Below are positions 1 to 64,000 of a DNA stretch of 64,000 bases, in pieces. The position numbers and the translations under genes are program-made. The stretch comes from an uncultured Candidatus Saccharibacteria bacterium. Its GTDB lineage: Bacteria; Patescibacteriota; Doudnabacteria; UBA920. The notes below the pieces were generated by a model. That model saw nothing but the letters and a program-made list of their open reading frames with translations. It was not told where the DNA came from and did not search any database. Positions within the stretch are counted from its first letter, which is position 1; each line of letters starts with the position of its first letter. The stretch is taken from contig CAZHIA010000002.1 of assembly GCA_964532425.1 (NCBI GenBank), positions 77,945-141,944 of the forward strand. Direction: 5' to 3'.

Positions 1-184
1 TTGCTGTCCGCTACAACCGTTGAGTGTTGCCAATTTTCCAGCGTAGAGCTGGACACGGGGAAGCTTTTATCTCCATACGTGAGAGCAAACGGCGGGAGAG
101 GTGAAGGTTTGCGCGTTAAAACTTGGGCCCGTGCCGGCACGGCGGACATTCCGAACAGAAGCGCCAAAATAATAAAAAATTTTT

Positions 185-589
185 TCATACTGAGTGAGAG
201 AATATAATCTGTTGAGTCGATGGGGGGAGGTGCCGCTTGATCTTATCTGCCCATTCTATGACGGTGATGGTGTTCGGTATCTGCCAGATATCGGTCAGTC
301 CCAAGGCTTTTACTTCGCGGAAATTTTTCGTGCGATAAAGGTCGAGATGGTATAAGTGCACCATGTTGCCGGACTTGGTCTTACCGGTATAGTGGTTCAT
401 GATGACGAATGTAGGGCTGGTCACTGCCGTTTTTACCTTCAATTCTTTGGCGAGAGCTTTGGTAAACGTTGTTTTTCCTGATCCCAAGGGGCCAATGAGA
501 GCGAGTATTTCTCCACCCCGCAAGGTTTTTGCGATGCTCCGGGCCGCACGTTCGGCATCGGCCAGAGTGATGTGTATATTTTTACTCAT
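185..589 (-). CDS. tsaE: tRNA threonylcarbamoyladenosine biosynthesis ATPase TsaE (YjeE family)
   Basis: 134 aa with a P-loop 'GPLGSGKTT'. Size and overall similarity match YjeE/TsaE. Confidence 0.75.
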   Translation of the reverse strand: MSKNIHITLADAERAARSIAKTLRGGEILALIGPLGSGKTTFTKALAKELKVKTAVTSPTFVIMNHYTGKTKSGNMVHLYHLDLYRTKNFREVKALGLTDIWQIPNTITVIEWADKIKRHLPPSTQQIIFSHSV

Positions 590-773
590 ATCTTTAAGTA
601 TTGTACTATACTATAATGATTAAGTGAACGCATGGCTGATTGTCCATAATTTCCGGCATATTTAACAGGATCGCCAGAGTATGTCTTGCAAAGTACGTGG
701 AAATTTATTATAGTATTCTTTCGGAACGCGAGAGAAAACCAAGCGAAAATCAATTTTTAACCAGTGATCAAGT

Positions 774-1946
774 ATGGAATCTACCGTCTACCAGCAAATC
801 TTCGACCAGATCAACAAAGCCACACGTATCCTTATTGCATTACCGGCTCACCCAAATACCGATGCCGTTGCAAGTGGTCTTGCAATGTCCCATTTTTTTC
901 ATAAATTAGACAAAGAAGTAGATGTTGCCGCAACAGGGGAGGTTCCCGGCAACCTGTCGTTCCTGCCGGGTACCGACACTATCCGTCAGACACTCAGCAC
1001 TGGAAAAAGCCTGGTGGTTATGGTGAATATCAAGACAAAACCTTTGGATGAGGTGAGTTACCAAACGACCGAAGGGAATGTCAGTATTTATTTGAAAGCC
1101 AAAGAAGGGCAGTATGGACCGGAGGATGTCAGTTTTGCATCTGATAAAGCGCCATACGATGTGGTGATTATTCTCGGATCAGCCGCACTTTCCGATCTTG
1201 GCAGTTTATTTGATGAGAATGCGGACCTGTTCTTTGAGACCCCTAAGATCTGCGTTGATAATCACGCGAGCAGTGAATATTTTGGAGCCATTAACTTGGT
1301 TGATATTAACGCGACATCTGTCGCGGAAATGCTGTCTGGTCTATTTACTGCCTACGAGGGGCAATTGGTTGACGAAGATATTGCTACCTGCCTACTTGCC
1401 GGCATTGTCACTCAGACTAACAGTTTTCAACGGGTGCAAACCACTCCACAGGCATTTTTGAAAGCTTCCGAACTGGTCTCGCTCGGGGCGCGCCAGCAGG
1501 AAGTGATTAAGTATCTGTATAAAACCAAATCATTGTCCTTGCTCCGGTTGTGGGGTCGAGCCTTGGCCCGCTTAAAAATGGTGGATGACCTCTCTCTGGT
1601 TTACTCGCTGCTGGCTTTGTCGGATTTCGGCAAGGCAGGGGCGGACAGCAAGGATGTGCCCCAAGTACTGAAGGAACTGCTTGATAACATTTCCAGTTAT
1701 AAAATTGTGGCACTGCTGTGTGAAGTCATGGGCGGTGGAGTAGAGATTAGCCTGGCTGCCCACCATTTGATTAATTTGGAAACGTTCGGTTCCGCGCTTG
1801 GCGCGTCTGCCAGTGTAAGCCCCCAGGTCAGCGGGCAGTTTGCCATGGTGGTGGTCAGCTTACCCAACACTACGTTAAACGACGCGGAAGCAAAATTTGT
1901 GGAAGCGGTGCAAACCATATTGTCACCAGAGCCTTCGGAAAAGTAA
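774..1946 (+). CDS. DHH-family phosphoesterase (NrnA-like, possible oligoribonuclease/pAp phosphatase)
   Basis: 390 aa with an N-terminal 'ALPAHPNTDAVASGLAM' motif followed by a 'DNHASS' region typical of DHH/DHHA1 proteins. Terminator hairpin at 2008-2045. Confidence 0.5.
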   Translation: MESTVYQQIFDQINKATRILIALPAHPNTDAVASGLAMSHFFHKLDKEVDVAATGEVPGNLSFLPGTDTIRQTLSTGKSLVVMVNIKTKPLDEVSYQTTEGNVSIYLKAKEGQYGPEDVSFASDKAPYDVVIILGSAALSDLGSLFDENADLFFETPKICVDNHASSEYFGAINLVDINATSVAEMLSGLFTAYEGQLVDEDIATCLLAGIVTQTNSFQRVQTTPQAFLKASELVSLGARQQEVIKYLYKTKSLSLLRLWGRALARLKMVDDLSLVYSLLALSDFGKAGADSKDVPQVLKELLDNISSYKIVALLCEVMGGGVEISLAAHHLINLETFGSALGASASVSPQVSGQFAMVVVSLPNTTLNDAEAKFVEAVQTILSPEPSEK

Positions 1947-2007
1947 GATCCCGAACTCCGGAGGATGTACGGATATACAGACAGTTCAAATTAGTATTCC
2001 CATAGAA

Positions 2008-2045
2008 AGCCCGCCCGATCATTTGGATTGGGCGGATTTTTATTT
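2008..2045 (+). terminator. Rho-independent terminator (GCCCGCCCGATC...GATTGGGCGG + T-tract)
   Basis: GC-rich inverted repeat followed by TTTTTATTT immediately after the 774-1946 CDS. Confidence 0.6.
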
Positions 2046-2074
2046 CTGACAATGTCGGTCGGAAATGGTATAAT
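2044..2074 (+). promoter_or_regulatory. sigma70-like promoter for pilB (CTGACA-17-TATAAT)
   Basis: 'ctgacaatgtcggtcggaaatggtataat' about 30 nt upstream of the pilB start. Confidence 0.5.
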
Positions 2075-2104
2075 ATATGCATCGATAAATCTCCTGAAAC
2101 AAAA

Positions 2105-3760
2105 ATGTCCACTAATGGATTTTTAACCAGTACGCCGGATGAACTGCAGCATGCCATGCATGAGGTTAACCGGAAAATGGCCGAGCAGGAAGCCCAAGCC
2201 AGGGCCGGCTCTTTGGGTTTGCCGTACATCGATCTTCATAATTTCCCTATCGACCTGAATGTGCTCGGCATGCTCACAAAAGAAGAGGCTATTGCAGCCG
2301 AAGCCGTGCCGTTCTATCGAGAAAACACGGACATGCGCATTGGAGTTATGAATCCGGGTAACCAGCTGCTCAAAGAGAAGGTTGCGGTGTTTTCAAAGAA
2401 ATTCAAGGTCAAACTCTATTACATTTCCCGTTATAGTTTTGACCAGACCATGAAGTTTTACAGCAAGGTCATTAGTGTCAAAAGCAAGCATGATGAGATT
2501 GTGCGGGTGGACCAGGAGCTTGATTACATCAAATTGTTCCAGGATTTGAAGGATGAGGAGCTGCAAAAGAAGCAGAATGCCACTGAACTTCTGGGGATGA
2601 TATTTGGCGGGAGCATGTTTTACAAATCATCGGATATTCACTTGGAGCCGGAAGAGCACTTTTTTAAGCTGCGTTACCGCGTGGATGGCGTGCTGCAGGA
2701 TATCCTGCATTTGAGTACGGATTTGCACCGGCCACTAGTAGCCCGCATCAAAGTAATTTCTAAATTAAAATTGAACGTGGAGAATGTGCCGCAGGACGGC
2801 CGCTTCACCTTTTATTATCTTGGCAAGCCCATTGATGTCCGTGTGTCCACCCTTCCTTCCGCTTATGGAGAGGAAGTGGTTATGCGCTTGTTGGGCACCG
2901 GAGCGGTTGGGTTGAAGCTTGTCGATCTGGGATTCCGTCCAGAAACCCGTGACATTGTTGAACGTGCCATTACCAAACCGAACGGCATGATTGTGACCAC
3001 TGGTCCTACCGGCAGCGGTAAAACCACATCACTTTATGCGCTATTGAATGAATTGAACGAGCCGGGCGTGAAGATTATTACTTTGGAAGATCCGGTGGAA
3101 TACAAACTGGAAGGCATTGTACAGACACCGATCGACCACAGTGTAGATTTTGATTTTGCCAAAGGTTTGCGCGCGATCTTGCGCCAGGACCCGGATATTG
3201 TTATGGTTGGTGAAATTCGCGACCAGGAAACGGCCGAGACTGCCATGCAAGCTGCCCTGACCGGACATTTGGTACTGTCGACGCTACACACAAACGATGC
3301 AGCCGGTGCCATTCCACGCCTTATTAATATGGGGGTGAAGCCATTCGTGATCGGCCCTGCCTTGTCTGTGGTCATGGCACAACGCTTGGTTCGCCGTCTT
3401 TGCCAGAATTGCAAAACCGAAGCCAAACTCTCTCCAGCTATCATGGAAAAGATTGTTTACCTGATGAAGCAACTGCCCCCGCAGTTAAATATAAAACTAC
3501 CGGAACCTCTGATGTTTTACCATTCAACTGGCTGCGACGCTTGCCATAATCTGGGATACAAAGGCCGGATCGGGATTTATGAAGCCTTAGAAAACACCGA
3601 AGCAGTACAAAAGCTCATAATGGAAGAGGCTTCCATGAGTGAATTTCGTCGCGCTGGTATAGCCCAGGGTATGGTTACCATGGTGCAGGATGGATTACTA
3701 AAGGCACTAGACGGTATTACAGATGTGGAAGAGGTATTTCGGGTGGCGGGAGAAGGATAA
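2105..3760 (+). CDS. pilB: Type IV pilus / type II secretion assembly ATPase (PilB/GspE family)
   Basis: 551 aa. Walker A 'GPTGSGKTT', the Asp-box and His-box, and C-terminal tetracysteine-like 'CxxC...CxxC' motifs are all present, as in GspE/PilB ATPases. Confidence 0.9.
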   Translation: MSTNGFLTSTPDELQHAMHEVNRKMAEQEAQARAGSLGLPYIDLHNFPIDLNVLGMLTKEEAIAAEAVPFYRENTDMRIGVMNPGNQLLKEKVAVFSKKFKVKLYYISRYSFDQTMKFYSKVISVKSKHDEIVRVDQELDYIKLFQDLKDEELQKKQNATELLGMIFGGSMFYKSSDIHLEPEEHFFKLRYRVDGVLQDILHLSTDLHRPLVARIKVISKLKLNVENVPQDGRFTFYYLGKPIDVRVSTLPSAYGEEVVMRLLGTGAVGLKLVDLGFRPETRDIVERAITKPNGMIVTTGPTGSGKTTSLYALLNELNEPGVKIITLEDPVEYKLEGIVQTPIDHSVDFDFAKGLRAILRQDPDIVMVGEIRDQETAETAMQAALTGHLVLSTLHTNDAAGAIPRLINMGVKPFVIGPALSVVMAQRLVRRLCQNCKTEAKLSPAIMEKIVYLMKQLPPQLNIKLPEPLMFYHSTGCDACHNLGYKGRIGIYEALENTEAVQKLIMEEASMSEFRRAGIAQGMVTMVQDGLLKALDGITDVEEVFRVAGEG

Positions 3761-3790
3761 AAAGATAGAAAATAGAAAAATAAAAAGATG

Positions 3791-3822
3791 AGACCGCCAT
3801 CTGGGAAGATGGCGGTCTTTGA
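3791..3822. terminator. Bidirectional terminator hairpin (AGACCGCCATC...GATGGCGGTCT)
   Basis: Perfect 11-bp stem with a T-run on the + strand and an A-run before it. It follows pilB and also the small minus-strand ORF at 3823-3990. Confidence 0.65.
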
Positions 3823-3990
3823 CTAATCTGCGATGCGGCGCTGGTAGAGTTCCTTCTCTTCGTCGTAGGTGAACACCCACTTAATGAAAGCAAAGATCCC
3901 AAACAGGGCTTCTTTGAAGGAAGGACGGGGGAGTGGTTGGATGCCATGCCGGTCAGTCTGTTCTGCTGTTTGCAACAGCGAAACGGTCAT
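3823..3990 (-). CDS. Small hypothetical protein (55 aa; MTVSLLQTAEQTDRHGIQPLPRPSFKEALFGIFAFIKWVFTYDEEKELYQRRIAD)
   Basis: Absent from the ORF track because it is under 60 aa. Strong RBS GGAGG 5 nt before the ATG (minus strand). It ends at the bidirectional terminator. Confidence 0.3.
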   Translation of the reverse strand: MTVSLLQTAEQTDRHGIQPLPRPSFKEALFGIFAFIKWVFTYDEEKELYQRRIAD

Positions 3991-4044
3991 TTGGGCCTCC
4001 TATATGGGAGCAGTATGGCAAAAAATATAAGATTTTACAAATCA

Positions 4045-4074
4045 TTTGCAGAAAATAAATATTTATGCTATAAT
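4045..4074 (+). promoter_or_regulatory. Promoter (TTGCAG-18-TATAAT with TG extension)
   Basis: 'ttgcagaaaataaatatttatgctataat' upstream of the 4162 ORF. Confidence 0.45.
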
Positions 4075-4161
4075 AGATATATCAAAGTCCGACCGAGAAA
4101 TAAAAATCAAAATTAAATCGCAAATAACAACAATAAAGCCAAATTAGCTTTTTGTTGTGGT

Positions 4162-4890
4162 TTGCAATCGCACATGGCCCCGTACACGTATCACCGCCGT
4201 TGGGAAAAGGTGCTGCCAAGGCGTCGCTTCATCCAGAGATTGCAGGATGGCGCTTCTTTGGCCACCGAACTATTTGCCGCCGAGATCCATTCGGTAGTGG
4301 CTTTGGTGTTTGTATTCTTTGCGGCGAGTTCGGTAGCGTTGGGGGCAATGCTGGCTTCAAGCCAGGATATAGGCTTTGCAGATATTGTGCACGCGACTAG
4401 GATTCAGAGCACAGGGCAACCGCAGGTGGCAGGTGCGCAGATCTTTAATCCTCAAATTTTAGCTCAAACAGGTGATTTTGAAGCGGTGGTGTACCAAACC
4501 AGGGAATCAGGACAGGCCAATGGTTACCATTTAGAATGGAAACGGACGAAGGAGCAGCAGCTTTCCATAGCTGTCAATCACAATGTATTGTTGGACAAAG
4601 GCCCGTCCATCGGTTCAGTTGATTTTCAAGTGCCGGATGGTGCAGTTACTACGGTTGAGATTTTTTCCCGACCTGACCGGCGCGGTTCTGTATTAGCCTC
4701 TGTTGAGCTTGCTGCCAGCACTGGAACAGTTGAGTGTGGTTTGGAGCTCCCGCCTTTGGGGTGTGTATACCGGCTTGCCGGTCCGGAAGAGAATGCTGGA
4801 TTGTGCGGCATGGTCCTGGATTGTGTTGACCAAGGTAGTCAACCCGGATCCGAAGGACAGCCACTGGCTGTCGCTGGTCCGACTGAGTAA
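4162..4890 (+). CDS. Hypothetical protein with one hydrophobic segment; GC-elevated ORF
   Basis: 242-codon ORF bracketed by a promoter (4045-4074) and a terminator hairpin (4907-4938). No recognisable family and no clear RBS. GC is higher than in the flanks. Confidence 0.4.
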   Translation: MQSHMAPYTYHRRWEKVLPRRRFIQRLQDGASLATELFAAEIHSVVALVFVFFAASSVALGAMLASSQDIGFADIVHATRIQSTGQPQVAGAQIFNPQILAQTGDFEAVVYQTRESGQANGYHLEWKRTKEQQLSIAVNHNVLLDKGPSIGSVDFQVPDGAVTTVEIFSRPDRRGSVLASVELAASTGTVECGLELPPLGCVYRLAGPEENAGLCGMVLDCVDQGSQPGSEGQPLAVAGPTE

Positions 4891-4906
4891 AATACTTAAA
4901 ATACCA

Positions 4907-4938
4907 AGCGCCCCGACATCTATCGGGGCGCTTTCAAT
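4907..4938 (+). terminator. Rho-independent terminator (AGCGCCCCGA...TCGGGGCGCT + TTTCAATT)
   Basis: Perfect inverted repeat after the 4162-4890 ORF. Confidence 0.6.
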
Positions 4939-5012
4939 TGGCCATGGGACCCGGTATAATACCTAAGAAGACTATCCGGAATATGCCCCCGAATTGTTAA
5001 TCATCAATTACC

Positions 5013-7787
5013 ATGGTTCCACCAAAGAAAAACAAGCGCCGATACATGCTGATCGACGGGAATGCCCTCATTCACCGCGGTTTTCATGCTATTCCAGCCC
5101 TATCCACCAAAACCGGCGAGGTGACGAATGCTGTCTATGGTTTTACTATGATTCTGCTTAATGCTATTAAAGACATTAAGCCGACGCATATTGCCTGTAG
5201 TTTTGACCTGGCTGGACCCACTTTCCGTCACGAACAGTATAAAGAGTACAAGGCTACGCGCGTGACTGTGGATGAGGGATTATACGCGCAGATTCCGCGG
5301 GTGCACGAGGTGGTGGAGACTTTAGGTATTCCCATTTTTACCAAACAAGGTTTTGAAGCTGACGATGTTTTGGGTACTTTGGCCAAAGAGATCTGCAAAC
5401 ACTGTGATGATGATTGTGAAGTGATTATCGTAACTGGTGACCTGGACACCCTGCAATTGGTCACTCCATGTGTCAAAGTCTATACCATGCGCAAAGGGAT
5501 CACTGACACGTTTATTTATGATGAAAAGGCTGTGCGCGAACGGTTTGGCTTAAGCCCTGACCAGATGGTTGACTATAAAGCTTTGCGCGGCGACCCTTCC
5601 GATAACATTCCGGGTGTGAAAGGTATTGGCGAGAAGACGGCCAGCGAACTGATCCAGGAATTCGGCAGTTTTCAAAAATTGTACGATGCCGTCGAAGCGG
5701 ACGAAACTAACGGTAAAATAAAACCTCGCATTTTGGAATTGCTCAAAACCCAGAAGGATCAGGCATTGCAGTCGTACCAGCTATCTCAGATCGTCACGAC
5801 CGTCCCGCTCGAGATTGTCATTAACCCGTATGTGCTTGATGGGGTGCACTTGCGTGCCACATTGAAGTTGTTTCAAGAATTGGAGTTCAAAAGTTTGGTG
5901 AGCAAGCTTCCTAAGGCCGAACCCATGCTGGATGGCGAGGAGCAGGAAGAGGAAAAAATCCAGGTTGCGGTTAAAAAAATTGACCAGCAGTATGAGCTTA
6001 TAGAAGATGTAGAAAAACTTGATAGTATTCTGGAAGAACTTTCCAGCTTGCCGGAAGTTGCCATAGATACCGAAACAGACAGCCTGGAAGTAGTAAGCGC
6101 AAATTTGATCGGGTTAACGCTCTGCGGTGTGGAAGGGCTGTCCTACTATATTCCTGCAGTGGTATTGAAACAGAGTAAAAAAGCGGCAGCGTTTTTGTCT
6201 GGAACTCAGGTTAAGAAGATTGGCCATAATTTGAAATTCGATGCCATTGTACTGGCGAATTTTGGCATGCCGTTACATCCGCAAGTTTTTGATACCATGA
6301 TCGCTTCATATTTACTAAACCCAGGCAATCGGCAGCATAATCTGGAAACCTTGGCCTTTAACGAGCTGGGTTACCAGATGCAGCCTATCGAAGAACTGAT
6401 CGGTAAAGGAAAAAAACAAATCAGCATGGCCGAGGTACCGGTGGACAAAGTATCCTGGTATGCCTGCGAGGACAGTGATATGACATTGCGGTTGAAACAT
6501 ATATTTGAGCCGCTCATCACCCGCGAGAAACTGGATAAGATCTTTTACGAAATTGAGATGCCGCTCGTGGAAGTCCTGGCTAATTTGGAATGCAACGGCA
6601 TTCTGTTGGACCAGAAAATGCTCAACAAGCTGTCCGGCACCGCGGAAGTGGAGATTAACGAGCTAGAGCAACAAATTTACAAGCTGACCGGTCAGGAATT
6701 CAACATAAATTCTCCAAAACAGCTCAAAGAAGTGTTGTTCGAAAAGATGGGACTCGTTCCAGTCGACAATAAAAAGACCAAGACCGGTATTTCCACCGCG
6801 GCGGGGGAATTGGAAAAAATGCTTGGCCAGCATCCGGTCATTGAAAAACTGCTGTCATACCGCGAACTGGCCAAATTACAATCTACCTATTTATTAGCTT
6901 TGCCCGAATTGGTGAATGAAAAGACCGGCAGGCTGCATACCAGCTTCAACCAGACCGTCGCAGCGACGGGTAGGTTGTCTTCTTCTGATCCGAATCTGCA
7001 AAACATCCCGGTGCGGGGAGAGGGTTTGGGGTCGGAGATCCGCAAGGCGTTCGTGGCAGCCAAAGGTTTTGAACTGTTATCACTCGATTATTCCCAGATT
7101 GAATTGCGCATTGTAGCGCATGTGGCCCAGGACCAGGCCATGATGGACGTATTTAAGAAAGGTGAGGACATTCACAGTCGGACAGCTTCGCAGATTTTTG
7201 GCGTGCCGGAAGACAAAGTAACGGCGGACATGCGCCGTGATGCCAAGACTATCAATTTCGGCATCCTGTACGGCATTTCCGGTTTTGGACTTTCCGAGCG
7301 CATCCGTGATATGAGCCGAGGCGAGGCACAGGATTACATTAAGAAATATTTCGCCGCGTACCCGCAGGTGGAAGCTTATATCGAACAGGTTAAGCTCCAG
7401 GTGCACGAAGAAGGGTTCGTTAGGAACCAGTTGGGGCGCATTCGCAAGTTCCCTGAGATTAAATCTTCACAGTTCTTCATTCGTGCTGCAGCCGAGCGTG
7501 CAGCTATTAATTTCCCTATCCAGTCTTTGGCTGCTGATGTTATCAAAGTGGCTATGAACAACATTTTTACTGAGATCAAAGACAAGCCTGAAGAGATAAA
7601 AATGCTTCTGCAGGTGCACGACGAATTGGTCTTCGAGGTCAAAGAAGGCAAGGTGGAGCAGTGGGCTAAAAAGCTCAAAGTCATGATGGAAGAAGCTATT
7701 TCCCTCTCTGTACCTATTAATGCCGAAGCTAAGGCGGGGAAGAATTGGGGAGAAATGAAGCCATTGAACAAAATTGATCAAAATTGA
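5013..7787 (+). CDS. polA: DNA polymerase I (5'-3' exonuclease + 3'-5' exonuclease-like + polymerase domains)
   Basis: 924 aa. The N-terminal FEN-like region ('LIDGNALIHRGFHA'), the polymerase motif A ('LLSLDYSQIELRIVAH') and motif C ('QVHDELVFEV') are all present. Confidence 0.92.
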   Translation: MVPPKKNKRRYMLIDGNALIHRGFHAIPALSTKTGEVTNAVYGFTMILLNAIKDIKPTHIACSFDLAGPTFRHEQYKEYKATRVTVDEGLYAQIPRVHEVVETLGIPIFTKQGFEADDVLGTLAKEICKHCDDDCEVIIVTGDLDTLQLVTPCVKVYTMRKGITDTFIYDEKAVRERFGLSPDQMVDYKALRGDPSDNIPGVKGIGEKTASELIQEFGSFQKLYDAVEADETNGKIKPRILELLKTQKDQALQSYQLSQIVTTVPLEIVINPYVLDGVHLRATLKLFQELEFKSLVSKLPKAEPMLDGEEQEEEKIQVAVKKIDQQYELIEDVEKLDSILEELSSLPEVAIDTETDSLEVVSANLIGLTLCGVEGLSYYIPAVVLKQSKKAAAFLSGTQVKKIGHNLKFDAIVLANFGMPLHPQVFDTMIASYLLNPGNRQHNLETLAFNELGYQMQPIEELIGKGKKQISMAEVPVDKVSWYACEDSDMTLRLKHIFEPLITREKLDKIFYEIEMPLVEVLANLECNGILLDQKMLNKLSGTAEVEINELEQQIYKLTGQEFNINSPKQLKEVLFEKMGLVPVDNKKTKTGISTAAGELEKMLGQHPVIEKLLSYRELAKLQSTYLLALPELVNEKTGRLHTSFNQTVAATGRLSSSDPNLQNIPVRGEGLGSEIRKAFVAAKGFELLSLDYSQIELRIVAHVAQDQAMMDVFKKGEDIHSRTASQIFGVPEDKVTADMRRDAKTINFGILYGISGFGLSERIRDMSRGEAQDYIKKYFAAYPQVEAYIEQVKLQVHEEGFVRNQLGRIRKFPEIKSSQFFIRAAAERAAINFPIQSLAADVIKVAMNNIFTEIKDKPEEIKMLLQVHDELVFEVKEGKVEQWAKKLKVMMEEAISLSVPINAEAKAGKNWGEMKPLNKIDQN

Positions 7788-7954
7788 CATAATTGATCAA
7801 AATTGTAGTGCAGACCCCGTCACCTGGGACAGTGAACCAGGTAAAATTGTCTCGCATCACGCTAGACATTCTGTATTAGACCAGGTGACAAGGGTGTGGG
7901 TTACATGATTTATTTTTTTCTGAACATTTACGAACTAATTAGGCGTATTAGAAA

Positions 7955-9124
7955 ATGAATCCGGAATATAAACCTTCGGAAGAAGAAATCAAAAAGGCAG
8001 AAGAAATTTTGCAGGATAATCCTGAGTTGGATCGGCAAACAAATTTGCGAGAGCAATACCATAAACAGGAGCGGGCGCCATTTGATGATTTTCTCGATTT
8101 GGATGACACAAGTGAGCAGCGCCGCGAGCCGACATCGGAAGAGCACGAGCGACTTGATCGCAACCTTGCGCAATTATCTGAACTGTTTGCTGGTTCTGGT
8201 GTTCGCTGGAATCTGGATGGCGCGATAAATATTTCCCTGGTGCGCGGAGAGTACATTGGCATCCATAAGGATGTTGATATCTCTGTGGAAACTGAGGATA
8301 TCGCAAAACTCGATGAAGCTCTCGGCAGGAAAGGGTATGGGTTGTTCCTGTCGTATCCCAAAGACCCGGCGGCAGAACGCTCAATGAACACTATGGAGCG
8401 TGTGGGTGCCGGACGGTTCAGTCACGAACACTCAAACAACTTAATGATTGCAGCCATCGACGAACAAGGGAAAATCCAAGAAAGCGGCGGGCCGCAATTG
8501 AATTTTATCGACGTGCATCTCATTGAACGGGATGAAACAGGGAACGCCCGCGGTTTTGGCGGTGTAGAAATTCCTAATATCTGGGCAGAAAAGATTCGGA
8601 CGGAGTACCAGGGTCATGAATTGTATGTATCACACCCAGCCAAAGTTGCCTACTACAAGCTGCATGGCGTACGGGCGTACGACATGAATGATGTCAGATT
8701 GTTATGCGAAGCTGGTGTCTTGAGTTTAAATGATGCAAAAGATTTGCGGGCTATCATGGAGCGAGAATTTCAGACTCGTAATGCCGGGGTGGCAAAGCTT
8801 TGTGAACAGTTTTCGGGGGAAATGAAACCAGGGATGGACGCAGGCCAGATCGAGCATATTTTTTTGAATAACCCGGCGGTTGCAGCGCGGTTGGAGGCTG
8901 AGCCTAAACGTCGGGCTGACTTTGAACAGCGTTTTCACGAAGCTGCTGTCACGCTGGCGGCGGCAGGCGATTATACATTCGAAACCATCAAGGCTGCCGT
9001 ATTCAAGCATTTCAACATTGAAGGCTCGTTCGATGAAATGGATGGCAAACTACAAAAAATGGAACAGTGGGTGGGAGAGTTCGAGGCTGTTAAGCAAGCT
9101 AGGAAAGAAGTCCAAAATTCGTAA
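7955..9124 (+). CDS. Hypothetical protein with nucleotidyltransferase-like motif
   Basis: 389 aa. 'GIHKDVDISVE' resembles the G-x-[DE]h[DE]h signature of a Pol-beta-type nucleotidyltransferase. The N-terminus is acidic and coiled. Confidence 0.45.
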   Translation: MNPEYKPSEEEIKKAEEILQDNPELDRQTNLREQYHKQERAPFDDFLDLDDTSEQRREPTSEEHERLDRNLAQLSELFAGSGVRWNLDGAINISLVRGEYIGIHKDVDISVETEDIAKLDEALGRKGYGLFLSYPKDPAAERSMNTMERVGAGRFSHEHSNNLMIAAIDEQGKIQESGGPQLNFIDVHLIERDETGNARGFGGVEIPNIWAEKIRTEYQGHELYVSHPAKVAYYKLHGVRAYDMNDVRLLCEAGVLSLNDAKDLRAIMEREFQTRNAGVAKLCEQFSGEMKPGMDAGQIEHIFLNNPAVAARLEAEPKRRADFEQRFHEAAVTLAAAGDYTFETIKAAVFKHFNIEGSFDEMDGKLQKMEQWVGEFEAVKQARKEVQNS

Positions 9125-9126
9125 AC

Positions 9127-9212
9127 GCGCATAACGCGCGGCCGCGCGTTATGCGAGTTGTAAAATTGATAGACAAAAAATGCCTGGTTTCCCAGGCATT
9201 TTAAAATGCATA
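9127..9212 (+). terminator. Tandem hairpins (CGCATAACGCGCGGCCGCGCGTTATGCG; AATGCCTGGTTTCCCAGGCATTTT)
   Basis: Two perfect palindromes after the 7955-9124 CDS. The second is followed by a T-tract. Confidence 0.6.
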
Positions 9213-9233
9213 AAAACAGGAAAAGCGCTATAA

Positions 9234-10769
9234 TTGAAGCAAATTCGTCTTCTATTATATTATATGAAATATCTCAAAGATTCGATTTTTAAATACAAAG
9301 GTCTTATTCAGGGGAAAGAATGGTATCATCAACGGTTCGACGGGTGCCCGATGTTTATTTTTGCTATTGCTGATGCTGAGATGGTCAAAGAGAAGCGCAA
9401 ACCGGCTGGTAATTACCCCAATGTTCGCGTATGTTTCTTTGGCGACGGCAAGGCTGACTGGCATTTGGATATGAGAGATGTCCGGTCCGCAACGGCCGCT
9501 CTGATCACTTTGGCAAAAAAAGACAAGAATTTGTCTACCAAGCTGCTGAAAGCTTGGAAAAAAGACGAGCTGGATTTTGATCGTTTCTTCTGGAAAGAGT
9601 TTCCCAAGATCAGTCTGCGCGCTTTGACCGATCGGCAGTTGCTCGCGCTTTGGAAGAGATATTATAAGCTCGCCATTGCCCGTTTGAGTTCGACCGGGAT
9701 TATAGACCATTTCGCCCTTGGGTCGGACGCTTTGATCCAAGATATGGTAAAGGACGAAGTGCGGAAGTTGACCAATAACCGGCCAATGAAAGATTCCGAA
9801 TTTGCGGGTATATTTGCGGTTTCCACGGCGCCAGTTCATCAATCGTTCATAAACCAGGCCGAGATCGATTTACTGAAGATCGCAACCGGACAATCTACAG
9901 AAACTTTGCAGCATTACCAGAAGCGGTATTTTTGGATAAAAAACAACTATGTAACTTCGCAAGTGTTGTCGGTTGAATATTTTCAGAACGAGGTCAAAAC
10001 CTGGAAGCAGAGCGGCAAGGATCTGCGGGTGGAAATTACAAAATTAGAAAATACTCCGAAGGAAAATAAGAAAAAGAAAACCAAGCTGTTCAAACAGTAC
10101 AGGTTTTCGCCGCTCTTGAAAACCTTACTGAAGATCTCTGAGGATTTTACTTTTTGGCAGGACGAGCGCAAGCGGGCAACCTACTTCAATATCTATATCG
10201 GCTGCACGCTACTGGAAGAGATCAGCCGCAGGACCGGCTACATGCTCGATCAGTTGAAATACGTAACCGCCTCGGAAATCGAGGGTGTTATGAAGGATAA
10301 AAAACCTTTACCTCGACAGTTGGATGCGCGTATGGCAGGGTCGGTGTTCCTGGTCAACCGGCGCGGTTATTGCGTGGCAACCGGCAAGGATGTGGAAAAA
10401 GTGCGCACCGTGATGTGGGGCAAGCAGAAACAGGATGAGGTGAATGATTTCCGCGGGCTGACCGCGTCGCTCGGCAAGGTGCAGGGGCGGGTTAGGATTG
10501 TAAAATCGGTCACGGAAATTGGCAAAGTCGAGCAGGGTGATATATTGGTCGCGGTCATGACCAGGCCGGATTACGTACCGGCTATGAAAAAGGCCGCAGC
10601 CATCGTGACCAATGAGGGTGGAATCACCAGTCATGCTGCCATTGTTAGCCGCGAACTAGGCATTCCGTGCGTGATCGGCACCAAGATTGCCACAGAAGTG
10701 CTGCATGACGGCGATATTGTAGAGGTGAATGCAAATCATGGGAAGGTGACAATTATTAAAAGAGTATAA
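9234..10769 (+). CDS. PEP-utilising-enzyme mobile (swivel His) domain protein, paralog 1 (no ATP-grasp domain)
   Basis: 511 aa. The C-terminal ~90 aa ('GDILVAVMTRPDYVPAMKKAAAIVTNEGGITSHAAIVSRELGIPCVIGT...VEVNANHG') is a canonical PEP-utilising mobile domain with a catalytic His. The N-terminal ~400 aa is helical and has no ATP-grasp motif. Confidence 0.75.
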   Translation: MKQIRLLLYYMKYLKDSIFKYKGLIQGKEWYHQRFDGCPMFIFAIADAEMVKEKRKPAGNYPNVRVCFFGDGKADWHLDMRDVRSATAALITLAKKDKNLSTKLLKAWKKDELDFDRFFWKEFPKISLRALTDRQLLALWKRYYKLAIARLSSTGIIDHFALGSDALIQDMVKDEVRKLTNNRPMKDSEFAGIFAVSTAPVHQSFINQAEIDLLKIATGQSTETLQHYQKRYFWIKNNYVTSQVLSVEYFQNEVKTWKQSGKDLRVEITKLENTPKENKKKKTKLFKQYRFSPLLKTLLKISEDFTFWQDERKRATYFNIYIGCTLLEEISRRTGYMLDQLKYVTASEIEGVMKDKKPLPRQLDARMAGSVFLVNRRGYCVATGKDVEKVRTVMWGKQKQDEVNDFRGLTASLGKVQGRVRIVKSVTEIGKVEQGDILVAVMTRPDYVPAMKKAAAIVTNEGGITSHAAIVSRELGIPCVIGTKIATEVLHDGDIVEVNANHGKVTIIKRV

Positions 10770-10779
10770 AGATAAGCAT

Positions 10780-11628
10780 ATGCCCCAACAAAACCTCTGG
10801 GAAGCCATTCAAGCTGCCGCTTCAGAAAAGAGAAGAAGGGTGGCAATCGGCATCAACAAAATAACCCCGAAGGTCGTCGATAGCTTAAATCGTGCCAAAC
10901 GATACGTGGATATTGTGGTAGTGGGAAAGAAGATGGAAGGGTTTGATTCAATAGAGTGTGACAATTTGACCCCCATGATCCAGATGGCCAAGGATGGCAC
11001 AGTGGATGCGGTGGTGCGCGGCAATTTTGACGCACTCGATGCGTATAACGCTCTAAAAGAGGTGTTCAACATCCAATCCGGTATTCTAGAAATAAACTTT
11101 TTCAAGCTTAACGGTATTAAGATGATTGATGATTCCAAGCAGGGAGTGTTTTGCTTGTTACCGGCTAGCTTTGTGAACGAACGGACATACGAGGACAAGA
11201 TAAAATCCATCAATCTCCATTTAGATTTTTTCAAGAAAATCGGCATAGAACCCAAACTGGGAATTTTAGGGCCGGGAAAATTGATAGACAAACAAGAAAA
11301 TATTCCCGAAGTGACCGCCGGACTGGAGGAGGCGGAGAACTTAGTTACACATTATAGCGAACAGGGAGTGTGGGGGAAATTTTTCAACCATCAAATCGAA
11401 TACGCGGCCATGGAAGCTAATATAATCGTAGCCCAGAATTCTTGGGCCGGGAACCTGGCGGCGCACTGCCTGCTATATTTTGGAACATGTGACTACCTGG
11501 GCGGCGCAGCTCTGAATATTCCGGAAATTGTGTACGTTGATGACAGTGAAGCAATGCAGGATTTCGAAAACTGTTTGCTGTTTGCTTCATATTTAGCCGC
11601 GCAAAAATCTCATGAAAAGCCGGAATAA
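10780..11628 (+). CDS. PTA/PTB-family (phosphate acyltransferase-like) protein
   Basis: 282 aa. The motif series ('RVAIGINKITPKVV...', 'DAVVRGNFDALDAYN', 'KLGILGPGKL', 'NIIVAQNSWAGNLAAHCLLYF') lines up block by block with phosphotransacetylase/phosphotransbutyrylase. Confidence 0.5.
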   Translation: MPQQNLWEAIQAAASEKRRRVAIGINKITPKVVDSLNRAKRYVDIVVVGKKMEGFDSIECDNLTPMIQMAKDGTVDAVVRGNFDALDAYNALKEVFNIQSGILEINFFKLNGIKMIDDSKQGVFCLLPASFVNERTYEDKIKSINLHLDFFKKIGIEPKLGILGPGKLIDKQENIPEVTAGLEEAENLVTHYSEQGVWGKFFNHQIEYAAMEANIIVAQNSWAGNLAAHCLLYFGTCDYLGGAALNIPEIVYVDDSEAMQDFENCLLFASYLAAQKSHEKPE

Positions 11629-13114
11629 CCCGCGTCCCACCATATCAGTTTATAAGAGTCCTGCCCCGCCATTTCCGATCGCGCTCATGGCAAGTTGTTA
11701 TACCTTGCCGATGACCAAAAGCGTCGGGGTGCGGGATTATTATTCGACTTTGTTCGATTTCATGGACAACAAGGTTGGCAACTGGCATTTTTACCAGCAC
11801 GACATCGACCGCATTACACCAAAGGTTTTGAATGCCTTACTGAAAGACAACAGGATCGTCAAACACTGCGCCCAGCAGTATGTAAAATACATTTCCCGGG
11901 TCACGGCTTTATTGGACAAAAGAACATTACAGGAACGGCTCAGAAAAATGTCCGTGGGGGAGAGAGTGTCGTGTTTCAAGAAAGCTATGGCTGCCTACCA
12001 GCAAGCTTCGTACTATGTTGAGCCGCCGGATTTTAGTTTGGAGCTCGGCGGGTATGCCATAGTCAAAGAGAGGATTAAGCAGGAGCTTGAAAGCCGGGGG
12101 ATTATCATAGGCCAGGCGGAATTTGAGGCCTACATCGGCACCTTGTTTAATTTCACAGCCTTATCATTCGTCCAAAGGTCGGAGTTGGCTATTTTAAAAG
12201 CCGCACGGCTTTCGCTGCCCAGGAGAAAAGGCGCTATCAAGAAGATAGAATCGGATTTTTATTGGCGGACGTATGATTATTACGGCGAGTTATTTGATAC
12301 GGACAAGATCGAGAAAGAGATTCAAACTTACCAAAGTTTGCCCGCGGCAGAGTTGGCCCGAAGGATTAAAGAAATAGAAAAAAGTCCTGCCAACAACGAA
12401 AAAACGCTCACAGCCAAGTTGCAGGCATACCCTTTGAGCAAGGAGTTGCGAAATATCACTAAGATCATCCGTGAGTTTTCTTTTCTCTATAGCGATATTA
12501 AGAAAGGTCTTACCTCAAAAGCCAATGTGGGTTTCGGTATATTTTTGGCATTTTTATCGGAACAGACCGGAGTTGATGAATATCTTCTTCATTATGCGAC
12601 ACCGGCGGAGCTGATAGCTATCCTGGAGGGTAAGATTTCGGCCGGTTCTTTGAACTTGAAATCCAGGTTATCCGGATGTGTATATGTGAACAAGCCAAAA
12701 ATGAAAGACTATTTTGAGCTGCTTGATAAGTCTGAGAGTAAGCGGATTCTGAGTGTTTTGAATTCACCCAAGGAACAGGACTTTCAGCAACTGAAAGGAT
12801 TAACTGCAAATTTAGGGAAATACATAGGTCCGGCTAAGGTTGTCATCAATGTCAGTCAGATCGGTAAAGTTGCCCCAGGCGATGTGCTGGTAGCACCGAT
12901 GACGGCAGTTGGGTTTGTGCCGGCCATGAAGAAGGTCAAGGCGATTATTACTGATATTGGCGGTATTACTTCACACGCAGCCATCGTCTCCCGGGAATTG
13001 GGTATTCCGTGCATTGTGGGCTTAAAGTCCGCTACCCAATCCATCCATGATGATGATATTGTGGAAGTCGATGCTAATCATGGAATTGTGAATTTGATAT
13101 CAAAAAATCAGTAA
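11612..13114 (+). CDS. PEP-utilising-enzyme mobile (swivel His) domain protein, paralog 2 (no ATP-grasp domain)
   Basis: About 500 aa. The C-terminus 'GDVLVAPMTAVGFVPAMKKVKAIITDIGGITSHAAIVSRELGIPCIVG...VEVDANHG' is the swivel domain. The true start may be an internal Met (11684 or 11714), because the listed start overlaps the preceding gene. Confidence 0.7.
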   Translation: MKSRNNPRPTISVYKSPAPPFPIALMASCYTLPMTKSVGVRDYYSTLFDFMDNKVGNWHFYQHDIDRITPKVLNALLKDNRIVKHCAQQYVKYISRVTALLDKRTLQERLRKMSVGERVSCFKKAMAAYQQASYYVEPPDFSLELGGYAIVKERIKQELESRGIIIGQAEFEAYIGTLFNFTALSFVQRSELAILKAARLSLPRRKGAIKKIESDFYWRTYDYYGELFDTDKIEKEIQTYQSLPAAELARRIKEIEKSPANNEKTLTAKLQAYPLSKELRNITKIIREFSFLYSDIKKGLTSKANVGFGIFLAFLSEQTGVDEYLLHYATPAELIAILEGKISAGSLNLKSRLSGCVYVNKPKMKDYFELLDKSESKRILSVLNSPKEQDFQQLKGLTANLGKYIGPAKVVINVSQIGKVAPGDVLVAPMTAVGFVPAMKKVKAIITDIGGITSHAAIVSRELGIPCIVGLKSATQSIHDDDIVEVDANHGIVNLISKNQ

Positions 13115-13126
13115 GATTTCGGATTT

Positions 13127-15115
13127 ATGTACACTAAACTGTTTACTCAAATTTCTAAAACAGATGTTGCCGAAGCCGGTGGCAAGGGGGCATCTTTGGG
13201 CGAGATGACCCAGGCGGGTATTCCCGTACCGCCGGGGTTCGTGGTACTGGCTTCGGCTTTTGAAATGTTTGTTGAAGAAACGGAAATCAAGACGGATATC
13301 GAAGCGGTATTGGAGGAGGTGAATCACAAAGACACCAACAGCGTTGAACAGGCTTCGGAAAAGATCCAAGGCATTATTTTAAGCGAAGAGATGCCCGGGG
13401 AGATAGGGGAGGAGATTTCAAAAGAGTTTAAAAAACTGAAATCGAAATATGTAGCTGTCAGATCATCCGCTACATCCGAAGACAGTAGTAGTGCGGCCTG
13501 GGCCGGACAGCTGGATACGTATTTGAACACGGCGGAAAAGGAGTTGCTTTTAAACGTTAAAAAATGCTGGGCCTCTTTGTTTACGCCGCGAGCTATTTTT
13601 TATCGGTTCGAAAAGGGTTTGCATAAGGAATTCATATCCGTGGCAGTCGTGGTTCAAAAAATGGTGCAGAGCGAAGTCTCGGGCATCGCCTTTTCCGTGC
13701 ATCCCGTGACCGAGGACTACAACCAGATGATCATCGAAGCCGGCTACGGCCTCGGGGAGGCGATTGTCTCAGGTTCGATTACCCCGGATTCCTATGTGGT
13801 CAAAAAGAAGGAAATGGAGATTGTTGATATTACGGTGGCCGACCAGCAGCAAATGCTGGTAAAAGCCAAACAGGGCAACGAGTGGGTTACTGTGCCTGGC
13901 TCAAAGCAATCCAAGCAAAAACTTTCCAAAGCCGAGATTATGAAGTTATCAAAATTGATCATTAGAATCGAGAATCACTACGGTTTCCCCTGTGACATTG
14001 AATGGGCGCGTGAGGGTGGTAAATTCTACATCACCCAAAGCCGGCCGATTACAACCCTGGCTCGTAGTGGGGAAAAAACAATCTCGAGTACAACACCGAT
14101 CGTGTTCCAAAAATCCTACTCCCGAGACACTACATTGTTTATGCAAGGGTTATGGGCAAGAGGATTAACACAATTAAGTAAAGAGAAATTTGGATGGGAC
14201 AATCCTTATTTGCCATTTATTGCCCATTTTATGAATGATGGAGTGGTGGAGATTTGGGAGCATAAAAAAGCTATTGAATGGTTTTTGAATACCCTGCTGG
14301 ATGAAAACAGAAACGGGATGGAGTTTTTGGAGAAGGTGTTTAAGGAATATGTAGATTTGCTGGGACAGTTAAAGAAACTTCATCAGAAGAAGTTCTTGGA
14401 TACGCGGAAAGATATCGAAAGATATACCGAGCTCGTATACCAGGCTTCATTGGATATGACTTTATTCTTTTATGTGGGGGTCGATAAGAGGAGTCCTTCC
14501 AAAGCCAAAAAGTTGTCAATCCAGGCAAGAAAACTCGGTGATTTTTTCGCGGAAAATGACGTATTTGTAAGGAATAATATTTCCCGCCGGGGCAAAATTT
14601 CCAAAGAGCTTGCTGGAGTAGTGCTGTCAGCCGAGTTTATCAAAATTCCTGCAAAAGCAAATTTGGAGAAGCGCCTTTCCCGATATCTTATGATTGATGG
14701 AAGTGTGACGTATTCGGGCAGTCTGGATACTCTCATGAAAGAGCATGGAGAATATGTATTTGAAAAGAATGGTGCCTTGACCGGCAAGGTGGGGGAAGTT
14801 GCTGGACAGCCGGCTTATAAAGGTGTGGCGCGGGGTTTGGTACGTATTGTCAGAAAGCAAAGCCATTTGGAGAAGGTGAAAAAAGGAGATATTTTGGTTG
14901 CACCCATGACCACCCCGGATTTCTTACCGGCAATGGATCGCGCTGCTGCGTTCGTGACAGACGAAGGTGGTGTAACCTGCCACGCCGCTATTGTATCCAG
15001 GGAGATGGAAAAACCGTGTGTAATCGGGACGAAGTACGCCACGGAAGTTTTGAGAGACGGTGATTTGGTTGAAGTTGATGCGAATAAAGGAGTGGTGAGG
15101 ATTTTGAAAAAGTGA
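13127..15115 (+). CDS. PEP synthase / rifampin-phosphotransferase-like enzyme: N-terminal PEP/pyruvate-binding ATP-grasp domain + C-terminal swivel His domain
   Basis: 662 aa. The N-terminus 'AGGKGASLGEMTQAGIPVPPGFVV' matches the PPDK/PEPS nucleotide-binding domain. The C-terminus 'GDILVAPMTTPDFLPAMDRAAAFVTDEGGVTCHAAIVSREM...VEVDANKG' is the swivel domain. Confidence 0.8.
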   Translation: MYTKLFTQISKTDVAEAGGKGASLGEMTQAGIPVPPGFVVLASAFEMFVEETEIKTDIEAVLEEVNHKDTNSVEQASEKIQGIILSEEMPGEIGEEISKEFKKLKSKYVAVRSSATSEDSSSAAWAGQLDTYLNTAEKELLLNVKKCWASLFTPRAIFYRFEKGLHKEFISVAVVVQKMVQSEVSGIAFSVHPVTEDYNQMIIEAGYGLGEAIVSGSITPDSYVVKKKEMEIVDITVADQQQMLVKAKQGNEWVTVPGSKQSKQKLSKAEIMKLSKLIIRIENHYGFPCDIEWAREGGKFYITQSRPITTLARSGEKTISSTTPIVFQKSYSRDTTLFMQGLWARGLTQLSKEKFGWDNPYLPFIAHFMNDGVVEIWEHKKAIEWFLNTLLDENRNGMEFLEKVFKEYVDLLGQLKKLHQKKFLDTRKDIERYTELVYQASLDMTLFFYVGVDKRSPSKAKKLSIQARKLGDFFAENDVFVRNNISRRGKISKELAGVVLSAEFIKIPAKANLEKRLSRYLMIDGSVTYSGSLDTLMKEHGEYVFEKNGALTGKVGEVAGQPAYKGVARGLVRIVRKQSHLEKVKKGDILVAPMTTPDFLPAMDRAAAFVTDEGGVTCHAAIVSREMEKPCVIGTKYATEVLRDGDLVEVDANKGVVRILKK

Positions 15116-15262
15116 GGCACTTGTTTAAATCACGATCGTGAGTTAAGCAAGAGGGCATGGTGATAAGTCGAGTTGTAATAATTGCTTAGGGAGGGGATGG
15201 TCGCGACCATCCCCTACAACGGGCACCAGCTGTGGTTGGTGTCTTTAAAAGTCGGTGAGGTT

Positions 15263-15330
15263 TTAAGCCAGAGAAAATTTTCTTTGGCTTTTTTATAAGA
15301 GCGTAGTCCCGCTTGGGTAAGCGGTTTTTT
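15263..15330 (+). terminator. Two tandem Rho-independent terminators (AGCCAGAGAAAATTTTCTTTGGCTTTTTT; CCGCTTGGGTAAGCGGTTTTTT)
   Basis: Hairpins followed by T-runs after the 13127-15115 CDS. Confidence 0.6.
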
Positions 15331-15554
15331 GAATAAGGGTCTTGACAGTTGGTGTACGTTCGTATACCATAGATTTGTACAGTGCCATTATTCCCGAGGA
15401 GGACGGATAGTAGTCTTAAAAACCGCAGTCTGCGGCGGTCGGGAAGACCTTTTGCCCTGAGCCCCCAGCTCATGCCCTTTTAGAGGGTATGGGTCTGCCC
15501 AGGGCATAAGGTTCTCCCGACTGCAAGCAGTGCGGGCAGTATAAGGAGGCCAGT

Positions 15555-15830
15555 ATGGCCAAAAAGAAAGAAGGCTGGTTTAAGCCCTTCATCCTCAATC
15601 CGCACAACGTCAATCGGGTTGTGCAGCCGGACAAGCCCGGAGTTTATGTGCTTGGTTTTATGGATAAGGACCGTAAATTAAAGATTAAGCACATGCGGGC
15701 GACCGGTAATGTCAAAGACGAGCTGATGAAACAGATCGGCAAGTATCATATTTTTATGTACAAGCCGCTCAAGTACCAGCTCGATGCTTTTCGTGCGCGG
15801 CATCAGCAGTCGTTGCAGTTCGGTTTTTAG
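15555..15830 (+). CDS. Small protein with GIY-YIG-like N-terminal motif (possible nuclease fold)
   Basis: 91 aa with a strong RBS ('taaggaggccagtATG'). 'KPGVYVLGF...IGKY' resembles the GIY...YIG signature. Weak. Confidence 0.4.
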   Translation: MAKKKEGWFKPFILNPHNVNRVVQPDKPGVYVLGFMDKDRKLKIKHMRATGNVKDELMKQIGKYHIFMYKPLKYQLDAFRARHQQSLQFGF

Positions 15831-15838
15831 TAGAATTT

Positions 15839-15951
15839 ACACGTTTTGCCCGATACAGAACACCAGGGCAAAACCCACAAGGGGCTTACCCGATTACTTC
15901 GTTATTTTGTTCCGCTTGACCTCACCGTACCATCCAGTACGGCTCGGCCAA
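15839..15951 (+). repeat. Structured ~112-bp element, copy A
   Basis: Imperfect direct repeat of 16139-16250. It contains the hairpins GTTTTGCCC...GGGCAAAAC and CCGTAC...GTACGG. Confidence 0.6.
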
Positions 15952-16138
15952 TGCTCGCAAAATGCCTCGTACTCGGCTAAGCGCGTAAATTCTACCCCCG
16001 TCCGATAAATCACCGACAGAGATTAGCGGGACATCCCTTGCAAGGGTCGGCAATCAACGCGGTCAATACGCAATCTTGCCATAAGGCGCTTGTAAGGAGA
16101 ACTTACCAAGATCGAAAGCGGGATTTATTTCCGGACTT

Positions 16139-16250
16139 ACACGTTTCGCCCAACACAAAAATCAGGGCGAAACCTGCAAGAGGCTTGTCCGATTACTTCG
16201 TTAAAATGCTCCGGTTGACCTCACCGTACCTCCAGTACGGCTCGGCCAAT
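16139..16250 (+). repeat. Structured ~112-bp element, copy B
   Basis: About 80% identical to copy A. Relative to A, the first hairpin shows compensatory changes (GTTTCGCCC...GGGCGAAAC). It is followed by the palindrome CCTGCCTGCCGGCAGGCAGG and a terminator at 16318-16349. Confidence 0.6.
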
Positions 16251-16381
16251 CCCTGCCTGCCGGCAGGCAGGCTCACATTTTGTCTCGTTCTCGGACAAGC
16301 GCATAAGTCCTCACTGAGCCCCGCCCTTTTAAAAGAAGGGTGGGGTTTTCTATTTGAGATGCTAAAGAGTATACTATTGGT

Positions 16382-16681
16382 ATGATTGAATGGCTTGTTC
16401 ATAAAGGATTGTTCAGGAATGCCAACCATGCTATTTGGTTTTTGTGCACAATAGGCATATTCTTGACCTTTGTTGTCTTACATTTTTATCCGCACTCTAC
16501 TGTTGCTTGGCTCATCGTTCCGGTGATTGTTCACATGCCGCCGCTTGTAACCGCCACGGTCTATCGAATTCGGAAGACGGACAGTGAGATTTATTCAGTT
16601 GATTGTATATGGTTTAATGCCGGTATGGTTACCCTGTATTTTATTGTCGGAATATTGCAATTATCCCGAAATGCTGGATAG
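16382..16681 (+). CDS. Hypothetical small membrane protein (3 predicted TM helices)
   Basis: 99 aa, strongly hydrophobic. Confidence 0.45.
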   Translation: MIEWLVHKGLFRNANHAIWFLCTIGIFLTFVVLHFYPHSTVAWLIVPVIVHMPPLVTATVYRIRKTDSEIYSVDCIWFNAGMVTLYFIVGILQLSRNAG

Positions 16682-16840
16682 CTGTTATATTATTGTAGTT
16701 CCCTACAAGACACGGTATGCAAGCCTTCGTTAAAATCCCGTCCAGGAACCAATCCCGGATGGGATTTTGTTATGTTTGGCTTATCCACACGTGATTTTGA
16801 CAATAGGTGAACGATTGTATACTATATAGATAACAATAAT

Positions 16841-17854
16841 TTGGTATATATGGACGAAATAAAAAAGGGTGAAATTGTTATTTATAAAGGTACGGAAGGT
16901 CTTGAATTGCAGGTGCGGATGGAGGGGGAGACGGTCTGGCTTACCCTGCAACAAATAGCCGATTTTTTTAAACGTGACAAATCTGTTATTTCTAGACATA
17001 TCAAAAATATCTTTAAATCATCTGAATTAAGCCAAAAATCAGTTGTTGCAAAAATTGCAACAACTGCAAAAGATGGAAAAACTTACCAGGTAGAGTACTA
17101 TAATTTGGACATGGTTATTTCGGTTGGTTACCGGGTTAATTCAACGCGGGCCACCCAGTTCCGCGTATGGGCTACACAGACACTGCGAAATTATTTGCTG
17201 AAAGGCTATGTGGTCAACGAGCAGCGGCTCAAGCAGCTCGAAACCGAACATGTTCATTTGAAGGAATTGGAGCAGGCTAACCAGCTGTTTGTACAGGTGA
17301 TCGAATCCCAGCGCGCTGAAGGGTATGAGAAGGAACTGCTCAAGATTATCATCGACTACACCAATACCTGGTTCGTGCTCAACCAGTATGACAAAGGCGA
17401 GCTGGCAGTGGCGGATGTTAGTAAAAAGAAAGCTGCGGCGCTGGATTACGAACAGGTTATGAAATCGATAGAAAAATTCAAGCAGCGGCTCGGGGCCCGA
17501 AAAGAAGCGGGAGACCTGTTCGGCCAGGAAGTGGGGGAGAAGCTCAAGGCCGTGCTCGGAAGTATCAACCAAACCTATGGCGGCAAGGACCTGTATCCGT
17601 CGCTGGAAGAAAAAGCGGCCCACCTCTTATATTTCTGTATAAAAGACCATCCATTCGCGGATGGTAATAAACGCATTGGCAGTCTGTTGTTTTTGCTCTT
17701 CTTAATCGAAAATCATGCGCTTACCAACCGTCGCGGAGAACGAAAGATCAATGACAGTGCCTTGGCGGCCTTGGCTTTGTTAATAGCTGAGAGTCAGCCT
17801 GAGCAGAAAGAGGTCATGGTAAAGTTGGTAGTGAACTTGATAAATAAACGATAG
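16841..17854 (+). CDS. RhuM-family N-terminal domain fused to Fic/Doc-type domain (HPFADGNKR motif)
   Basis: 337 aa. The N-terminus 'IVIYKGTEGLELQVRMEGETVWLTLQQIADFFKRDKSVISRHIKNIF' has the RhuM-family signature. The C-terminus 'HPFADGNKRIGSLLF' has the Fic/Doc catalytic motif. Confidence 0.75.
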   Translation: MVYMDEIKKGEIVIYKGTEGLELQVRMEGETVWLTLQQIADFFKRDKSVISRHIKNIFKSSELSQKSVVAKIATTAKDGKTYQVEYYNLDMVISVGYRVNSTRATQFRVWATQTLRNYLLKGYVVNEQRLKQLETEHVHLKELEQANQLFVQVIESQRAEGYEKELLKIIIDYTNTWFVLNQYDKGELAVADVSKKKAAALDYEQVMKSIEKFKQRLGARKEAGDLFGQEVGEKLKAVLGSINQTYGGKDLYPSLEEKAAHLLYFCIKDHPFADGNKRIGSLLFLLFLIENHALTNRRGERKINDSALAALALLIAESQPEQKEVMVKLVVNLINKR

Positions 17855-17864
17855 TCGGTTGTCC

Positions 17865-17995
17865 TCTGGAATATCTCGGATCTACAAAACTACAAATGAA
17901 TCCGAATCTACAAATACATACAAACCCCGTAAGTGGAATTTGTAGGTATTTGTAGATCTGTAGCTTATTCGTAGATTTGTAGTATAATTTGTATA
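17865..17995. repeat. Palindromic array of TCTACAAA / TTTGTAGA words
   Basis: At least four direct 'CTACAAA' words are followed by at least five inverted 'TTTGTAG' words. Together they form a long imperfect hairpin between the Fic gene and the 18020 ORF. Confidence 0.7.
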
Positions 17996-18019
17996 CAAAC
18001 CCAAAGGAGGGGTAGAGAG

Positions 18020-18535
18020 ATGATCGGATACACGGTTGGTCCGTTTGGGATTCGGGACCATTTAAAAGTGAGGCAAAAGCCGTTCCCTGCCTTATCCATG
18101 GGATCGTTCGGTATCCAAGAAGGGTATGAAGCATTGATCCCGTTAGCTCCTTGGGAGTTCCCCAAAGAGACCTCAGAATTACGGGACTTTTCCTTGTTTC
18201 GCGCCAAAAGCGGGCAGTTTTTCATCCGTCGGAATATCTGCGGAGATACGCAAGCCCTCGTGCAGTTTACCGGGTTCGGCCCTGAGACCACCATCGGGTC
18301 GGAGCGTCCCGAACTCACCTGCGGGTTTTCCGGAGGGTTGCTTATTCGTCGTTCCGTGAAGCGCTTTTCCAGCCCCATCATTATGCTCAGTCCGGGTGCT
18401 GAATTGTTTCTGCGACTCGATCAGGAAGTTCTCGGTTTGAAAGGGAAACTGCATAAGCTGCTGTACGACGGAGAACACCTGTTCTGGTCGTCCGACTTCA
18501 TGGTTCAGAAGTTCACCTATAAAGTCATCCACTAA
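18020..18535 (+). CDS. Hypothetical protein
   Basis: 171 aa with a strong RBS ('aaaggaggggtagagagATG') and a terminator at 18549-18577. No recognisable family. Confidence 0.55.
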   Translation: MIGYTVGPFGIRDHLKVRQKPFPALSMGSFGIQEGYEALIPLAPWEFPKETSELRDFSLFRAKSGQFFIRRNICGDTQALVQFTGFGPETTIGSERPELTCGFSGGLLIRRSVKRFSSPIIMLSPGAELFLRLDQEVLGLKGKLHKLLYDGEHLFWSSDFMVQKFTYKVIH

Positions 18536-18548
18536 CGCGAACTCTTTA

Positions 18549-18577
18549 AGACTGGTCCTTCCGGGCCAGTCTTTTTC
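18549..18577 (+). terminator. Rho-independent terminator (AGACTGGTCC...GGGCCAGTCT + TTTTT)
   Basis: Perfect stem plus a T-tract. Confidence 0.7.
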
Positions 18578-18877
18578 ATAAGTTGTGATATAATGAGTAT
18601 AGGAGAATAGAGACAGGCCGCAGAGCCCGTTCTTTTTTAAACTAAATTTTAACCATGAAGAAGAAGCTAAAAATCACCCTGAGCTACATTATCCGTACTA
18701 TTGCCAGCTGGATTGTAGGTTAAAAATTTTTGTTTCATTGCAGTATTTACCCCGTTCGTTTCCCTGGAAACGGCGGGGTTTTTGTTAAGTTTACTGGTAA
18801 ATTTCAGTCATTTAAGTGAGAAATTGTTACCAATATATTTAAACAAACATACCAAACAGACGTGAGTTGTTTGGCGC

Positions 18878-21800
18878 ATGAAATTTATGATAAAAAAACT
18901 TTTAGGACTTTTCTCCGGAAAGTCCAAGCGGCGTGCGGGGCAGCTTGATGGTTCTGCGTTGTTGTTCCAGCGGCGCCTAAAACGTTCGCTCGACCTGCCT
19001 CCTTTTGGCAAGGTCCCTGACTTTGGCAAACTTTCGAAGCAAATATTTATCACTCTGTTGGCTGCCGTGGTTGTCATGGTCCCAGTGCGGGTTGTGCTGG
19101 CAGCAAGCGGTATCGCCCTGGATGCCTATAGCGGTACGCCGACAACCATCCATGTGAGCGGCTGGGGCTACAGCGGCGGCGAGACCGTCTCTATTTATCT
19201 TGGCGCTGCGACGGGAGCGCCGGCGGCAACTACTACCGCAGCGGCTGACAGTCAATTCGGGCCGGTCGCTGTTATTATTCCAGCTAATGCGCCGCAAGGA
19301 TCGCTTCCCGTCATTGCAATTGGTTCCACAAGCGGGGTGACTGGGTCGAACAGTTATTATGTAGTACAATTTACACCCATTATCACACCGGCTTCCACTC
19401 CAAATACGCCAGGCGGCGTGGTGACGGTATCGGGTAGTGGGTATGCACCGAACGAAGGGGTGAAATTTTATATCAACGGATCACAAGTCGGTTCGGCTAC
19501 TGCAGGTCCGGCCGGAAGTTTTACCAATGGCTCACTGGCCATACCGGATGTAACGACCGGAACATACCAGCTGCATGGCACTGGTTCTTCCAGCGGAGCT
19601 GATGCGGTCTACTGGTTCTATATTGGCGGATTCTACCCTTCTGCGTACCCTTCCGTGTACTACATACTTCCGGGACATGCTCTAAGCTTTTCCGGCAGCG
19701 GATTCGCGCCGGGCGAAACCATTCAAGCAATTCAGAGCGGTAGTTCGACGCCGTCTTCCAGTTTTACCGCGGATAACACAGGTGCGTTTGCCAACGCAGG
19801 TTCGGTAAATGTTCCTTTAAGTTTGGCCGGTTCCCAAGCAACCTATCATATCACCGGACTTTCCAGCAAGGGGAATGTAGATGTGAGTGTGACGGTTGGC
19901 CAGTTCTTTCCCGGGGTTTATCCATCTGCCTATTATATCGCTCCGAGCGACCAGATCAGTTTTAGTGGGGGTGGTTTTGCACCGAATGAGTCCATTCAGG
20001 TGACTGATAGCGCCAGTCCGCAAGTACTCGCTACGATCCTGGCAGACAGTAATGGTTCTTTTGCCGGTGCCGGTAGCACCACGGTTCCGTTTACGTTTGC
20101 CGGGACCACGCGGACCTTCCGGCTGGCCGGGGGATTAAGCCATGCTGAAGCTGATACTTCCGTCACGGTCGGCCAGTATTATCCGAGCATCAGTCCATCT
20201 GCCTACTATATCAATCCCGGACAGAAATTGTCAGTTTCGGGAAGCGGGTTTGCGCCGAATGAGACTGTTGATCTTACGATGGGAGCCGGCAGCCCCACTA
20301 CAACCGTAACAAATGCCAGTGGCATGTTTGCTACCCCGTTTATGAATGTGCCTTTTATGAGCGGATCGAACCTGCTGGTTACCGCCAGTGGCCGCAATAG
20401 TCACGCTACAGCCAGCGTGACTGTAACGCTGGGGGCGTATTATCCGAGTGTGGCTCCGAGCGCCTGGTATGCTTACCCCGGCTCGCTCGTCAGTTTTACC
20501 GGTACCGGTTTTGCGCCCGGCGAGGCAGTAGCTATAGGCGGGGCGGGTCAGTTGACGAGCGTTACCGCCGATAATAATGGCAACTTCACGAGTGGTACGA
20601 CGACGATCCCGTTCGGTACCAGTGGTTCACAGGTTTATACCTTTACCGGGGCTTTGAGCCATGCGACAACCAATATCAGTGTCGCCGTTGGTACTCTGTA
20701 TGCGTATGCTGATGCAGACACCTATTACGCCACTCCCGGTACCTTAATTCATGTAAACGGCCATGGGTTTGCTTTTGGCGAAGGGGTGACGGTTTCGGGT
20801 GGTGCAGCTCCGGTCCATGTGGCCGCTAATAATTCCGGCGACACCGGTCCGGTTGCGGTAACGTTGCCATTTAGTAATTCCTCGGCGATCCAATTTACTC
20901 TGACAGGCGATACAAGTGGCGCAAATGCTGTGGTGCCGGTTACCCTGGCGCCGTTTACCCCGCAAATGAATCCGGATACATGGTATACATCACCTGGGAC
21001 CACCGTCCATTTCTCTGGGAGCGGGTTTGTAGCTGGAGAGAGCGTGATCGCCAGTTTGAATGGGATCAGTAGTGGTAGTTCCGTGGCAACTGCCAGCGGG
21101 ACTATTGCCAGCCTGGCTGTGCCAATTCCGATTTCCGCGACTTCCGCCCATTTTGTTTTTACCGGCTCACTTTCAAAGTCGTCGGTGACGGTTGATATCG
21201 CCCTGGCCGGATTTTCTCCCCAGGTTAGTCCGAGCACGTGGTATGCTGCTTCAGGTTCAAACGTAACCTTTACCGGTACCGGCTTTGCGTCAGGGGAGAG
21301 TGTAACCATTTCCAGTAACGCCAGTTCATCATCCGTATCAGTGAATAGCTCGGGTGGATTTACATCCCCTCCGTTTGCCTTACCTTACAGCGGCACAGCA
21401 GCTCATTTCACCGTTACCAGTTCCTTGACCCATGTGAGTCTTCCAGTTGATATCGCTTTGGCGGCGTTTAATCCCGGGATTTCTCTTTCCAGCTACTGGG
21501 CCAACGGCGGCACGCCGTTGACTGTTACTGGCATGGGGTTCGGCGGTAATGAGAATGTGGAGGTAGCTTTTGCCGGCCAGCCACTCGGTTCAATCGTGAC
21601 GGACGCCAGTGGTAATTTTAGCCTGGTGACCACGGTCCCGTATGGTACGCCGGGGAATAAAACAGTCCAAGCCAAAGGAACCAAGAGCGGAGGCATTGCA
21701 TCTGCAACCTTTACGATCCCGCAGGTTTATACAGGCATTCAACTCGGATCATATGCCGGCGCACCAGGCAGTGCGGTGACATTTATTGGCAGCGGCTACT

Positions 21801-22003
21801 ATCCCGGCGAACCGATTAATATCATGACTGACCGGACCGGCAGCACCGTCCAGTACACCTTCAATGCCGATGCTGCCGGTAACTTCAATAATAGCGGCTG
21901 GCTAATTCCAACCAGCTTCACCGGCGGCCCCTTAGGGGTCACGATCACCGGCGGTCATAGTTTTGCTGCCAATACCATTACATACTGGGTCACCGGGCCA
22001 TAA
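18878..22003 (+). CDS. Giant cell-surface protein with ~10-11 tandem Ig-like/β-sandwich repeats and N-terminal signal/anchor
   Basis: 1041 aa, rich in G/S/T/A. The N-terminus has a hydrophobic segment, 'ITLLAAVVVMVPVRVVLAA'. The repeating unit is about 90 aa: 'Y[YF]P...PS.YY..PG..[ILV]SFSG[ST]GFAP[GN]E'. Confidence 0.8.
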   Translation: MKFMIKKLLGLFSGKSKRRAGQLDGSALLFQRRLKRSLDLPPFGKVPDFGKLSKQIFITLLAAVVVMVPVRVVLAASGIALDAYSGTPTTIHVSGWGYSGGETVSIYLGAATGAPAATTTAAADSQFGPVAVIIPANAPQGSLPVIAIGSTSGVTGSNSYYVVQFTPIITPASTPNTPGGVVTVSGSGYAPNEGVKFYINGSQVGSATAGPAGSFTNGSLAIPDVTTGTYQLHGTGSSSGADAVYWFYIGGFYPSAYPSVYYILPGHALSFSGSGFAPGETIQAIQSGSSTPSSSFTADNTGAFANAGSVNVPLSLAGSQATYHITGLSSKGNVDVSVTVGQFFPGVYPSAYYIAPSDQISFSGGGFAPNESIQVTDSASPQVLATILADSNGSFAGAGSTTVPFTFAGTTRTFRLAGGLSHAEADTSVTVGQYYPSISPSAYYINPGQKLSVSGSGFAPNETVDLTMGAGSPTTTVTNASGMFATPFMNVPFMSGSNLLVTASGRNSHATASVTVTLGAYYPSVAPSAWYAYPGSLVSFTGTGFAPGEAVAIGGAGQLTSVTADNNGNFTSGTTTIPFGTSGSQVYTFTGALSHATTNISVAVGTLYAYADADTYYATPGTLIHVNGHGFAFGEGVTVSGGAAPVHVAANNSGDTGPVAVTLPFSNSSAIQFTLTGDTSGANAVVPVTLAPFTPQMNPDTWYTSPGTTVHFSGSGFVAGESVIASLNGISSGSSVATASGTIASLAVPIPISATSAHFVFTGSLSKSSVTVDIALAGFSPQVSPSTWYAASGSNVTFTGTGFASGESVTISSNASSSSVSVNSSGGFTSPPFALPYSGTAAHFTVTSSLTHVSLPVDIALAAFNPGISLSSYWANGGTPLTVTGMGFGGNENVEVAFAGQPLGSIVTDASGNFSLVTTVPYGTPGNKTVQAKGTKSGGIASATFTIPQVYTGIQLGSYAGAPGSAVTFIGSGYYPGEPINIMTDRTGSTVQYTFNADAAGNFNNSGWLIPTSFTGGPLGVTITGGHSFAANTITYWVTGP

Positions 22004-22034
22004 TGATAAAAACCCTAATTATAAGGGAATTTAA

Positions 22035-22072
22035 CCTCCCCCACTTTCTAATAATCTAGAAAGTGGGGGGTT
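22035..22072 (+). terminator. Rho-independent terminator (CCTCCCCCACTTTCT...AGAAAGTGGGGGG+TT)
   Basis: Long GC stem after the surface-protein gene. Confidence 0.7.
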
Positions 22073-22073
22073 C

Positions 22074-22102
22074 TTGACAATATTGCTGTTTTGAGGTAAA
22101 AT
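22074..22102 (+). promoter_or_regulatory. Promoter TTGACA-17-TAAAAT
   Basis: 'ttgacaatattgctgttttgaggtaaaat' upstream of the 22177 CDS. Confidence 0.5.
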
Positions 22103-22176
22103 GTAATTTCTTCCAGGTGAATCCCAAGGACGGGCTAATCTGAAGAAAAATTCAGTTTTGCAGTAGGAGGATTATT

Positions 22177-22689
22177 ATGGCTGCTCTTCCAGTAGTAAGC
22201 AGTATAGAGACGGCTTGCGTGGACGATGACAACCCAGGGCTACATAAGTCATACAATAGAGAAAAAAGATTAACAGCCTTGGCATTACCTGGCGGCGTGG
22301 TAAAGGTGCTTGACGCTAACGATGAAGTCGTGTTCGAGAGAGACGATCTCTTTCAGGGCAAGGTCTCCTGCGTGGCATTTTCCCAGCTTGGCCATATCCT
22401 GGCTATTGGCGGGACAGATGGGTGGGCCTACATCGTAAGAGTCGAGGACTGGAAAGTCCGCGACATTGGGTGTCCGGATAACACATCCTCTGTGGTAGAA
22501 TTCCTTTTCACGAAGGACGAGCCCGAAGTCGGTTTCCGGAATGAGAAGGGTTGGGTGTTCATCCGAAACATCGTTACCAATAAAGTGCGCATGTATTGCC
22601 CGCCGAGCGGCGCGGTCGTCGAACATAACCCTTTGCATTGCCGGCCTGCCCTCAGGGATCCTCATGGGATCGGAGGGGGTAAGCCATAA
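22177..22689 (+). CDS. Hypothetical protein (GC-rich)
   Basis: 170 aa with a strong RBS 'gtaggaggattattATG'. No family recognised. Confidence 0.5.
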   Translation: MAALPVVSSIETACVDDDNPGLHKSYNREKRLTALALPGGVVKVLDANDEVVFERDDLFQGKVSCVAFSQLGHILAIGGTDGWAYIVRVEDWKVRDIGCPDNTSSVVEFLFTKDEPEVGFRNEKGWVFIRNIVTNKVRMYCPPSGAVVEHNPLHCRPALRDPHGIGGGKP

Positions 22690-22773
22690 TACAAAATAAG
22701 TTACCATAGCCGCCACTTTCGGGTGTCGGCTCCTTTGTTTGGCGGATAAGATAAAGCGACAAGGGGGAATCAA

Positions 22774-23314
22774 TATGGGCAAAACGGATACGGTACTGGA
22801 TGAAAGCCGGGCGCTACAGTTGGCAGCCGAAGGCTGCAGCGAGATGAAAGTCCTGAAGCTGGCCGCGCGGGGATGTTTGAAAGGTCTTGATGGCAGCTCC
22901 TGGACTGACGCGCTCAGATACGCGGCAGAGGCACGGAAGCAGGATCCTGCGGATGATGAATGTTATGTCCTGCTCGGTGCGGCCTGGCTGCGGTACGCTC
23001 AAACTTGGGACCGGGAATTCGGTCTTGGAGAGGCAACCGAAGTTTGTGAGGATTGGGTGCGCATGCATCCGAAAAGCGCACAGGCCCACTACATGCTTGG
23101 TTCGGTCTACGAACTGCGTGATTGCTGGAGACAGGCATTCATCTGTTATGAGATGGCCGACAATCTTGAGCCGGACAACCCAGCCACACTCTACCGGAAA
23201 GCTCTCGCATTACACGAACTTCATGACCCCGAAGCTGGAGCAGTGTTCCAGCATGTGCTTGAACTGGACCCGAAGCATACCAAAGCAAAGTTGTTCCATG
23301 CCGGTTATGCCTAA
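22774..23314 (+). CDS. TPR-like repeat protein
   Basis: About 180 aa with the RBS 'gggggaatcaatATG'. The helical-repeat pattern ('AHYMLGSVYEL...', 'ATLYRKALALHEL...') is consistent with TPR repeats. Confidence 0.45.
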
Positions 23315-23411
23315 CGCACAGCATCCGGTTATCGGAAATACAGCACCTCTGACTTCAGAGGTGCTATTTTTATACAAAAAAATTGAGGCTCGAAATGAGC
23401 CTCTGCTGCTG

Positions 23412-23765
23412 TTAGGGTTTTGCGAGGAGCGCATCTGTCTGGTCTTGGGGGATGCACGTACAAAAAATATACCCTCGTCCGTCAGACGGCTTTCGTATTG
23501 CGGGAGGCCACATGTCCTTGGCGAGCCCTGCTTTTTCAAAACTCCGTTTCCATTCCTCCAGTTTGTTTTCCGCATCGGCGTACGGTGTGCTCTCATGGGA
23601 TTCCAGCCATTCCGATTGCACCATATAGTGTCCCTCAAACAAGCTGGCAAGATTGCCACCCATACCATGGGGTTTGTGCTTGTCGAGCAGGTTCTTGAGT
23701 GTTATGACAGTTTCCACAGCCCCCCTTGTTAGTCCCATAGTATATGGCATGGTACTGATTCTCAC
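23412..23765 (-). CDS. Hypothetical protein
   Basis: 117-aa ORF with no clear RBS. Confidence 0.25.
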   Translation of the reverse strand: MRISTMPYTMGLTRGAVETVITLKNLLDKHKPHGMGGNLASLFEGHYMVQSEWLESHESTPYADAENKLEEWKRSFEKAGLAKDMWPPAIRKPSDGRGYIFCTCIPQDQTDALLAKP

Positions 23766-23840
23766 AAACGGGAATTGGGACTGGTGAATAAAGAAAAAGG
23801 AAGGGCAAGCCCTTCCCGGGGGAGTGGTGTTGGAGGTTTG

Positions 23841-24233
23841 TTACGCGGTCATAGCCTGGAGTGATTCTTTCACCCATGGCACACTGCGCCGTTTTTGCGA
23901 AAATTGTTGAATACTCAGGAGTTCTCCGTCGATGCCGTGCTGAAGGAGAATGAACGGAATGTTGCTCTGGCCCATAAGAGCGGCGGCTGCATGGCTGCAG
24001 TTGGTGCTGAACAGGCAGAAGGCACTGCCGGTCCGCTGTGTTGATGCCATTTGCACCAGTTCCGCTTCCCGGTTTGAGTAATCATTGTCATTCGATTGGA
24101 ATCTGGTCTGGGTTCCGAATACCTCCTGGAGCGCGGCACTTTCGGTTTCATTCGGCATTCTGCCGATGCAGGTGACCTCGGTCACATTAGCGATGATGCT
24201 TTTTTCCAGCAACGCGATTAAATCCTCCTTCAA
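23841..24233 (-). CDS. Hypothetical protein (possible gene fragment)
   Basis: 130-aa ORF. There are weak hints of a Cys-containing catalytic segment but no firm family. Confidence 0.25.
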   Translation of the reverse strand: MKEDLIALLEKSIIANVTEVTCIGRMPNETESAALQEVFGTQTRFQSNDNDYSNREAELVQMASTQRTGSAFCLFSTNCSHAAAALMGQSNIPFILLQHGIDGELLSIQQFSQKRRSVPWVKESLQAMTA

Positions 24234-24375
24234 GAGTATGCGATGGATTTTGCCAAAACCTCGGAATCGCGAAAGGTGCGATCAGTGTTGTGAGAATCAT
24301 CCATCGCGTTATATGACGGTAAGAAAAAACCGGACTTTTGAAATCCGATCCTATTGCTCGCAAATAAGAGACAAA

Positions 24376-24402
24376 AACCCCCGCCTTTTTTAAAGGCGGG
24401 GA
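24376..24402. terminator. Bidirectional terminator (CCCCGCC TTTTTTAAA GGCGGGG)
   Basis: Perfect GC stem flanked by A- and T-runs, downstream of rpsT on the minus strand. Confidence 0.7.
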
Positions 24403-24407
24403 ATAAG

Positions 24408-24671
24408 TTATTGAACCTTGGCTATGGCTTTGGCAAGCCGGCTCTTTTTACGCGAAGCGGTGTTCTTCTTGATGACGTTGGTCTTGGCAGCTTTGTCCAG
24501 GGTGGACATGGCTTTTTTCATGGCATCCATGGCTTCGGATTTTTTGCCAGCCGCTACAAGCTTTCTGACTTCTTTGACAGCAGCTTTGAACTTGTTTTTG
24601 ACTTCCTGGTTGTGGTTTTTGCGGCGATCTGACTGCCGCATAGCCTTGGCTGCTGACTTGGTATTAGGCAT
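24408..24671 (-). CDS. rpsT: 30S ribosomal protein S20
   Basis: 87 aa, basic. The N-terminus 'PNTKSAAKAMRQSDRRKNHN...' is typical of S20. Confidence 0.9.
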   Translation of the reverse strand: MPNTKSAAKAMRQSDRRKNHNQEVKNKFKAAVKEVRKLVAAGKKSEAMDAMKKAMSTLDKAAKTNVIKKNTASRKKSRLAKAIAKVQ

Positions 24672-24794
24672 TGCGATATCGATAATTAATGGTTACAGAC
24701 ACAATGAGCGTTGTTGTGTAACACGGTACATCGATTGTACCATTTTACTTGAAAAAAATCAAGGGCATGCGTATTCGCATACCCTGTAAGAAGA

Positions 24795-25526
24795 CTACCA
24801 TGTAGCGGTGAAAACGGCGACGATCTTCCATTCGCCGCGATGCCGCGTCGGGGGTTCGGGAGAGTGCTCTGTTGGAATCTCGGCTTCAGTCGCGTGCCTG
24901 AGGGTGAATAAATACGATGGTCCGGCGCCAAAACTGAAACGTTCACCTTGCCATCCTGCAAACACTTTGGGGTCTAAGCCGATAGCGCAGCTGGTAGCAC
25001 ATAAAAAAACATTTTCGGCTCCTCCGCGCAGCCAACGCACGCCCGGTACTTTCCGCAGCAGTTCCCAGGCGGGCTCACCAATGGTGAGAGAGGTTTCGCC
25101 ATCCTTAAGCTGGAGCCGCTGAATGCGGGAATGGGCGGTGAAATTGTGTGTGTGGACTTTGGTGGTAATGCCGAGCAATGCTCCGGCAAAACGATTCTCG
25201 GAGCCGTCCAGACGGAACGCTGGACCGACGAATGGCATTACCGCGGATTCCCAGCCTTTTTGAAGATTGCTGGCTAACGGTATGCGGAAAAACAGCTCAG
25301 GTGCCGCAAAACTGCCATATTCGGAAAAGCGCAACGCAGACAATCCGATGCCAACTGGGAGTTGTTTGCTGGGCGTGTAGTCCAGTGTCCAGGTATCTAA
25401 TTCCCGGGCAGCTGAAGCTTCGACACCGATGCGTTCGGGATGTTCTTCTTGTACGGCGGGATGATGTTCTTCCTGTTGTGCTGCCATGCTGGCTGTAAAA
25501 GCAATCATAATCAGAAATTTGCTCAT
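24795..25526 (-). CDS. Secreted hypothetical protein (signal peptide)
   Basis: 243 aa. The N-terminus 'MSKFLIMIAFTASMAA' is a signal peptide. Confidence 0.45.
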   Translation of the reverse strand: MSKFLIMIAFTASMAAQQEEHHPAVQEEHPERIGVEASAARELDTWTLDYTPSKQLPVGIGLSALRFSEYGSFAAPELFFRIPLASNLQKGWESAVMPFVGPAFRLDGSENRFAGALLGITTKVHTHNFTAHSRIQRLQLKDGETSLTIGEPAWELLRKVPGVRWLRGGAENVFLCATSCAIGLDPKVFAGWQGERFSFGAGPSYLFTLRHATEAEIPTEHSPEPPTRHRGEWKIVAVFTATW

Positions 25527-25708
25527 GGTATGGATATGGTTCCTCCTGTGGAATGAAAAACAGCCGAGACGGGCTGTTTCCGTCTCGTAGCGTATTGGAA
25601 TTCCCGTTTTGTGTCAAGGTTCTAACATCTTGACATGCAATTGTAATCAAAATAAAAAAAGCGCCCCGGTACAACTGGGACGCTGAGTGGTGTTCCGATG
25701 GCCATGGC

Positions 25709-26071
25709 TCATACTGCCGTGGCAAAAACTTGCCGGATGGCAGGCCACAGGCGTATGAGCTTAAGATTGGTCACCTGGTAAACTGTCAAGTTGTCCTGCT
25801 CCTTACAAAAGAGCCCGAATTCCACCCCGTGGGCTTGGGCTTCCAGTATTCGCGGGAGCAACGTGGTGAGCTGCGGATCATCACCGCACATATAGCATGC
25901 TTCGGTCCACTGCCTGTCCATGATATAGCGGGAAAGTTCGTTTTGTTTGGCAAACGAGGCTGGGCCGCGGCTAATACTTACGTTCCAACCGTGAATGTGG
26001 CGTAGAGCAGATTCTTTCTGGGGGCTCATCTGCTGGTTGCCAAGCAGTACAACTTTGGTGAGTTTTTTCAC
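25709..26071 (-). CDS. Hypothetical protein
   Basis: 120 aa. No family recognised. Confidence 0.35.
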   Translation of the reverse strand: MKKLTKVVLLGNQQMSPQKESALRHIHGWNVSISRGPASFAKQNELSRYIMDRQWTEACYMCGDDPQLTTLLPRILEAQAHGVEFGLFCKEQDNLTVYQVTNLKLIRLWPAIRQVFATAV

Positions 26072-26183
26072 TCCGTATAGATTCCTCCTGTCAGGTTACC
26101 TCGGGGAAGGTTAGTATATAAGACGGATCAAGTTGGGAATTATAAAAGGGATAAGCGCGAGCCTATCCCTTACTTGAGCGGTT

Positions 26184-28277
26184 TTAACGTTGATGCGTGA
26201 GTTTGCGTAATTTTTTAATTTCCGTAATTTTATCGCGGATTTTTGCCGCCAGTTCGAACTCCAAATTCTTCGAAGCCATGTCCATCTGTTCCTCGAGCTC
26301 AGTGAGGTAAAATCTCAATTCGTCCGGGTTCATGCGGGACGGATCACGGTCATCGGTTTCTTCTGCAATTTCTTTTTTGCCGCCTGCCAAGCGGGTATCG
26401 GCAATGGCTTTGCGGATACTCTGTGGCGTAATGTCATGGGCGGTGTTGTAGTCTTGCTGTAGTTTGCGGCGGCGGGTGGTTTCGTCGATGGCTGCCCGCA
26501 TGCTACCTGTAATTTTATCGGCATACATGATCACATGGCCTTCCAAATGCCGCGCCGCGCGTCCCATCATTTGCATGAAGAATGTTTCGCTGCGCAAGAA
26601 GCCCTCCTTATCCGCATCGAGGATAGCTACCAATGAAACCTCCGGCAAGTCCAATCCTTCCCGGAGCAAGTTGATGCCGACTAAGACATCGTAGACGCCG
26701 AGACGCAAGTCGCGTAAGGTTTCGAGCCGTTCAAAAGTGTCAACATCGGAATGAACATAACTGACCTTGATGCCGGCTTCTTTGAGGTATTCGGATAGTT
26801 CTTCGGCCATGCGCTTGGTCAGCGTTGCGACCAATACGCGTTGGTGGTTCTCGATGCGCGCATGGATTTGCTCGATTAGGTCGTCCACCTGGTTCTTAAT
26901 GGGCTTGATTTCGATGGTAGGGTCAAGCAGTCCAGTTGGGCGGATTATTTGTTCGACGATGGACGGGGGATCCAATTTTTCGATTTTGTCACCAAGATCG
27001 GTGACTGTGTCTTCCATACCGAGCTCGTTCCGTTTGGACTTGGGAATAAATCTGGTACTCTTCTGTGTCAGACTACGTTGGATTTCGAACTCCCCAGGGG
27101 TTGCTGAGACGAACACGGCCTGGCCGATCTTTTTTTCGAACTCATCGAATTTTAAAGGACGGTTATCGAGCGCCGAAGGCAGACGGAATCCATAGTCGAC
27201 CAGGGTAGTCTTGCGCGACTTGTCTCCCTCGTACATGGCGCCAATTTGGGGAATGCTTTGATGGGATTCGTCGATGAACAGGAGAAAATCATCGGGAAAA
27301 TAATCAATCAACGTCGACGGCGGCTCTCCCGGGGCCCGGCCGTCCAGGTGCCTCGAGTAGTTTTCGATGCCAGCCACGAAACCGGTATTTGCCAGCATTT
27401 CGAGATCGAAATTAGTGCGATGTTCCAAGCGCTGCGCTTCTAGCAGCTTGCCGGCGTTCCGTAATTCCTTGAGGCGTCCGGCCAGCTCGGCGCGGATGTT
27501 ATCCGCGGCCACTTTAAGCTGGTCTTCCGGTGTGACGAAGTGTTTGGCCGGAAAGATGGTGAATTCTTCCAGGTTTTCTATCTTATGCCCTGAGACCGCA
27601 TCGAGCCGCTCAATCTTTTCAACCTCGTCGCCGAAAAAATCCATGCGGATAATAGTATCCTCGGAAGACAGAATGATTTCAACCACATCGCCCTGGGCGC
27701 GGTAGGTGCCGCGTTCCAGTTGGAGATCATTGCGATGATATTGCAGGTCGGTCAGGCGCCGCAGCAGTTTGTCGCGCTTGAGGCTTCCACCCTTTTTGAT
27801 CTTGAGTGAGAGCTCGAGGTAATTGGCCGGGTTACCCAACCCATAAATGCATGAGACGCTGGCCACAATCAACACGTCGCGTCGTGACAGGAGTGACTGG
27901 GTGGCGGCGTTGCGCAGACGGTCGATCTCTTCATTGATCTGTGTTTCTTTTTCGATGAAGGTGTCGGTGCGGGGGATGTAGGCTTCCGGCTGGTAGTAAT
28001 CGTAGTAGGATACGAAATAGTGGACCGCATTGTCCGGAAAGAAATCCTGGAATTCGGCAGCCAACTGGGCTGTAAGGGTTTTGTTATGAGAAATGACCAG
28101 GGTCGGCCGCTGCAGCTGCTGCACGATATTGGCCATGGTAAACGTTTTCCCTGAGCCGGTTACGCCGAGCAGAGTCTGGTATCTGCGGCCGGCCGCCAGG
28201 GATTTTAGCAGGCCGTCGATGGCCTTAGGTTGGTCACCTGACGGAGTATATTGTGAGTGAAGTTTGAATTTAGGCAT
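26184..28277 (-). CDS. uvrB: Excinuclease ABC subunit B
   Basis: 697 aa. '[14 protein letters not shown]' is the Walker A, the helicase motifs are present, and the C-terminus has a UVR-domain coiled coil. Confidence 0.95.
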
Positions 28278-28284
28278 ATAGTTA

Positions 28285-28405
28285 TAAGATACGGATATGC
28301 GGATAGGTACGGATGATACGGATAATACTGATGTTTTCTATCCGTATTCATCCGTATCATCAGTATTCAGATCCGTATATCAGTATCATATTATAGAACC
28401 TCCAA
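28285..28405. promoter_or_regulatory. Divergent uvrB/ruvA control region: ~110-bp imperfect palindrome built from TACGGAT/ATCCGTA and ATACTGAT/ATCAGTAT words
   Basis: The left arm carries four TACGGAT words plus ACTGATG. The right arm carries four ATCCGTA words plus CATCAGTA. Together they form a long inverted repeat between two DNA-repair genes. Confidence 0.55.
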
Positions 28406-28543
28406 CTATCATAGTATCATTAGAATAGACGGGTGTTAAGCCAAATGGCTACAAAAATAGAGGGAATAAGAGATTTGATTTGAAATGAAGCAGTCGAATG
28501 ATAACCGTCCCAGTCGCGGTTAATTATGCTACTATATAAGTAT

Positions 28544-29107
28544 ATGATCGCATATATCAAAGGAACTATATTAGAAAAAGGCCCAAATTTCGTTATCTTG
28601 GATACCGGTAGCATCGGGTACAAAGTCTTCGTCTCGCCGGAAATGTTGGAAGCCAAACATGGCGAACAACTTTCGCTCTATACGTATTTAAAAGTGAGCG
28701 ATGACGGTCAAGCCTTGTATGGTTTTGCCGATTTTGCCACGCTGCAATTTTTTGAGCTGCTTATTACGGTCTCCGGAGTGGGACCTAAAGTGGCGCTGGC
28801 CATTCTTTCGGCTGCCCGGGCCGATGCGGTGCGGCAGGCTATTATGTCGCAGGATCCGGCTATTTTTACACGCATCTCCGGCGTGGGCACAAAGACGGCT
28901 GAACGGATCATCGTCGAACTCAAGAACAAAGTTGGCACGCTCGAAACCGCGCCCGGCCTGACAGCTTCTTCGAGCGAAGTTTTTGACGCGCTCATGGCCT
29001 TAGGGTATAACCAACGGGAAGTACGTGAGGTGATAAATAAACTTGATAGTACGTTGTCCACGGGTGAGCAGGTGAAACAAGCATTGAAAATGATGGGGAG
29101 CAAATAA
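28544..29107 (+). CDS. ruvA: Holliday junction DNA helicase subunit RuvA
   Basis: 'MIAYIKGTILEK...DTGSIGYKVFVS...LITVSGVGPKVALAILS' is canonical RuvA. The ORF track starts at 28526, but the conserved start is the Met at 28544. Confidence 0.9.
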   Translation: MIAYIKGTILEKGPNFVILDTGSIGYKVFVSPEMLEAKHGEQLSLYTYLKVSDDGQALYGFADFATLQFFELLITVSGVGPKVALAILSAARADAVRQAIMSQDPAIFTRISGVGTKTAERIIVELKNKVGTLETAPGLTASSSEVFDALMALGYNQREVREVINKLDSTLSTGEQVKQALKMMGSK

Positions 29108-29172
29108 ATTTCTAATATCCAATTTCCAATTCCTAATAAAAGTTATAAGGCAAAAAAAATCCAAAATTCGAT

Positions 29173-29517
29173 TTGGATGAAAGAACGGCAACTTATGGAG
29201 AGGCGATTATTGATTTCGCAAAGTTAATTCCGAAGAACGTGGTTACGTTGCCACTTATAAGCCAGTTTGTCAGAGCTGGGACGGCGATTGGCGCTTTGTA
29301 TTGTGAAGCAGATTGTGCGGAATCACGGAAAGATTTTGAGCATAAGATAGGAATTTGTAAAAAGGAAGCCAAAGAAACCAAACATTGGCTGCGAATGATA
29401 GCTCGAGCTGTACCTGAAATGAGAGAAAAGGCGATAGTGCTTTGGAAAGAGGCTCATGAGTTACAATTGATATTTATTACTATCGTTAGAAAACCCCGAA
29501 TACATGGCATTAAGTAA
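29173..29517 (+). CDS. Four-helix-bundle protein (23S rRNA intervening-sequence protein family)
   Basis: 114 aa. The helical pattern 'QFVRAGTAIGALYCEA...KDFEHKIGICKKEAKETKHWLRMIA' is typical of this family. Confidence 0.6.
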   Translation: MDERTATYGEAIIDFAKLIPKNVVTLPLISQFVRAGTAIGALYCEADCAESRKDFEHKIGICKKEAKETKHWLRMIARAVPEMREKAIVLWKEAHELQLIFITIVRKPRIHGIK

Positions 29518-29559
29518 TTGCTCATTTTGTTGGAAATTGGGTTTTGGAAATTAGAAATT

Positions 29560-30588
29560 ATGAATCTAATCTTATTAGAAGAGAAAGACAAAAAAATATA
29601 CAACGGCTTTGTTGCCCAGCAAACCAGCGGATCGTTTCTACAAAGTTGGGAGTGGGGGGAGTGGCAAGAGGTTTTGGGCAGGGAAGTAAAGAGGTTCAGT
29701 TTTCAGGATAAAAGCGGGGAAATGGCCGGGGTGGTGCAATTAGTCCGTATGCCGCTGGGGCTGGGGAGGTTTTATTGGTATGCGCCGTATGGACCGATAT
29801 TAAATTCAAAATTTAAAATTCAAAATTTAAAATTGCTACTGAAGGATGTATTTGGAGGAGCGGTATTTATCAGAATTGAGCCAACAGTAGACGAATCTTT
29901 AATTTTAAATCTTAAATCTTTAAATAAGTCAGTAAACATCCAGCCTGCTAAGACATTAGTTGTTGATCTCGCGAAGCCTGATGATCAGCTGTTGTCAGAG
30001 ATGCACGCCAAGACCCGGTACAACATCAAACTGGCGCAGCGGCATGGGGTCCTGGTAGAGGATGAATTTGCCGTTTCCGCCGGGCATGGCCTGTATTTTG
30101 ACGAAGCACTGCAGTTGATTATGGAGACCGCCTCGCGCCAGCAGTTCGTTACCCACGGGCTGGAGTACTACAAACAAATGGTTGATTTTTTTGCGCTTCA
30201 GAAACGCGGAGAATTGAAATTGCATATTTACAAATCAGTCTATAAAAAGCAATTGCTTTCCGCCGCCATTATGATCGATTTTGGCAGCACGCGGACCTAT
30301 TTGTTTGGCGGATCAAGCCATGAGCATAAAGAGGTAATGGCTCCGTATGCCTTGCACTGGCAGGCCGTTCGCGATGCGCGGGCAGCCGGGCTAACCCGAT
30401 ACGATTTTTGGGGGATCGAGACCGCATCCGGCGAAACACCGGGGTTTGTACGGTTCAAATTGGGTTTTGGCGGGCAGCAGTATGAGTATCCGGGTGCATA
30501 CGATCTGGTTCTGCAGCCGTTGTTGTACCGCATGTATGGTATAATGAGGGCAGGGAACAGACTCATGAGACATAGAAACAGACATTAA
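29560..30588 (+). CDS. FemAB-family peptidoglycan bridge-forming aminoacyltransferase
   Basis: About 340 aa. The motifs 'GFVAQQTSGSFLQSWEWGEW', 'KTRYNIKLAQRHGV' and 'FKLGFGGQQYEYPGAYD' match Fem/MurM-type transferases. An AT-rich in-frame repeat at 29795-29830 encodes 'KFKIQNLKL'. Confidence 0.6.
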   Translation: MNLILLEEKDKKIYNGFVAQQTSGSFLQSWEWGEWQEVLGREVKRFSFQDKSGEMAGVVQLVRMPLGLGRFYWYAPYGPILNSKFKIQNLKLLLKDVFGGAVFIRIEPTVDESLILNLKSLNKSVNIQPAKTLVVDLAKPDDQLLSEMHAKTRYNIKLAQRHGVLVEDEFAVSAGHGLYFDEALQLIMETASRQQFVTHGLEYYKQMVDFFALQKRGELKLHIYKSVYKKQLLSAAIMIDFGSTRTYLFGGSSHEHKEVMAPYALHWQAVRDARAAGLTRYDFWGIETASGETPGFVRFKLGFGGQQYEYPGAYDLVLQPLLYRMYGIMRAGNRLMRHRNRH

Positions 30589-30692
30589 TTGACAAAAATG
30601 ACAAAATTGAACAAAAATGACAAAAATAGATTGCAGCTGGGCGTTCAAATTTTGTCAATTTTGTCATTTTTTTAATTTTTGTCATTTCTCTT
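30589..30692. repeat. Palindromic TGACAAAA-word element, copy 1
   Basis: Four TGA(C/A)AAAA words are followed by a central 'TTGCAGCTGG' and then four inverted TTTTGTCA words. A near-identical element lies at 38063-38160. Confidence 0.75.
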
Positions 30693-31442
30693 ATGCTTTT
30701 CAACAAACAAAAATCCAAAAAGCCGGCATTCTTCGTTCCTGACGGGCAGTCCATTCCGACTTCCGAATTGGAGAAACACGAGAAGGTCTACCATCGCAAG
30801 ATCAAAGAGACTTCGCCATGGACGATTTTCGAAATAATCAGCGAGTTCGTTCGCGGATTTGATTTTCTTCGTCGTTACAAGAAAGCAGTATCATTTTACG
30901 GAACGGCCCGATCTGGGTTTAGCCAGGATATTTATCGCGAAGCCACGGAACTGGCCTTCAAATTGTCCAAAGCTGGCTTTGCCATCATTTCCGGTGGCGG
31001 CCCGGGTATAATGGAAGCGGCAAACAAGGGCGCGTTCGATGCGGGCGGGCACAGCGTGGGCATTAATATTCGCCTGCCGAATGAGCAGCGCACCAATCCG
31101 TACGTGACCGAGTCGGAAAGCTTTTCGTTCTTTTTTACGCGCAAGGTCATGCTGGAGTTTGCCTCTCACATCTACATCTTCTTCCCCGGCGGTTTTGGTA
31201 CTTTGGATGAATTATTTGAGATGGTGACCTTGATCCAGACCAAAAAGACCAAGCCAATTCCTATCATCCTTGTTGGCAGGAAATTCTGGACCCCATTGCT
31301 GGAATGGATCGAAAAGACCGTTTGTGAAGAGAATCATGCCATTGACCCGGAAGATATGGAAATTTATCATCTCGTCGATACTGCAGAAGAAGCATACGAT
31401 TATATAAAGAAGATTTCGAAGGATAAACATTTGTTCAACTGA
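30693..31442 (+). CDS. LOG-family protein (TIGR00730 Rossmann-fold nucleotide-binding, cytokinin riboside 5'-monophosphate phosphoribohydrolase-like)
   Basis: '[11 protein letters not shown]', '[17 protein letters not shown]' and '[12 protein letters not shown]' are LOG-family signatures. Confidence 0.8.
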
Positions 31443-31462
31443 CCACCCTTTGGGTGGTCATC
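31441..31462. terminator. Hairpin TGACCACCC TTTG GGTGGTCA
   Basis: Perfect stem immediately after the LOG gene stop. Confidence 0.5.
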
Positions 31463-31494
31463 CCGGACCTCGATCCGGGATCCAGGTTACGGAA

Positions 31495-31530
31495 AACTAC
31501 AAAAAAATACCCGCAGCAAGAGCTGCGGGT
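31495..31530 (-). terminator. Terminator for minus-strand gene (AATACCCGCAGC...GCTGCGGGTATT + T-run on minus)
   Basis: Perfect inverted repeat preceded on the + strand by AAAAAAA. Confidence 0.6.
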
Positions 31531-31583
31531 ATTAAAATTCCTCCACGGGGACCACGGGGACCATGGAGGAATTTTGGATTGGG

Positions 31584-32033
31584 TTATCTGCCCGCATCCA
31601 GTAACGGCTGGATTCGCTCGAGCAGAGCGGGAAAAGTATTGGTAGCGAGTTCTAAAAATAAACCGAGGTTTTTCCTCACGCGGGCCACGTTCTTCATCTC
31701 AAACGCTACTGCGCCGCGCTTGGTGCTGTATACTTGTTCGTTCTCGGTGGTTTGAGTGAACTGACACTCGGCATTGACTCTCAATGAGGAAGATCCCCAG
31801 GAAACAGGTTCTATTACGAGCACCCATTTGCAGTCCTCATTTTCGAGCTCTTTCGTCACTGGTTTTAAACTCCGAGAGTCGTAGTTTTTTGGGAGGTGGG
31901 CGCGCAGGTCCCGTTCTGTGGTTAAACTGAGGGTGGTGCTTGTAACCAGCTCAATCTCGTGGCGCATCCGGTTGATGTTGGGAGAACCGACCACTATTTC
32001 ATCGGCCATGTAGTCAAACTTCGTCTTTCCCAT
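31584..32033 (-). CDS. Hypothetical protein
   Basis: 149 aa with a strong RBS (GGAGGAAATAT upstream of the ATG on the minus strand). Confidence 0.5.
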   Translation of the reverse strand: MGKTKFDYMADEIVVGSPNINRMRHEIELVTSTTLSLTTERDLRAHLPKNYDSRSLKPVTKELENEDCKWVLVIEPVSWGSSSLRVNAECQFTQTTENEQVYSTKRGAVAFEMKNVARVRKNLGLFLELATNTFPALLERIQPLLDAGR

Positions 32034-32262
32034 ATTTCCTCCTTTTTCAGAGACCCTTTCGGGTTTGCCTTTTCAGGCATGTCTGGCTTTCCAGACACCT
32101 TATTTAAGCATTATTATCCAGAACATTCAAGGGGAGGGCTGGTCATTTATGGGGTGGGTGAATAGGATAAAGAGTTGAATGGGGGAGATGGGGAAAAGAG
32201 ACAAATTAAAACCCTCTCGCGAGAGAGGGTTTAACTATAAGCTATAACCTGCTACCTATAAG

Positions 32263-34866
32263 CTATTTCATTACCAGCTTCCCGTCCACCAAATCGATCA
32301 CCGCGCTGGTGCCGCGGGTAAGGCGGCGGGAGAGGAGGAGTTTGGCCAAAAAGCCTTCAACGTGGTCCTGGATGTAGCGGCGAATGGGACGTGCGCCGAG
32401 CGTCGGATCAAATGCATTGCTGGCAATGTCTGCCAGGACGCTTTGGGAGAACTCGATCTTGACGCCTTTGTCGTGCATCTGCTGGCGCAGGTATTGGAGC
32501 TGGAGATAGGCAATGCGCTGAACTTCTTGCTGGTTGAGCGGCGAAAACAGGATGACGCCGTCAAAGCGGTTTAAGAGTTCCGGCGGATACTTGGTAGTCA
32601 GGACCGTGTTGAATAGCTCGGTTTTGATTTGATCCAGTGTCTTACCGGCTTTAATGCCTGCCTGAATCTCGAGTGTACCGGCGTTGCTGGTGGCTATGAT
32701 CATGGCATGGGTCAGGTCTAGCGTATCACCCCTGCCGGAGGTCAGGCGTCCGTCTTCAAGAATTTGTAAAAATAGATTCAGCACTTCGGGGCTGGCCTTT
32801 TCAAACTCATCGCAGAGCAGAAGACAGAACGGATAGTTTTTTAGGTGCTGGACCAGCGGCGTGTCTGTCTCGCTTTCGGCGGAGCCGAGTAGTTTATTTA
32901 AACCTCCTTCTCCGCGATACTCGGACATGTCGAGCCTCAGTAGGAATTTTTCTTCGCCAAAGTACGTTCGGGCAAGTGTCTTCGCTAATTCGGTCTTGCC
33001 GACGCCGGTGGGGCCTAAAAATAGAAACGAGGCGACGGGGCGGTTTCCCGAAGCGAGTCCTGAGCGGGAGCGGCGCAAGCCTTCGGCGACCGCTTCCACA
33101 GCCTGGCGTTGGCCGACGACGTATTTACCGATCTCCTCTTCGAGTTTGAGCAGTTTTTCCGCTTCTGTCTCCGTAAAGGTCTCGGCAGGAATATGGGTGC
33201 GGTCACTGATTATTTTCTGGATTACTTCCGTCGTGATGGGCTTGCCTTTGTCCGCGGAATTTTTCATTCTGTGAGCGGCTTCCACTAAAACGCTAATGGC
33301 TTTCTGCGGCTGGCCCGTGTCTTTAAGATAGACGTCGGTAAGATTCACTGCTTGTTCAATGGCATGGTAATCAAAAAAACAGTGGTTTTGGGATTCCAGA
33401 AGGGAAGCCCTTATGCAACTGGCTAGCAGCACACCGGCGCGTCCAAGATCTTGGAGCTCGTAGCTGGTAAAGATTTGGTCGAAATTAGCTGCCGGGTGCA
33501 AATAATCAGTGTAGTCCTCAAGCGTGGTGGTGCCGATAACCAGCAGGGTGCCTTGTTCGAGGAAATTAACAAGGAGATCTAACAAACTTAAGCCTTCGGT
33601 GGTCTGCGCGCGCGCAAGTTGGGTAAGGTCCTCGATGACTACCACGATATTGCCGGCGCGGACCGCTTCGGTCAGGACCTCGCTGAACACTTCTTCCGCT
33701 TTGCTGGGAGTGCCCATAATGCCGGAAATTTCCAGCTTGACCAGACGCTTGTCCTGGAGTCCGGCCGGAACCTGCTCAGTGGCCATCTTGTAAGCAAGCT
33801 CATTGACCAGCGTGGTGCGGCCGGTGCCCTCGGCTCCCTTAATCACCAGGTTTTGCAGGCCTCCGTTCATCAACTTAAAGATTTCAGTCAAGTCGTTTTG
33901 CCGTCCGAGTGCGACCGGAAGCTGACCGTACTTGGCAGCCATGGTCAGATCTTGGCTGAAGTTATCCAAAAAGTGGGTAGGAACAGAGGTAAAACCGCGG
34001 TTGATTTCGTCATCAGGTTTGTATTTTGCCAATTTTTCAAAGAGGCGCAACTGCTCGCGCAATAGCCGTACGTTAAAGCCCCAGCTAGCCAGAATTTCCA
34101 ACTTTTCCAGGGTTAGGTCAATATTGAAGAAAACATCCTGAATAATGTGGCCGTCAGGCAAATCGATGCTCAGCGCGCAGAGCAGCATAAGCGGGTCAAT
34201 AACCGGGTTGTGGAGTTTGAGGCTTTCGGTAAAGGCGAGAAAAGGAATGCGGTCGAGCGGCAGGTTGGTCTGGGCATTGCTGTTAATCTTCAGATAATTA
34301 CCAACGAACGTTTTGATGTCTGTGGCGGAAACGCCAAGGCGGAGGAAAAGCAGTTGGACAGTATCATGGGAGAGCAGGGACAGGAATAGGTCACAGACGC
34401 CTGGTTGGTCTGCTCCGCGCTTGCGCGCCAGATGGAAGCTATAGTCCCAGCAGTGTTTGGCTGCGCTATCGAACGCCGCGTAGACATCGTGCTCGGTATT
34501 GGAAGTGTCGGCGATAGTGGTTACATTTACCTCTTGCCGGCTGGCTTGTTCGTGCTGCATGTCCGCCCAGAAATAAAGGGCAGCAAGCAGCCCTATCCAT
34601 ACACCGAGCATGAGAAAATTATGTTCCAACAGGAACCAGTAACGGTGAGCGGGGAGAGCCTGATAGGTAGCGTAGGCGAGGCTCAAGCAGCCAAGCAAGA
34701 CCAGCAGCAGCGCAGCGGAACGGATGGTTATGGCAAATATCCTGGTCGATCGGCGCGCAGCGACGCTGCTCAAATGCAGCGAGCCGGTAAATTCTAAAGC
34801 TTGGCCGTTGTAATCGGCGGCGAGAGGCCAGGCACCCGTGCTGGGTTTGTATTGAAGTTCGGCCAT
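32263..34866 (-). CDS. Membrane-anchored Clp/Hsp100-family double-AAA+ ATPase (ClpB/ClpC-like) with atypical D1
   Basis: 867 aa with two N-terminal TM helices. D1 reads 'GAEGTGRTT', so the Walker A lysine is replaced by Arg. D2 is canonical ('GPTGVGKTE', and 'DEFEKA' is the Walker B). The sensor-2 region reads 'RRYIQDHVE'. Confidence 0.8.
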   Translation of the reverse strand: MAELQYKPSTGAWPLAADYNGQALEFTGSLHLSSVAARRSTRIFAITIRSAALLLVLLGCLSLAYATYQALPAHRYWFLLEHNFLMLGVWIGLLAALYFWADMQHEQASRQEVNVTTIADTSNTEHDVYAAFDSAAKHCWDYSFHLARKRGADQPGVCDLFLSLLSHDTVQLLFLRLGVSATDIKTFVGNYLKINSNAQTNLPLDRIPFLAFTESLKLHNPVIDPLMLLCALSIDLPDGHIIQDVFFNIDLTLEKLEILASWGFNVRLLREQLRLFEKLAKYKPDDEINRGFTSVPTHFLDNFSQDLTMAAKYGQLPVALGRQNDLTEIFKLMNGGLQNLVIKGAEGTGRTTLVNELAYKMATEQVPAGLQDKRLVKLEISGIMGTPSKAEEVFSEVLTEAVRAGNIVVVIEDLTQLARAQTTEGLSLLDLLVNFLEQGTLLVIGTTTLEDYTDYLHPAANFDQIFTSYELQDLGRAGVLLASCIRASLLESQNHCFFDYHAIEQAVNLTDVYLKDTGQPQKAISVLVEAAHRMKNSADKGKPITTEVIQKIISDRTHIPAETFTETEAEKLLKLEEEIGKYVVGQRQAVEAVAEGLRRSRSGLASGNRPVASFLFLGPTGVGKTELAKTLARTYFGEEKFLLRLDMSEYRGEGGLNKLLGSAESETDTPLVQHLKNYPFCLLLCDEFEKASPEVLNLFLQILEDGRLTSGRGDTLDLTHAMIIATSNAGTLEIQAGIKAGKTLDQIKTELFNTVLTTKYPPELLNRFDGVILFSPLNQQEVQRIAYLQLQYLRQQMHDKGVKIEFSQSVLADIASNAFDPTLGARPIRRYIQDHVEGFLAKLLLSRRLTRGTSAVIDLVDGKLVMK

Positions 34867-34871
34867 ATGCG

Positions 34872-35249
34872 CTATATCGGAAACAGTTGATAAATGATCA
34901 TAATAATTGCTGCAGGAAAAACGATAAGGTAGAGCAGGAAGCCAAGGCTTACCCAGAGGAATCGCAGGGAAAAGACGCCCAGCTTAAAAACGAGCAGGAC
35001 TGGGCGGAGGAACATGGCCATGATCATGCCTGACTTGGTATAGTCGCCGAACATCGGCTCTTTCCAATGTTTGGCGAAAATGAGTAATCCGGTGCGGTGG
35101 AGCGACAAGCGAATGGATCGCGAAGCCCAATCGCTCACGAGGCGAACACCCGTGGTGTACCACCACAGGGGAAAGGTCAAAAGATTGAAGGGTAGATTTC
35201 CCATGTATTTTAGTTTCTGGAGAAGTTTTTGAGTAATTCTATTATACAA
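34872..35249 (-). CDS. Hypothetical membrane protein (co-oriented upstream of Clp-like gene)
   Basis: 125 aa with 3-4 TM segments. It is separated from the Clp-like gene by 5 nt. Confidence 0.45.
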   Translation of the reverse strand: MYNRITQKLLQKLKYMGNLPFNLLTFPLWWYTTGVRLVSDWASRSIRLSLHRTGLLIFAKHWKEPMFGDYTKSGMIMAMFLRPVLLVFKLGVFSLRFLWVSLGFLLYLIVFPAAIIMIIYQLFPI

Positions 35250-35467
35250 TTATTTTACGAATTCTCCAAACAGCAAGTCAAGCTTCGGTGTACGTTATTC
35301 GGCAGAGCGGCGCGTATCGGAGCATGGTAGTCGGCTCGCGGCCGTTAACCGTCAGAAGTCAATCGATATGCGCGGCGCTGCCGTAAACCGCAAGCCGGAT
35401 TTTCAGGTGCCAAAGAGCTCCTTTGGCATGCTTCCTTGTCTCCCGTGTTATACGGTATACTAAGAAC

Positions 35468-36796
35468 ATGGAATTTATCAAAAAACTCTTTCCCTCCAAA
35501 CTGTTAAAATGGCTTCGCCCGCAGTATCATGGCCTGGTTGCAAATCTGGCCAATGTTTATTTTGGCCGACCGTCTCAGCGGCTGATCGTCATTGGCGTAA
35601 CCGGGACGAACGGCAAAAGCACGACCGTTAATCTGATTGCGCGAATTCTGGAAGCGGCCGGTTACAAGGTCGGTTATACGTCCACGGTCAATTATAAAAT
35701 TTCCGGCACCGAACAGCTCAATACTTTAAAAATGACCATGCCATCGGGGTGGTTATTGCAGAAGTGGATGAAGCAAATGGCGGACGCGGGCTGCCAGTAT
35801 GCCATATTGGAAATTTCCAGCGAAGGCCTGGTTCAGAACCGGCATTTGGGCATTCAGTTTGATGTTGCGGTGTTTACCAACCTGACTCCTGAGCATATTG
35901 AATCGCACGGCGGGTTTGAGAATTACAAAGCAGCTAAGGGCAAGTTGTTTGAAGCAGTCAGTGAGTTTCAGGTTTCAAGGGAAAAGTTAAAAGTTAATCC
36001 AGCCTTGAAAAAGACCGTTGTAACGAATGCGGATGATGAACATGCGGAATTCTATGCATCGTTTCCGGCCGATGTTCATTTGACGTATGGGATAGAAAAA
36101 CCAGCTGATTACCGTGCATCGGATATCGAGTATTCACCGCAAGGAATCTCCTATAAGCTGAAAGCTATAACCTATAACCTTCAGCTGAAGGGTTTATTCG
36201 ATGTCTATAACTCTTTGGCTGCCATAGCCACAGCGGAAGCGATGGGGATCAGTCTGCCAGTCAGCCAAGCGGCATTGCAGGCGGTACCGGTCGTACCGGG
36301 ACGGATGGAAGTGCTGCAGCAGCGTCCGTATACCGTTCTGGTTGATTATGCGCCGGAGCCGTATTCGCTCCGCGCCTTGTATGGCACAATCCAGCATTGG
36401 CCAAAGCACCGGCTTATCCATATTTTGGGCAGCACCGGCGGCGGGCGGGATCGCGGTCGCAGGGAAATTTTGGGACAGATGGCGGGTGAGACGGCTGATA
36501 TCGTAATTGTGACCAATGAGGATCCGTATGATGATGATCCTTTGGAAATTATCGACGAGGTGGCAGCAGGAGCACTCGAGAAAGGGAAGATATTAGATCA
36601 GAACTTGTATAAAGTCCCGGACCGCCGCGCGGCTATTGCCAAGGCAGTACAGATGGCGCGCGAGGATGACCTGCTCTTAGTGACCGGTAAGGGGTCGGAA
36701 CAAAAAATGGCCGTTGCCCATGGCCGGTATATTGATTGGGATGATAGAAAAGTTATTCAGCAAGAACTGAAAAAACATTTGACCATTAACATGTGA
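35468..36796 (+). CDS. Mur ligase family protein (MurE-like UDP-N-acetylmuramoyl-tripeptide ligase)
   Basis: 'VIGVTGTNGKSTT' is the P-loop of the Mur ligase central domain. The size fits MurE or MurT. The ORF track begins at 35423, but the likely start is the Met at 35468. Confidence 0.7.
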   Translation: MEFIKKLFPSKLLKWLRPQYHGLVANLANVYFGRPSQRLIVIGVTGTNGKSTTVNLIARILEAAGYKVGYTSTVNYKISGTEQLNTLKMTMPSGWLLQKWMKQMADAGCQYAILEISSEGLVQNRHLGIQFDVAVFTNLTPEHIESHGGFENYKAAKGKLFEAVSEFQVSREKLKVNPALKKTVVTNADDEHAEFYASFPADVHLTYGIEKPADYRASDIEYSPQGISYKLKAITYNLQLKGLFDVYNSLAAIATAEAMGISLPVSQAALQAVPVVPGRMEVLQQRPYTVLVDYAPEPYSLRALYGTIQHWPKHRLIHILGSTGGGRDRGRREILGQMAGETADIVIVTNEDPYDDDPLEIIDEVAAGALEKGKILDQNLYKVPDRRAAIAKAVQMAREDDLLLVTGKGSEQKMAVAHGRYIDWDDRKVIQQELKKHLTINM

Positions 36797-36846
36797 CCGC
36801 TTGCAAATGAGTCAAATGTCAAAGGTTAAATGTTAAATGTAATTCT

Positions 36847-37182
36847 ATGATTCTTTTTATCGATTCTACCGACTATCAAAGCGTGATGTATGCGGCTGCC
36901 GGAGAAAAGTTTATCGAGCACCGTTTCCCCATTGATCCGCACGAAAGCCATAAGGCGCTCAAAGATTTGGAAGGATTTCTGAAAAAGAACCGCATCGGCC
37001 GGGACACGCTGCAAGAGATTGTCGTCTGTTCCGGCCCAGGCAGTTACACCGGCGTGCGCGTCGGGCTAGCGCATGCCAAGGCGCTGGGGTTGGCTTGGAG
37101 TGTAAAGGTAACCGAGCTCGAGAAAAAGAAATTTGATATAAAAATGGGCAAGACTGCAAAGACGATCGTTGTAAAGAAATAA
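36847..37182 (+). CDS. tsaB: TsaB/YeaZ-like protein (short form)
   Basis: 111 aa. 'ILFIDSTDYQSV...GPGSYTGVRVGLAHAKALGLA' matches the N-terminal half of TsaB. The C-terminal half is absent. Confidence 0.55.
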   Translation: MILFIDSTDYQSVMYAAAGEKFIEHRFPIDPHESHKALKDLEGFLKKNRIGRDTLQEIVVCSGPGSYTGVRVGLAHAKALGLAWSVKVTELEKKKFDIKMGKTAKTIVVKK

Positions 37183-37295
37183 GCCGTTTATTATCCTGGA
37201 TTTTGTAGGGGACGGTCGAGACCGTCCCGTATCCGAAGGTGCATGTTACAAAAGACTCCCCTGTGTATACACAGGGGAGTCTTTTGTAATGACTG

Positions 37296-38048
37296 CTATT
37301 CTTCTTTTAGCTTGAACACCCGGACCACGATGGCCAGCAGCAGGGCCAGCCACAACGCGATGATTGCCATGTCCTTGCCGATCACTTGCAGGTTAAAGGG
37401 GTACAGGTAGGCCTGCCGGAAGCCGTCTGCCAGGTAAGTGATGGGCAGGAGCTTGGCGATGATTTGGAGCGGGTGGGGGAGAACGGATATCGAATAAAAA
37501 ATGTTAGTCAAAAACAGTAGCGGCATACCAATGGCAGAGGTGACCGGGGCAGCTGTTTCATAAGATTTTGCATAGTTGGCAATCAGCAAGCCGATCAGGA
37601 GGAAGATGGGACCGCCGAGTAGGATCAGAAATAGAATAGAGAGGATGTTGCCGGCGAACTTGGCGTGGAAAAAGACGACGCCGATGAGGGTCAGGAGAAT
37701 GACCTGGAGAACCATCTGTACCAGCCGGGACGCGATGAGGCTCATTATAAGCTGCCGGGTGTTGATCGGAGTGACAAGTAGACGCTTGATGACCCCTTGG
37801 GACTTCATATCAATCATCCAGTAAGCTAGGCCGTAGATGCCGCCCTGCATGATGCCCATGGCAATAATGCCGGGTAACAAAAAGTCGCTGTAGCGGGCTT
37901 CGTTCGTGTTCACGAATCTTCCAACCGGGAGCATCGAGACCGCAATGTAAATAAATCCCGGCATAGCCACGGTCCAAAAGAACCCGGACTTATTGCGGTA
38001 GAGGATCTTGATATTGGCGAGGAAAAGCTGGGAGAAAGAGGACTTCAT
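37296..38048 (-). CDS. ABC-2 type transporter permease
   Basis: About 250 aa with 6 TM helices. The ORF track extends the start into the palindromic repeat. The likely start is at 38048 ('MKSSFSQLF'). Confidence 0.7.
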   Translation of the reverse strand: MKSSFSQLFLANIKILYRNKSGFFWTVAMPGFIYIAVSMLPVGRFVNTNEARYSDFLLPGIIAMGIMQGGIYGLAYWMIDMKSQGVIKRLLVTPINTRQLIMSLIASRLVQMVLQVILLTLIGVVFFHAKFAGNILSILFLILLGGPIFLLIGLLIANYAKSYETAAPVTSAIGMPLLFLTNIFYSISVLPHPLQIIAKLLPITYLADGFRQAYLYPFNLQVIGKDMAIIALWLALLLAIVVRVFKLKEE

Positions 38049-38062
38049 AAAAGGAATTGAAC

Positions 38063-38160
38063 AAAATTTAAAAAATTGACAAAATTGACAAAAATAAACT
38101 GCAGCTTGGTTTCCTAATTTTGTCAATTTTGTTCAATTTTGTCATTTTTGTCAATTAGTT
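38063..38160. repeat. Palindromic TGACAAAA-word element, copy 2 (inside the ABC operon between ATPase stop and permease start)
   Basis: 'attgacaaaattgacaaaaataaaCTGCAGCTTGGtttcctaattttgtcaattttgttcaattttgtcatttttgtcaatt' has the same architecture and central core as the element at 30589-30692. Confidence 0.75.
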
Positions 38161-39100
38161 AGTCTTCATACTCATGCCCCGTGAGCTGCAAATAAACGTC
38201 TTCGAGGCTGGCGGTGCGCACGGTGAAGCCGGAGAAGTTTACCTGGTGGTCCTTCAGGATTTGGACAATGCGGGAGATGTTGTCGAGGGTGGTTAGTTCA
38301 ATGGTAATGCGCGGTGGCTCGGGGTAGATCTTTTTTATATCTACGACTTCGGAAAACCAGGCAGGGTCCACGCTTTCTCCAGCCAGGAAGGTGACCTGGG
38401 TACAGTCAGTTAGGCGCTCAATCAGGGTCTTTGGCTGGTCGATTTCCAAAATTTTACCCTGGTCCAATATGGCCACGCGGTGACAGAGAAATTCGGCTTC
38501 TTCCATAAAATGGGTGGTCAGGACCACGGTCGTACCGCGGCTATTGATTTCTTTGATAAGTTTCCACATTTGGCGTCGGGCAGCCGGGTCCAGGCCGGTG
38601 GTGGGCTCATCCAGGAAAATTATTTCCGGCTCGTTGACGAGGGATGAAGCTATGGTAAAGCGCTGCTTCTGTCCGCCGGACAATTTGTCTACGCGTTCAT
38701 TCTTTTTATCAGTAAGATCGACCAGTTCAAGCAACCGGTCGCAGTCAGCCGATCTGCCGTAGAGGGAGGCGAATAAAGTCAGCAGTTCAGCGAGAGTCAG
38801 GTAGGGGAGATAGTCCGAGCTCTGCAATTGGACGCCGATACGGCGCCGAATTTCTTCGGCCTGTCGCAGATTGTCGAGGCCTAAGACATTGACCGTACCG
38901 GCGGACTGTTGTTTGATGCCCTCAATAATCTCCAGTGTTGTGGTCTTACCTGCGCCGTTCGGTCCTAGAATACCGAAGATCTCTCCCTTTTCCACGGAAA
39001 ATGAAATCCCTTTGACCGCCTCAAAAAATCGCTGCCCGCCCTTCGGCCGGCTCAGGCGGTAGGTCTTTTTCAGATCGGTGATGGTAATTACGTTAGGCAT
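38159..39100 (-). CDS. ABC transporter ATP-binding protein
   Basis: 'GPNGAGKTT' is the Walker A, 'LSGGQKQR' is the ABC signature, and 'IIFLDEPTTGLD' is the Walker B. Confidence 0.9.
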   Translation of the reverse strand: MPNVITITDLKKTYRLSRPKGGQRFFEAVKGISFSVEKGEIFGILGPNGAGKTTTLEIIEGIKQQSAGTVNVLGLDNLRQAEEIRRRIGVQLQSSDYLPYLTLAELLTLFASLYGRSADCDRLLELVDLTDKKNERVDKLSGGQKQRFTIASSLVNEPEIIFLDEPTTGLDPAARRQMWKLIKEINSRGTTVVLTTHFMEEAEFLCHRVAILDQGKILEIDQPKTLIERLTDCTQVTFLAGESVDPAWFSEVVDIKKIYPEPPRITIELTTLDNISRIVQILKDHQVNFSGFTVRTASLEDVYLQLTGHEYED

Positions 39101-39220
39101 ATAGGTATTATAGCATTTGGCTTATTTCCATAGGGGGTAATAGTAAAACTTTGCTTGTTTATGAACTAAATGTAGATATTGATTAAAATAAGCCATATTT
39201 ATAGAATTTACCCTTATCTA

Positions 39221-39249
39221 TTGACAAAAGTACAGAAATAATGTATAAT
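39221..39249 (+). promoter_or_regulatory. Consensus sigma70 promoter TTGACA-17-TATAAT
   Basis: 'ttgacaaaagtacagaaataatgtataat'. Confidence 0.6.
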
Positions 39250-39399
39250 ATAGTTTAAGTAATAAATAGCTCTTTAAATACTTCTTTCTGTCTTATGGGG
39301 AGCAAACTAACCGTTTACTCTTATTGGTAACGTTTGGTTTTTTCCCCGTAAATTCGCTGAATTTCGACGAAGTGCCAGTCGGAACACCGAAAAAGGGAA

Positions 39400-39579
39400 G
39401 GAGAGAGAATGTTTATCACGCATCCGGTCATCCGTGGAGCAATACTAGGCTTCGCTTTGGGAGTGTCGGTCGCCTTGTTCTTTTGGCCGCAGGGTTCGTC
39501 GCGGCCCACGGGATTGCTCTATATCCTGATCGTCGACCTGGTAGTGTTTGCCGTGTCGACCTTCTGTCTCCAGAGAGAA
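39400..39579 (+). CDS. Small membrane protein (59 aa, MFITHPVIRGAILGFALGVSVALFFWPQGSSRPTGLLYILIVDLVVFAVSTFCLQREE)
   Basis: Absent from the ORF track because it is under 60 aa. Very strong RBS 'aaagggaaggagagagaATG'. Two hydrophobic helices. Confidence 0.45.
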
Positions 39580-39900
39580 GAGTAGACAAGGGCGAGAGGT
39601 GCTAAAGAAGATGTGGTAGCACCTGTACGCGCCAAGGAGTACACAGGTCGCTGGTGCGGTCAAGGAGGAAGCGGGAGTTTATTCGGGGAAGTGCAGAGCC
39701 ATACTCTGCCTTTCCCCACCTTTTTCCAGACCAGGATAGCAATATCGTGGTCGTGGAAATTGGTACTTGTCCGAGAACCGTGGGGACGCGATAAATCCGC
39801 GGGGCTGCAGCTGGGGCTTATCCCGAGCAGGACATCAGGCATCCTTCAAACTGACTAGCCTGCCCAGACCGGAGAAACCGGTGGCAGCGAAGGAGGAAAA

Positions 39901-40503
39901 ATGTTCAACAATCTGTTCAGTAAACTCTTTTCCGGCCGCACGGCGGCCGAGAAGGTAGTGGAAGTGCCTGCCCCGGCTGCCGCAGTGGCAGCAACGGAAG
40001 AAAAGATTCCATATATAAATTCAGAAGCGGTGCTTCTTCCTTCCACCCGCAGGGCGTGGTGGGAGGAGTGTAAGGGGTTGGTGGAGGAGAGTGATGTTTC
40101 TCGGCAGAGGCAATCTCAGCTTCTGGGGAAGAAGCTTCGCACTATCGAAGAGGAGATCGAGAGGAAAAAGCTCCTCGAGCGGGAAAAGGAGATCCATACT
40201 TCATGCTTCAAAATTCTGGAGAGGCTCCAGAATGAGGAGCGTGAGAAGGTGGCCGGCGTCCAGAGGGTTCTGGACGGTGGGTGGCAAAAAATGATGACGT
40301 GTTTTAACCGTCCCACGACCTACTTTCGAAGGATTGTCGTCCGGGACGAGGGTGGGGAGCTCGTCCTGCTGATCGGCAGAGAGGATCTCTATGAGCCACA
40401 CCAGCCCAATCCTGCGTGGATTGGGAAGTTTGAAAAATCATCGACAAACTGGGAGGACTTCACCCTCCCGGAGCTGACGGCCTTACAGGCTATCGGCAAG
40501 TAG
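39901..40503 (+). CDS. Hypothetical protein (GC-rich segment)
   Basis: 200 aa with the RBS 'gcgaaggaggaaaaATG'. A central coiled-coil 'EEEIERKKLLEREKE' is present. Confidence 0.55.
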   Translation: MFNNLFSKLFSGRTAAEKVVEVPAPAAAVAATEEKIPYINSEAVLLPSTRRAWWEECKGLVEESDVSRQRQSQLLGKKLRTIEEEIERKKLLEREKEIHTSCFKILERLQNEEREKVAGVQRVLDGGWQKMMTCFNRPTTYFRRIVVRDEGGELVLLIGREDLYEPHQPNPAWIGKFEKSSTNWEDFTLPELTALQAIGK

Positions 40504-40953
40504 TTCAGTAACCGGGCATCGAGAGATAAAGCCACTGCCTGCTGATACCAGGCACATAAATAATCTATCCGTCAGCTTGTGCGTCACTCAAGCCCGAATT
40601 GTCGGTTAAACAATGCACTTGAGGAGCACAAACCATCGCACACGGTTTTGTTCCTCACCTTTCTTCAATCTTTGATAATCCGCCAACTGGCGGATCGAAG
40701 GTTGAAAATTGGTTCTTTTAAAAGATCTCCGCCCGTTGTGGGGTAGTGCAGTGTGGAAGATATATCTTCTATACTGTACTCCCCGCAAATTGGCTGACTT
40801 GTAGCAAATGGCCACAAGCCGCTGCAGCACCCAAGAGGGGACGGAGAAAAATCTGGGCACCTATTTTGCAAATAATGGTTTGTTTGCAGAATAGGCAGCC
40901 AGAAGTGTTGCCTCGGTTTCCCCGAACCGAAAATTCTCTTGAAAGGAGAAAAA

Positions 40954-41799
40954 ATGGAACTTCGGGTGGAGAAGGGTCTGAAAGGGCCGGAGGCTGTCCG
41001 TGCCCACGAGTTGTTCGGACAGGCCGTGTTTGTAGAATGCGGCCTTCACGATCCGGCCAACTTCTGCTTTGATCATCATGTCATGGAGGGTGCGCAGTAC
41101 ATGCTCTCCGTGGCTGGAATGATCCAACAGGAGATGCTGCAGCGGCGGCGGATGCCGCAAACCGTGGTGATGAACCACGTGCGGCACCTTGATAACTTGA
41201 TGGCTCTCTACCTCCTTCTTTTTAGGGGATTGGTGAGCCATCCTGACACGACAGTTCTGGTATCCTGCGCGGACTTGATGGATCGCGTGGGGCCGCTCGC
41301 GACTGCGTCACTGCCGCAACTTCAGACCGCCGTGCTGTTTACGGCGCAGAATGCCATTCCGTTCAAGGAGTGGGAAGTTGGCGACGAACAGTTGCGCGAC
41401 CTGGCGGTGGCCGCGGTGGAAAAAATCCGCGCCATGGTCACGGTGCCCGTGAAAACGGCGCGGTATACGACTCGGTTCACCTCGGCAGATGGAAAGTTCA
41501 TCATCGCCGAGTGCAATGAACCGGTCGGCAATACGCTGTACGATCAGGGGTACGATGCGTACCTGGTTTACAGCCGGAATGCGGATGGATCGTTGAAAGC
41601 CACGTTCGCTCGCGCAAGCGAGTACGTGCCGTTCAACATTCCTGCTTTTGCCGCCGGTATGAACGCGGCAGAAAACATTGCTGATCCCAAGAAGGGCTGG
41701 GGCGGCCGTGGTACTATCGGAGGTTCGCCACTCGGCACTGGATCGCACTTGGCGCTCGATGTTATCATCGAAGGCGCCAAGGCCGCATACCGCTCCTGA
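40954..41799 (+). CDS. Hypothetical protein (GC-rich segment)
   Basis: About 280 aa with the RBS 'gaaaggagaaaaaATG'. A strong terminator lies at 41923-41962. Confidence 0.55.
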   Translation: MELRVEKGLKGPEAVRAHELFGQAVFVECGLHDPANFCFDHHVMEGAQYMLSVAGMIQQEMLQRRRMPQTVVMNHVRHLDNLMALYLLLFRGLVSHPDTTVLVSCADLMDRVGPLATASLPQLQTAVLFTAQNAIPFKEWEVGDEQLRDLAVAAVEKIRAMVTVPVKTARYTTRFTSADGKFIIAECNEPVGNTLYDQGYDAYLVYSRNADGSLKATFARASEYVPFNIPAFAAGMNAAENIADPKKGWGGRGTIGGSPLGTGSHLALDVIIEGAKAAYRS

Positions 41800-41922
41800 C
41801 CTCGTTGAGTTTTTGGAGATTTTCACGAAAAGTGCAATACGTCCAGAGATGGCTGGATGAGATAGATTAAACCATCAGCACTCTTGGGACTTTAGGAACT
41901 CGCACGTTTCCAAAGTCCCTTT

Positions 41923-41962
41923 CCCAGCAGCGCATCGCACATGCGCTGCTGGGATCTTTTTC
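41923..41962 (+). terminator. Rho-independent terminator (CCCAGCAGCGCAT CGCAC ATGCGCTGCTGGG + TCTTTTTCC)
   Basis: Perfect 13-bp stem. Confidence 0.7.
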
Positions 41963-42070
41963 CAGGCTGTCAGGAATTTGTCTTTTCTGTCCCGCGCGGA
42001 GCAATCCAAGCGGGAGGCAAGCTCTGGCAGCCTGAAAAAAGGTTTGGTTTGTAGCATATCTAAAATTTAT

Positions 42071-42112
42071 CTTGTCTACGTAACATCCGATATCGGATGT
42101 TACGTAGACAAG
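42071..42112. repeat. 42-bp perfect palindrome CTTGTCTACGTAACATCCGATATCGGATGTTACGTAGACAAG
   Basis: Directly upstream of the 42191 gene. Related to the palindrome at 42906-42945. Confidence 0.85.
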
Positions 42113-42190
42113 GATTTTTATGTTCGTGTAAGTTAACAAGCAGCAGCTTGAAAGTACGCAAAAAGGTGTTATACTTGAGGAAAATAGGGA

Positions 42191-42892
42191 ATGTATGAAA
42201 ATTTCATGAAACCAAAACTTACCATTAAATACGTTATTGATCGGGCTTGTCCAACGCGACCAACAAAAGAGTTTCGCCTCAGCCCGGAAGCGGTTAAACG
42301 TTTACGGACAGTCGGAGACGTACTGCTTGTTACGTTTGTAACGGCTGGGATAATAACGTTGTCAGCGGCAGCTCCGAACATCTTTCAAGCTTTTAAAACT
42401 ATCCAAAAAATCAGCCGCCACCTGAGCAGAATAAAACATTCCCCAGTACATGAAAATCAGTTTTCAAGAATGATGAGCAAGAGCATATCTCACTATGTGC
42501 GAAAAGGTTACATTAAACTCATTCCTCAGGGTAACGATTATCTGGTTGAGGTTACAGAGGCGGGCAAAAAACAGGCACAAGTGTACAATATGCAAACGTT
42601 GCAACTCACAAGGAGAGGAGTGTGGAAAGGTGGGTGGTGGATGACCTTGGCGGATATCCCGACTGAATTGAACGACGAGGCAAGTTATTTTAGGAAGAAA
42701 ATAAAAGAGCTCGGGTTGTACCGTTGCCAGAAATCGGTCTGGCTCTATCCATATGATATACGGAGCGAGATTCAGTTTGTTGCTGCATATTACGGGGTGG
42801 ACCGGTATATTACCATTATTCAAGTTGTGGCTTTGGAGCCAGAGGATCAGCAAAAAGCTAAGCAGTTTTTTAAAGACAGCAGGGTATTATAA
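42191..42892 (+). CDS. Hypothetical protein with PaaX-C/Cas2-like C-terminal motif
   Basis: 233 aa with one TM-like segment. The C-terminal pattern 'VWKGGWWMTLADIP...ASYFRKKIKELGLYRCQKSVWLYPYD' resembles the W..W..yd...R..L...Gf..lQ.SVW motif of the PaaX C-terminal domain. Confidence 0.45.
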   Translation: MYENFMKPKLTIKYVIDRACPTRPTKEFRLSPEAVKRLRTVGDVLLVTFVTAGIITLSAAAPNIFQAFKTIQKISRHLSRIKHSPVHENQFSRMMSKSISHYVRKGYIKLIPQGNDYLVEVTEAGKKQAQVYNMQTLQLTRRGVWKGGWWMTLADIPTELNDEASYFRKKIKELGLYRCQKSVWLYPYDIRSEIQFVAAYYGVDRYITIIQVVALEPEDQQKAKQFFKDSRVL

Positions 42893-42905
42893 CTCTGTTT
42901 TTTGT

Positions 42906-42945
42906 TTGTCTACGCTACATCCGATATCGGATGTAGCGTAGACAA
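42906..42945. repeat. 40-bp palindrome TTGTCTACGCTACATCCGATATCGGATGTAGCGTAGACAA
   Basis: Directly downstream of the 42191-42892 gene. It differs from the 42071 copy by compensatory TA->CT changes that preserve the palindrome. Confidence 0.85.
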
Positions 42946-43054
42946 GTAAGGAGTAAAGAGTGAGAGAACAGAAATGTGAAGATTTGAACTGTTGTTTGGG
43001 AAACGATTCGGTGAAATGGTTTGCTATGATATGGTCTAATGATATAATTCAGAT

Positions 43055-45433
43055 ATGACAGATATCTTGCGAAAATTTGATCCGGTGTCGGATGAGGAGT
43101 TGGAAATGCGGAAGCAGCGGTTTTTGGATATGGATGCAGATAAGCGGCAGGAAGCAATCGATGCGCAGCACGACCGGGCGAATTTGGAACTGGGTCCCAA
43201 TTTTTACGAACTCATGGAACGGGAGACAGATGAAAAAATGCGCGAAGCATACCGCATGACCCTGGAGATTGCCAAGGCCGTGGAAGCTGCCGGAGGAAAG
43301 GTTCTGGTAATTGGCGGTTTTGTACGCGATACCGTACTAAATCAATTCGGTCATCAAGTAAAATCAAAAGATGTCGACGTTGAAGTCTACGGACTGACTC
43401 TTGATCGTTTAAGAGAGGTCCTGGCGCCGTTCGGCAATACGGATGTAAAAGGAGAAAGCTTTGGGGTGTTGAAATTTGGCGATGTAGATGTTGCTCTTTC
43501 CAGGCGCGAGACCAAAAATGCACCGGGTCATAAGGGTTTTAAAATTGAATTGGATGAGGAATTAACTATTTTGGAAGCAGCGCGCCGGCGCGATTTCACC
43601 GTGGGTGCCATGGCGATGGACCCGTTTACCGGCCAGATCATCGACAAATACGGCGGTATCGAGGATGCGCGACAGGGCTTGCTGCGCGTGGTGGACCCAT
43701 CAAAGTTCGTGGAAGATCCGCTGCGGGTCCTGCGGGCAGCCCAGTTTGTAGGGCGATTTAATTTTACAATAGAAGAAAATACGGCAAACTTATGCCGAGA
43801 GCTTGTCTATGCCGGCAAGCTAAAAGAACTCGCTAGAGAGAGATTTGAGGAAGAATGGAAAAAACTGCTCCTGAAATCAAAAAAGCCAAGCCTGGGCCTG
43901 GAAGCGGCGCGGGATCTGGGGATTATTGAGGTGGAGTATCCGGCGCTGCGGGATTTAATCGGCTGCAAGCAGGAATATGACTGGCATCCCGAAGGCGATG
44001 TCTGGACGCATACGCTGTTGGTTGTCGATGAAGCGGTCAAGATTGCCAAGCGGGAAAATTTGAGCGAGGACGATACTCTCATATTAGTTTTTGCAGCCTT
44101 GGCTCATGATTTTGGCAAGCCATCAACGACAAAGTATGAGGAAAAGAAGGGCCGGATGCGCTATACATCCAATAAACATGAGGAGATGGGGGTCGAGCCC
44201 GCACGGCAATTTTTCAAAAGCATTCATCTGGCGGACAAATACGTGTCTCGGATTTTACCGTTGATTCAAAGACATCTCATCCCTACGAAATATCAACCAA
44301 CGAAGTATTCCGACGCTGCCATCAAAAAGTTGGTGAAAAATATGGCCCCGGCGAGCTTAAAACAACTCGTGCTACTCGGGGAGGCGGATGCGCACGGCCG
44401 GGGTTATTGGGACGACCAGCCAAATCATACACCCGATGCCAAGCCATGGGATCATTATCCTTCAGGAGCAGCGCTCCTTGAACATGCGAAAAGATTCAAA
44501 GATATTTCCGTTGAAGGCGGTAAGCCGTTCCGGCGTTATCTCGAATTTCAGACTTTGCAGGATTTAGGAATCGACCAAAAGCACATTTTGGGTGCGCGCC
44601 GCGGGCTCATGGTTGCTCAGCTTACAGAAGCACAGTTGCAAGAAAAAATTACCGGGCCGGAGGATCTTCGGTTAGCTAAGCTCATGGTCTTTTTGGCCAA
44701 TAGTGAGTTTGACGGCCGGCAGGCGGACCAGGAATTGTTGAATGGGGAAATCATGACTAAAGGTGAAATGAGGGAATTCCTCCAGCACCGGTTTTGGAAT
44801 GAAGGTTTGCATGACATGGGTACCCTGGTTATGTACCATCTTTTGGCAGGCAATCCCTTGCCCGAAGCTTTGGAACGTAATAAAGCCGCAATTTTGACCG
44901 CGCACAAGCATGGACCGGCCTGGTTTTCGCGGTTTGACCGGGAATTTTATGAAGGTCCTTGGAAATCTTTCTATGGAAAATTTGAGGAAAGCAGCCAAGG
45001 TAAGGAAGAAGAGAAACAAAAGGATTTTATTGAGCAAGCCCGGGATGGCATAGCTCTCATCGAACATCCCGATCAGGGTTTAATTGCCGAGTATAACCAG
45101 AGCCTGGAGGTAAAGCCGGTTACTCATGAGGGGAAAGTGGCATTATATGTTACTAATAGTTATCCGTTTGAGGCTGGGCTCATGGATGGGTACCAGGTGA
45201 TGGTCCAGTTTAGCCCGGAAAAGCGACGAGTATGCGTTTCGGTCATGGATACGGATCCGGCCAAGGTCACAGAATTAGACGGAAAGATCCGCACCCTGCT
45301 ACCGGAGTTCAGCCAGTCCAAAAAGACCGGATATTTGTTTGCCCAGGATGCTGAAGGGTCGGATAATACCTTTACTCAGGCAGATGCCGAACGGGTGTAT
45401 AAGCAGGTGGTTGAGAGCGGGTTGGCGCGATAA
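43055..45433 (+). CDS. cca: CCA-adding tRNA nucleotidyltransferase (PolyA-pol head + HD domain) with ~350-aa C-terminal extension
   Basis: 'VIGGFVRDTVLN...DVDVEVYG' is the NTase head. 'RRDFTVGAMAMD' and 'DPLRVLRAAQFVGRFNF' also match. 'FAALAHDFGKP' is the HD motif. The protein is 792 aa, against about 400-480 for typical bacterial enzymes. Confidence 0.8.
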   Translation: MTDILRKFDPVSDEELEMRKQRFLDMDADKRQEAIDAQHDRANLELGPNFYELMERETDEKMREAYRMTLEIAKAVEAAGGKVLVIGGFVRDTVLNQFGHQVKSKDVDVEVYGLTLDRLREVLAPFGNTDVKGESFGVLKFGDVDVALSRRETKNAPGHKGFKIELDEELTILEAARRRDFTVGAMAMDPFTGQIIDKYGGIEDARQGLLRVVDPSKFVEDPLRVLRAAQFVGRFNFTIEENTANLCRELVYAGKLKELARERFEEEWKKLLLKSKKPSLGLEAARDLGIIEVEYPALRDLIGCKQEYDWHPEGDVWTHTLLVVDEAVKIAKRENLSEDDTLILVFAALAHDFGKPSTTKYEEKKGRMRYTSNKHEEMGVEPARQFFKSIHLADKYVSRILPLIQRHLIPTKYQPTKYSDAAIKKLVKNMAPASLKQLVLLGEADAHGRGYWDDQPNHTPDAKPWDHYPSGAALLEHAKRFKDISVEGGKPFRRYLEFQTLQDLGIDQKHILGARRGLMVAQLTEAQLQEKITGPEDLRLAKLMVFLANSEFDGRQADQELLNGEIMTKGEMREFLQHRFWNEGLHDMGTLVMYHLLAGNPLPEALERNKAAILTAHKHGPAWFSRFDREFYEGPWKSFYGKFEESSQGKEEEKQKDFIEQARDGIALIEHPDQGLIAEYNQSLEVKPVTHEGKVALYVTNSYPFEAGLMDGYQVMVQFSPEKRRVCVSVMDTDPAKVTELDGKIRTLLPEFSQSKKTGYLFAQDAEGSDNTFTQADAERVYKQVVESGLAR

Positions 45434-45773
45434 TGAGTAAAAATAGGGTTTGTAGGATGCATAGGATGGATAAAACAGATACCGCCTTCTTTAATAAGGA
45501 AATTAAAATATAAAATTCCTCATAAGTAAGACAAATATAACGAATTCTCGGTTTGGGGTTTAAATGCTGCTTGGGACTTTTGGCGGATAGAGTTGAGGAT
45601 AAGCCCCTCTGTTTTTATAGAGGAGGGTGGGGAAAAGGCTGATATTGCTTGATTTTTATGCCCCCTTGTAAGTTTGCCTGATTTGTGCTATCATATGTAT
45701 ATACATACCACACGACTTTGGGGAGAACTGGATTAGAACCCACAGTTCCCGCTGGGGAATAGAGGGACAAAGC

Positions 45774-45802
45774 TTGACCAAGTAAAGCTTGACGGGTATA
45801 AT
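45774..45802 (+). promoter_or_regulatory. rpoB promoter candidate TTGACC-17-TATAAT
   Basis: 'ttgaccaagtaaagcttgacgggtataat', about 430 nt upstream of rpoB. Confidence 0.5.
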
Positions 45803-46182
45803 CCCAATATGCACAATTTCATAAGATTTTAAGCCAAGCAACATCGGCCTTTTTTGCGTATGCAAAAAAGGATAGATTTTTATGCACTCATAGCAGCTTT
45901 TGACAGCTGCGAGACTCTGTGATCTTATGAATTCTTAGGCTAAATGCCTTTTGCTCCTCGCTAAGCGGGAAACCGGAAGTCCGGTTTCCTTGCGGCAGCC
46001 GCCTCCAGCAGCGGCTGAAAAATTTTCCTTCGGTTTTTGTCGTCGTAGGCAGACTTTAAGCTCAGGTGGTGACGAGAGCTTGATACCTACGGCTGTCTAC
46101 GCCTCCAAAGATCCTTGGAAAAGCATTTGAGCGGAGCAGGCTGAGCCTGACAGCATCATTACAACTAAAGCGCCCCGAGGAC

Positions 46183-49100
46183 TTGCCTACAGAGTGGTCC
46201 CTGAGGGTGCACCGGCGAAAGGCAAACCACCACATGTCCACCAGCCAGATACAAATGAAATCCGACCCGAAGACCGGGAGAAAGTTTTTCTCCAGGCTTC
46301 ACGAAGCTTCGCTGCTGCCGAACCTCATTGAGGTGCAGCTGAATTCCTACAAGTGGTTCTTGGAGAAAGGACTCAAAGAACTGCTCGGCGAAGTCAATCC
46401 AATCCGGGATTTTACCGGAAAGAATTTGGAACTATTTTTTGGGGACTATTTTTTTGACAAAGCCAAGTACGACGAGTTCCAGAGCCGCGAGAAGAACACC
46501 ACGTTCGAAGCGCCGCTCTATGTTTCCGCCAAGCTGGTCAACAAAGTGACCGGCAAGACCAAGACCCAGGACGTGTATTTTGGAGATTTCCCGCTCATGA
46601 CTCCCCGCGGCACGTTCATTATCAACGGCGTCGAGCGCGTCGTTGTCAACCAGCTCATTAAGTCTCCCGGCGTATTCTTTACCGCCGAGTTTTTGCGCGG
46701 CAAGAATTTTTACGGAGCCAAAATTATCCCTAATCGCGGCGCCTGGCTGGAACTGGACACTGACATCGCCGGCGTTATTGGCGTAAAGATCGATCGCAAG
46801 CGCAGAATCCCTATAACCGCTTTACTGCGCGTGTTCGGGCTGTCTAGTAATGAGCAGATTCTGGAAGCTTTTAAGGACGTTGATACCGATCCGGACACCA
46901 AATACATTCAAAATACCTTGGAAAAGGACGCCTCCACGAACGTGGACGAGGGCTATAAGGAAGTCTATAAGAGAATTCGCCCGGGCGACCTGGCCACGGT
47001 CGACAATGCCAAATCTTTGATCTCCGGCATGTTCTTCAATTTGGAACGCTATGATCTTTCCCCGGTTGGCCGTTTCAAGTTTAACCAGCGTCTGAATATT
47101 TCCGGCAACGAAAACCCGCTGTTGACCCTCGACGACCTGGTTGCTGTGGTGAAGGAAGTTATTCGCCTGAACAACACCCAGGATCCGGCAGACGATATCG
47201 ACCACTTGGCAAACCGCCGCGTGCGCGCGGTCGGTGAATTGATCCAGACCCGCTTCCGCGTGGGACTCGCCCGTATGGCCAGAATCGCCAAGGACCGCAT
47301 GTCTTTGGCTGACCTGGACACCGTCACTCCGGCCCAACTGATTCACGTCCGCCCGGTCGTGGCCACTATGCAGGAATTCTTCTCCTCGTCACAATTGTCC
47401 CAGTTCATGGACCAAACCAACCCGCTGGCCGAACTCGAGCACAAGCGCCGCTTGTCTGCCATGGGTCCGGGAGGTCTCTCCCGCGAACGCGCCGGTATGG
47501 AAGTCCGCGACGTGCACCGCAGCCACTACGGCCGTCTGTGCCCGATTACCACTCCGGAAGGCCCAAACATCGGTTTGGTCGCCCACTTGGCTACCTATGC
47601 CAAAGTGAATGATTTTGGTTTTATCGAAACTCCCTACCAGCTCGTCAAAAAGACTGCCAAGAATGACGGAAAAGATGCGGTCGGTGAGATTGCCTTATAT
47701 GATATCAAGGGAGAAGATGGCCAAACTATCGTGTCTGCCGGCAGCGAGATTACGGCTGCCCAGGCCAAAGAATTGGCCAAACAGTCGCAACTGCTCGAAG
47801 TTCGCGTCAAGCCGCATGTTACCGACAAGATTGTCCTGCTTGATGCCTACGAAGAAGAAGTGTTGACTATCGGTTTGTCCAGCACTGCCGTAGACGAGAA
47901 AGGGTATTTTATAGAGCAGCGCGCATCTGCCCGCGTTCGCAACGTGCCGTCCATTACTTCGACCGACGAGATTGATGCCCTCGATGTCTCTCCCAAGCAG
48001 ATTATTTCCGTGACCACCTCCCTCATTCCGTTCCTCGAGCATGACGACGCTAACCGCGCTTTGATGGGATCGAACATGCAACGCCAGGCCGTGTCCTGTA
48101 TTAAGCCGGATGCGCCACTGGTTGGCACTGGTATGGAATACAAAGCGGCTCGCGACAGCGGTACCGTCATTTTGGCAGAAGAAGAGGGGACTGTAACCGC
48201 CGTTTCCGGCGACAAGATTGTCGTAGTCGGCGAGAAGGGCAAGAAGAAAGAATACGTGTTGCTGAAATTCTTGCGCACCAACTCCGCGACGGCCATTAAC
48301 CAGATTCCGCGCGTGACCAAAGGTCAGCATGTGAAAAAAGGCGACTTGCTTGCTGATGGCGCCTCCACTGAAAATGGCGAACTGGCCTTGGGTCAAAACG
48401 TGCTTGTGGCTTTCATGTCCTGGGAAGGCGGCAACTACGAAGACGCCGTGCTGGTTTCCGAGCGCGTGGTGCAGCAGGACCGCTACAGCTCCATTCATAT
48501 TGATGATTTTAAAATCGACGTACGCGATACCAAGCTCGGACCTGAGCAGGTTACGCGTGATATTCCCAATGTCGGCGAAGAAAAACTGAAAGACCTCGAC
48601 GAGACCGGCGTGATTCGTATTGGCGCCCAGGTCAAAGCTGGCGATATTCTGGTCGGCAAGATTACTCCAAAAGGCGAGACTGACCTGACCGCTGAGGAAA
48701 AGCTGCTTCGCGTCATCTTTGGTGAGAAATCCCGCGACGTGAAGGATACGTCCCTGACCTTGCCGCACGGCGAGTACGGGAAGGTTGTGAACATCCGCGA
48801 GTTCTCCCGCGAGGCTGGCGATAAGCTGCCCTCCGGCGTGATCCGCAGCATTCAGGTCTCGGTGGCCGTACTCCGCAAGATTCAGGTCGGTGACAAGATG
48901 GCCGGCCGCCATGGAAACAAAGGTGTTATTTCGAAGATTATTCCGGTAGAAGACATGCCGTTCATGGCCGATGGCCGTCCGGTCGATATTGTGTTGAACC
49001 CACTCGGCGTCGTGTCCCGTATGAACCTCGGACAAATTCTGGAAACCCACCTTGGCATGGCCGCCTATATGCACGGCTACCGGGTCGCTACCCCGGTGCT

Positions 49101-49722
49101 GGAAGGGGTCACCGAAGAGCAAATCAAGTCAGAATTGGTCCGTGCCGGCATTCCTCCGGAAGGTAAAGTCCAACTCTATGACGGTAAGACCGGAGAACCG
49201 TTCGACGAAAAGGTGACCGTAGGCGTTATGTACATGTTGAAACTCCACCACTTGGTCGATGACAAGATGCATGCCCGTTCGACTGGTCCGTACTCGCTTA
49301 TTACCCAGCAGCCGCTCGGCGGTAAAGCCCAGTTCGGCGGACAGCGTTTCGGAGAAATGGAAGTCTGGGCATTGGAAGGTTATGGCGCAGCCCACACCCT
49401 GCAGGAAATGTTGACCATCAAGTCTGACGACGTGGTCGGCAGGTCGAAGACCTACGAAGCTATCGTGAAGGGTGAAGCCATCAAGAAGCCGAACGTGCCG
49501 GAATCGTTCCGTGTTTTGGTCAAAGAATTGCAGAGCCTGTGTCTGGACGTCGAGCTTTTAGGCGCTGACGGCAAGATCAGCAGTGCAGCCGAAGAATCGG
49601 AAGTTATTACGCCGGCGGAAGCCCAAGCAGCTGCCGCTCCGGTCGATATGAGCCTGTTCGATGATGAACCGACTGCCAAAGATAAGAAAAAGAAGCGAGA
49701 GAAGGAGAAAAAAGGCAAGTAG
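46183..49722 (+). CDS. rpoB: DNA-directed RNA polymerase subunit beta
   Basis: Conserved rpoB blocks are present throughout (for example 'GRHGNKGVISKI' and 'MHARSTGPYSLITQQP'). The true start is probably an internal Met (46234 or 46258). Confidence 0.95.
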   Translation: MPTEWSLRVHRRKANHHMSTSQIQMKSDPKTGRKFFSRLHEASLLPNLIEVQLNSYKWFLEKGLKELLGEVNPIRDFTGKNLELFFGDYFFDKAKYDEFQSREKNTTFEAPLYVSAKLVNKVTGKTKTQDVYFGDFPLMTPRGTFIINGVERVVVNQLIKSPGVFFTAEFLRGKNFYGAKIIPNRGAWLELDTDIAGVIGVKIDRKRRIPITALLRVFGLSSNEQILEAFKDVDTDPDTKYIQNTLEKDASTNVDEGYKEVYKRIRPGDLATVDNAKSLISGMFFNLERYDLSPVGRFKFNQRLNISGNENPLLTLDDLVAVVKEVIRLNNTQDPADDIDHLANRRVRAVGELIQTRFRVGLARMARIAKDRMSLADLDTVTPAQLIHVRPVVATMQEFFSSSQLSQFMDQTNPLAELEHKRRLSAMGPGGLSRERAGMEVRDVHRSHYGRLCPITTPEGPNIGLVAHLATYAKVNDFGFIETPYQLVKKTAKNDGKDAVGEIALYDIKGEDGQTIVSAGSEITAAQAKELAKQSQLLEVRVKPHVTDKIVLLDAYEEEVLTIGLSSTAVDEKGYFIEQRASARVRNVPSITSTDEIDALDVSPKQIISVTTSLIPFLEHDDANRALMGSNMQRQAVSCIKPDAPLVGTGMEYKAARDSGTVILAEEEGTVTAVSGDKIVVVGEKGKKKEYVLLKFLRTNSATAINQIPRVTKGQHVKKGDLLADGASTENGELALGQNVLVAFMSWEGGNYEDAVLVSERVVQQDRYSSIHIDDFKIDVRDTKLGPEQVTRDIPNVGEEKLKDLDETGVIRIGAQVKAGDILVGKITPKGETDLTAEEKLLRVIFGEKSRDVKDTSLTLPHGEYGKVVNIREFSREAGDKLPSGVIRSIQVSVAVLRKIQVGDKMAGRHGNKGVISKIIPVEDMPFMADGRPVDIVLNPLGVVSRMNLGQILETHLGMAAYMHGYRVATPVLEGVTEEQIKSELVRAGIPPEGKVQLYDGKTGEPFDEKVTVGVMYMLKLHHLVDDKMHARSTGPYSLITQQPLGGKAQFGGQRFGEMEVWALEGYGAAHTLQEMLTIKSDDVVGRSKTYEAIVKGEAIKKPNVPESFRVLVKELQSLCLDVELLGADGKISSAAEESEVITPAEAQAAAAPVDMSLFDDEPTAKDKKKKREKEKKGK

Positions 49723-49739
49723 TACCGTATAAAAAAAGC

Positions 49740-49768
49740 GCCTTGGTCTGCCGAAGGCAGACCAAGGC
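49740..49768. terminator. Bidirectional terminator between rpoB and rpoC (GCCTTGGTCTGCC GAAG GCAGACCAAGGC)
   Basis: Perfect 13-bp stem flanked by an A-run and a following 'aaagg'. Confidence 0.75.
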
Positions 49769-49774
49769 AAAGGA

Positions 49775-49960
49775 TTACGGTTGGGCGAGCAGCTGTTGGA
49801 TGCTTGTACACTGTTCGCACTCGTACAGTATCCCTATCCTGGCGAAAGAGCCGATCTGATCCAGTAGTTGCGGAACTCCGGCAAGGGCCTGCTTCTCCTC
49901 TGGTGCGAGCGCCTCTCCCCGCTGAACTTTCTCAACTGCAGCCATTATCCGTTTATACAT
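49775..49960 (-). CDS. Small hypothetical protein antisense-oriented between rpoB and rpoC
   Basis: 61 aa. Strong RBS on the minus strand (CAAGGAGGAAATTGCA ATG). It ends at the shared terminator. Confidence 0.4.
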   Translation of the reverse strand: MYKRIMAAVEKVQRGEALAPEEKQALAGVPQLLDQIGSFARIGILYECEQCTSIQQLLAQP

Positions 49961-50053
49961 TGCAATTTCCTCCTTGTGTTTTGTGGAAATCTGAACATTG
50001 TAATAGAGAGTGCATCTTTGGTCAAGTCTTATAATATTTAACGTTTCATCGAC

Positions 50054-53000
50054 ATGTTAACCCAAACTGAAGAATTTAAGGGAGTTCGACTCAAGCTCGC
50101 CTCGCCGGAAACCATTTTAAACTGGTCCCACGGCGAAGTGACCAAGCCGGAAACCATCAACTACCGCACGCAGCGTCCGGAAAAGGACGGTCTGTTCGAC
50201 GAAAAGATCTTCGGTCCCATTAAGGACTGGGAGTGTTATTGCGGGAAGTACAAGCGCATCCGCTACAAGGGGATCGTCTGCGACAAATGCGGGGTAGAAG
50301 TGACCAAGGCCAGCGTGCGCCGCGAGCGCATGGGGCACATCAAGCTCTCCGTACCCGTGGCCCACATCTGGTTTCTCCGCGGTGTTCCGTCCCGCTTAGG
50401 TTTGATTTTGGACCTCGGCGTACAGGAGCTTGAGAAAGTTGTCTATTTTGCTTCCTATATCATTACGAACGTCGACGAAGAATCCCGCCAGAATACTCTG
50501 GAACAGATCGAGCGCGAGTTCAAGGCCAAGAAGAAAGAGATTGAAGACAAGTACGAGACCATGATCGGCAAAGCCCGGTCCGGCGTGAACGCCAAGGGTA
50601 AGGACGAAGACGTTGTGCAGGCCGAGATTGATGCGGAAATTACCCGCCTCAAGGATATTTGGGCCAAAGAGCTCGAAGGCCTCGAAAACATTCGCGACCA
50701 AGCCCGGTCCGAACTGAAGTCCATCAAGCGCCACCAGATCATTTCTGAGCTGCAGTACCGCGATTTGTCACTTAAGTACGGTCCGGTCTTTACGGCCGGC
50801 ATTGGCGCAGAAGCCTTAAAAGGCATATTAGAAGAGATCAACCTTGAGCAGTTGGCCCAGGATTTGCAGCAGCAGCTGCCGGAACTGGAAGGCCAGGCGC
50901 AGCGCAAGGTCTTGAAGCGCTTAAAGCTCGTTAAATCCCTCATCCTGTCCGGCCTGCGTCCGGAGTGGATGCTTGTCACCGTGCTGCCTGTTATCCCTCC
51001 GGATCTGCGGCCTATGGTGCAGTTGGATGGTGGCCGGTTTGCCGCGTCCGATTTGAATGACTTGTATCGCCGCGTTATCAACCGCAATAACCGTTTGAAG
51101 AAGCTGCTCGAAATCAAGGCGCCGGAAGTCATTACCAGAAACGAAAAGCGTATGCTTCAGGAAGCGGTGGACGCCCTCATTGATAACTCCATCCGCCATG
51201 GCAAGGAAGTTACGGCCTCGACCGGTCAGAAGAGAAAGCTCCGCTCTCTTGCGGACATGCTCAAGGGCAAACAGGGTCGTTTCCGCCAGAACTTGCTCGG
51301 GAAGCGCGTGGACTACTCCGGCCGCAGCGTTATTGTTGTCGGTCCGCATTTGAAGCTTCATCAGTGCGGTCTGCCGAAGATGATGGCTCTCGAACTGTTC
51401 AAGCCGTTCGTTATTTCCAAACTCATATTGCGCGAGTACGCCCATAACGTGCGCAGCGCGAACCGCCTCATTGAACAGCAGCGCACCGAGGTCTACGATA
51501 TTCTGGAAGAAGTGACCAAGGACCACTATGTCCTCTTAAACCGCGCTCCAACCCTGCACCGCCTGGGTTTCCAGGCTTTCCAGCCGGTACTCATTGAAGG
51601 CAAGGCTATTCAGCTGCACCCCATGGTGTGTGCCGCCTTTAACGCTGACTTTGACGGGGACCAGATGGCCGTGCACGTGCCGCTGACCGAAGCTGCCCAG
51701 AAAGAAGCGCGCGAGATCATGGTCTCCGCCCATAACCTTCTGAAGCCTGCTTCCGGCGATCCGGTCATGACTCCGGACAAGGACGTAGTCGTCGGTTGTT
51801 ACTACATTACCCGCATGCGAGACGATGTCAAAGGTACGGGCAAGGCCTTTACCGACACCCAGGAAGCTGTCCTGGCTTATAACAACGGGCATGTCCACGT
51901 CCAAGCCAAGATTAAGGTTCGTCTTGATTCCGGTGAACTGGTGGAAACTTCCGTTGGCCGCCTTATTTTCAACCGCGTCGTGCCGAAGGAGCTCGGGTTC
52001 CGGAACGATAATTTCAACAAGAAAAAACTGCAAGCTCTGGTCCGCGAGGCTCATCGTATGTTCGGTAATGACCGCACGGCCGAACTGATTGACGAGATCA
52101 AGCGCGTCGGTTTTACCTACATGAAGAAATCCGGCTTGTCTTGGGGCATGGACGATCTGATTGTTCCTCAGACCAAGTATGATTTACTCAAGGAAGCCGA
52201 TCGCGCCGTGGAAGAAACCTACCAGCAGTATCGCGAAGGGTTACTCACCGAAGACGAACGCTACAACCGTGTTGTCGAAATTTGGGCCGAAGTTTCCGAA
52301 AAGATTGCCAAGGACGTTACCACGGTGGTTCCGGAGAATGGTCCGGTCAACTACTTTGTGTCGAGCGGTGCCAGAGGCTCATTCTCCCAGATTACCCAGA
52401 TGTCGGGTATGAAAGGGATGGTGGTCAACCCGTCCGGTTCCGTTATTGAATTGCCGGTAAAAGGTAGCTTTAAGGAAGGTTTGGCCGTTTTGGAATATTT
52501 CATTTCTACCCACGGATCCAGAAAAGGTATGTCCGACACCGCTTTGAGAACGGCTGACGCTGGGTATCTCACCCGCCGCTTGGTTGACGTTGCTCAGGAT
52601 ATTGTCGTAAATGCCGAAGATTGCGGTACGGAAGATTACGATGTGATTACTTTGGCTGATAGCCAGCGCATGAATAAGACACTGGAACAGCGCTTGTTCG
52701 GCCGCGTAGCAGCGGAGAATATCAAGGATGGTTCCGGCGAGGTTATTGTCGAAAAGAATCACGGTATCGATGAGGATATGGCCAAGCGCATTGTGGCCGC
52801 AGGGCACACCGAAGTTAAGTGCCGCTCGGTGCTGAAATGCAAATTGACTCGCGGTATCTGCCGCCTCTGCTACGGGTATGACCTCGGTTTTAACCGCATG
52901 GTCGAGCTCGGCGCAGCTGTCGGGATCGTGGCTGCCCAAGCCATTGGAGAACCGGGCACCCAGCTGACCATGCGTACCTTCCACACTGGAGGTTCCGCAT

Positions 53001-53947
53001 CCGTGAAAGATATTACCCAAGGTCTGCCTCGCGTGGAAGAGCTATTTGAAGCCCGCGAACCAAAAGGACAGGCCGTAGTCAGCGAAGTTGACGGACAGGT
53101 CTATATTAGCAAGCCTAATAATAAGGAGTTTGTTGTGCGCATCCAAGGCGCAGACGTGGCCAAGGATGCCTATGCACTCGGGCAGGCCCATTCCGCCATT
53201 AAAGACGGCAGCCATGTATCGAGCGGTGAAACCCTGTACATCGATGAGTCGGGCAAGAGCGTGAAGGCTGATAATCCGGGTATTGTCCGCGTGGAAAAGG
53301 ATTCTATTGTTGTCATTCACGAGAGTGAAAATTTGAAGGAATATGTAGTACCTGCTTCGTTCTCCCTGCTCGTCAAGGACGGGGACCTGGTGACTAAAGG
53401 CCAGCAATTGACCGAAGGTAACCTGAATCCCGCCCAAATTATGGATCTGCTTGGTACGGAATCCTCCCAGAAGTATATTGTCCGAGGCGTCCAGGATATT
53501 TACGTATCCCAAGGACAACCTATTCATGACAAGCATATTGAGGTGATTGTCCGCCAGATGTTCTCAAAGATGCGCATTCTGGATTCCGGCGACAGCGAGT
53601 TTGTCCCGGGTGAGATTGCCGACCGTTCCAAGTTCAACTATATCAATGAACAGCTTGTGGCCCAGGGGAAGACCGCTGCCCGCGCCGAACAGCTACTCAT
53701 GGGTATTACCAAAGTCTCTTTGAATACCGAAAGCTTCCTAGCTGCGGCATCCTTCCAGGAAACCACCCGCGTGCTCATTGAGGCTGCAGTGACCGGCAAG
53801 ACCGATTACCTGAGAGGCCTGAAGGAAAATGTCATTATCGGCAAGCTTATTCCGGCCGGTACCGGCTTCTCCAGCCATGGCGCACAGGAAAACCTCCAGC
53901 CGGAAGAAGTGACTGCGGCTACCGCCGTGATCTCAGAGGCTGAGTAA
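50054..53947 (+). CDS. rpoC: DNA-directed RNA polymerase subunit beta'
   Basis: Zn-finger 'CYCGKYKRIRYKGIVCDKCG', 'NADFDGDQM' at the catalytic site, and the conserved C-terminal blocks. Confidence 0.95.
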   Translation: MLTQTEEFKGVRLKLASPETILNWSHGEVTKPETINYRTQRPEKDGLFDEKIFGPIKDWECYCGKYKRIRYKGIVCDKCGVEVTKASVRRERMGHIKLSVPVAHIWFLRGVPSRLGLILDLGVQELEKVVYFASYIITNVDEESRQNTLEQIEREFKAKKKEIEDKYETMIGKARSGVNAKGKDEDVVQAEIDAEITRLKDIWAKELEGLENIRDQARSELKSIKRHQIISELQYRDLSLKYGPVFTAGIGAEALKGILEEINLEQLAQDLQQQLPELEGQAQRKVLKRLKLVKSLILSGLRPEWMLVTVLPVIPPDLRPMVQLDGGRFAASDLNDLYRRVINRNNRLKKLLEIKAPEVITRNEKRMLQEAVDALIDNSIRHGKEVTASTGQKRKLRSLADMLKGKQGRFRQNLLGKRVDYSGRSVIVVGPHLKLHQCGLPKMMALELFKPFVISKLILREYAHNVRSANRLIEQQRTEVYDILEEVTKDHYVLLNRAPTLHRLGFQAFQPVLIEGKAIQLHPMVCAAFNADFDGDQMAVHVPLTEAAQKEAREIMVSAHNLLKPASGDPVMTPDKDVVVGCYYITRMRDDVKGTGKAFTDTQEAVLAYNNGHVHVQAKIKVRLDSGELVETSVGRLIFNRVVPKELGFRNDNFNKKKLQALVREAHRMFGNDRTAELIDEIKRVGFTYMKKSGLSWGMDDLIVPQTKYDLLKEADRAVEETYQQYREGLLTEDERYNRVVEIWAEVSEKIAKDVTTVVPENGPVNYFVSSGARGSFSQITQMSGMKGMVVNPSGSVIELPVKGSFKEGLAVLEYFISTHGSRKGMSDTALRTADAGYLTRRLVDVAQDIVVNAEDCGTEDYDVITLADSQRMNKTLEQRLFGRVAAENIKDGSGEVIVEKNHGIDEDMAKRIVAAGHTEVKCRSVLKCKLTRGICRLCYGYDLGFNRMVELGAAVGIVAAQAIGEPGTQLTMRTFHTGGSASVKDITQGLPRVEELFEAREPKGQAVVSEVDGQVYISKPNNKEFVVRIQGADVAKDAYALGQAHSAIKDGSHVSSGETLYIDESGKSVKADNPGIVRVEKDSIVVIHESENLKEYVVPASFSLLVKDGDLVTKGQQLTEGNLNPAQIMDLLGTESSQKYIVRGVQDIYVSQGQPIHDKHIEVIVRQMFSKMRILDSGDSEFVPGEIADRSKFNYINEQLVAQGKTAARAEQLLMGITKVSLNTESFLAAASFQETTRVLIEAAVTGKTDYLRGLKENVIIGKLIPAGTGFSSHGAQENLQPEEVTAATAVISEAE

Positions 53948-54059
53948 GACACTGATAAACACAAGAAACGCCGCCCCTTCGGGCGGCGTTTTAAATATGA
54001 TTAGATGGAAATCTCTCAAGTTTTCCCGAAAGATTTTCATCAAGAGGCTATTGTGAGGA

Positions 54060-54140
54060 GGGTGAGTGAGGATGGGGGAAGATGTCAATAGGATTTATAG
54101 GACGAATAGGTTTGATAGGACATATGGGACTTAATAGGAT
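54060..54140. repeat. Phased ATAGGA-word repeat (period ~9-10 bp), copy 1
   Basis: 'aataggatttataggacgaataggtttgataggacatatgggacttaataggatg'. A homologous block lies at 56005-56100. Confidence 0.6.
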
Positions 54141-54194
54141 GCATTGGCTGATAACCAGTCCATCAATGAGGCTGGTCGCCAAAGAGGCGAGTAT

Positions 54195-54232
54195 AAAAAA
54201 CAGTCCGACTTCTAAATCGGAGTGTTTTTTAT
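54195..54232. terminator. Bidirectional terminator downstream of paralog A (CAGTCCGA...TCGGAGTG with flanking A/T runs)
   Basis: Stem with a T-run on both strands. The homologous terminator is at 56125-56160. Confidence 0.65.
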
Positions 54233-54332
54233 ATCAGTGTTAATCAGTTAACCAACATCAGTGTTTATCTGCGTTACTGCCCGCTGCTGTGTATGTATTT
54301 TTATTACTAATTACTGTTTACTATTCACTATT

Positions 54333-55661
54333 TTAGTATATTGCCGTGGCGATGTACGTGATGAGGTTCTGATACGTGCCTTGCGGTTGGGTGGCACCGA
54401 CCCTGACGCGGTAGGCGACATAGCCTTCGTCCCCGCTGGCCGGGGCATTGTTGGACATAATAGTGACCGAGCTGGAACTATTGAAGCCGGCGGAGTTAAA
54501 GGTTCTTCCCGAATCGTTGTAGTTGAAGGTCATGGTTGGGCTACCGGCCTTGGTCTGGAGGGCGTAGCCGAACCCGTTAGCGGCATTATTGTCCGCAGCT
54601 GTCACGTTGTAGTCGGAAATGACCGTGCCATTGGTCTTGCGCAGGGAGCCGTCGGACTGGGCCGTAACGATGTATCCGCTGTTGGAGTTGGTATCGATAT
54701 GGATGAACTGGGCAGCCGTACGGTTGGTGGATACGGTCAGTGTGCCCAAGGGAACCGTGGTGGCCGTGGTGGTCACATCCATGCTGGTACCGGCTACAGT
54801 CGTGCCGGAGTTAACCGGATTGATGGTGAATGTCAGGGTTGGGACGACCGTAGCCGTAGCGGAAACCGATTCAATGACACCAACCCTGCCGGTGGTGGTA
54901 TCGACTATGTTGCTGCTGCCGTCCTGCTCATCAACCTGGACCGCATAGGTGTCAGCCGTGCCTTGGACCGCGGTTTTGGTGGGGTTTAAAAGCTTGTTGG
55001 TGTTACCGATCGTGATGGTAATGGCAGTGGCGGCGGCAATAGTTCCGGTGAAAGGTACCGTAATAACCACGTTGGAGGCCGGGGAGGAGGTGGTAATGGT
55101 GCCAGCCGTACCGCCAGTGAGGGAGATGTCGCCCGCGGTAATGCCGTTAAAATCGAAGCCGCTTGCTCCAGGGATGCTATTATTGGCGCCAGTGCCGTCT
55201 CCGGGCATAGTAATGACAAATTTGCCTGCCGTGACCGCCGACCGGGTAGTGAATGTAATGGTATGTTTTGAAGTCATTTTCAGGTACAAATAACTAGTAC
55301 CTGAGGTGTAGGTCCCGGTCAAGCCGGTGGTCAGGTTTAGCTGGGTTACGCTGGGAATTGAAGCGATTACCCGGTTTTCAGAAGACGTACAGGTATTAGT
55401 GGTACACAGGGTTATGGTGTCGCCTTGGGCAAGGCCGAGCGTACTGCCAACCGTAATGGTCGTATCATTCGGGTTGCCATTGCCGCCAAAAGCCGTGGCT
55501 ACGCTTGGTCGGGAAGTAGACAGGGTGTCCTTGACGCTCGTGAGAGCGCCGACGGCATTCAGATTGAAAGGGTAGAGCAAGGCGGGTAAAATGAGCGCAA
55601 ACAGCAAAAATAGTATGCGCTTCGGCGCTGTTTTATTATGTAAGCGAACCAAAAAGTTCAT
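54333..55661 (-). CDS. Secreted Thr/Ser/Gly-rich β-rich surface protein, paralog A
   Basis: 442 aa. An N-terminal hydrophobic anchor or signal is followed by the conserved 'GALTSVKDTLSTSRPSV' motif. A conserved C-terminal strand reads 'YRVRVGATQPQGTYQNLITYIATAIY'. Confidence 0.8.
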   Translation of the reverse strand: MNFLVRLHNKTAPKRILFLLFALILPALLYPFNLNAVGALTSVKDTLSTSRPSVATAFGGNGNPNDTTITVGSTLGLAQGDTITLCTTNTCTSSENRVIASIPSVTQLNLTTGLTGTYTSGTSYLYLKMTSKHTITFTTRSAVTAGKFVITMPGDGTGANNSIPGASGFDFNGITAGDISLTGGTAGTITTSSPASNVVITVPFTGTIAAATAITITIGNTNKLLNPTKTAVQGTADTYAVQVDEQDGSSNIVDTTTGRVGVIESVSATATVVPTLTFTINPVNSGTTVAGTSMDVTTTATTVPLGTLTVSTNRTAAQFIHIDTNSNSGYIVTAQSDGSLRKTNGTVISDYNVTAADNNAANGFGYALQTKAGSPTMTFNYNDSGRTFNSAGFNSSSSVTIMSNNAPASGDEGYVAYRVRVGATQPQGTYQNLITYIATAIY

Positions 55662-56004
55662 ACAGGAAAATTTTATTTCGGAAGATTTTTGATGAAATTA
55701 TTATAGCACAAATAAAAGGAATATGGCAAAGAGTTGATATTTCCTCGGGCAGGCAGGTCAGCTTGCCAATGCAGGAGGCAACTGTAGGGTAGGGAAGGAT
55801 AACATCCGGCCGTTCTGAGCGTATTAACGTATCAAAGCGGGAGCGGGCCGCTATCGCACGCCCCTACGAGGAACAGTTACAGTGTAGGGGCAGCCGACCC
55901 TGCCTACCGGCAGGCAGGAGGCATCCGCCATTCACGAAAGCTCCGAAAGATTCCTGTTAAGGCGGTTGGTCGAGCGAGTCTGGGGAAGGTGGAAATCAGA
56001 TTCA

Positions 56005-56100
56005 TAAGATGAATAGGACATATGGAACGATTAGGACTGATAGGGCAAATAGGATGAATGGGTTGGATAGGATTGATAGGATAAATAGGTTAGTTGATAA
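56005..56100. repeat. Phased ATAGGA-word repeat, copy 2
   Basis: Homologous to 54060-54140 and part of the tandem-duplication unit. Confidence 0.6.
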
Positions 56101-56252
56101 GGCTGTGTGCCAAGGAGGCGGGTACAAAAACACTCCGATCGCTAAATCGGAGTGTTTTTATATCAGTGTTAATCAGTCCCAACATCAGTGTTTATCCGCG
56201 TTACTACCCACTGCTGTGTATGTATTCTATTTACTGTTTACTATTCACTATT

Positions 56253-57578
56253 TTAGTATATTGCCGTGGCGATGTAGGTAACCAGATTTTGGTAGGTGCC
56301 TTGTGGCTGGGTGGCGCCGACCCTGACGCGGTAAATTACATAGGATTCATCGCCTGAGGCTGGGCTGCCGTTTTGCATAATGGTTACCGGGGTGGAGCTG
56401 CTAAAACCCTTGGAGAAGAAGGTGCCACTGTCGTTATAATGGAATGCTGAAGGAGTATTGGTCTTGTCCTGGAGAGAATAGCCAAAGCCATTATTAGCAT
56501 TGTTGTCTGCCCCGGTCAGGTTGTAGTCTGAAATGACCGTGCCGTTGGTCTTCCGGAGGGAACCGTCGGACTGGGCTGTCACAATATACCCGCTGTTGGA
56601 GTTTGTGTCGATATGGATGAACTGGGCAGCCGTACGGTTGGTGTTGACGACCAGGTTGCCGAAAGGCACGGTGGTGGCTGTGGTGGCTACATCCGTGGTG
56701 GCGCCGGCAACTGCTGCGCTAGCCGCTACCGGGTTGATGGTAAAGGTGAAGGACGGGGTAACGGTTGCTGACACGGTGACCGGTTCGATGGTGCCCAGTG
56801 AGGCGGTAGTGGTATCAACCACATTACTGCTCGCGTCTTGTTCATCGATTTGTACGTTCGTAATATCAGCCGTGCCTTGGACCGCGGTTTTAGTGGGGTT
56901 GAGAATTCTGGCGGTGGTACCGATCGTAATGGTAATGGCGGTAGTGGCGGCAATGGTTCCGGTGAAGGGAATGGTAATGACCACATTAGAGGCTGGGGAG
57001 GAGGTTGCGATTGTGCCAGCCGTGCCTCCACCCAGGGTGATTTCAGCGGTTGTGATGCCGCCAAAGTCATACCCGTTCGCCCCAGGGATGCCGTTGTTTG
57101 GGCTGCCATCGCCTGGCAAGGTCACGACAAACTTGCCGCCCGTAACTGCTGAACGGGTAGTAAAGGTAATGGTGTGCTTTGAAGTAGCCTTATAGATGGC
57201 AAAGCTTGACGCGGTAAACGGGTTGGTGGTACCTGCCGTAAGTGCCAGTTGGGTCTGGCTTAAGATTGCGGCAACCGTGCGTGTCTCGGAGGTGGTACAA
57301 GCTGCGGTAGTACACAGCACTATGCTGTCATTTTGCACGATTCCATTGGTGTTAGCCACGGGAATAGTGGTGTCGCCGGCGCTGACCGACCCGGTAATAG
57401 CCGTGTACACGCTGGGGCGAGAAGTGGAAAGGGTATCTCGCAAGGAGGTGAGGGAACCTGCTGCATCTAGGCTGAACGAAGCTGGGATTAGGGCCATTAC
57501 TGTGAGGAACATGGTAATCGTAGCCAGCGAAAGCAGTTTTTTATTAGTTCTTGCTGCCTCTAAAAGAGACTGCCGCAT
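56253..57578 (-). CDS. Secreted Thr/Ser/Gly-rich surface protein, paralog B
   Basis: 441 aa. About 60-70% identical to paralog A, with the same N-terminal motif ('GSLTSLRDTLSTSRPSV') and C-terminal motif ('QNLVTYIATAIY'). Its 3' flank (terminator plus repeats) is about 90% identical to that of paralog A. Confidence 0.8.
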   Translation of the reverse strand: MRQSLLEAARTNKKLLSLATITMFLTVMALIPASFSLDAAGSLTSLRDTLSTSRPSVYTAITGSVSAGDTTIPVANTNGIVQNDSIVLCTTAACTTSETRTVAAILSQTQLALTAGTTNPFTASSFAIYKATSKHTITFTTRSAVTGGKFVVTLPGDGSPNNGIPGANGYDFGGITTAEITLGGGTAGTIATSSPASNVVITIPFTGTIAATTAITITIGTTARILNPTKTAVQGTADITNVQIDEQDASSNVVDTTTASLGTIEPVTVSATVTPSFTFTINPVAASAAVAGATTDVATTATTVPFGNLVVNTNRTAAQFIHIDTNSNSGYIVTAQSDGSLRKTNGTVISDYNLTGADNNANNGFGYSLQDKTNTPSAFHYNDSGTFFSKGFSSSTPVTIMQNGSPASGDESYVIYRVRVGATQPQGTYQNLVTYIATAIY

Positions 57579-57784
57579 AAGAGCTTTTTTATTTCTTAGA
57601 GCTTAAAATCCTTTTTATTATAGAGAAAATTTTTGAATTGGGCAAATGAAAAATGGTTTTGATATCCACAATGGGGCAAACGGCAAAGTAAGAGGTGTTC
57701 CGCCTTAAGGAGCCCTATAAAGTCAATAAACCCCGCGTCCAGCGGGGTCTTAGGAAAAGGTTGATTTTGTGTTGCTCTTATATT

Positions 57785-59104
57785 TTAATATACCGGTGTG
57801 GCAATGTAGGTTACCAGGTTCTGGTATGCACCCTGCGGCTGGGAGGCATTGATCCTGACTCGGTAAGCGACATAGCCTTCGTCTCCGGTAGCCGGCGAGC
57901 TGTTGGACATGATGGTAACCGGACTAGTGCTGCTAAAACCAGCGGAGTTAAAGGTCCTTCCTGAATCATTGTAATTAAAGGTCATGGTCGGGCTGCCTGC
58001 TTTGGTCTGGAGCGCATAGCCAAACCCGTTGGTTGCATTATTGTCTGCTGCTGTTAGGTTAAAATCAGAAATGACCGCACCATTGGTCTTCCGGAGGGAG
58101 CCATCGGACTGGGCCGTGACGAAATAACCACTGTTGGAATTTGTATCGATGTGGATGTACTGGGCCGCCGTACGGTTGGTCGCCACGACCAGGTTTCCGA
58201 AGGGTACTGTGGTGGCTGTGGTGGTAACGTCCGTGTTGACCCCTGCAATCGTGGTCCCGGAGTTGACCGGATTGATGGTAAAGGTAAACGAGGGAACTAC
58301 AGAAGCGGAAATTGTTACCGGTTCAATGGTCCCGACTGAGACCGTGGTAGTATCCACCACGTTATTTCCACTGTCTTGCTCGTCGATTTGCACCGGGAAC
58401 GTGTCAGCCGTGCCTTGGGTAGAGGTCTTGGTTGGATTAAGCAGCATATTCGTATTGCCGACCGTGATGGTTATAGCGGTGGTGGCGTTGATCGTGCCGG
58501 TAAACGGGATGGTAATGACGACGTTGGAAGCCGGGGAGGAGGTAGTGATAGTGCCGGCAGTGCCTCCGGTTAAGGAAATGTCGGCGGCAGTGATTTTGTT
58601 AAAATCGAACCCGTTCAGCGCCGGGATGCTATTGTTCGGCCCGCCGGCATCTCCGGGCAAGGTGACCACAAACTTGCCGCCCGTCACTGCCGAGCGGGTG
58701 GTGAAGGTGATGGTATGTTTCGAAGCTGATTTTAAATAGACATTCCCGCCTCCGGCATAGCCATTGGCAGTACCAGTAGTCAGGCTGATCTGGGTATTAT
58801 TGGGGACAGAGCTGATCACTTTCGTTTCCGTAACCGTGCATCCCGCATTACAGAGCGTGATGGTGTCACCTTGCAGTAAGCCGACCGTGCTCGTAACGGT
58901 GATAGTGGTGTCGCCCAAGGTTACCGCGGACATGGGGGTGGCCACGCTTGGGCGCGAGGTTGACAGGCTGTCTTTTACCGTGGTCAGGGAACCGCTCGCG
59001 TTCAACTGAAAGGTGGCAGGGGTAAGAATAAAAACAATCATAATAATACTTATGATTGCCCATGAAAACAGCTTTTTCTGAAAGCTGGAGAAAAAATTCA
59101 CCAT
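57785..59104 (-). CDS. Secreted Thr/Ser/Gly-rich surface protein, paralog C
   Basis: 439 aa. Shares 'GSLTTVKDSLSTSRPSV' and the C-terminal 'YRVRINASQPQGAYQNLVTYIATPVY'. Confidence 0.8.
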   Translation of the reverse strand: MVNFFSSFQKKLFSWAIISIIMIVFILTPATFQLNASGSLTTVKDSLSTSRPSVATPMSAVTLGDTTITVTSTVGLLQGDTITLCNAGCTVTETKVISSVPNNTQISLTTGTANGYAGGGNVYLKSASKHTITFTTRSAVTGGKFVVTLPGDAGGPNNSIPALNGFDFNKITAADISLTGGTAGTITTSSPASNVVITIPFTGTINATTAITITVGNTNMLLNPTKTSTQGTADTFPVQIDEQDSGNNVVDTTTVSVGTIEPVTISASVVPSFTFTINPVNSGTTIAGVNTDVTTTATTVPFGNLVVATNRTAAQYIHIDTNSNSGYFVTAQSDGSLRKTNGAVISDFNLTAADNNATNGFGYALQTKAGSPTMTFNYNDSGRTFNSAGFSSTSPVTIMSNSSPATGDEGYVAYRVRINASQPQGAYQNLVTYIATPVY

Positions 59105-59191
59105 AGGTGCTGATCTTTTTGAATTTTGTTTTTGTTTCTTGAAACCGATAACCTTGCTTATATTATAGCAGATTGTAAGGTTTTTTGCAAA

Positions 59192-59878
59192 TTATCCGCC
59201 AAATCCCTGGTAAAATTCTAGCGTATCAACCGTGGCCTTAAAGACATCCATAAAATCTTCCTGGGCTTTGGCTGTTTTCGTTTCTAGGATGAATTGATAG
59301 AACCGTTTATCCTGGTTGGAGACGATGATCATGGTCCAGTACGGCATATTGTTTATAGGCCGGGATGCGGTCAGGCGGTATTGTCGGGCCTGGAATCCGT
59401 TTATCGTGCGATCCCCATCATTTTGCAGATTTCCGCGGGGAAAATAGTTCTCTTCCTGGTCTTTAAGCCACGCATCGAAGCTTACGCGTTGGAGGTTGTT
59501 GTAGGTTTTTACCTCAATAATAGCCTGGTCATCTTCCAGTTCTTTGATAAAGTTTATGCGTTCGGAGGCGAAAAAGTAGTCACCTTCTTCGAATGAGCCG
59601 ATGACTGACCACCAGGAACCGGGATATTTAAAACGAAATCCCCAAAAATCATTATGGTAGAGCTGTTCGTCCCTTGCTGCTTTTTTGTCGGGCAGGTCGG
59701 TGCCCCCCACTGCCGCCCGGTGCATTTCATAATAATAGAGGAAACCTAGAGTAGCGGCTGCCGCAATGATCAAGCAGATGATCGATAATGTTATAATGAG
59801 CCGTTTCGACAGGCGCACGCCGATATCGGGAGGCGCTGACTCGACGTATGGTTGAGTTTTATTTTCTTGTTGGTCCAT
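59192..59878 (-). CDS. Single-pass membrane protein with extracytoplasmic domain
   Basis: 228 aa. A 25-aa cytoplasmic N-terminus is followed by the TM 'LIITLSIICLIIAAAATLGFLYYY' and a ~180-aa ectodomain rich in W/F/Y. Confidence 0.55.
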   Translation of the reverse strand: MDQQENKTQPYVESAPPDIGVRLSKRLIITLSIICLIIAAAATLGFLYYYEMHRAAVGGTDLPDKKAARDEQLYHNDFWGFRFKYPGSWWSVIGSFEEGDYFFASERINFIKELEDDQAIIEVKTYNNLQRVSFDAWLKDQEENYFPRGNLQNDGDRTINGFQARQYRLTASRPINNMPYWTMIIVSNQDKRFYQFILETKTAKAQEDFMDVFKATVDTLEFYQGFGG

Positions 59879-60078
59879 AGTTGGTATTTATATTTTAGCA
59901 TAAGTTAGTTGAAAACGTTCACCAAATAACATTTGGAAATACAATCGAAATGCAGTAGAAATATATAGAAATACAATTGTATTTCTACGGTATTTCCATC
60001 GTATTGCTATTGTATTTCTCTGTTCATTTTTCATTGCCTCCACACCCCGCCTATGATAAAGTAAACATAGATACGCCT

Positions 60079-61176
60079 ATGTCGAAACAAAAACTCCTCT
60101 ATAATATAGTCATCAGCATGGTCGTGCTTATTGTGCCGCTGTCGTTGTTCGCCCAAGTACCGAGCAGTAGTAACTTTCGGCTGGATACTTCTGACTTTAA
60201 CTATAGCGACGGGCTCATGAGCAGCTCCAGTAATTATTCTTCGCGGGCGGCAGCGGGCGCTGTTGAAGAGAATAAAAATACCTCCTCGGCCTTCCATTTC
60301 TTTTCCGGGTTCTTCCCTCCGTCCTATCCGGGGATTCCGGGAGTGCCGACGTTAACCAATACTGGCGGCATGCTCTATAATTCTTTGGATTTCATTATCA
60401 GTACCGGAGGTAACCGTGCTGATACCAATTATGCCATCGCGATTTCCAGCGACGGATTTGCCACCACTAAATTTATCCAAGCGGATGATACGGTGGGGGA
60501 TGTGCCAGCCTGGCAGACCTATATTGCTTGGGGCGGTGGCACTGGTCAGCGGGTCTATGGATTGACGCCGAATACCACATACCAGATCAAGGTCAAAGCC
60601 AGGTTCGGTCCGGACAGCGAGACGGGATATTCGCTCGTGGCCCAGGCTGCTACTATTTTGCCGACGCTCACGGTTATTATAGAGGGGTTGCCTGCCGGTA
60701 CGGCTATTGGCACTGCTACAACCACGGTGTCTTCCTCGCCAACCGATATTATCTTTAACGCGCTGCAGCCCGGTACTATAAAAATTGCCGGCCAGCGGGT
60801 AACGGTCACGACGAATGCTACAGCCGGATATACGACCACCCTGTCCCAGGATCACGACCTGGCCAGTCCGACCGGCACGGTTATTCCCGCAGTGGTCGCA
60901 ACCAATGCCAGCCCGGCCCCGTGGCCGATAGGAGTCACGTTTGGCCGGTTCGGGTATCATACGACAGCTACTGCGCTGTGCACCGGCAATCCCACCCGCT
61001 TCGCGTTGGACGATACCTTTGCGGCAGCCACTTCCACGCCATATGAGATCGCTTGCAATACAGGTCCGGCCAGCACGGAACGCACTAATCTGGTATTTAA
61101 GGTGGAAGTGGGGAATGTGCAGTCTGCGGGCAGATACAGTAATCTGATCACGTACATAACTACCCCCCAGTATTAA
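60079..61176 (+). CDS. Secreted surface protein, divergent paralog D (shares C-terminal strand motif)
   Basis: About 365 aa from Met 60079, with the signal peptide 'MSKQKLLYNIVISMVVLIVPLSLFAQ'. The C-terminus 'LVFKVEVGNVQSAGRYSNLITYITTPQY' aligns with the C-termini of A, B and C. The ORF track starts at 59977. Confidence 0.7.
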   Translation: MSKQKLLYNIVISMVVLIVPLSLFAQVPSSSNFRLDTSDFNYSDGLMSSSSNYSSRAAAGAVEENKNTSSAFHFFSGFFPPSYPGIPGVPTLTNTGGMLYNSLDFIISTGGNRADTNYAIAISSDGFATTKFIQADDTVGDVPAWQTYIAWGGGTGQRVYGLTPNTTYQIKVKARFGPDSETGYSLVAQAATILPTLTVIIEGLPAGTAIGTATTTVSSSPTDIIFNALQPGTIKIAGQRVTVTTNATAGYTTTLSQDHDLASPTGTVIPAVVATNASPAPWPIGVTFGRFGYHTTATALCTGNPTRFALDDTFAAATSTPYEIACNTGPASTERTNLVFKVEVGNVQSAGRYSNLITYITTPQY

Positions 61177-61212
61177 ATTGTGCTATAATAGAACCATAAT
61201 TATTGCTTATTT

Positions 61213-62202
61213 ATGCGAAATAAATTGTGCAAATGGCGCTTATTCGGGGGTTTCGTTGCCGTTGTCATGTTGGTTGCGGGGTTCCTTGCCATCGGAGCGC
61301 CGGCCCGGGCGCAAATGGGTCCTGCTGGCCAGGGGCTAACCATTACTCCATTTTTGCTCGAACGCCAGATGCAAAAGGGTGATACGAGTAATGAGATTAT
61401 TGACATTATCAACACTTCGGATCAGCCGATGCCGGTGGACATTACGATCAACGATTTCGTTCCTGTCGGAGACAATGGCCAGCAGCTGTTTATGGATGGG
61501 GGAAAGGGCGATCCCCGGTACTCGCTGTCCAGCTGGATAACGATCGAAAGTAATCCAAAACAGAATCTGGCGCCGCATGAACGCACGAGTCTGGAATTCT
61601 CCATTCATCCGCCGATGAATGCCGAAGATGGTGGGCATTACGGAGCGATCCTTTTCAGCTTTATGCCCCCGCAGCCCGAAGGCAGCGCTGTAGCCGTAGC
61701 CCAGAAGTTGGGTGCCATCATTTTGGTCAAACTCGGCAAAGTCAGCGAATCCGGGCAGATCGTCAAGTTTGGAGCAATCAAGTTTTTTCATGAGTATCCG
61801 CCTGTAGAATTCACGACAGTCTTCAAGAATACGGGAAATGTGCATGTGAAGCCGCGCGGTTCCATTGTGGTTACCAACATGTTTGGTCGGAAGATAGCCA
61901 GTGTCCTGGTAAATGAGAATGCCAACAATGTCCTGGCTGATACCGAACGCGCATTTACGAGCACCTGGAAGGATCGGTTCGGGTTTGGTCCGTATCGGGC
62001 AGAGGTGAGGCTGGTGTACGGGGATTCAGGACAAATAGAGACAGCTCGTACTACTTTCTGGATTATTCCTTGGAAGATCACACTTGCTGTTGCTGCCGGA
62101 CTATTTATACTGCTCGTATTGCTTATTGGCGGTGTCCGTCGCTACAACCGCTGGTTGCTCAAGAGGGCATATGCGGTCCAGCCGGTCAAAAAGGATAAAT
62201 AA
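61213..62202 (+). CDS. Cell-surface protein with N-terminal signal peptide and C-terminal TM anchor + basic tail
   Basis: 329 aa. Signal 'VAVVMLVAGFLAIGAPARAQ', a ~270-aa β-rich ectodomain, and the C-terminus 'ITLAVAAGLFILLVLLIGGVRRYNRWLLKR'. Confidence 0.7.
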   Translation: MRNKLCKWRLFGGFVAVVMLVAGFLAIGAPARAQMGPAGQGLTITPFLLERQMQKGDTSNEIIDIINTSDQPMPVDITINDFVPVGDNGQQLFMDGGKGDPRYSLSSWITIESNPKQNLAPHERTSLEFSIHPPMNAEDGGHYGAILFSFMPPQPEGSAVAVAQKLGAIILVKLGKVSESGQIVKFGAIKFFHEYPPVEFTTVFKNTGNVHVKPRGSIVVTNMFGRKIASVLVNENANNVLADTERAFTSTWKDRFGFGPYRAEVRLVYGDSGQIETARTTFWIIPWKITLAVAAGLFILLVLLIGGVRRYNRWLLKRAYAVQPVKKDK

Positions 62203-62285
62203 GCTCGTACGAATAAACACCTTCGCGAAAGCGTGGGTGTTTTTTTATAATCCGGAGGGCACCGCTTATCCGTATAGCGAAGCAT

Positions 62286-62441
62286 TCCTGCAGTGTAGGG
62301 GCAGCCGATCCTGCCTGCCGGTCATCGACTCCGAGGCCGCCCAGACTCGAGGAGCAGGCAGGAGGCGCCGGCTTCTTAAAGCACCAAAAACAAATCTCAA
62401 ATTACAAACAATATCCAAATTTCAAATTCAAAATTCTGCAG
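62286..62441. repeat. ~155-bp direct repeat, copy 1 (GTAGGGGCAGCCGA + split CCTGCCTGCCGG...GCAGGCAGGAGG hairpin + AT-rich CAAAT words + TGCAG)
   Basis: About 90% identical to 63411-63568. Confidence 0.8.
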
Positions 62442-62496
62442 ATTGGATATTGAATATTGTCTCCCTCTGGGAGATCTACCGCAGGTATGAGGTATG

Positions 62497-62650
62497 AGGA
62501 AGTAGTCTCAAAACCTCCTTGTGGCGTCATTCTGAGTCCTGAGTTCGACGAAGGACGAAGAATCTCATGATCGGTAAGAGATACTTCGGTCGTCTGACTC
62601 CCTCAGTATGACGCCGGAGAGGGAGTATCCTGGTTTTGAGACCGCTTCTA
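62497..62650. repeat. ~150-bp palindromic structured element
   Basis: The arms 'TCTCAAAACCTCCTTGTGGCGTCATTCTGAG' and 'CTCAGTATGACGCCGGAGAGGGAGTATCCTGGTTTTGAGA' can pair around a ~65-nt GC-rich core. Confidence 0.55.
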
Positions 62651-62699
62651 GAATAAATCTTAAAATTTGATGCTTGGGATTTGGAATTTGAACGGCGGG

Positions 62700-63700
62700 C
62701 AGCTGACGCTAGCCCCTACGGGGAACAGTGTCCTGCAGCGTAGGGGCAGCCGACAGGCGTCAGTTAAAACGTATCACAAAATCATCAGGAGAACGGGCTG
62801 CTGTCGCACGCCCCTACACCAGACAGGTGTGCCTTGCGGCGGAGGGGTAGCCGCCTTGAGAAGCACCAAGCTCCAAATTGCAAATACCAAATAATATCCA
62901 AATCTCAAATTTAAAATTTTGCAGGTCTTGTGTATTGGGAGTTGGTATTTAATTAAGACTGGATGCTTGGGTTTTAGAAATTTTTGAGACCGGCAACCAC
63001 CACTTGCCCTTACGGGGGATCGTGTCGTGCAGTGTAGGGGCAAGCGATAGCTGCCCGTTTGGATGGTTGTACTATCTTATTCAGAGACGGTCGGATTATT
63101 CGCGTAGAATTTTTTTGTCACGCCTCCCTGTAAAGAAAACGCAGTCCACAAAAATTTTCAAAGAAATTTCGTACCCTGCAAAATTGTGCGCTCGATAAAT
63201 CTTCCGGAGGAAAATAAATTACATTTTGAATTTAGAATTGGATTTTCAAACTCTTAAGTAGGCTTGCTCCTGCATAGATAAAGTGCACCCACAGTGTAGG
63301 GGTCACCGATAAGGATCACAAAAATCGTATTTGCATTTTCTGCATGAGCGGGCTGCTCCTGCCTGCCGGCAGGCAGGATCGCACACCCCTACAGAAATCA
63401 AATACACCTTCCTGCAGCGTAGGGGCAGCCGATCCTGTCTGCCGGTCATCGACTCCGAGGCCATCCAGACTCGAGGAGCAGGCAGGAGGCGCCCGCTTCT
63501 TAAAGCACAAAAAAACAAATCCCAAATTATAAATAATATCTAAATTTCAAATTTTAAAAAAATTGCAGTTTTTGAATTTTGGATATTGTGATTTATTTGG
63601 GATTTGGTACTTGAGATTTGGAATTTGAAAGGCGGGCTGCTATCGCACACCCCTACACTGCAGGGAACAGTGGGATGTATTTGTAGGGGCAGGATTCATC
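62700..63700. repeat. Array of ≥5 irregularly spaced hairpin repeats of type CGCAC[A/G]CCCCTAC-N13-22-GTAGGGGCAGCCGA (loop often contains GGAACAGT)
   Basis: Instances occur at about 62705-62765, 62790-62850 (a variant), 63005-63060, 63375-63435 and 63634-63700. One more lies at 55845-55905. Spacing is irregular at 250-380 bp. Confidence 0.75.
63411..63568. repeat. ~155-bp direct repeat, copy 2
   Basis: About 90% identical to 62286-62441, including the split palindrome and the terminal TTGCAG. Confidence 0.8.
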
Positions 63701-64000
63701 CGCCCGCTGCTACATGACGGCCTGTTGTGGAGGGGGCAGCTGGCGCTCGCCCCTACAAAGAACAGGACTACTGACAGCGTAAGGGTGAAATTTACCAATG
63801 CGCCATCCGATGGTGCTTTGGATTTGTCATGTCCACATCGTCTACCCTGGGCGGTAAAGGCGGGTAGGGTACAGGAAGTGACGCGTACTGGATCGAATGC
63901 ACTCCTTCCGCTTTTCTGCTTGACATTCTTAAAAACAACGATATACACAAGCAGGCCAGAAAAAAAATTGGGGAAAAAGTTGCCAAGGGTATTACCAAAT

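Follow-up and report, generated by a model that had tools for sequence, protein, structure and literature searches.

A compact run of four genes (9234-15115) raises the question of how three proteins with phospho-His swivel domains are charged when only one of them carries an ATP-grasp domain. The genes lie in a 64 kb window, the whole stretch of DNA analysed here, taken from a 310 kb contig of a candidate-phyla-radiation (CPR) bacterium, and this ATP-grasp domain is the sole one in the window. We consider it probable that they form one operon for a modular small-molecule dikinase of the type of rifampin phosphotransferase (RPH), PpsAB and HpeHI, in which one ATP-binding "charger" serves three phospho-His "carriers". 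The locus belongs to a large and hitherto undescribed family, common to ultra-small CPR bacteria and DPANN archaea, whose members are modular small-molecule kinases, and is most likely a one-charger, many-carrier small-molecule dikinase platform.

All four open reading frames, P1, Mtx-like, P2 and P3, were found on the forward strand at the coordinates given in Table 1, closely packed and in one direction. P1 and the Mtx-like gene are separated by 10 nt, the Mtx-like gene and P2 overlap by 17 nt, and P2 and P3 are separated by 12 nt; the four genes therefore constitute a single operon. Tandem terminators had been proposed to close the unit, and two hairpins do lie 3' of P3, but 150-210 nt past its stop codon rather than directly after it. 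On the 5' side, a hairpin stands between the operon and an upstream gene with weak likeness to aminoglycoside/lincosamide nucleotidyltransferases (PF10706, E 3e-5; NF000153, E 0.027). The start of P1 is ambiguous (TTG at 9234 or ATG at 9264), and homolog alignments start near residue 11-25.

Table 1. Features of the four-gene locus, in window coordinates
Feature	Residues	Position	Strand	Basis or role
Palindromic terminator-like hairpin, A/T runs on either side		9177-9202	.	operon 5' boundary
P1, swivel-only dikinase component	511 aa	9234-10769	+	ORF, Pfam, AF2 model
P1 N-domain, RPH-like substrate-binding	aa 1-402	9234-10439	+	
P1 C-terminal phospho-His swivel domain	aa 403-511	10440-10769	+	
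P1 catalytic His codon	His467	10632-10634	+	
Mtx-like protein, remote PTA/PTB-superfamily member closest to MtxX (methanogen marker protein 4)	282 aa	10780-11628	+	
P2, second swivel-only component	500 aa	11612-13114	+	ORF, Pfam
P2 catalytic His codon	His455	12974-12976	+	
P3, compact single-chain dikinase	662 aa	13127-15115	+	ORF, Pfam
P3 ATP-grasp domain	aa 1-320	13127-14086	+	
P3 short substrate-binding middle domain	aa 321-554	14087-14788	+	
P3 swivel domain	aa 555-662	14789-15115	+	
P3 catalytic His codon	His619	14981-14983	+	
Two successive terminator-like hairpins with T tails		15265-15290 and 15309-15324	+	operon 3' boundary

Pfam searches bore out the domain layout given in the preliminary description. 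PF00391 was found in P1 (aa 433-503, E 9e-27), P2 (aa 421-491, E 2e-25) and P3 (aa 585-655, E 4e-28), each with the catalytic GGxT[S/C]HAA motif no more than 50 residues from the C-terminus; GGITSHAAIVSRE is present in P1 (His467) and P2 (His455), and GGVTCHAAIVSRE in P3 (His619). PF01326 was absent from P1 and P2 and found in P3 alone (aa 16-320, E 2.6e-99), which also contains AGGKGASLGEM...GIPVPPGFVV. The mobile domains had been called near-identical; the quoted motifs are all present, but identity is 47-61% in the swivel domains and 20-30% in the domains that precede them. Judged by their sequences, P1 and P2 are true paralogs (32% identity over ~350 aa, E 2e-54), with a diverged N-domain in P2 (20% identity to that of P1) and a conserved swivel domain (61%), while in pairwise comparison P3 shares only the swivel domain with them. 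PF02896 (PEP-utilizers_C) was found in none of the three. The suggestion that P3 is a short PEP synthase fails because this PEP/pyruvate-binding C-terminal domain is absent, whereas the alternative suggestion, an RPH-like enzyme, agrees with both fold and domain order.

The AF2 model of P1 (pLDDT 93) has an N-domain that is mostly helical, as had been proposed, but also includes a small beta-sheet. In a Foldseek search of the PDB the top six matches were all RPH (E 4e-13, TMq 0.56), and beyond the swivel domain the model matches RPH only; P1 and P2 are therefore substrate-binding and swivel components, as in two-component dikinases of the PpsAB/HpeHI type. That P1 and P2 carry, of PEP synthase, just the central domain could also mean that a PEP synthase gene has decayed and left them as fragments or pseudogenes. 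However, the ORFs are intact with the catalytic His retained, the confident fold prediction is RPH and not PEP synthase, full-length orthologs, 31-72% identical, come from dozens of lineages in CPR and DPANN, and matches to the N-domain number ~2,500 clusters (50%-identity level). The conservation data reject the fragment reading, and we give it a negligible probability. A P2 ortholog (39% identity over 490 aa) is present in locus L010.

A census of 85 P1-centred loci (+-10 kb each) counted 352 swivel-only genes and 39 ATP-grasp ORFs, 3 of the latter being canonical PEPS/PPDK. Orthologs of P1 are spread over CPR and DPANN and lie in arrays that run in one direction (405 of the 410 labelled genes) and can reach 11 or more swivel-only paralogs. 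Swivel-only genes number 4 at the median and 11 at most per +-10 kb, and none of the 85 loci has more than one ATP-grasp gene. The catalytic His is retained in 336 of 346 swivel-only proteins, whose divergence lies mostly in the substrate domain. Among the closest syntenic loci, L013 (P1-Mtx-swivel-x-G320) and L010 (Mtx-4 swivel genes-G313) have a standalone ATP-grasp protein in the position of P3; having no His domain, such a protein can act only in trans. In the closest relative, L014, an ATP-grasp domain is fused to two swivel modules straight after P1-Mtx, and further single-ORF fusions of one PF01326 with two or three PF00391 domains were found in L129 (1752 aa), L130 (1447 aa), L105, L148 and L104. 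The P3 ATP-grasp domain shares 54-68% identity with CPR ATP-grasp-only proteins of ~311-330 aa and is, on this similarity, orthologous to the standalone subunits. The standalone proteins, the arrays with at most one ATP-grasp gene and the 1:2-3 fusions support the earlier idea that one ATP-grasp module serves several swivel partners.

P3 may nevertheless be self-contained, and its place beside P1 and P2 incidental. End-to-end homologs of P3 (44-49% identity, 661-690 aa) stand alone in L107, L113, L151 and L155, with no swivel-only neighbour within 10 kb, and because of these P3 is probably an autonomous enzyme too; for the same reason, trans-charging of P1 and P2 is something that we infer. 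P3 could then be an RPH-like kinase acting in cis only, with P1 and P2 receiving their phosphate from an ATP-grasp protein encoded beyond the window, or else from acetyl phosphate, a phosphorylated metabolite or a similar donor. Consistent with such independence, 46 of the 85 P1-centred loci have no ATP-grasp within 10 kb, HpeH alone can shift phosphate between phospho-substrate and substrate (PMC12167813), and an acyl phosphate donor could come from the PTA-fold partner. The 12 nt between P2 and P3 within a terminator-bounded operon, the position that P3 shares with the standalone proteins of L013 and L010, the fusion in L014 and the location of ATP-grasp genes next to P1 orthologs 2.4 times as often as chance argue against it, and we regard independent enzymes as possible but rather unlikely. 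With the ATP-grasp genes as the starting point, a P1 ortholog turns up in only 3 of 42 long loci, and Mtx or PTA in none of the 42, which makes the P1/Mtx branch a minority use of the charger family.

By analogy with PpsAB, HpeHI and RPH (PMC12167813), the one-charger, many-carrier reading would begin with ATP bound by the ATP-grasp domain of P3. The conserved swivel His would attack the beta-phosphate of ATP, with the gamma-phosphate leaving as Pi and AMP being released; the phosphate would then travel with the swivel to the helical substrate-binding domain in its own chain and pass to the small molecule bound there. In P3 this transfer would occur in cis, onto its own short substrate domain, while P1 and P2, which have no nucleotide-binding domain, would be charged in trans by the P3 ATP-grasp domain and would each phosphorylate a different putative substrate.

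The gene between P1 and P2 had been described as PTA/PTB-like (phosphotransacetylase/phosphotransbutyrylase), which holds only in part. Its product has no Pfam match at E<=0.1, and hence none to PF01515, but its remote homology to PTA at the superfamily level, via MtxX, is real (hhalign 96.9%, E 1.3e-10; shared fold). MtxX is its best match in both sequence and structure (profile E 3.8e-18; Foldseek E 3e-16), although it scores 67 bits against TIGR03270 (MtxX/Mmp4), below the cut-off of 190. MtxX itself has no known activity (PMC12978539), and the Mtx-like protein has DDS aligned to GRS of the PTA profile, which leaves PTA-type catalysis uncertain. Partners with a PTA fold recur across the loci. 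In CPR the partner is Mtx-like: the 14 loci with such a gene are all CPR-type (records labelled bacterial, or metagenome contigs with no label), and the gene comes immediately after the P1 ortholog in the window and in L012, L013 and L014. In DPANN it is canonical PTA (PF01515, E 6.5e-84), found in 12 loci that are all labelled archaeal and usually 0-2 genes away from the P1 ortholog. The Mtx-like protein may act on what the P1 branch produces, or on its substrate; the simplest guess is that, in the fashion of PTA, it would displace phosphate from an acyl phosphate or another phospho-activated intermediate.

We likewise infer the direction of the reaction. In a reverse, energy-conserving scheme, PTA or Mtx would convert acyl-CoA to acyl phosphate, the phosphate would pass to the swivel His, and the ATP-grasp domain would make ATP from AMP (with Pi or PPi). 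PPDK works in the ATP-forming direction in some anaerobes, an AckA-signature gene was found in none of the loci surveyed despite the PTA-fold partner, and an H+-PPase gene adjoins L013. However, the ATP-grasp domain is of the PEPS/RPH (water-dikinase) and not the PPDK type, ATP formation from acyl phosphate, AMP and Pi would be uphill by ~+20 kJ/mol (our estimate from textbook hydrolysis energies), and up to 11 paralogs with differing substrate domains would be senseless for one fermentation step, which makes this scheme highly improbable.

Hypervariability of the paralogous substrate domains, together with RPH as the sole structural match of the P1 substrate domain, could suit a cluster of antibiotic- or xenobiotic-inactivating kinases that neutralise secondary metabolites of hosts or competitors by phosphorylation, as could the host-attached life of CPR and DPANN and the nucleotidyltransferase-like gene upstream. 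That gene, however, is cut off by a terminator and not conserved with the operon, and the NCBIfam RPH score is 337 bits against a cut-off of 999. The P1 group is strongly conserved over two domains of life (~70 invariant positions in the N-domain), which is easier to reconcile with a universal metabolite than with a variable toxin, and the recurrent neighbours are metabolic: PTA, HAD and His_Phos_1 phosphatases, a hexapeptide acyltransferase and a cytidylyltransferase fusion. Antibiotic inactivation is thus unlikely. A signalling phosphorelay, in which swivel phosphorylation would report ligand availability and control transcription or partner enzymes like PTS-linked regulators, is suggested by an N-terminal XRE HTH (PF01381, E 2e-18) on six Paceibacteria-type P1 orthologs, a MerR HTH on an array paralog in L010, TrmB-like regulators in 14 loci and the use of the PTA fold as a regulatory acetyl-CoA sensor in MaeB. 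Yet Pfam searches found no DNA-binding domain in P1, P2 or P3, most family members have none, and the genes that go with the arrays encode phosphatases and transferases of a kind usual in metabolism; we consider a regulatory role quite improbable.

Several known systems resemble parts of the proposed dikinase. RPH (PDB 5fbu/5hv1) shares fold and domain order, but identity is 13-15%, NCBIfam RPH scores fall far under the cut-off, the substrate domain of P3 has ~235 aa against ~430 aa in RPH, and P1 and P2 are without ATP-grasp. PEP synthase and PPDK, which give the best NCBIfam and PDB matches to P3 aa 1-320, share the ATP-grasp domain and also the swivel His domain; the latter is central in those enzymes and C-terminal here, where no PEP/pyruvate-binding domain follows. 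The prodiginine ligases PigC, RedH and HapC belong to the same three-domain family (NCBIfam matches) and use ATP to phospho-activate a substrate oxygen ahead of the substitution step; they are, however, single chains of ~880 aa in secondary-metabolite clusters, and the score is ~300 bits against a cut-off of 1300. In the PTS, Enzyme I likewise supplies many sugar-specific Enzymes II from one swivel-His donor, trapping substrates by phosphorylation, an analogy in which the swivel is homologous, but the donor is PEP and not ATP, and the phosphate reaches membrane transporters by way of HPr and EIIA/B, components that are all absent here. The Mtx-like protein shares the PTA/PTB fold (PF01515) with MtxX (PDB 9nzy) but occurs in CPR bacteria and not methanogens, and its swivel-kinase context differs from reported mtxX contexts (PMC12978539).

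The closest parallels are the phenylphosphate synthase PpsAB (Thauera), HpeHI (Rhodococcus) and CreHI (Corynebacterium), two-component dikinases with an ATP-grasp-only subunit and an RPH-like substrate-binding subunit ending in a swivel domain with GGxT[S/C]HAA (PMC12167813). Although the combination had not been recognised as a described one, the split design is thus already known, and L013 and L010 have exactly this two-subunit split. In the described systems a single ATP-grasp serves a single swivel subunit, the substrates are phenolics and the hosts are free-living degraders of aromatic compounds, whereas the ratio here is 1:3 (up to 1:11 or beyond in relatives), the systems belong to CPR and DPANN, and the ATP-grasp domain is fused to one carrier. 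The N-domain is without sequence similarity to theirs, NCBIfam models of the PRK08296 type matching the swivel part only. What is new, compared with these systems, is the one-to-many charger/carrier array and its PTA-fold partner in CPR and DPANN.

Four co-oriented genes of the window encode P1, P2 and P3, three proteins that end in a swivel domain, and an Mtx-like protein that lies between P1 and P2. P1 and the Mtx-like gene are 10 nt apart, the Mtx-like gene overlaps P2 by 17 nt, and 12 nt separate P2 from P3. Because these junctions are tight and terminator-like hairpins stand at both ends, the four genes form a single operon. In an exact-cluster look-up, all four proteins were unnamed singletons. 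The other genes of the window are bacterial housekeeping genes, including those for PolA, a PilB-type ATPase, UvrB, ClpB, a CCA-adding-type enzyme, RpoB and RpoC, and Rfam and tRNA scans of the window gave no match. PADLOC defence models returned zero matches against five proteins, and the operon is therefore not a known defence system.

Positions of the operon genes, of neighbouring features in the window and of features cited from related loci
Locus	Position	Strand	Length	Feature
Window	7955-9124	+	389 aa	Upstream gene
Window	9127-9152			Perfect GC-rich palindrome
Window	9177-9202			Palindromic terminator-like hairpin, 5' of P1
Window	9234-10769	+	511 aa	P1
Window	10780-11628	+	282 aa	Mtx-like protein
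Window	11612-13114	+	500 aa	P2
Window	13127-15115	+	662 aa	P3
Window	15116-16800			Gene-poor stretch
Window	15265-15290			Terminator-like hairpin, 3' of P3
Window	15309-15324			Terminator-like hairpin, 3' of P3
Window	15342-15370			Promoter-like site
Window	15372-15558	+	187 nt	Long hairpin
Window	15555-15830		91 aa	Small ORF
Window	16841-17854	+		RhuM-family and Fic/DOC domain protein
L003	10927-11892			Array family without Pfam match, first
L003	13987-15072			Array family without Pfam match, second
L010	6953-8599			Swivel paralog with MerR-type HTH
L010	17712-18686			Array family without Pfam match, first
L012	2244-6932			Reverse transcriptase cluster
L013	6704-7576			Array family without Pfam match, second
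L022 (=L002)	6258-9482			Transporter, CBS protein and P1 ortholog
L058	1653-5531			Giant ORF
L059	7385-12412			Giant ORF
L061	8013-9944			Swivel paralog with PF01467 domain
L093	9719-11467			P1 ortholog with XRE-family HTH
L129	10001-15259			Giant ORF

Several features surround the operon. The upstream gene encodes a protein with weak likeness to aminoglycoside-2''-adenylyltransferase and lincosamide nucleotidyltransferases (PF10706, E 3e-5); a terminator parts it from the operon, and there was no sign that it is conserved with the operon in other loci. Immediately 3' of its stop codon lies the palindrome CGCATAACGCGCGGCCGCGCGTTATGCG, which precedes the terminator-like hairpin. Downstream of the operon, the stretch between the promoter-like site and the ATG of the small ORF, which has AAGGAGG 5' of this ATG, folds as one long hairpin (MFE -88 kcal/mol, z = -5.6 against shuffles). 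It matched no Rfam family and may represent a structured leader or small RNA, or else a long palindrome. The RhuM-Fic/DOC gene follows the gene-poor stretch, and GC content climbs from about 45% to 50-55% past about 18 kb of the window.

In Pfam, P1, P2 and P3 each have a C-terminal match to PF00391 (E 1e-25 to 1e-28), and neither P1 nor P2 matched PF01326, the ATP-grasp. All three proteins share the motif GG[IV]T[SC]HAAIVSRE, with the catalytic His at 467/511, 455/500 and 619/662, within about 50 residues of the C-terminus as in two-component dikinases, for which the motif GGxT[S/C]HAA has been defined (PMC12167813). Domains and motifs thus confirm the preliminary description of three C-terminal swivel domains with an ATP-grasp in P3 only. 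The swivel domains are homologous and keep the motif, but "near-identical" was too strong a term, as they share only 47-61% identity; the preceding domains share only 20-30%. P1 and P2 are paralogs (32% over about 350 aa), while P3 overlaps with them in the swivel domain only. PEP synthases have a central swivel domain followed by the PEP/pyruvate-binding PF02896, whereas P1, P2 and P3 end with the swivel and had no PF02896 match at E<=0.1. PEP synthase models scored about 100-140 bits against P1 and P2, below the NCBIfam cut-offs, and no Pfam or NCBIfam model covers the N-terminal domains of these two proteins.

An AlphaFold model of P1 built from 59 homologs (pLDDT 93.2, pTM 0.91) was searched against the PDB with Foldseek, and the six best matches were all rifampin phosphotransferases (RPH; E 4e-13, TMq up to 0.56). 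On these matches, the predicted anatomy of P1, and by paralogy of P2, is the RIF-binding-like domain plus swivel of HpeH, PpsA and CreH, which carry the His in two-component dikinases; the partners HpeI and PpsB consist of an ATP-grasp only (PMC12167813). That P1 and P2 might instead be pseudogenes or fragments, an outcome that would have undone the preliminary description, is ruled out by their conservation among relatives.

P3 follows the domain order of RPH, with PF01326 (aa 16-320, E 2.6e-99) and PF00391 (aa 585-655) on either side of a middle domain (aa 321-554). However, the RIF-binding domain of RPH spans about 430 aa and the middle domain of P3 only about 235 aa. P3 fell below the cut-offs of the PEP synthase models (462 bits against 598 for NF005057, 446 against 740 for TIGR01418) and of the RPH model NF041857 (337 bits against 999). 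The substrate domain of short array members is a homolog of this middle domain (33% over 337 aa for L8_10951), and so is the C-terminal half of longer N-domains. Standalone ATP-grasp proteins from CPR, the ultra-small bacteria, are about 311-330 aa long and share 54-68% identity with the ATP-grasp of P3. We considered that P3 might be a recent one-off fusion, and dropped this idea because end-to-end single-chain homologs exist (44-49% identity, 661-690 aa). As these homologs are solitary, the compact single-chain form is, judged from sequence, a recurrent and probably autonomous enzyme, and P3 may itself be self-contained. Unfused pairs of an ATP-grasp and a short swivel gene also occur (L052, L075, L029), and their swivel genes are not the closest relatives of P3.

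The gene between P1 and P2 had been described as PTA/PTB-like. No Pfam family, PF01515 included, matched its product at E<=0.1, and none of 15 homologs had a precomputed Pfam domain, so that the assignment fails at the family level; it holds at the level of the superfamily. The only PDB sequence relative is MtxX, 9nzy (phmmer E 1.7e-10; profile E 3.8e-18), and the MtxX/Mmp4 model TIGR03270 scored 67.4 bits (E 1.1e-18), below its cut-off of 190 bits. Foldseek with the predicted structure (pLDDT 89.5) also placed MtxX first (E 3e-16, TMt 0.78-0.81), followed by phosphotransbutyrylases and phosphotransacetylases (E 1e-12 to 1e-9, TM 0.6-0.7). In hhalign, profiles of 27 Mtx-like sequences and of PF01515-positive PTAs aligned over 259 columns (probability 96.9%, E 1.3e-10), with an invariant "DDS" opposite the PTA "GRS". 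The PDB, fold and profile searches together identify the Mtx-like protein as a remote member of the PTA superfamily, in the MtxX branch. The crystal structure of MtxX dates from 2026. MtxX (Mmp4) is an orphan methanogen marker protein (PMC12978539).

A search with the P1 N-domain retrieved 310 proteins, each about 500 aa long with PF00391 at its C-terminus. Named homologs came from Candidatus Doudna-, Kerfeld- and Uhrbacteria, which marks the window as part of a CPR/Patescibacteria chromosome. With an exhaustive profile search, the family grew to 2,492 clusters at 50% identity, of which 1,178 had E<=1e-10. Scanning species-representative genomes with only the N-domain gave 80 loci from many CPR lineages and from DPANN archaea (Woesearchaeota, Nanoarchaeota), some in bins with implausible automatic labels. 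The census of gene content used our own greedy ORF calls and HMM cut-offs, with custom HMMs from P1-family alignments and no curated annotation. It counted 352 swivel-only genes, that is, phospho-His carriers without an ATP-grasp, against 39 ATP-grasp ORFs in 85 non-redundant P1-centred loci. The 39 comprise 32 standalone proteins, four system-type fusions and three canonical PEPS/PPDK; the last (L023, L069, L071), with a central swivel and in two cases on the opposite strand, were rejected as members of the system but are still included in the total. No locus had more than one ATP-grasp, and in 46 of the 85 none was seen within 10 kb. Swivel-only genes numbered a median of 4 and a maximum of 11 per +-10 kb, and one locus (L003) holds at least 12 swivel genes in a row. 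Nearly all labelled genes were co-oriented (405/410), and the catalytic His is retained in 336 of 346 full-length swivel-only domains.

The two closest syntenic loci keep the gene order of the window with a standalone ATP-grasp that is 63-67% identical to P3 aa 1-318. One (L013) has a P1 ortholog (67%), an Mtx-like gene (51%), a swivel gene, an unknown gene and an ATP-grasp of 320 aa; the other (L010) has an Mtx-like gene (63%), four swivel genes and an ATP-grasp of 313 aa. In a further locus, from Doudnabacteria (L014), P1 and Mtx-like genes are followed by a gene whose 1044 aa product combines a single PF01326 with two PF00391 domains. In a rough NJ tree of P1 orthologs, archaeal and bacterial sequences are interleaved, which suggests possible transfer between the domains.

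When metagenomes were scanned with an alignment of the ATP-grasp, more than 582 relatives emerged. The best 80 of these matches gave 42 loci of at least 9 kb, with swivel-only neighbours in 23 and fused forms in 18. Single ORFs in which one ATP-grasp is followed by two or three swivel modules occur in L129 (1752 aa), L130 (1447 aa), L105, L148 and L104, and of all the sequence-level evidence such fusions speak most strongly for a single ATP-grasp being able to serve several swivel modules. Giant ORFs of 1,300-2,650 aa were also observed (L058, L059 and L129; proteins P0172, P0173, P0197 and P0200), with tandem substrate-domain and swivel modules and in some cases an N- or C-terminal ATP-grasp; they are in effect entire arrays joined into one polypeptide.

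The partners of these genes recur. Mtx-like genes occur in 14 of the 85 P1-centred loci, all of CPR type (bacterial-labelled records or unlabelled metagenome contigs); in the window, L012, L013 and L014 they lie directly 3' of the P1 ortholog. Twelve loci, each with an archaeal label (DPANN: L041, L043, L045, L048, L053, L055-L059, L062, L080), have a canonical PTA (PF01515, E 6.5e-84) within the array. It usually lies 0-2 genes from the P1 ortholog, as in L057 (P1, PTA, ATP-grasp) and L062 (P1, PTA, swivel, ATP-grasp), and a PROSITE-type signature for AckA was found beside it in no locus. The pattern is crossed, with a bacterial-type PTA in DPANN arrays and a homolog of the archaeal methanogen marker MtxX in CPR. 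HAD and His_Phos_1 proteins, two families of each, also recur beside these genes, as do a hexapeptide-repeat acyltransferase, an M29-like protein and TrmB-like regulators. Pfam gave no match for two more recurrent families embedded in the arrays (about 290-360 aa), one of which sits after the standalone ATP-grasp in L010.

Some family members carry additional domains. Six Paceibacteria-type P1 orthologs (L066, L067, L073, L074, L083, L093) have an N-terminal XRE-family HTH of about 90 aa (PF01381, E 2e-18), and one paralog in L010 has a MerR-type HTH; proteins of this make-up, which have a ligand domain and a phospho-His swivel besides the HTH, would bind DNA. The swivel paralog of L061 bears an N-terminal cytidylyltransferase-like/FAD-synthetase-like domain (PF01467, E 3e-16), which hints that its substrate is activated by a kinase and then a nucleotidylyltransferase. 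In the Kerfeldbacteria locus L022, a solitary P1 ortholog lies 3' of genes for a CBS-domain protein and an anion transporter (ArsB/CitMHS/Na-sulfate-symporter type), with a 4 nt gap, and this may hint at an anionic, imported substrate. In L012, an RVT_1 reverse transcriptase, an HTH protein and an OLD-like TOPRIM/AAA_15 ATPase adjoin the P1-like/Mtx-like pair, a cluster that resembles an island of retron or defence type.

By homology with PpsAB, HpeHI and RPH, the ATP-grasp would present ATP, and the swivel His would attack the beta-phosphate, with release of AMP and of Pi from the gamma-phosphate. The swivel domain would then hand its phosphate to a small molecule held in the helical domain. 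P3 would carry out this transfer in cis and would also charge P1 and P2 in trans. We infer the trans-charging because P3 takes the slot of a trans-acting standalone subunit, its ATP-grasp is the only one in the 64 kb window (310 kb contig), and the nearest relative fuses an ATP-grasp to two carriers. The PTA-fold partner suggests that the product of P1, at least, is a phospho-activated species that loses its phosphate by displacement. In the simplest, speculative case, the P1 branch would convert an acyl phosphate to a thioester, and the hexapeptide acyltransferases of DPANN arrays might fit such use of acyl-CoA. For other paralogs, the phosphatases and the nucleotidyltransferase fusion point to phosphoesters as products. 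The preliminary description had also proposed an energy-conservation shunt; this is unlikely, since by our own estimate from textbook hydrolysis energies the ATP-consuming direction is favoured for a water dikinase.

CPR and DPANN represent a large share of microbial diversity and have reduced genomes. Read jointly, our results raise the possibility, which we hold tentatively and with more doubt than confidence, of a combinatorial kinase platform in these organisms. One ATP-grasp charger would phosphorylate swivel-His subunits that are interchangeable and specific for their substrates, with up to a dozen in an array, in a PTS-like manner, and the P1 product would pass to a PTA-fold enzyme. If so, the platform would be an ATP-driven analogue of the PTS, with its one Enzyme I and many Enzymes II, and would trap and activate scavenged metabolites in organisms without most dedicated pathways. 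Handover from the P1 branch would also give the orphan MtxX its first functional context. For the capture and activation of host-derived metabolites by CPR and DPANN, this widespread, expanded and as yet unannotated family of ATP-dependent dikinase modules is a concrete candidate. Natural multi-module fusions could be used for structural work, and the conserved PTA-fold pairing ties a phospho-His kinase to the MtxX family.

The components come from known families, so the system is not categorically new. The swivel-only family amounts to about 2,500 clusters at the 50%-identity level without a Pfam model. Our literature search found no description of the one-to-many organisation, of CPR/DPANN swivel arrays, of the CPR/DPANN-wide expansion of the unmodelled substrate domain, of multi-carrier fusions or of the conserved PTA-fold/MtxX-like partner. 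The only related literature concerned Ack/Pta in Pace- and Woesearchaeota and the annotation of a "phenylphosphate synthase" in DPANN MAGs, where members were read as implying phenol degradation, without the downstream carboxylase (PMC8091004). Such genes are now labelled "PEP-utilizing enzyme", "PEP synthase" or, in DPANN, "phenylphosphate synthase", and metabolic reconstructions of CPR and DPANN genomes routinely mis-annotate them as gluconeogenic PEP synthase, which our analysis corrects.

The split design, which the preliminary description did not recognise as a known kind, has precedents in the small-molecule dikinases PpsAB, HpeHI and CreHI (PMC12167813). These systems have one ATP-grasp subunit per swivel subunit, whereas the window has three swivel domains per ATP-grasp; a platform of the proposed kind would widen the two-component paradigm from 1:1 pairs to one charger with many carriers. 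Their ATP-grasp is a separate subunit, as it is in L013 and L010, whereas in the window it is fused to the third swivel module, P3.

Follow-up and report, generated by a model that had tools for sequence, protein, structure and literature searches.

Palindromes built of repeated nine-nucleotide words fill co-directional gene junctions in CPR bacteria

Palindromes composed of the word TGACAAAA make up a family with conserved sequence, about 100 nt long, in CPR/Patescibacteria; it is apparently undescribed so far and is dispersed across unrelated loci in many genomes. Its members occur almost only at co-directional gene junctions, in either orientation, and span the whole gap from the upstream stop codon to 5–9 nt before the downstream ATG. 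Our leading, though still tentative, reading is that they are dispersed non-autonomous selfish elements of the REP/ERIC-like palindromic type, which colonise tight operon junctions and would loop out as an intercistronic RNA hairpin.

Two such elements are present where the original prediction had placed them in the window (the whole stretch of 64000 nt analysed), and their features are collected in Table 1. The window belongs to a CPR bacterium, and among named organisms its closest homologues are Doudnabacteria. Each element has four (A/T)TGACAAAA words of 9–10 nt on one side of a 24-nt centre, which contains TGCAGCT(T)GG, and four inverted words on the other, and each lies between co-directional genes, the first word abutting the stop codon and the ATG following 5–7 nt past the palindrome. 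Two of the predicted dimensions required correction: copy 2 starts at 38055 rather than 38063, its first word having been missed, and the arms measure 36–40 nt rather than ~45 bp. Copy 2 does lie inside an ABC transporter operon, and the spurious N-terminal extension that such an element was said to create is seen as a 276-aa ORF at 37296–38126. The arms of copy 1 on the + strand match those of copy 2 on the − strand; set against the arms, the centre has opposite orientations in the two copies. The centre of copy 1 includes TGCAG, the conserved central motif of the family, and its T-rich arm has the same sequence in four other loci (L021, L029, L089 and L093).

Table 1. Positions of the palindromic elements and adjoining genes in the window
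Feature	Position	Strand	Details
Half copy at polA 3′ end	7763..7816	+	20.5 bits, E 1.5e-4
FemAB-family gene, upstream of copy 1	29560..30588	+	PF02388, E 4e-43; stop TAA 30586-30588
Copy 1, TGACAAAA-word palindrome	30587..30690	+	FemAB–LOG junction filled; profile 96.7 bits on +, 61.1 on −
Copy 1 A-rich arm	30589..30625	+	TTGACAAAA 30589-30597, ATGACAAAA 30598-30606, TTGAACAAAA 30607-30616, ATGACAAAA 30617-30625
Copy 1 centre ATAGATTGCAGCTGGGCGTTCAAA	30626..30649	+	TTGCAGCTGG within, at 30631-30640
Copy 1 T-rich arm TTTTGTCAATTTTGTCATTTTTTTAATTTTTGTCAT	30650..30685	+	inverted words TTTTGTCAA / TTTTGTCAT / TTTTTTAAT / TTTTGTCAT
LOG/TIGR00730 gene, downstream of copy 1	30693..31442	+	ATG at 30693
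ABC-2 permease, downstream of copy 2	37296..38048	−	250 aa, identical to P0001; ATG 38048-38046
Copy 2	38055..38157	−	ABC ATPase–permease junction filled; profile 83.5 bits on −, 54.8 on +
Copy 2 words	38057-38093		direct-word arm
Copy 2 centre ATAAACTGCAGCTTGGTTTCCTAA	38094..38117	+	CTGCAGCTTGG within, at 38099-38109
Copy 2 inverted words	38118-38154		second arm
ABC transporter ATPase, upstream of copy 2	38159..39100	−	PF00005, E 6e-31; stop TAA 38161-38159

With 14 occurrences in the window, the word TGACAAAA exceeded the 3.07 expected, and none of 100 shuffles had as many. The two elements held 11 of the 14 matches, and outside them the number equalled expectation (3 vs 3). A third, full copy was found at the ruvB stop (L126 1-37), 4.7 kb to the left of the window, and the half copy at polA comprises the A-rich arm and the TGCAG centre without a T-rich arm, its third word supplying the polA stop codon (TGA 7785-7787). 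A genome scan and a profile search raised the number by more than 45 copies, spread over about 20 CPR assemblies, with up to four per 8 kb. Together with the extra copies in the same genome, these bear out the earlier judgement that the elements are not due to chance, and the family is dispersed rather than locus-specific. In general, a copy has one arm of four to five (A/T)TGACAAAA words of 9 nt and a second arm of four to five words in inverted orientation, on either side of a short centre that usually contains (C/T)TGCAG. The contexts are unrelated, and no gene family recurred among the flanking genes.

Of the 40 elements for which genes were called on both sides, 37 lay between co-directional genes (18 in one orientation, 19 in the other), and a second gene call gave 34 of 37 compared with a background of 72% (p 0.0025). 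When the element was subtracted, the spacer left was ≤8 nt in 22 of 36 cases; among element-free co-directional junctions only 21% are ≤30 nt. Divergent regions carried one element or none, though they hold 23% of the non-coding bases. The distance from palindrome end to ATG was 5–9 nt in 21 of 30 elements.

The empty-site comparison that had been proposed was run, and relatives without the element were found for both window junctions. Between ATPase and permease, L110 shows a gene overlap and L112/L113 a gap of 4 nt, and the FemAB–LOG gap is 4 nt in L128 and 6 nt in L130; in the empty-site relatives the SD (Shine–Dalgarno) motif falls within the terminal part of the ATPase gene. Other relatives have palindromes of other words at the same junction (L114, L117 and L109; also L089 vs L093). 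Many junctions hold palindromes made of locus-specific words, and where orthologous junctions differ in their words, both arms are altered in complementary fashion. The TGACAAAA family is one of several 'word-palindrome' families found at the same gene junctions in different relatives. One metagenomic copy (L120) has a nested palindrome inside it. No target-site duplication was found at the elements, no transposase, autonomous partner or Y1/RAYT gene was seen in the DNA examined (for RAYT a weak test, over about 1 Mb of loci), and viral, phage and plasmid collections held no family copies. The description of the element as MITE-like stands as far as dispersal and empty sites go, but not in the strict sense, for want of a target-site duplication. 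Spread without such a duplication might proceed by hairpin- or ssDNA-directed insertion; insertion into a resident palindrome with subsequent loss of the old arms is an alternative candidate route.

Folding predictions gave a single long hairpin for both strands of copies 1 and 2 (−27 to −30 kcal/mol, z −4.2 to −4.9), and canonical pairs made up 82% across 43 copies vs 47–72% in shifted registers. For a selfish element at an operon junction, the arms would pair in the polycistronic mRNA to form an A–U-rich hairpin of 35–40 bp. At its base the downstream ATG would come to lie beside the stop codon, and beside any SD that the upstream gene has in its last codons, so that translation of the downstream gene would survive insertion. 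The final 15 nt of the upstream ORF contained an SD-like motif in 35% of cases vs 14% at long gaps, a marginal difference (p 0.048) based on crude gene calls. Such a motif preceded the downstream ATG in 0 of 20 cases, and the LOG ATG likewise has none ahead of it. The hairpin could then be usable as an intercistronic processing or stability site, e.g. for RNase III, which might uncouple the levels of the two cistrons. The attenuator or RNA-stability role put forward originally remains putative and is plausible; no canonical intrinsic terminator was predicted in copies 1 and 2.

Conservation of the family lies in its primary sequence. Compensatory changes were not found beyond those of shifted controls, the variation being mostly one-sided and pair-breaking; RNAalifold yielded no consensus structure, the sense strand folded no better than the antisense strand and no strand bias of the family was found. 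One arm is 90–100% conserved across genomes, including the non-complementary third word TTTTTTAAT, suggesting a sequence-specific recognition, which a hairpin alone would leave unexplained. Variant words also keep their order. Orthologous copies were better kept than the flanking coding DNA (84.7% vs 57–78%, and 95% vs 59–96%), which fits a constrained or continually renewed element and not simple junk. Copies within a genome were as similar as copies between genomes. With the high conservation of orthologues, this suits a constrained element, and suits recent selfish bursts poorly.

Conserved sequence without conserved pairing is one argument for an array that acts at the DNA level, in which the 9-bp words are iteron-like duplex sites for a conserved CPR DNA-binding protein and the hairpin potential is a by-product of the inverted layout. 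The protein could be a mobilising transposase or recombinase, a nucleoid or partition protein, or sigma-70 region 4, the last because TTGACA is the organism's −35 hexamer. The arm asymmetry goes with the element and not with gene direction, the palindromic hexamer CTGCAG is conserved in the centre, and a singleton TTGACAAAA at 39221 serves as the −35 of a canonical promoter. Furthermore, the same 8-mer words in a period-9 inverted layout adjoin DUF3987 genes in many phyla, presumably as initiator-binding iterons. We nevertheless consider a purely DNA-level array rather doubtful, since it explains neither the flush fit from stop codon to ATG nor the avoidance of divergent and long intergenic regions. 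In addition, no candidate binding protein was found near the elements, and the same junctions host families of quite different words, which would be odd for a specific binder.

The element could also be a portable internal promoter, in which tandem words give TTGACA, a spacing of 17–18 nt and (A/C)AAAAT, each arm fires inward and the arm beside the upstream stop drives the downstream gene. The organism's own promoters look sigma-70-like, and the sole promoter-like matches in copies 1 and 2 come from the words, inward from both arms (4 vs 0.9 expected and 2 vs 0.6 expected); the −35-like role previously suggested for TTGCAG found no support. The best matches (10/12) face LOG and the permease, and downstream ATGs without an SD motif would suit a distinct transcript with a short leader. 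Even so, a promoter is unlikely as the explanation of the family. The −10-like hexamers are merely AAAAAT or CAAAAT, automatic from an A-rich repeat, the two orientations are equally frequent despite differing arms, the mirror arm would direct antisense transcription into the upstream gene, and other-word families without TTGACA hold the same positions.

Still less likely is an origin in place, with replication slippage expanding a word and template switching (quasi-palindrome correction) copying the other arm, so that each junction has its own element and nothing moves. The locus-specific words, the complementary change of both arms between orthologous junctions and the lack of target-site duplication are what such a process would leave. 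It does not account for the TGACAAAA family itself, because the 36-nt arm with its variant third word is identical at unrelated loci in different genomes, the variant-word order is conserved and a nested copy exists. Known DNA uptake sequences are single 9–12 nt motifs, about one per kb, which also occur inside genes. An uptake signal for natural transformation, spread and conserved through biased uptake and homologous recombination, is most unlikely for elements of about 100 nt restricted to gene junctions, whose word is not enriched elsewhere, although natural competence is reported for Saccharibacteria (PMC10187176) and the absence of orientation preference, target-site duplication and transposase, as well as cross-species conservation above that of flanking DNA, would agree with it.

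Several known systems resemble the selfish palindrome that we favour. TIGR arrays (TIGR-Tas) are common in CPR, have units of about 9 nt and in some variants form palindromic stem-loops; they comprise two repeats in alternation, separated by variable spacers of 9 nt, in units of 36 nt that recur 5–15 times beside a Nop-domain tas gene (PMC12045711; bioRxiv 10.64898/2026.09.09.750476). In contrast, the words of the CPR elements are all the same and without spacers, the palindromes lie singly and in isolation, each between housekeeping genes, and the DNA examined showed no tas gene. Iteron arrays beside DUF3987 (PF13148) genes in integrative elements, which formed 'group B' in the genome scan, have the 8-mer TGACAAAA, a 9-bp period and direct-then-inverted words around a 15–20 nt centre. 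However, their arms have 2–3 words each, the centre is G+C-rich and each element has a single site, at the 3′ end of its DUF3987 gene. Their hosts are Proteobacteria, Acidobacteria, Planctomycetes and Kribbella rather than CPR, no CPR copy has a DUF3987 gene nearby, and the common word may be an effect of the choice of search pattern. Integron attC sites, as generally described, are imperfect palindromes of 57–141 nt, flush between co-oriented ORFs, with conserved structure and unpaired bases but differing sequence families. The CPR elements, however, are flanked by core genes rather than cassettes, with no array and no integrase, and do not match the RYYYAAC / GTTRRRY core sites (AATTGAC / GTCAATT, 5/7 each by eye).

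MITEs such as Correia/NEMIS of Neisseria, whose hairpins are RNase III substrates, and RUP and BOX of pneumococcus are likewise small and non-coding, with terminal inverted repeats and many copies, and can sit between co-transcribed genes. They differ from the CPR element, which has no detectable target-site duplication or parent IS, and whose copies are no more alike within than between genomes. REP/BIME/REPIN sequences are mobilised by RAYT (Y1/HUH) transposases and affect mRNA stability inside operons (malEFG). They too are extragenic palindromic repeats that form long hairpins as inverted doublets, fall into species- or clade-specific sequence families, are not known to have target-site duplications and are excluded from promoter regions. 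No RAYT gene was seen for the CPR element in the limited DNA covered, it has no conserved 5′ GTAG-type tetranucleotide, and each of its arms repeats one word in tandem, whereas a REP is a single palindromic unit of 20–40 nt. ERIC/IRU elements of enterobacteria are imperfect palindromes of about 127 bp in transcribed intergenic regions and are not known to have an associated transposase. They share with the CPR elements a length of about 100–130 nt, a non-coding multi-copy nature common to related genera, transcribed sites that include operons, either orientation and the lack of a known transposase. There is no sequence similarity between the two, and it is the CPR elements whose arms are tandem 9-nt words, which lie flush from stop codon to ATG and whose several word families swap at one junction.

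The TGACAAAA palindromes belong to a conserved, dispersed family which is confined to otherwise tight co-directional gene junctions, lies there in either orientation and is present in some relatives and absent from others. Both palindromes proposed in the original prediction were found in place, although copy 2 started one word before the reported position and the arms measured 36–40 nt rather than ~45 bp (34–42 nt and 79% complementary when taken as terminal inverted repeats). The word TGACAAAA occurred 14 times in the window compared with 3.07 expected, a count reached by none of 100 shuffles, and the two elements contained 11 of the 14 matches. Either strand of both copies was predicted to fold into a single long A-U-rich hairpin (−27 to −30 kcal/mol; z approximately −4.2 to −4.9). 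Sliding minimum-free-energy and ungapped hairpin scans, which favour G+C-rich sequence and miss indels, were uninformative. In both copies the first word directly adjoined the upstream stop codon (TAA followed by TTGACAAAA), and 5–7 nt with no Shine–Dalgarno (SD) motif separated the palindrome end from the ATG. The arms of copy 1 on the + strand matched those of copy 2 on the − strand, and thus have equal polarity towards the downstream gene, with the two centres mutually flipped. The element is ~100 nt and non-coding; the sole ORFs crossing it are spurious extensions, in agreement with the false N-terminal extensions that had been predicted. Homologues of the ABC-2 permease with 60–68% identity were named Candidatus Doudnabacteria or Patescibacteria group, which places the window in a CPR bacterium.

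Positions of the elements, orthologous junctions and other repeats (window coordinates unless a locus is named; L-handles denote loci from other assemblies or metagenomes, except L001, L126 and L127, which are contigs of the window's own organism)
Feature	Position	Description
Copy 1	30587-30690	FemAB-family gene stop TAA 30586-30588; LOG/TIGR00730 gene ATG 30693
Copy 2	38055-38157	- strand; ABC ATPase stop 38161-38159; ABC-2 permease ATG 38048
First arm, both elements		four 9-10 nt words (A/T)TGACAAAA, one being the variant TTGAACAAAA
Centre, both elements		24 nt, includes TGCAGCT(T)GG
Second arm, both elements		four inverted words, one TTTTTTAA(T/A) in place of TTTTGTCA
Half copy	about 7760-7816 (half element 7763-7816)	A-rich arm alone; gives polA its last eight codons and TGA stop
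Half element	L122 2384-2439	A-rich arm alone; a canonical G+C-rich terminator hairpin comes next
Third full copy	L126 1-37	adjoins the stop codon of ruvB, 4.7 kb to the left of the window
ATPase-permease junction	L110	empty, 14-nt gene overlap
ATPase-permease junction	L112/L113	empty, 4-nt gap
ATPase-permease junction	L114 9912-10000	ATTTC/GAAAT-word palindrome, 89 nt
ATPase-permease junction	L117 about 9880-9995	ACGCnAAT/ATTnGCGT-word palindrome, about 95 nt
ATPase-permease junction	L109 809-946	ATCCCGGAA/TTCCGGGAT palindromes, 138 nt
ATPase-permease junction	L119 4341-4778	PDDEXK_3 gene inserted; three direct ATCTGTGTT words at the junction behind it
TsaD-Mur ligase junction	L119 6004-6348	23S_rRNA_IVP-family gene
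FemAB-LOG junction	L128	empty, 4 nt
FemAB-LOG junction	L130	empty, 6 nt
FemAB-LOG junction	L129 5542-5799	other palindromes over 258 nt, built of GGAGAG/CTCTCC words; two more CTGCAG-centred palindromes (TAACTGCAACTGCAGTTA)
TGACAAAA element	L093 6121-6219	collinear with L089
TACGAA/TTCGTA palindrome	L089 about 2790-2900	collinear with L093, equal length
Nested palindromes	L120 805-991	metagenomic contig
Other word palindromes	about 17890-17985, 28287-28389, 59936-60019, 62388-62459, 63516-63606	
Perfect palindrome	37246-37289	25-nt arms (TTACAAAAGACTCCCCTGTGTATAC/complement), between convergent TsaD and permease genes
Direct word arrays	54087-54140, 56032-56089	AATAGGAT-type words
Singleton TTGACAAAA	39221-39249	-35 of a textbook promoter ahead of gene 39324 (+), with TTGACA, 17 nt and TATAAT

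To follow the family beyond the window, one genome per species was scanned with the pattern TGACAAAANTGACAAAAN{15,45}TTTTGTCA. At least 107 stretches matched, and those listed separated into group A (CPR) and group B (DUF3987). Among the matches listed, group A came only from CPR-labelled MAGs (Saccharibacteria, Doudnabacteria and 'Patescibacteria group', the labels being those of the deposited MAGs), and its words followed the same order as in the window copies, variant words and central (C/T)TGCAG included. A profile model made from 14 copies detected the two full copies of the window, each scoring higher in the gene-directed orientation, and the half copy; elsewhere it detected at least about 45 more elements at ≥40 bits in ~20 assemblies, with up to four per 8-kb block, copy densities that are biased upwards because the loci were chosen for the presence of the element. 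Further copies, which the original prediction had proposed to seek, thus occurred in the window's own genome and in those assemblies. No recurrent neighbour gene families were found beside the copies. Genome-specific subfamilies were rejected, with identity of 75.5% within a genome and 74.8% between genomes (permutation p 0.27).

Three metagenome matches (L123–L125) were A+T-rich, ORF-free, eukaryote-like direct repeats, and were therefore rejected as chance matches. A viral, phage or plasmid origin was also rejected, as searches of viral contigs, phages and plasmids gave no match; a 161-nt query across copy 1 (30560–30720) matched nothing in plasmid or phage collections. A Logan contig break within copy 1 was withdrawn as a sign of repetition: Logan contigs of the window organism (ends of L001, L126 and L127; window 30597, 37243 and 62362) stop at palindromes of any type, and such breaks are therefore an assembly artefact.

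Co-directional gene pairs flanked 37 of the 40 elements having gene calls on both sides (18 forward and 19 reverse), the remaining three being convergent and none divergent; across both sets of gene calls, two to three were convergent and zero to one divergent. The second count gave 34/37 co-directional compared with a background of 72% (p 0.0025). Since the genes in the loci were called as greedy ORFs with a minimum of 80–90 aa, the gap statistics are approximate: once the element was subtracted, the remaining spacer was ≤8 nt in 22/36 cases, whereas only 21% of the element-free co-directional junctions were ≤30 nt, and the distance from palindrome end to ATG was 5–9 nt in 21/30. Tight co-directional junctions (≤30 nt) hold only 0.8% of the non-coding bases. 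The upstream stop codon either adjoined the first word or sat within it as TGA.

Synteny around copies 1 and 2 was kept in relatives. The empty-site comparison suggested in the original prediction showed the ATPase–permease junction to be empty in three of them and the FemAB–LOG junction to span 4–6 nt in two; no TGACAAAA-family match was found in the relative loci L109–L119 and L128–L130. One orthologous junction held, in different relatives, palindromes alike in length with unrelated words, or was empty. Likewise, at one collinear junction L093 had a TGACAAAA element and L089 the TACGAA/TTCGTA palindrome, and in L120 a GAAAT/ATTTC palindrome was nested in a TGACAAAA element, directly past its CTGCAG. 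The nesting, together with the different families at one junction, suggests that elements may insert into resident palindromes, the old arms then being lost. A census of intergenic regions of 60–220 nt in ~40 CPR loci found 26 word palindromes, in 23/129 co-directional, 3/31 convergent and 0/22 divergent regions. Other words were used by 11 of the 26, and all 11 spanned stop codon to ATG or the reverse-strand equivalents.

Words of the other window palindromes included CTACAAA/TTTGTAG, GATACGGAT/ATCCGTAT and a GAATACAAT type with a period of 11. Two of these palindromes, CAAAT.../ATTTG... copies related to each other, have TGCAG at the centre, and three lie in promoter-side or divergent regions, in contrast with the TGACAAAA family. 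The perfect palindrome that separates the convergent TsaD and permease genes probably terminates transcription in both directions. The AATAGGAT-type arrays accompany each of three tandem paralogues of ~440 aa that have no Pfam match (genes 54333–55661, 56253–57578 and 57785–59104). A RhuM/Fic-domain gene was present at 16850–17854 and in a relative (L117 19204–20220), in different neighbourhoods.

Signs of transposition were sought at the element ends and among the encoded proteins. The flank match at the palindrome ends averaged 0.92 nt over 39 copies compared with 1.18 (S.D. 0.20) for permuted flanks, and thus no target-site duplication was detected. The ATGAAG on both sides of copy 2 resembles a duplicated remnant of an ancestral overlapping junction, a pattern that is not general. 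No autonomous transposase-encoding partner with the same ends was found in ~1 Mb of loci, and a scan of 28 window proteins revealed no transposase, RAYT, Y1_Tnp or Nop/Tas gene. A tblastn search of all loci with IS200/IS608 TnpA queries, which is a weak test, gave no Y1-transposase match. The MITE-like character claimed for the pair was therefore borne out in small non-coding size, inverted repeats and dispersal, with many copies at unrelated sites that are empty in relatives, but not in target-site duplication, and strict MITE membership was rejected for lack of the latter. We infer that the TGACAAAA family is a REP/ERIC-like selfish element colonising operon junctions without target-site duplication.

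How could a translationally coupled junction accommodate such an insertion? The arms would pair within the polycistronic RNA, bringing the upstream gene's stop codon, and any SD that its final codons include, beside the ATG 5–9 nt past the helix. This geometry would explain why a 100-nt insertion is tolerated in a coupled junction only when flush. In the empty-site relatives, the SD of the permease is located within the end of the ATPase gene. An SD-like motif was somewhat enriched just ahead of the element (35% compared with 14%, p 0.048), and none was found between element and ATG (0/20). By analogy with what is known of REP, ERIC and Correia elements, the hairpin would also serve as a processing substrate or exonuclease barrier.

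The pattern of sequence constraint favoured primary sequence. The T-rich arm (profile orientation), TTTTTGTCAnTTTTGTCATTTtTTTAATTTTTGTCATT, was 90–100% conserved per column and the 36-nt arm was identical across the window, L021, L029, L089 and L093, with words 3–4 of the opposite arm variable. Arm pairing was 82% canonical, and arm variation was mostly one-sided and pair-breaking. Compensatory covariation was rejected, as such changes were no commoner than in shifted registers, and RNAalifold gave no consensus structure for the element copies. A sense/antisense folding bias was rejected too, the strands folding equally well in any orientation. Orthologous elements were better conserved than the coding DNA beside them: identity was 84.7% between L089 and L093 compared with 57–78% for flanking coding DNA, and 95% between L040 and L104 compared with 59–96%. 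The conservation of one arm and CTGCAG is unaccounted for by the hairpin model and, at the sequence level, argues that some protein, whether an enzyme that mobilises the element or a host factor, may recognise it. The same strong conservation gives substantial weight to an alternative in which the words act on DNA, as duplex binding sites for a CPR protein. A second alternative is that the arms would be portable internal promoters. Promoter-like matches (TTGACA, 17–18 nt, AAAAAT/CAAAAT; 9–10/12) were present; they are a product of the repeated words and, on both strands, point inward. The singleton TTGACAAAA outside the elements serves as a −35, and the repeat word is therefore the −35 element of this organism. 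A translated mini-ORF across the element, coupling stop to start, fitted two L022 copies and was dropped because the stop-to-start distance had no modulo-3 preference (15/9/9).

Returning to the selfish, junction-colonising repeat, a wider and rather improbable proposal joins these features. The TGACAAAA family would be one of a CPR superfamily of tandem-word palindromes lacking target-site duplication, which would target operon junctions or the middle of palindromes already in place, thereby take over from one another at 'hot' junctions, and serve as operon punctuation, with a mobilising or maintaining enzyme recognising one arm and the central CTGCAG. The flush stop–start hairpins would then be cut, yielding short-leader, SD-less mRNAs, a reading analogous to mitochondrial tRNA punctuation. 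The flush geometry, the family replacement and the absence of target-site duplication and transposase are unusual among bacterial palindromic repeats, and in combination could indicate a new mechanism of insertion or maintenance. Much of bacterial diversity belongs to the CPR, yet to our knowledge the non-coding DNA of these bacteria is almost unstudied. As a conserved repeat of ~100 nt placed precisely between cistrons in numerous CPR lineages, the TGACAAAA element is an annotation marker, with its false N-terminal extensions and supplied stop codons. The family is also a likely source of assembly breaks, and offers a handle on within-operon expression tuning in reduced CPR genomes.

Comparison with known systems removed several candidates. 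An intrinsic terminator was rejected because a scan of both elements showed no short G+C-rich stem with a T run; the stem is A-T-rich and 35–40 bp. Rfam 15 gave no match to the window at gathering score, and in E-value mode nothing but generic hairpin models of miRNA precursors came up (17–25 bits compared with gathering scores of 54–249). An integron attC site was rejected, as the ends are AATTGAC ... GTCAATT rather than RYYYAAC ... GTTRRRY and the elements flank core genes with no array. A TIGR-Tas array was likewise rejected: all words are alike and the halves inverted, with no variable spacers or tas gene, the neighbours being FemAB, LOG, ABC ATPase and ABC permease, and the proteins scanned contained no Nop domain. 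Group B (L004, L007, L011, L016, L028, L035, L042, L059, L070, L084 and at least about 30 more loci) differs in having two to three (C)TGACAAAA words per arm and a G+C-rich centre of 15–20 nt. Among the matches listed, its site always lay directly where a DUF3987 (PF13148) gene ends, in many cases close to a tyrosine integrase, in Proteobacteria, Acidobacteria, Planctomycetes, Deinococcota, Kribbella and others. These arrays would represent conserved origin-type iterons of integrative elements; a DUF3987 mobile-element link to the CPR family was rejected, as neither the window nor any CPR locus contained a DUF3987-like ORF.

In its behaviour the family comes nearest to ERIC/IRU, REP/BIME/REPIN and Correia-type MITEs. 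The likeness to ERIC, namely non-coding placement in either orientation away from promoter regions, is one of position only. The REP/REPIN unit, in which short imperfect palindromes that carry a conserved 5′ tetranucleotide form an inverted doublet, was not matched, as each arm here repeats one 9-nt word in tandem and lacks a GTAG-like head. The searched literature contained no published description of the family or of its word dimers. Taken together, the element is a dispersed intergenic palindromic repeat that is set apart by four unusual traits: tandem-word arms, flush stop–start placement, conservation across lineages of the CPR and word-family replacement at one junction.

Follow-up and report, generated by a model that had tools for sequence, protein, structure and literature searches.

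What occupies the last 1.8 kb of this 64,000-nucleotide stretch (the window), where at 62203–64000 the genes stop and repeats crowd together? The first-pass annotation had reported no convincing ORF there and three kinds of repeat, and both statements were borne out. Of the ORFs in the field, 14 reach 40 aa, and every one of them lies over repeats; the one repeat translation that was searched had no homologue. No credible gene, tRNA, or Rfam RNA was found in 62203–64000: a tRNA and tmRNA scan returned nothing, Rfam gave no match at gathering threshold across the whole window, and searches at E < 10 over the field and over 15000–16900 yielded only noise or chance-level matches. Each of the three kinds of repeat was recovered, in excess of chance, and the field is a mosaic of small GTAG-tagged palindromic repeats. 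The gene-free field begins at the intrinsic terminator of a DUF916/WxLIP-like gene. An independent assembly of the same organism, a 5.8-kb Logan contig, terminates within the field, which is the expected behavior of repeats. Relatives at 56–62% protein identity have syntenic regions without the field. We conclude that the field is probably a mosaic cluster of GTAG-tagged REPs, similar to BIMEs and REPINs, in what is probably a Patescibacteria (CPR) genome, and that it probably has no coded product.

The basic unit, found in about 14 copies in the field, is a 25-nt sequence in which GTAG is followed by a bulged stem of 7 bp with GAYA as its loop; the order is GTAG, GGGY, a single bulged base, an inner stem of 3 bp, GAYA, and a closing GCCC. 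GTAG-tagged REPs are described as dispersed through extragenic space in many copies (Di Nocera et al. 2013); across the 64 kb, there are about 16 units at two extragenic loci. Among 11 aligned monomers, 96.1% of 77 stem cells were paired, a level that none of 500 shuffles attained, and slid controls of the same alignment were only 34–58% paired. Two stem pairs were altered on both sides (GC/AU/UA and GC/CG), indicating compensatory change. GTAG was invariant in the 11 aligned units and exact in 11 of the approximately 14, with GGAG, GTAA, and GTAA in its place in the three degenerate ones. The word GTAGGGGCAGCCGA is exact at 55884, 62295, 62740, and 63419 and degenerate at 62841, 63034, and 63296; at ≤3 mismatches, it matched 14 times against 4.4 expected, and 0 of 100 shuffles reached 14. 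GTAGGGG occurs 16 times against 5.2 expected, 11 of them within 62295–63756. Fold z-scores of several units, from +0.45 to −1.8, were no better than those of shuffles. Di Nocera et al. (2013) define REPs by a stem of 6–13 bp with a short loop and, in most members, a terminal unpaired GTAG or something close to it; the present units have a 7-bp stem with one bulge, a 4-nt loop, and GTAG or a near form of it at one end.

The exact REP dimer pattern had no match in genomes. In metagenomes, it matched three stretches, two of which are one locus, with kinship limited to the GTAGGGGC hairpin, and the 15 heterogeneous-looking matches in viral contigs are about the chance number by a rough estimate. 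As none of these pattern searches found an evidently related unit, the REP family looks lineage-specific. The word GTAGGGGCAGCCGA appeared in no paper found by literature search.

Most units are joined as tail-to-tail (TT) dimers of the form CTAC-N16-26-GTAG (Table 1). There are seven in the window, six in the field and one isolated at 55843–55929, with spacers of 16–26 nt; the field, with degenerate arms allowed, comprises six dimers and two solo right arms. Units of the left type, whose inner stem is TGC/GCA or AGC/GCT, are inverted without exception; those of the right type (GCC/GGC) are always direct. Dimer orientation is uniform, the isolated dimer included, on a strand whose GC skew is uniform too, which fits single-strand transposition or local duplication. 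Like units are spaced 98–643 nt apart. BIMEs combine two REP types in alternating orientation with conserved extra-palindromic motifs, and here motifs in spacers, linkers, and arms are conserved. A REPIN consists of two inverted REPs at a conserved distance that form one hairpin (Bertels & Rainey 2011); the inverted pairs here can fold as a hairpin or clover, with a spacer that varies from 16 to 26 nt and a constant 4 × 4 mismatch between the arms. Dimer e gave a fold z-score of −4.7. The earlier count of at least five hairpin units in the field stands loosely, as six dimers with degenerate arms, but the strict pattern CGCAC[AG]CCCCTAC-N-GTAGGGGCAGCCGA has two matches only, at 55855–55897 and 63380–63432, and these require that gaps as long as 26 nt be accepted. 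Likewise, GGAACAGT, described as frequent in the loops, is present in the spacers of three dimers, but CTGCAGY immediately 5′ of GTAGGGG is the stronger conserved feature (seven matches against 0.6 expected).

Table 1. Coordinates of the repeat elements and their boundary features in the window
Feature	Position	Strand	Description
20-nt palindrome	16252..16271	.	Inserted in copy 2 (~16135-16305) of an unrelated ~170-nt hairpin repeat; empty site is copy 1 (~15835-15995)
Isolated REP dimer	55843..55929	+	Between two surface-protein paralogs; field orientation; right unit with one-mismatch palindrome 55899-55918
Intrinsic terminator	62215..62245	+	Stem-loop then T-run; 3′ of DUF916/WxLIP-like gene 61213-62202
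Direct repeat copy 1	62285..62441	+	REP with palindrome and 33-nt insert, then A-rich arm
Solo right-type REP	62295..62372	+	GTAGGGGCAGCCGAT; palindrome left half 62310-62321; 33-nt hairpin 62322-62354; right half 62355-62362; AGGCGCCGGC
A-rich arm 1	62373..62441	+	CAAAT array, ~7-nt period, ending in TTCTGCAG; CAAA spacings 6, 7, 7, 11, 7, 6
Interrupted T-rich arm	62442..62693	+	~190 nt of unrelated sequence within, compared with intact arm 63567-63630
REP dimer b	62694..62762	+	Tail-to-tail CTAC-N20-GTAG; right unit loop empty (GCCGAC/AGGC)
REP dimer c	62792..62858	+	Right unit degenerate, GGAGGGGTAGCC
A-rich arm 2 + T-rich arm 2	62859..62987	+	62859-62924 and 62925-62987; jointly able to form one long AT-rich hairpin
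REP dimer d	62988..63060	+	Left unit degenerate; right canonical GTAG GGGCaAGC GATA GCTGCCC
Degenerate solo REP	63296..63320	+	GTAGGGGTCACCGAT...
REP dimer e	63347..63497	+	Left loop with intact palindrome 63358-63377; right with palindrome 63434-63445 + 63479-63486 split by 33-nt hairpin 63446-63478
Direct repeat copy 2	63409..63566	+	Counterpart of 62285-62441
A-rich arm 3 + T-rich arm 3	63498..63630	+	63498-63566 and 63567-63630; 81% complementary; long AT-rich hairpin, z-score −3.3
REP dimer f	63631..63708	+	Both loops empty; three-way "clover" fold
REP dimer g	63731..63795	+	Right unit degenerate, GTAAGGGTG...

A further hairpin copy had been noted near 55845, and this is the isolated dimer, the only one in the 62 kb outside the field. 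The suggestion that it mediated duplication of the adjacent surface-protein genes was not supported: the paralogs share 68–69% protein identity while the repeat motifs match the field exactly or nearly so, and of the two junctions between paralogs, just one has a repeat copy.

Singly or in pairs, the dimers of the field are enclosed by T-rich and A-rich arms made of ~7-nt CAAAT/ATTTG words. These word arrays, already remarked on in the first-pass annotation, are real, with three A-rich and three T-rich copies at a period of about 7 nt (TRF gave period 7 at 63595–63627). The A and T arms are 74–81% complementary over 36–49 nt, and since A-arm n pairs equally well with T-arm n+1 of the neighboring unit, the boundaries of the arm units are ambiguous. 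The reported direct repeats of ~155 bp were also recovered, with 92.4% identity over 145 nt (62285–62428 against 63409–63553) and a weaker extension to 62441 and 63566. The sequence interrupting one T-rich arm includes a 150-nt hairpin at 62499–62648, with the core GTCATTCTGAG...GAAGAATCTC and a fold z-score of −5.5; 0 of 200 shuffles were as stable.

In the origin that we propose for the cluster, the dimers would be non-autonomous and would be copied, in the form of single-stranded DNA hairpins, by a RAYT-type transposase (HUH/Y1, related to IS200/IS605) whose gene would lie elsewhere in the genome. Growth of the cluster may have proceeded by local re-insertion together with segmental duplication, consistent with the 92%-identical repeat of ~150 nt. 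The 35 window ORFs that reach 150 aa yielded no Y1/RAYT or other transposase domain, smaller ORFs in the gaps showed no evident one, and a search for a transposase with matching ends was empty within the window. Mobilization of the REPs is therefore inferred. Any effect on the cell would probably come through stable hairpins after the terminator, by transcript 3′-end protection, termination, or binding of protein or gyrase; roles of this kind have been suggested for REPs and BIMEs.

Conserved stems with compensatory changes would also be seen if the field encoded structured non-coding RNA, either tandem paralogous sRNAs, as the first-pass annotation had considered, or long hairpin RNAs with the arms as a basal helix and the GC-rich hairpins as branches. 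The spacers do hold conserved single-stranded words, the units are confined to one strand, multi-branch folds are predicted, and the region is long and gene-free in a compact genome. Stem covariation is, however, equally expected of DNA hairpins recognized by a transposase, and G-T pairs occur in the stems on both strands, so neither strand is favored. Moreover, Rfam gave no match beyond noise even at E < 10, no sigma-70-like promoters were found in the field against 2.5 expected, the degenerate and truncated units form a pattern typical of decaying repeats, and the field is missing at the syntenic loci of relatives. We consider an RNA explanation unlikely.

Less likely again is that the units are MITEs, each with a T-rich arm, a GC-rich core, and an A-rich arm, in which the arms would be long AT-rich TIRs acted on by a DDE transposase and the GTAG hairpins would be passengers. 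The complementarity of the arms is in keeping with this, as are the interruption of one arm by another element, in the manner of nested MITEs, and similar CCAAAT-word hairpins in other phyla (stretches L076, L094, and L178). But we recognized no target-site duplications, the unit boundaries are ambiguous, the isolated GC-rich dimer at 55843–55929 has no arms, and the window lacks a transposase. The description of the field as a nest of REP/MITE-like elements was nonetheless apt, in that the units fit the GTAG-REP structure, the dimers form a mosaic cluster, and the nesting is real.

A protein-binding or replication region (iterons, a partition site, or an origin), with the ~7-nt words and palindromes as binding sites, is very unlikely. 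The short words are in phase, AT-rich stretches adjoin GC-rich palindromes, and one relative (L005) also has a long non-coding region 3′ of the orthologous gene; the sequence here is not conserved with relatives, however, no replication or partition gene is adjacent, inspection by eye found no DnaA-box-like word in the field, and GC skew keeps its sign throughout the window, the strand skew being uniform. Finally, an array resembling a CRISPR or an integron, in which the units would serve as direct repeats or as attC sites between cassettes, can be dismissed almost entirely: the units are clustered, strand-asymmetric, imperfect palindromes, but they are inverted pairs rather than direct repeats, the gaps between them are themselves repeats, no cas or integrase gene lies within the window, and the irregular spacing excludes CRISPR, as had been recognized at the outset. 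Spacing, the genes present, and GC skew led us to reject the CRISPR, integron, and origin readings.

The REP cluster also houses a second type of element. A perfect 20-nt palindrome, CCTGCCTGCCGGCAGGCAGG, is present as the first-pass annotation had described, but its coordinates had been shifted by 1–8 nt; the exact copies are at 16252–16271 and 63358–63377, and the degenerate copy, placed at 55898–55920, is a one-mismatch copy spanning 55899–55918. In the REPs, it sits within the loop, between GAY and A. The two split copies are likewise real, but the hairpin nested at the center of the palindrome (62322–62354 and 63446–63478) measures 33 nt rather than ~35. Nesting therefore occurs at several levels, with the palindrome in REP loops, the 33-nt hairpin in the palindrome, and the ~190-nt sequence in one T-rich arm. 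The 33-nt module was not found in viral contigs, and elsewhere it was sighted once, in stretch L162. No copy of the palindrome in the window is intragenic.

Filled and empty sites could be compared three times within the window, each time revealing a clean insertion of 20 nt without target duplication, and a check for target-site duplications at the palindrome was negative. With the palindrome written as PAL, these include GGGCTGCT/ATCGCAC against GGGCTGCT/PAL/ATCGCAC, and GCCGAC/AGGC against GCCGAC/PAL/AGGC and against the form with the nested 33-nt insert, as well as the ~170-nt repeat at 15835 (empty) against its copy at 16135 (filled). Six such pairs were compared in all, and none showed a duplication.

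The distribution of the palindrome is wide. At least 120 genome stretches, spread over many phyla, and 35 viral ones contain the exact 20-mer, compared with no viral matches for two composition-matched control palindromes; it thus occurs far above chance. Carriers include Patescibacteria, Bacteroidota (among the carriers are cultured Flavobacteriia), Omnitrophota, Planctomycetota, Proteobacteria-labeled MAGs, Chloroflexi, and viral contigs. Some contigs hold multiple copies, one of them in a 21-nt tandem array, and close variants exist, the element often being effectively 21 nt long. Besides REP loops, its sites would include the loops of tRNAs and 7-nt word arrays; in other genomes it also lies within conserved genes, in frame and reading LPAGRQ, as in an FtsK-like gene (L072) and an rpsF-like gene (L106). 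Removal of the palindrome cleanly restored a tRNA for L049 only, and most tRNA-like hosts are 5′ fragments. Neither the 20-mer nor the LPAGRQ peptide appeared in any paper found by literature search.

Two ideas about target choice were rejected. A 7-bp target duplication is contradicted by immediate 7-nt flanking repeats at only 7 of 161 sites elsewhere and at none in the window. General targeting of hairpin loops fails as well, with junctions in predicted loops at 22% of sites and 19% of control positions (p = 0.16). Flank complementarity at palindrome sites was not significant (p = 0.11). At 18% of sites, the flanks had a direct word of 7 nt or more in common, compared with 3.6% of permuted pairs (p = 1e-16).

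Taken together, CCTGCCTGCCGGCAGGCAGG appears to be an independent mini-element, far more widespread than the REPs, that is added or lost precisely and without target duplication. It is conceivable, though we hold this short of an even chance, that the palindrome and its variants constitute an undescribed pan-bacterial, phage-borne mini mobile element, among the smallest known. Such an element would be inserted or removed precisely and might spread through trans-acting machinery that is common to the phyla or carried by phages, and three or four hairpin modules of this sort would be nested in one another in the field.

A gene-free 1.8 kb that breaks assemblies is probably explained by a REP/BIME-type cluster rather than by a missed gene or known RNA, and REP clusters belong to the ordinary selfish or structural DNA of bacteria. 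That distant carriers share an identical 20-mer, which can be there or missing at sites that are the same in all else, points to a very small element moving between and within genomes or to a conserved process that writes an exact sequence.

Finally, we compared the locus with known systems. With the GTAG REPs, BIMEs, and REPINs of E. coli, Pseudomonas, Stenotrophomonas, and other bacteria (PMC3733652, PMC3116915), it shares the ~25-nt unit with unpaired GTAG, the 7-bp stem and short loop, subfamilies with compensatory stem changes, two opposed subtypes as TT dimers 16–26 nt apart, extra-palindromic motifs, an extragenic site after a gene 3′ end, and clusters of several hundred bp. GTAG REP units are commonly paired as HH or TT dimers 1–100 bp apart (Di Nocera et al. 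2013), TT dimers are known for GTAG families (PMC3733652), and REPIN clusters of >700 bp adjoining RAYT genes have been described (PMC3116915). The locus differs in its probable Patescibacteria host, which lies outside the eight phyla of the 2013 survey (PMC3733652), so that GTAG-type REPs are apparently placed in a phylum absent from it. Unlike in a REPtron, where a RAYT gene is flanked by the same REPs, no RAYT was found among the 35 window ORFs; density outside the field is low, and an unrelated 20-nt palindrome of pan-bacterial distribution sits in the loops.

A comparable architecture is that of GTAG-15 of Anabaena variabilis, whose REP dimers lie within long AT-rich palindromes, ATTTGATTnnTGAAA--TTTCAnnAATCAAAT (PMC3733652, section 7). 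In both, the dimers are central in a long AT-rich palindrome, and words of the kinds ATTTG/CAAAT and TGAAA/TTTCA occur in its arms; here, however, the REP and arm sequences differ, the arms are longer (~65 nt) and word-periodic, and the units are chained into a 1.6-kb field. MITEs are similarly small, non-coding, hairpin-forming, nested, and clustered, but they differ from what we observed in that the six filled and empty palindrome pairs show no target-site duplication and no matching transposase ends were found in the window. The Rickettsia palindromic elements (RPEs), like some REPs, can likewise be inserted in frame and in this resemble the palindrome in L072 and L106, but they are ~100–150 nt long and CGTC-tagged, and the present window has no intragenic copy.

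Close counterparts of the palindrome in behavior would be SDR1–8 of Nostocaceae, which Elhai and colleagues in 2008 reportedly described as 21–27 nt repeats that insert precisely, often in heptamer arrays, and with nested insertions. At the level of description, the likeness extends to the 20–21-nt length, precise insertion, heptamer arrays, nesting, and non-coding nature. SDRs are reported to be restricted to Nostocaceae, whereas carriers of the palindrome range from Patescibacteria to Chloroflexi and viral contigs. If confirmed, the palindrome would extend the "very small mobile repeats" of Nostocaceae to much of the bacterial domain and would make their mechanism testable by phylogenetic profiling.

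The repeats that the first-pass annotation placed at the end of the window, in the gene-free field at 62203-64000, are real, and every kind claimed was found above chance. At up to three mismatches, GTAGGGGCAGCCGA gave 14 matches in the window against 4.4 expected, a count reached by no shuffle, and GTAGGGG occurred 16 times in the window (5.2 expected), with 11 of the 16 lying within 62295-63756. For the perfect 20-nt palindrome CCTGCCTGCCGGCAGGCAGG (PAL), the chance expectation in the window is none. The AT-rich word arrays number six, three of them A-rich and three T-rich, complementary to one another, and the reported pair of direct repeats was recovered (see the table). Some details required revision. 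The annotated elements were present, though some positions were off by 1-8 nt; the "at least five" hairpins hold for degenerate arms only, since the strict pattern matches just twice in the window; and the two palindromes described as split by ~35 nt are indeed split, by 33 nt on alignment. We rejected a CRISPR array, an integron array, a classical MITE, and any Rfam family as identities for the field.

Coordinates of the repeats and associated features within the window
Feature	Position	Strand	Remark
Three tandem paralogous genes, ~440 aa each	54333-59104	-	signal-peptide-like N-termini
Intrinsic terminator of DUF916/WxLIP-like gene	62215-62245		field starts directly after
GTAGGGGCAGCCGA, exact	55884, 62295, 62740, 63419		
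GTAGGGGCAGCCGA, degenerate	62841, 63034, 63296		
Direct repeats	62285-62428 and 63409-63553		92.4% identity over 145 nt
Conserved linkers between paired dimers	62750-62802 and 63305-63357		
Broken T-rich arm	62442-62693		interrupted by ~190 nt
150-nt hairpin	62499-62648		z = -5.5; single copy in window
PAL, exact	16252-16271 and 63358-63377		
PAL, one mismatch	55899-55918		
33-nt insert of split PAL	62322-62354 and 63446-63478		
~170-nt hairpin repeat	15835-15995		without PAL
~170-nt hairpin repeat	16135-16305		with PAL

As had been claimed, the field contains no convincing ORF: all 14 ORFs of at least 40 aa overlie repeats, and the one that was searched was without a homologue. A scan found no tRNA or tmRNA, no Rfam family reached the gathering threshold across the whole window (noise only at E < 10), and no sigma-70-like promoter was found in 61900-64000, where 2.5 were expected. 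The 35 window ORFs tested yielded no transposase domain; the flank where a RAYT (the HUH/Y1 transposase tied to REPs) would be expected lies outside the window. Upstream genes are ordinary (rpoB, rpoC, three paralogous surface proteins, polA, uvrB, ruvA, a murein ligase, and a type IV pilus ATPase), and those flanking-gene homologues that bear a name are from Patescibacteria, so the host is probably a CPR bacterium, with a GC content of ~49%. Long gaps without an ORF of at least 150 aa, unusual for a compact genome, also occur at 23315-24794, 39101-39900, 45434-46182, and 31443-32262; the first holds an rpsT-like small ORF (24408-24671, recognized by eye), and the other three had no Rfam match.

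The GTAGGGG units form conserved hairpins, of DNA or RNA, that bear a GTAG tag. They are joined tail to tail into dimers within a mosaic cluster, and other, independent hairpin modules are nested in them. All units share one plan: GTAG is followed by GGGY, a single bulged base, an inner stem of 3 bp, a loop of GAYA, the inner-stem partner, and GCCC. Units were aligned reading from GTAG, with left arms reverse-complemented and PAL removed where present. Standard pairs filled 96.1% of 77 stem cells (11 units), with both-sided changes at two inner pairs (GC/AU/UA and GC/CG); the observed pairing or covariation was matched by 0 of 500 column shuffles, and pairing fell to 34-58% when the partner was shifted by 1-3 columns. 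The left subtype is always inverted and has an inner stem of TGC/GCA or AGC/GCT, while the right is always direct, with GCC/GGC, once AGC/GCT, and once GGAT/ATCC. The two pair tail-to-tail as CTAC-N16-26-GTAG, with the spacer word GGAACAGT kept in three dimers and CTGCAGY immediately 5′ of GTAG (seven matches, 0.6 expected). Pairing the dimer arms with each other leaves a constant 4x4 mismatch, CACA versus CAGC, read directly in the sequence, and the predicted fold of the dimer at 63631-63708 is a three-way "clover."

Dimers stand singly, or two in a row with a conserved linker, between a T-rich arm (ending in GATTTGGAATTTGAA) and an A-rich arm (TTCTTAAAGCAC followed by CAAAT words). These arms are 74-81% complementary over 36-49 nt, and their words have a period of ~7 nt (TRF period 7 at 63595-63627; CAAA spacings mostly 7). 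The next unit's T-rich arm directly follows each A-rich arm, so the arm sequences are also predicted to form AT-rich hairpins that separate the GC-rich cores (fold z = -3.3). Like parts recur at varying offsets (483, 642, 937, and 1124 nt), and the field is therefore a mosaic rather than a simple tandem array. One T-rich arm is broken by an insert that includes a very stable 150-nt hairpin. The core of this hairpin, GTCATTCTGAG...GAAGAATCTC, resembles GTCATYCYxxx...GGAATC/GGATC hairpins beside PAL in L005, L034, L078, L090, L123, L126, and L150 (L numbers denote stretches of other genomes or viral contigs). AT-rich hairpins or arrays of 7-nt CCAAAT/ATTTGG words, much like the window arms, were also seen in L076 (1600-1745), L178 (2365-2475), and L094 (5878-6070), from MAGs labeled as belonging to other phyla; the L076 sequence matches window 63571-63626 at 80% identity over 56 nt, and the arrays of L094 and L178 adjoin PAL.

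An isolated dimer lies among the surface-protein paralogs (55843-55929), and a repeat copy there had been suggested to have mediated their duplication. We found no support for this. The paralogs, which had no Pfam match, share 68-69% identity with one another, which makes the duplication an old one; the conserved motifs of the dimer match field copies exactly or nearly, and it is present at only one of the two inter-paralog junctions. The neighborhood of the paralogs and the DUF916 gene is conserved in the relatives L005, L007, and L008.

Judged by three independent filled/empty comparisons within the window, PAL is an insertion. First, an empty GGGCTGCT/ATCGCACACCCCTAC site (63634, also 55845 and 62795) corresponds to a filled GGGCTGCT/PAL/ATCGCACACCCCTAC site (63350). 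Second, empty GTAGGGGCAGCCGAC/AGGCG (62740) corresponds to GTAGGGGCAGCCGAC/one-mismatch PAL/AGGCA (55884), and also to copies with the 33-nt hairpin in the PAL center. Third, the copies of an unrelated ~170-nt hairpin repeat with and without PAL are otherwise 84% identical, with several compensatory differences, including TTATTTTG/CAAAATG versus TTAAAATG/CATTTTG and CTTACCCGA/TCGGCTAAG versus CTTGTCCGA/TCGGACAAG. In all three, the difference is exactly 20 nt and flanking base duplication is absent. PAL occupies the same loop position, GAY^A, in both REP subtypes, and the nesting of REP loop, PAL, and 33-nt hairpin is therefore three levels deep. The arms of the 33-nt insert recur with a longer loop beside a PAL copy in L162 (901-957, TCATCGACTCCGAGG-N20-CAGACTCGAGGAG), so this third-level insert is a module that occurs elsewhere too; it is placed after CCGG in both. 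The ~170-nt repeats, which had no Rfam match, come after a 91-aa ORF (15555-15830; PGVYVLGF motif, GIY-YIG-like by eye), with a Fic/RhuM gene downstream at 16841.

Exact PAL was found in at least 120 genome stretches, against a chance expectation of ~0.5 for 596 Gb by our own arithmetic, and in 35 viral stretches, against none for two control palindromes of the same composition. Hosts among the matches listed include many Patescibacteria lineages, Omnitrophota, Planctomycetota, Bdellovibrionales, Thermodesulfovibrionales, Chloroflexi, Bacteroidota (including cultured Winogradskyella, Flagellimonas, Longitalea, and Flavivirga), and MAGs labeled Gamma- and Deltaproteobacteria. Clean filled/empty pairs outside the window were found in L056, L142, and L063. 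In the tRNA-Met of L049 (2239-2330), PAL sits in the variable loop, and its removal turns a 92-nt call into a canonical 72-nt tRNA. Other tRNA or tRNA-like hosts were L056 (495-560 and 824-860), L142 (4406-4520), L074, L096, L144, L158, L088, and L165, several with PAL at a D-loop position; most are fragments from the 5′ end of a tRNA, with an intact copy lacking PAL close by, and in L056 a GIY-YIG-like gene (by eye) lies between filled and empty copies.

One viral contig carries six PAL copies (L045, L052, and L053). Another, IMGVR_UViG_3300025106_000007 (L058), has at least 10 head-to-tail 21-nt units of CATGCCTACCGGCAGGCAGGc at the locus end (3916-4142) and at least five dispersed variants within the same 4 kb, so the natural PAL unit may be 21 nt. 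Its G-to-A variant, CCTGCCTACC, is the variant seen at window 55899. PAL is also found within conserved-looking Patescibacteria genes that appear intact (L072 5955, FtsK-like; L102 2000; L106 3381, rpsF-like; L130 5886), where the frame, read by eye, is always LPAGRQ, implying a net 21-nt in-frame insertion. Across 161 non-redundant sites, flanks shared direct words of at least 7 nt at 18% of sites versus 3.6% of permuted pairs (p = 1e-16), because PAL is often embedded in arrays of ~7-nt words like the window arms. A 7-nt flanking repeat was rejected as a rule: immediate repeats of at least 7 nt occurred at only 7 of 161 sites, though this is ~90-fold above the permuted rate. A general preference for predicted hairpin loops was likewise rejected (22% versus 19%, p = 0.16). 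That PAL is identical between phyla and also occurs in phage contigs suggests that it has spread horizontally. PAL and its companion modules look like very small insertions common to much of the bacterial domain, and they are the part of the field worth pursuing.

Unlike PAL, the REP unit is local. The exact dimer pattern had no match in 185,579 species-representative genomes; it matched three metagenome stretches with no evident relationship (two being the same locus) and 15 heterogeneous-looking viral sequences, a number close to chance by rough estimate. No such field was found at the syntenic loci of relatives (56-62% protein identity). In one of them, the low-GC relative L005, ~2.1 kb of AT-rich DNA without genes (4770-6890) lies downstream of the orthologous DUF916 gene and has GC-rich islands carrying PAL-like variants (cctgcctgccttgcggtaggcagg), with an HTH_17 gene and a large surface-protein gene beyond it. 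Gene order in L007 is the same, but the gap there is only 480 nt.

RAYT-type HUH/Y1 transposases recognize GTAG REPs as single-stranded hairpins, and the cleavage that follows depends on the GTAG motif (PMC3733652); REPIN clusters tend to adjoin a RAYT gene (PMC3116915). From this known biology, we propose that the REP dimers would have been mobilized in trans by a putative RAYT-type HUH/Y1 transposase and then duplicated locally, with the 92% direct repeat probably the most recent event. Dimer orientation is uniform on a strand of constant GC skew, which fits trans-mobilization, but local duplication explains it equally well.

Overall, the field is real and non-coding and is probably a REP/BIME-like cluster, a commonplace type of element found here in an unusual host. 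It shows four of the five testable defining features of GTAG REP/BIME systems, the exception being RAYT association, which was not found within the window; as for copy number, the window holds about 16 units at two extragenic loci. PAL behaves much as the small dispersed repeats of Nostocaceae are described to do, and those repeats are reported to be absent outside that family. Some GTAG families are described as having inner loops, up to 27 bp long, that are self-complementary (PMC3733652). For the field's design of dimers within AT-rich palindromes, the published precedent is GTAG-15 of Anabaena variabilis, whose REP dimer is enclosed by a long palindrome, AT-rich and containing ATTTG/CAAAT words (PMC3733652).
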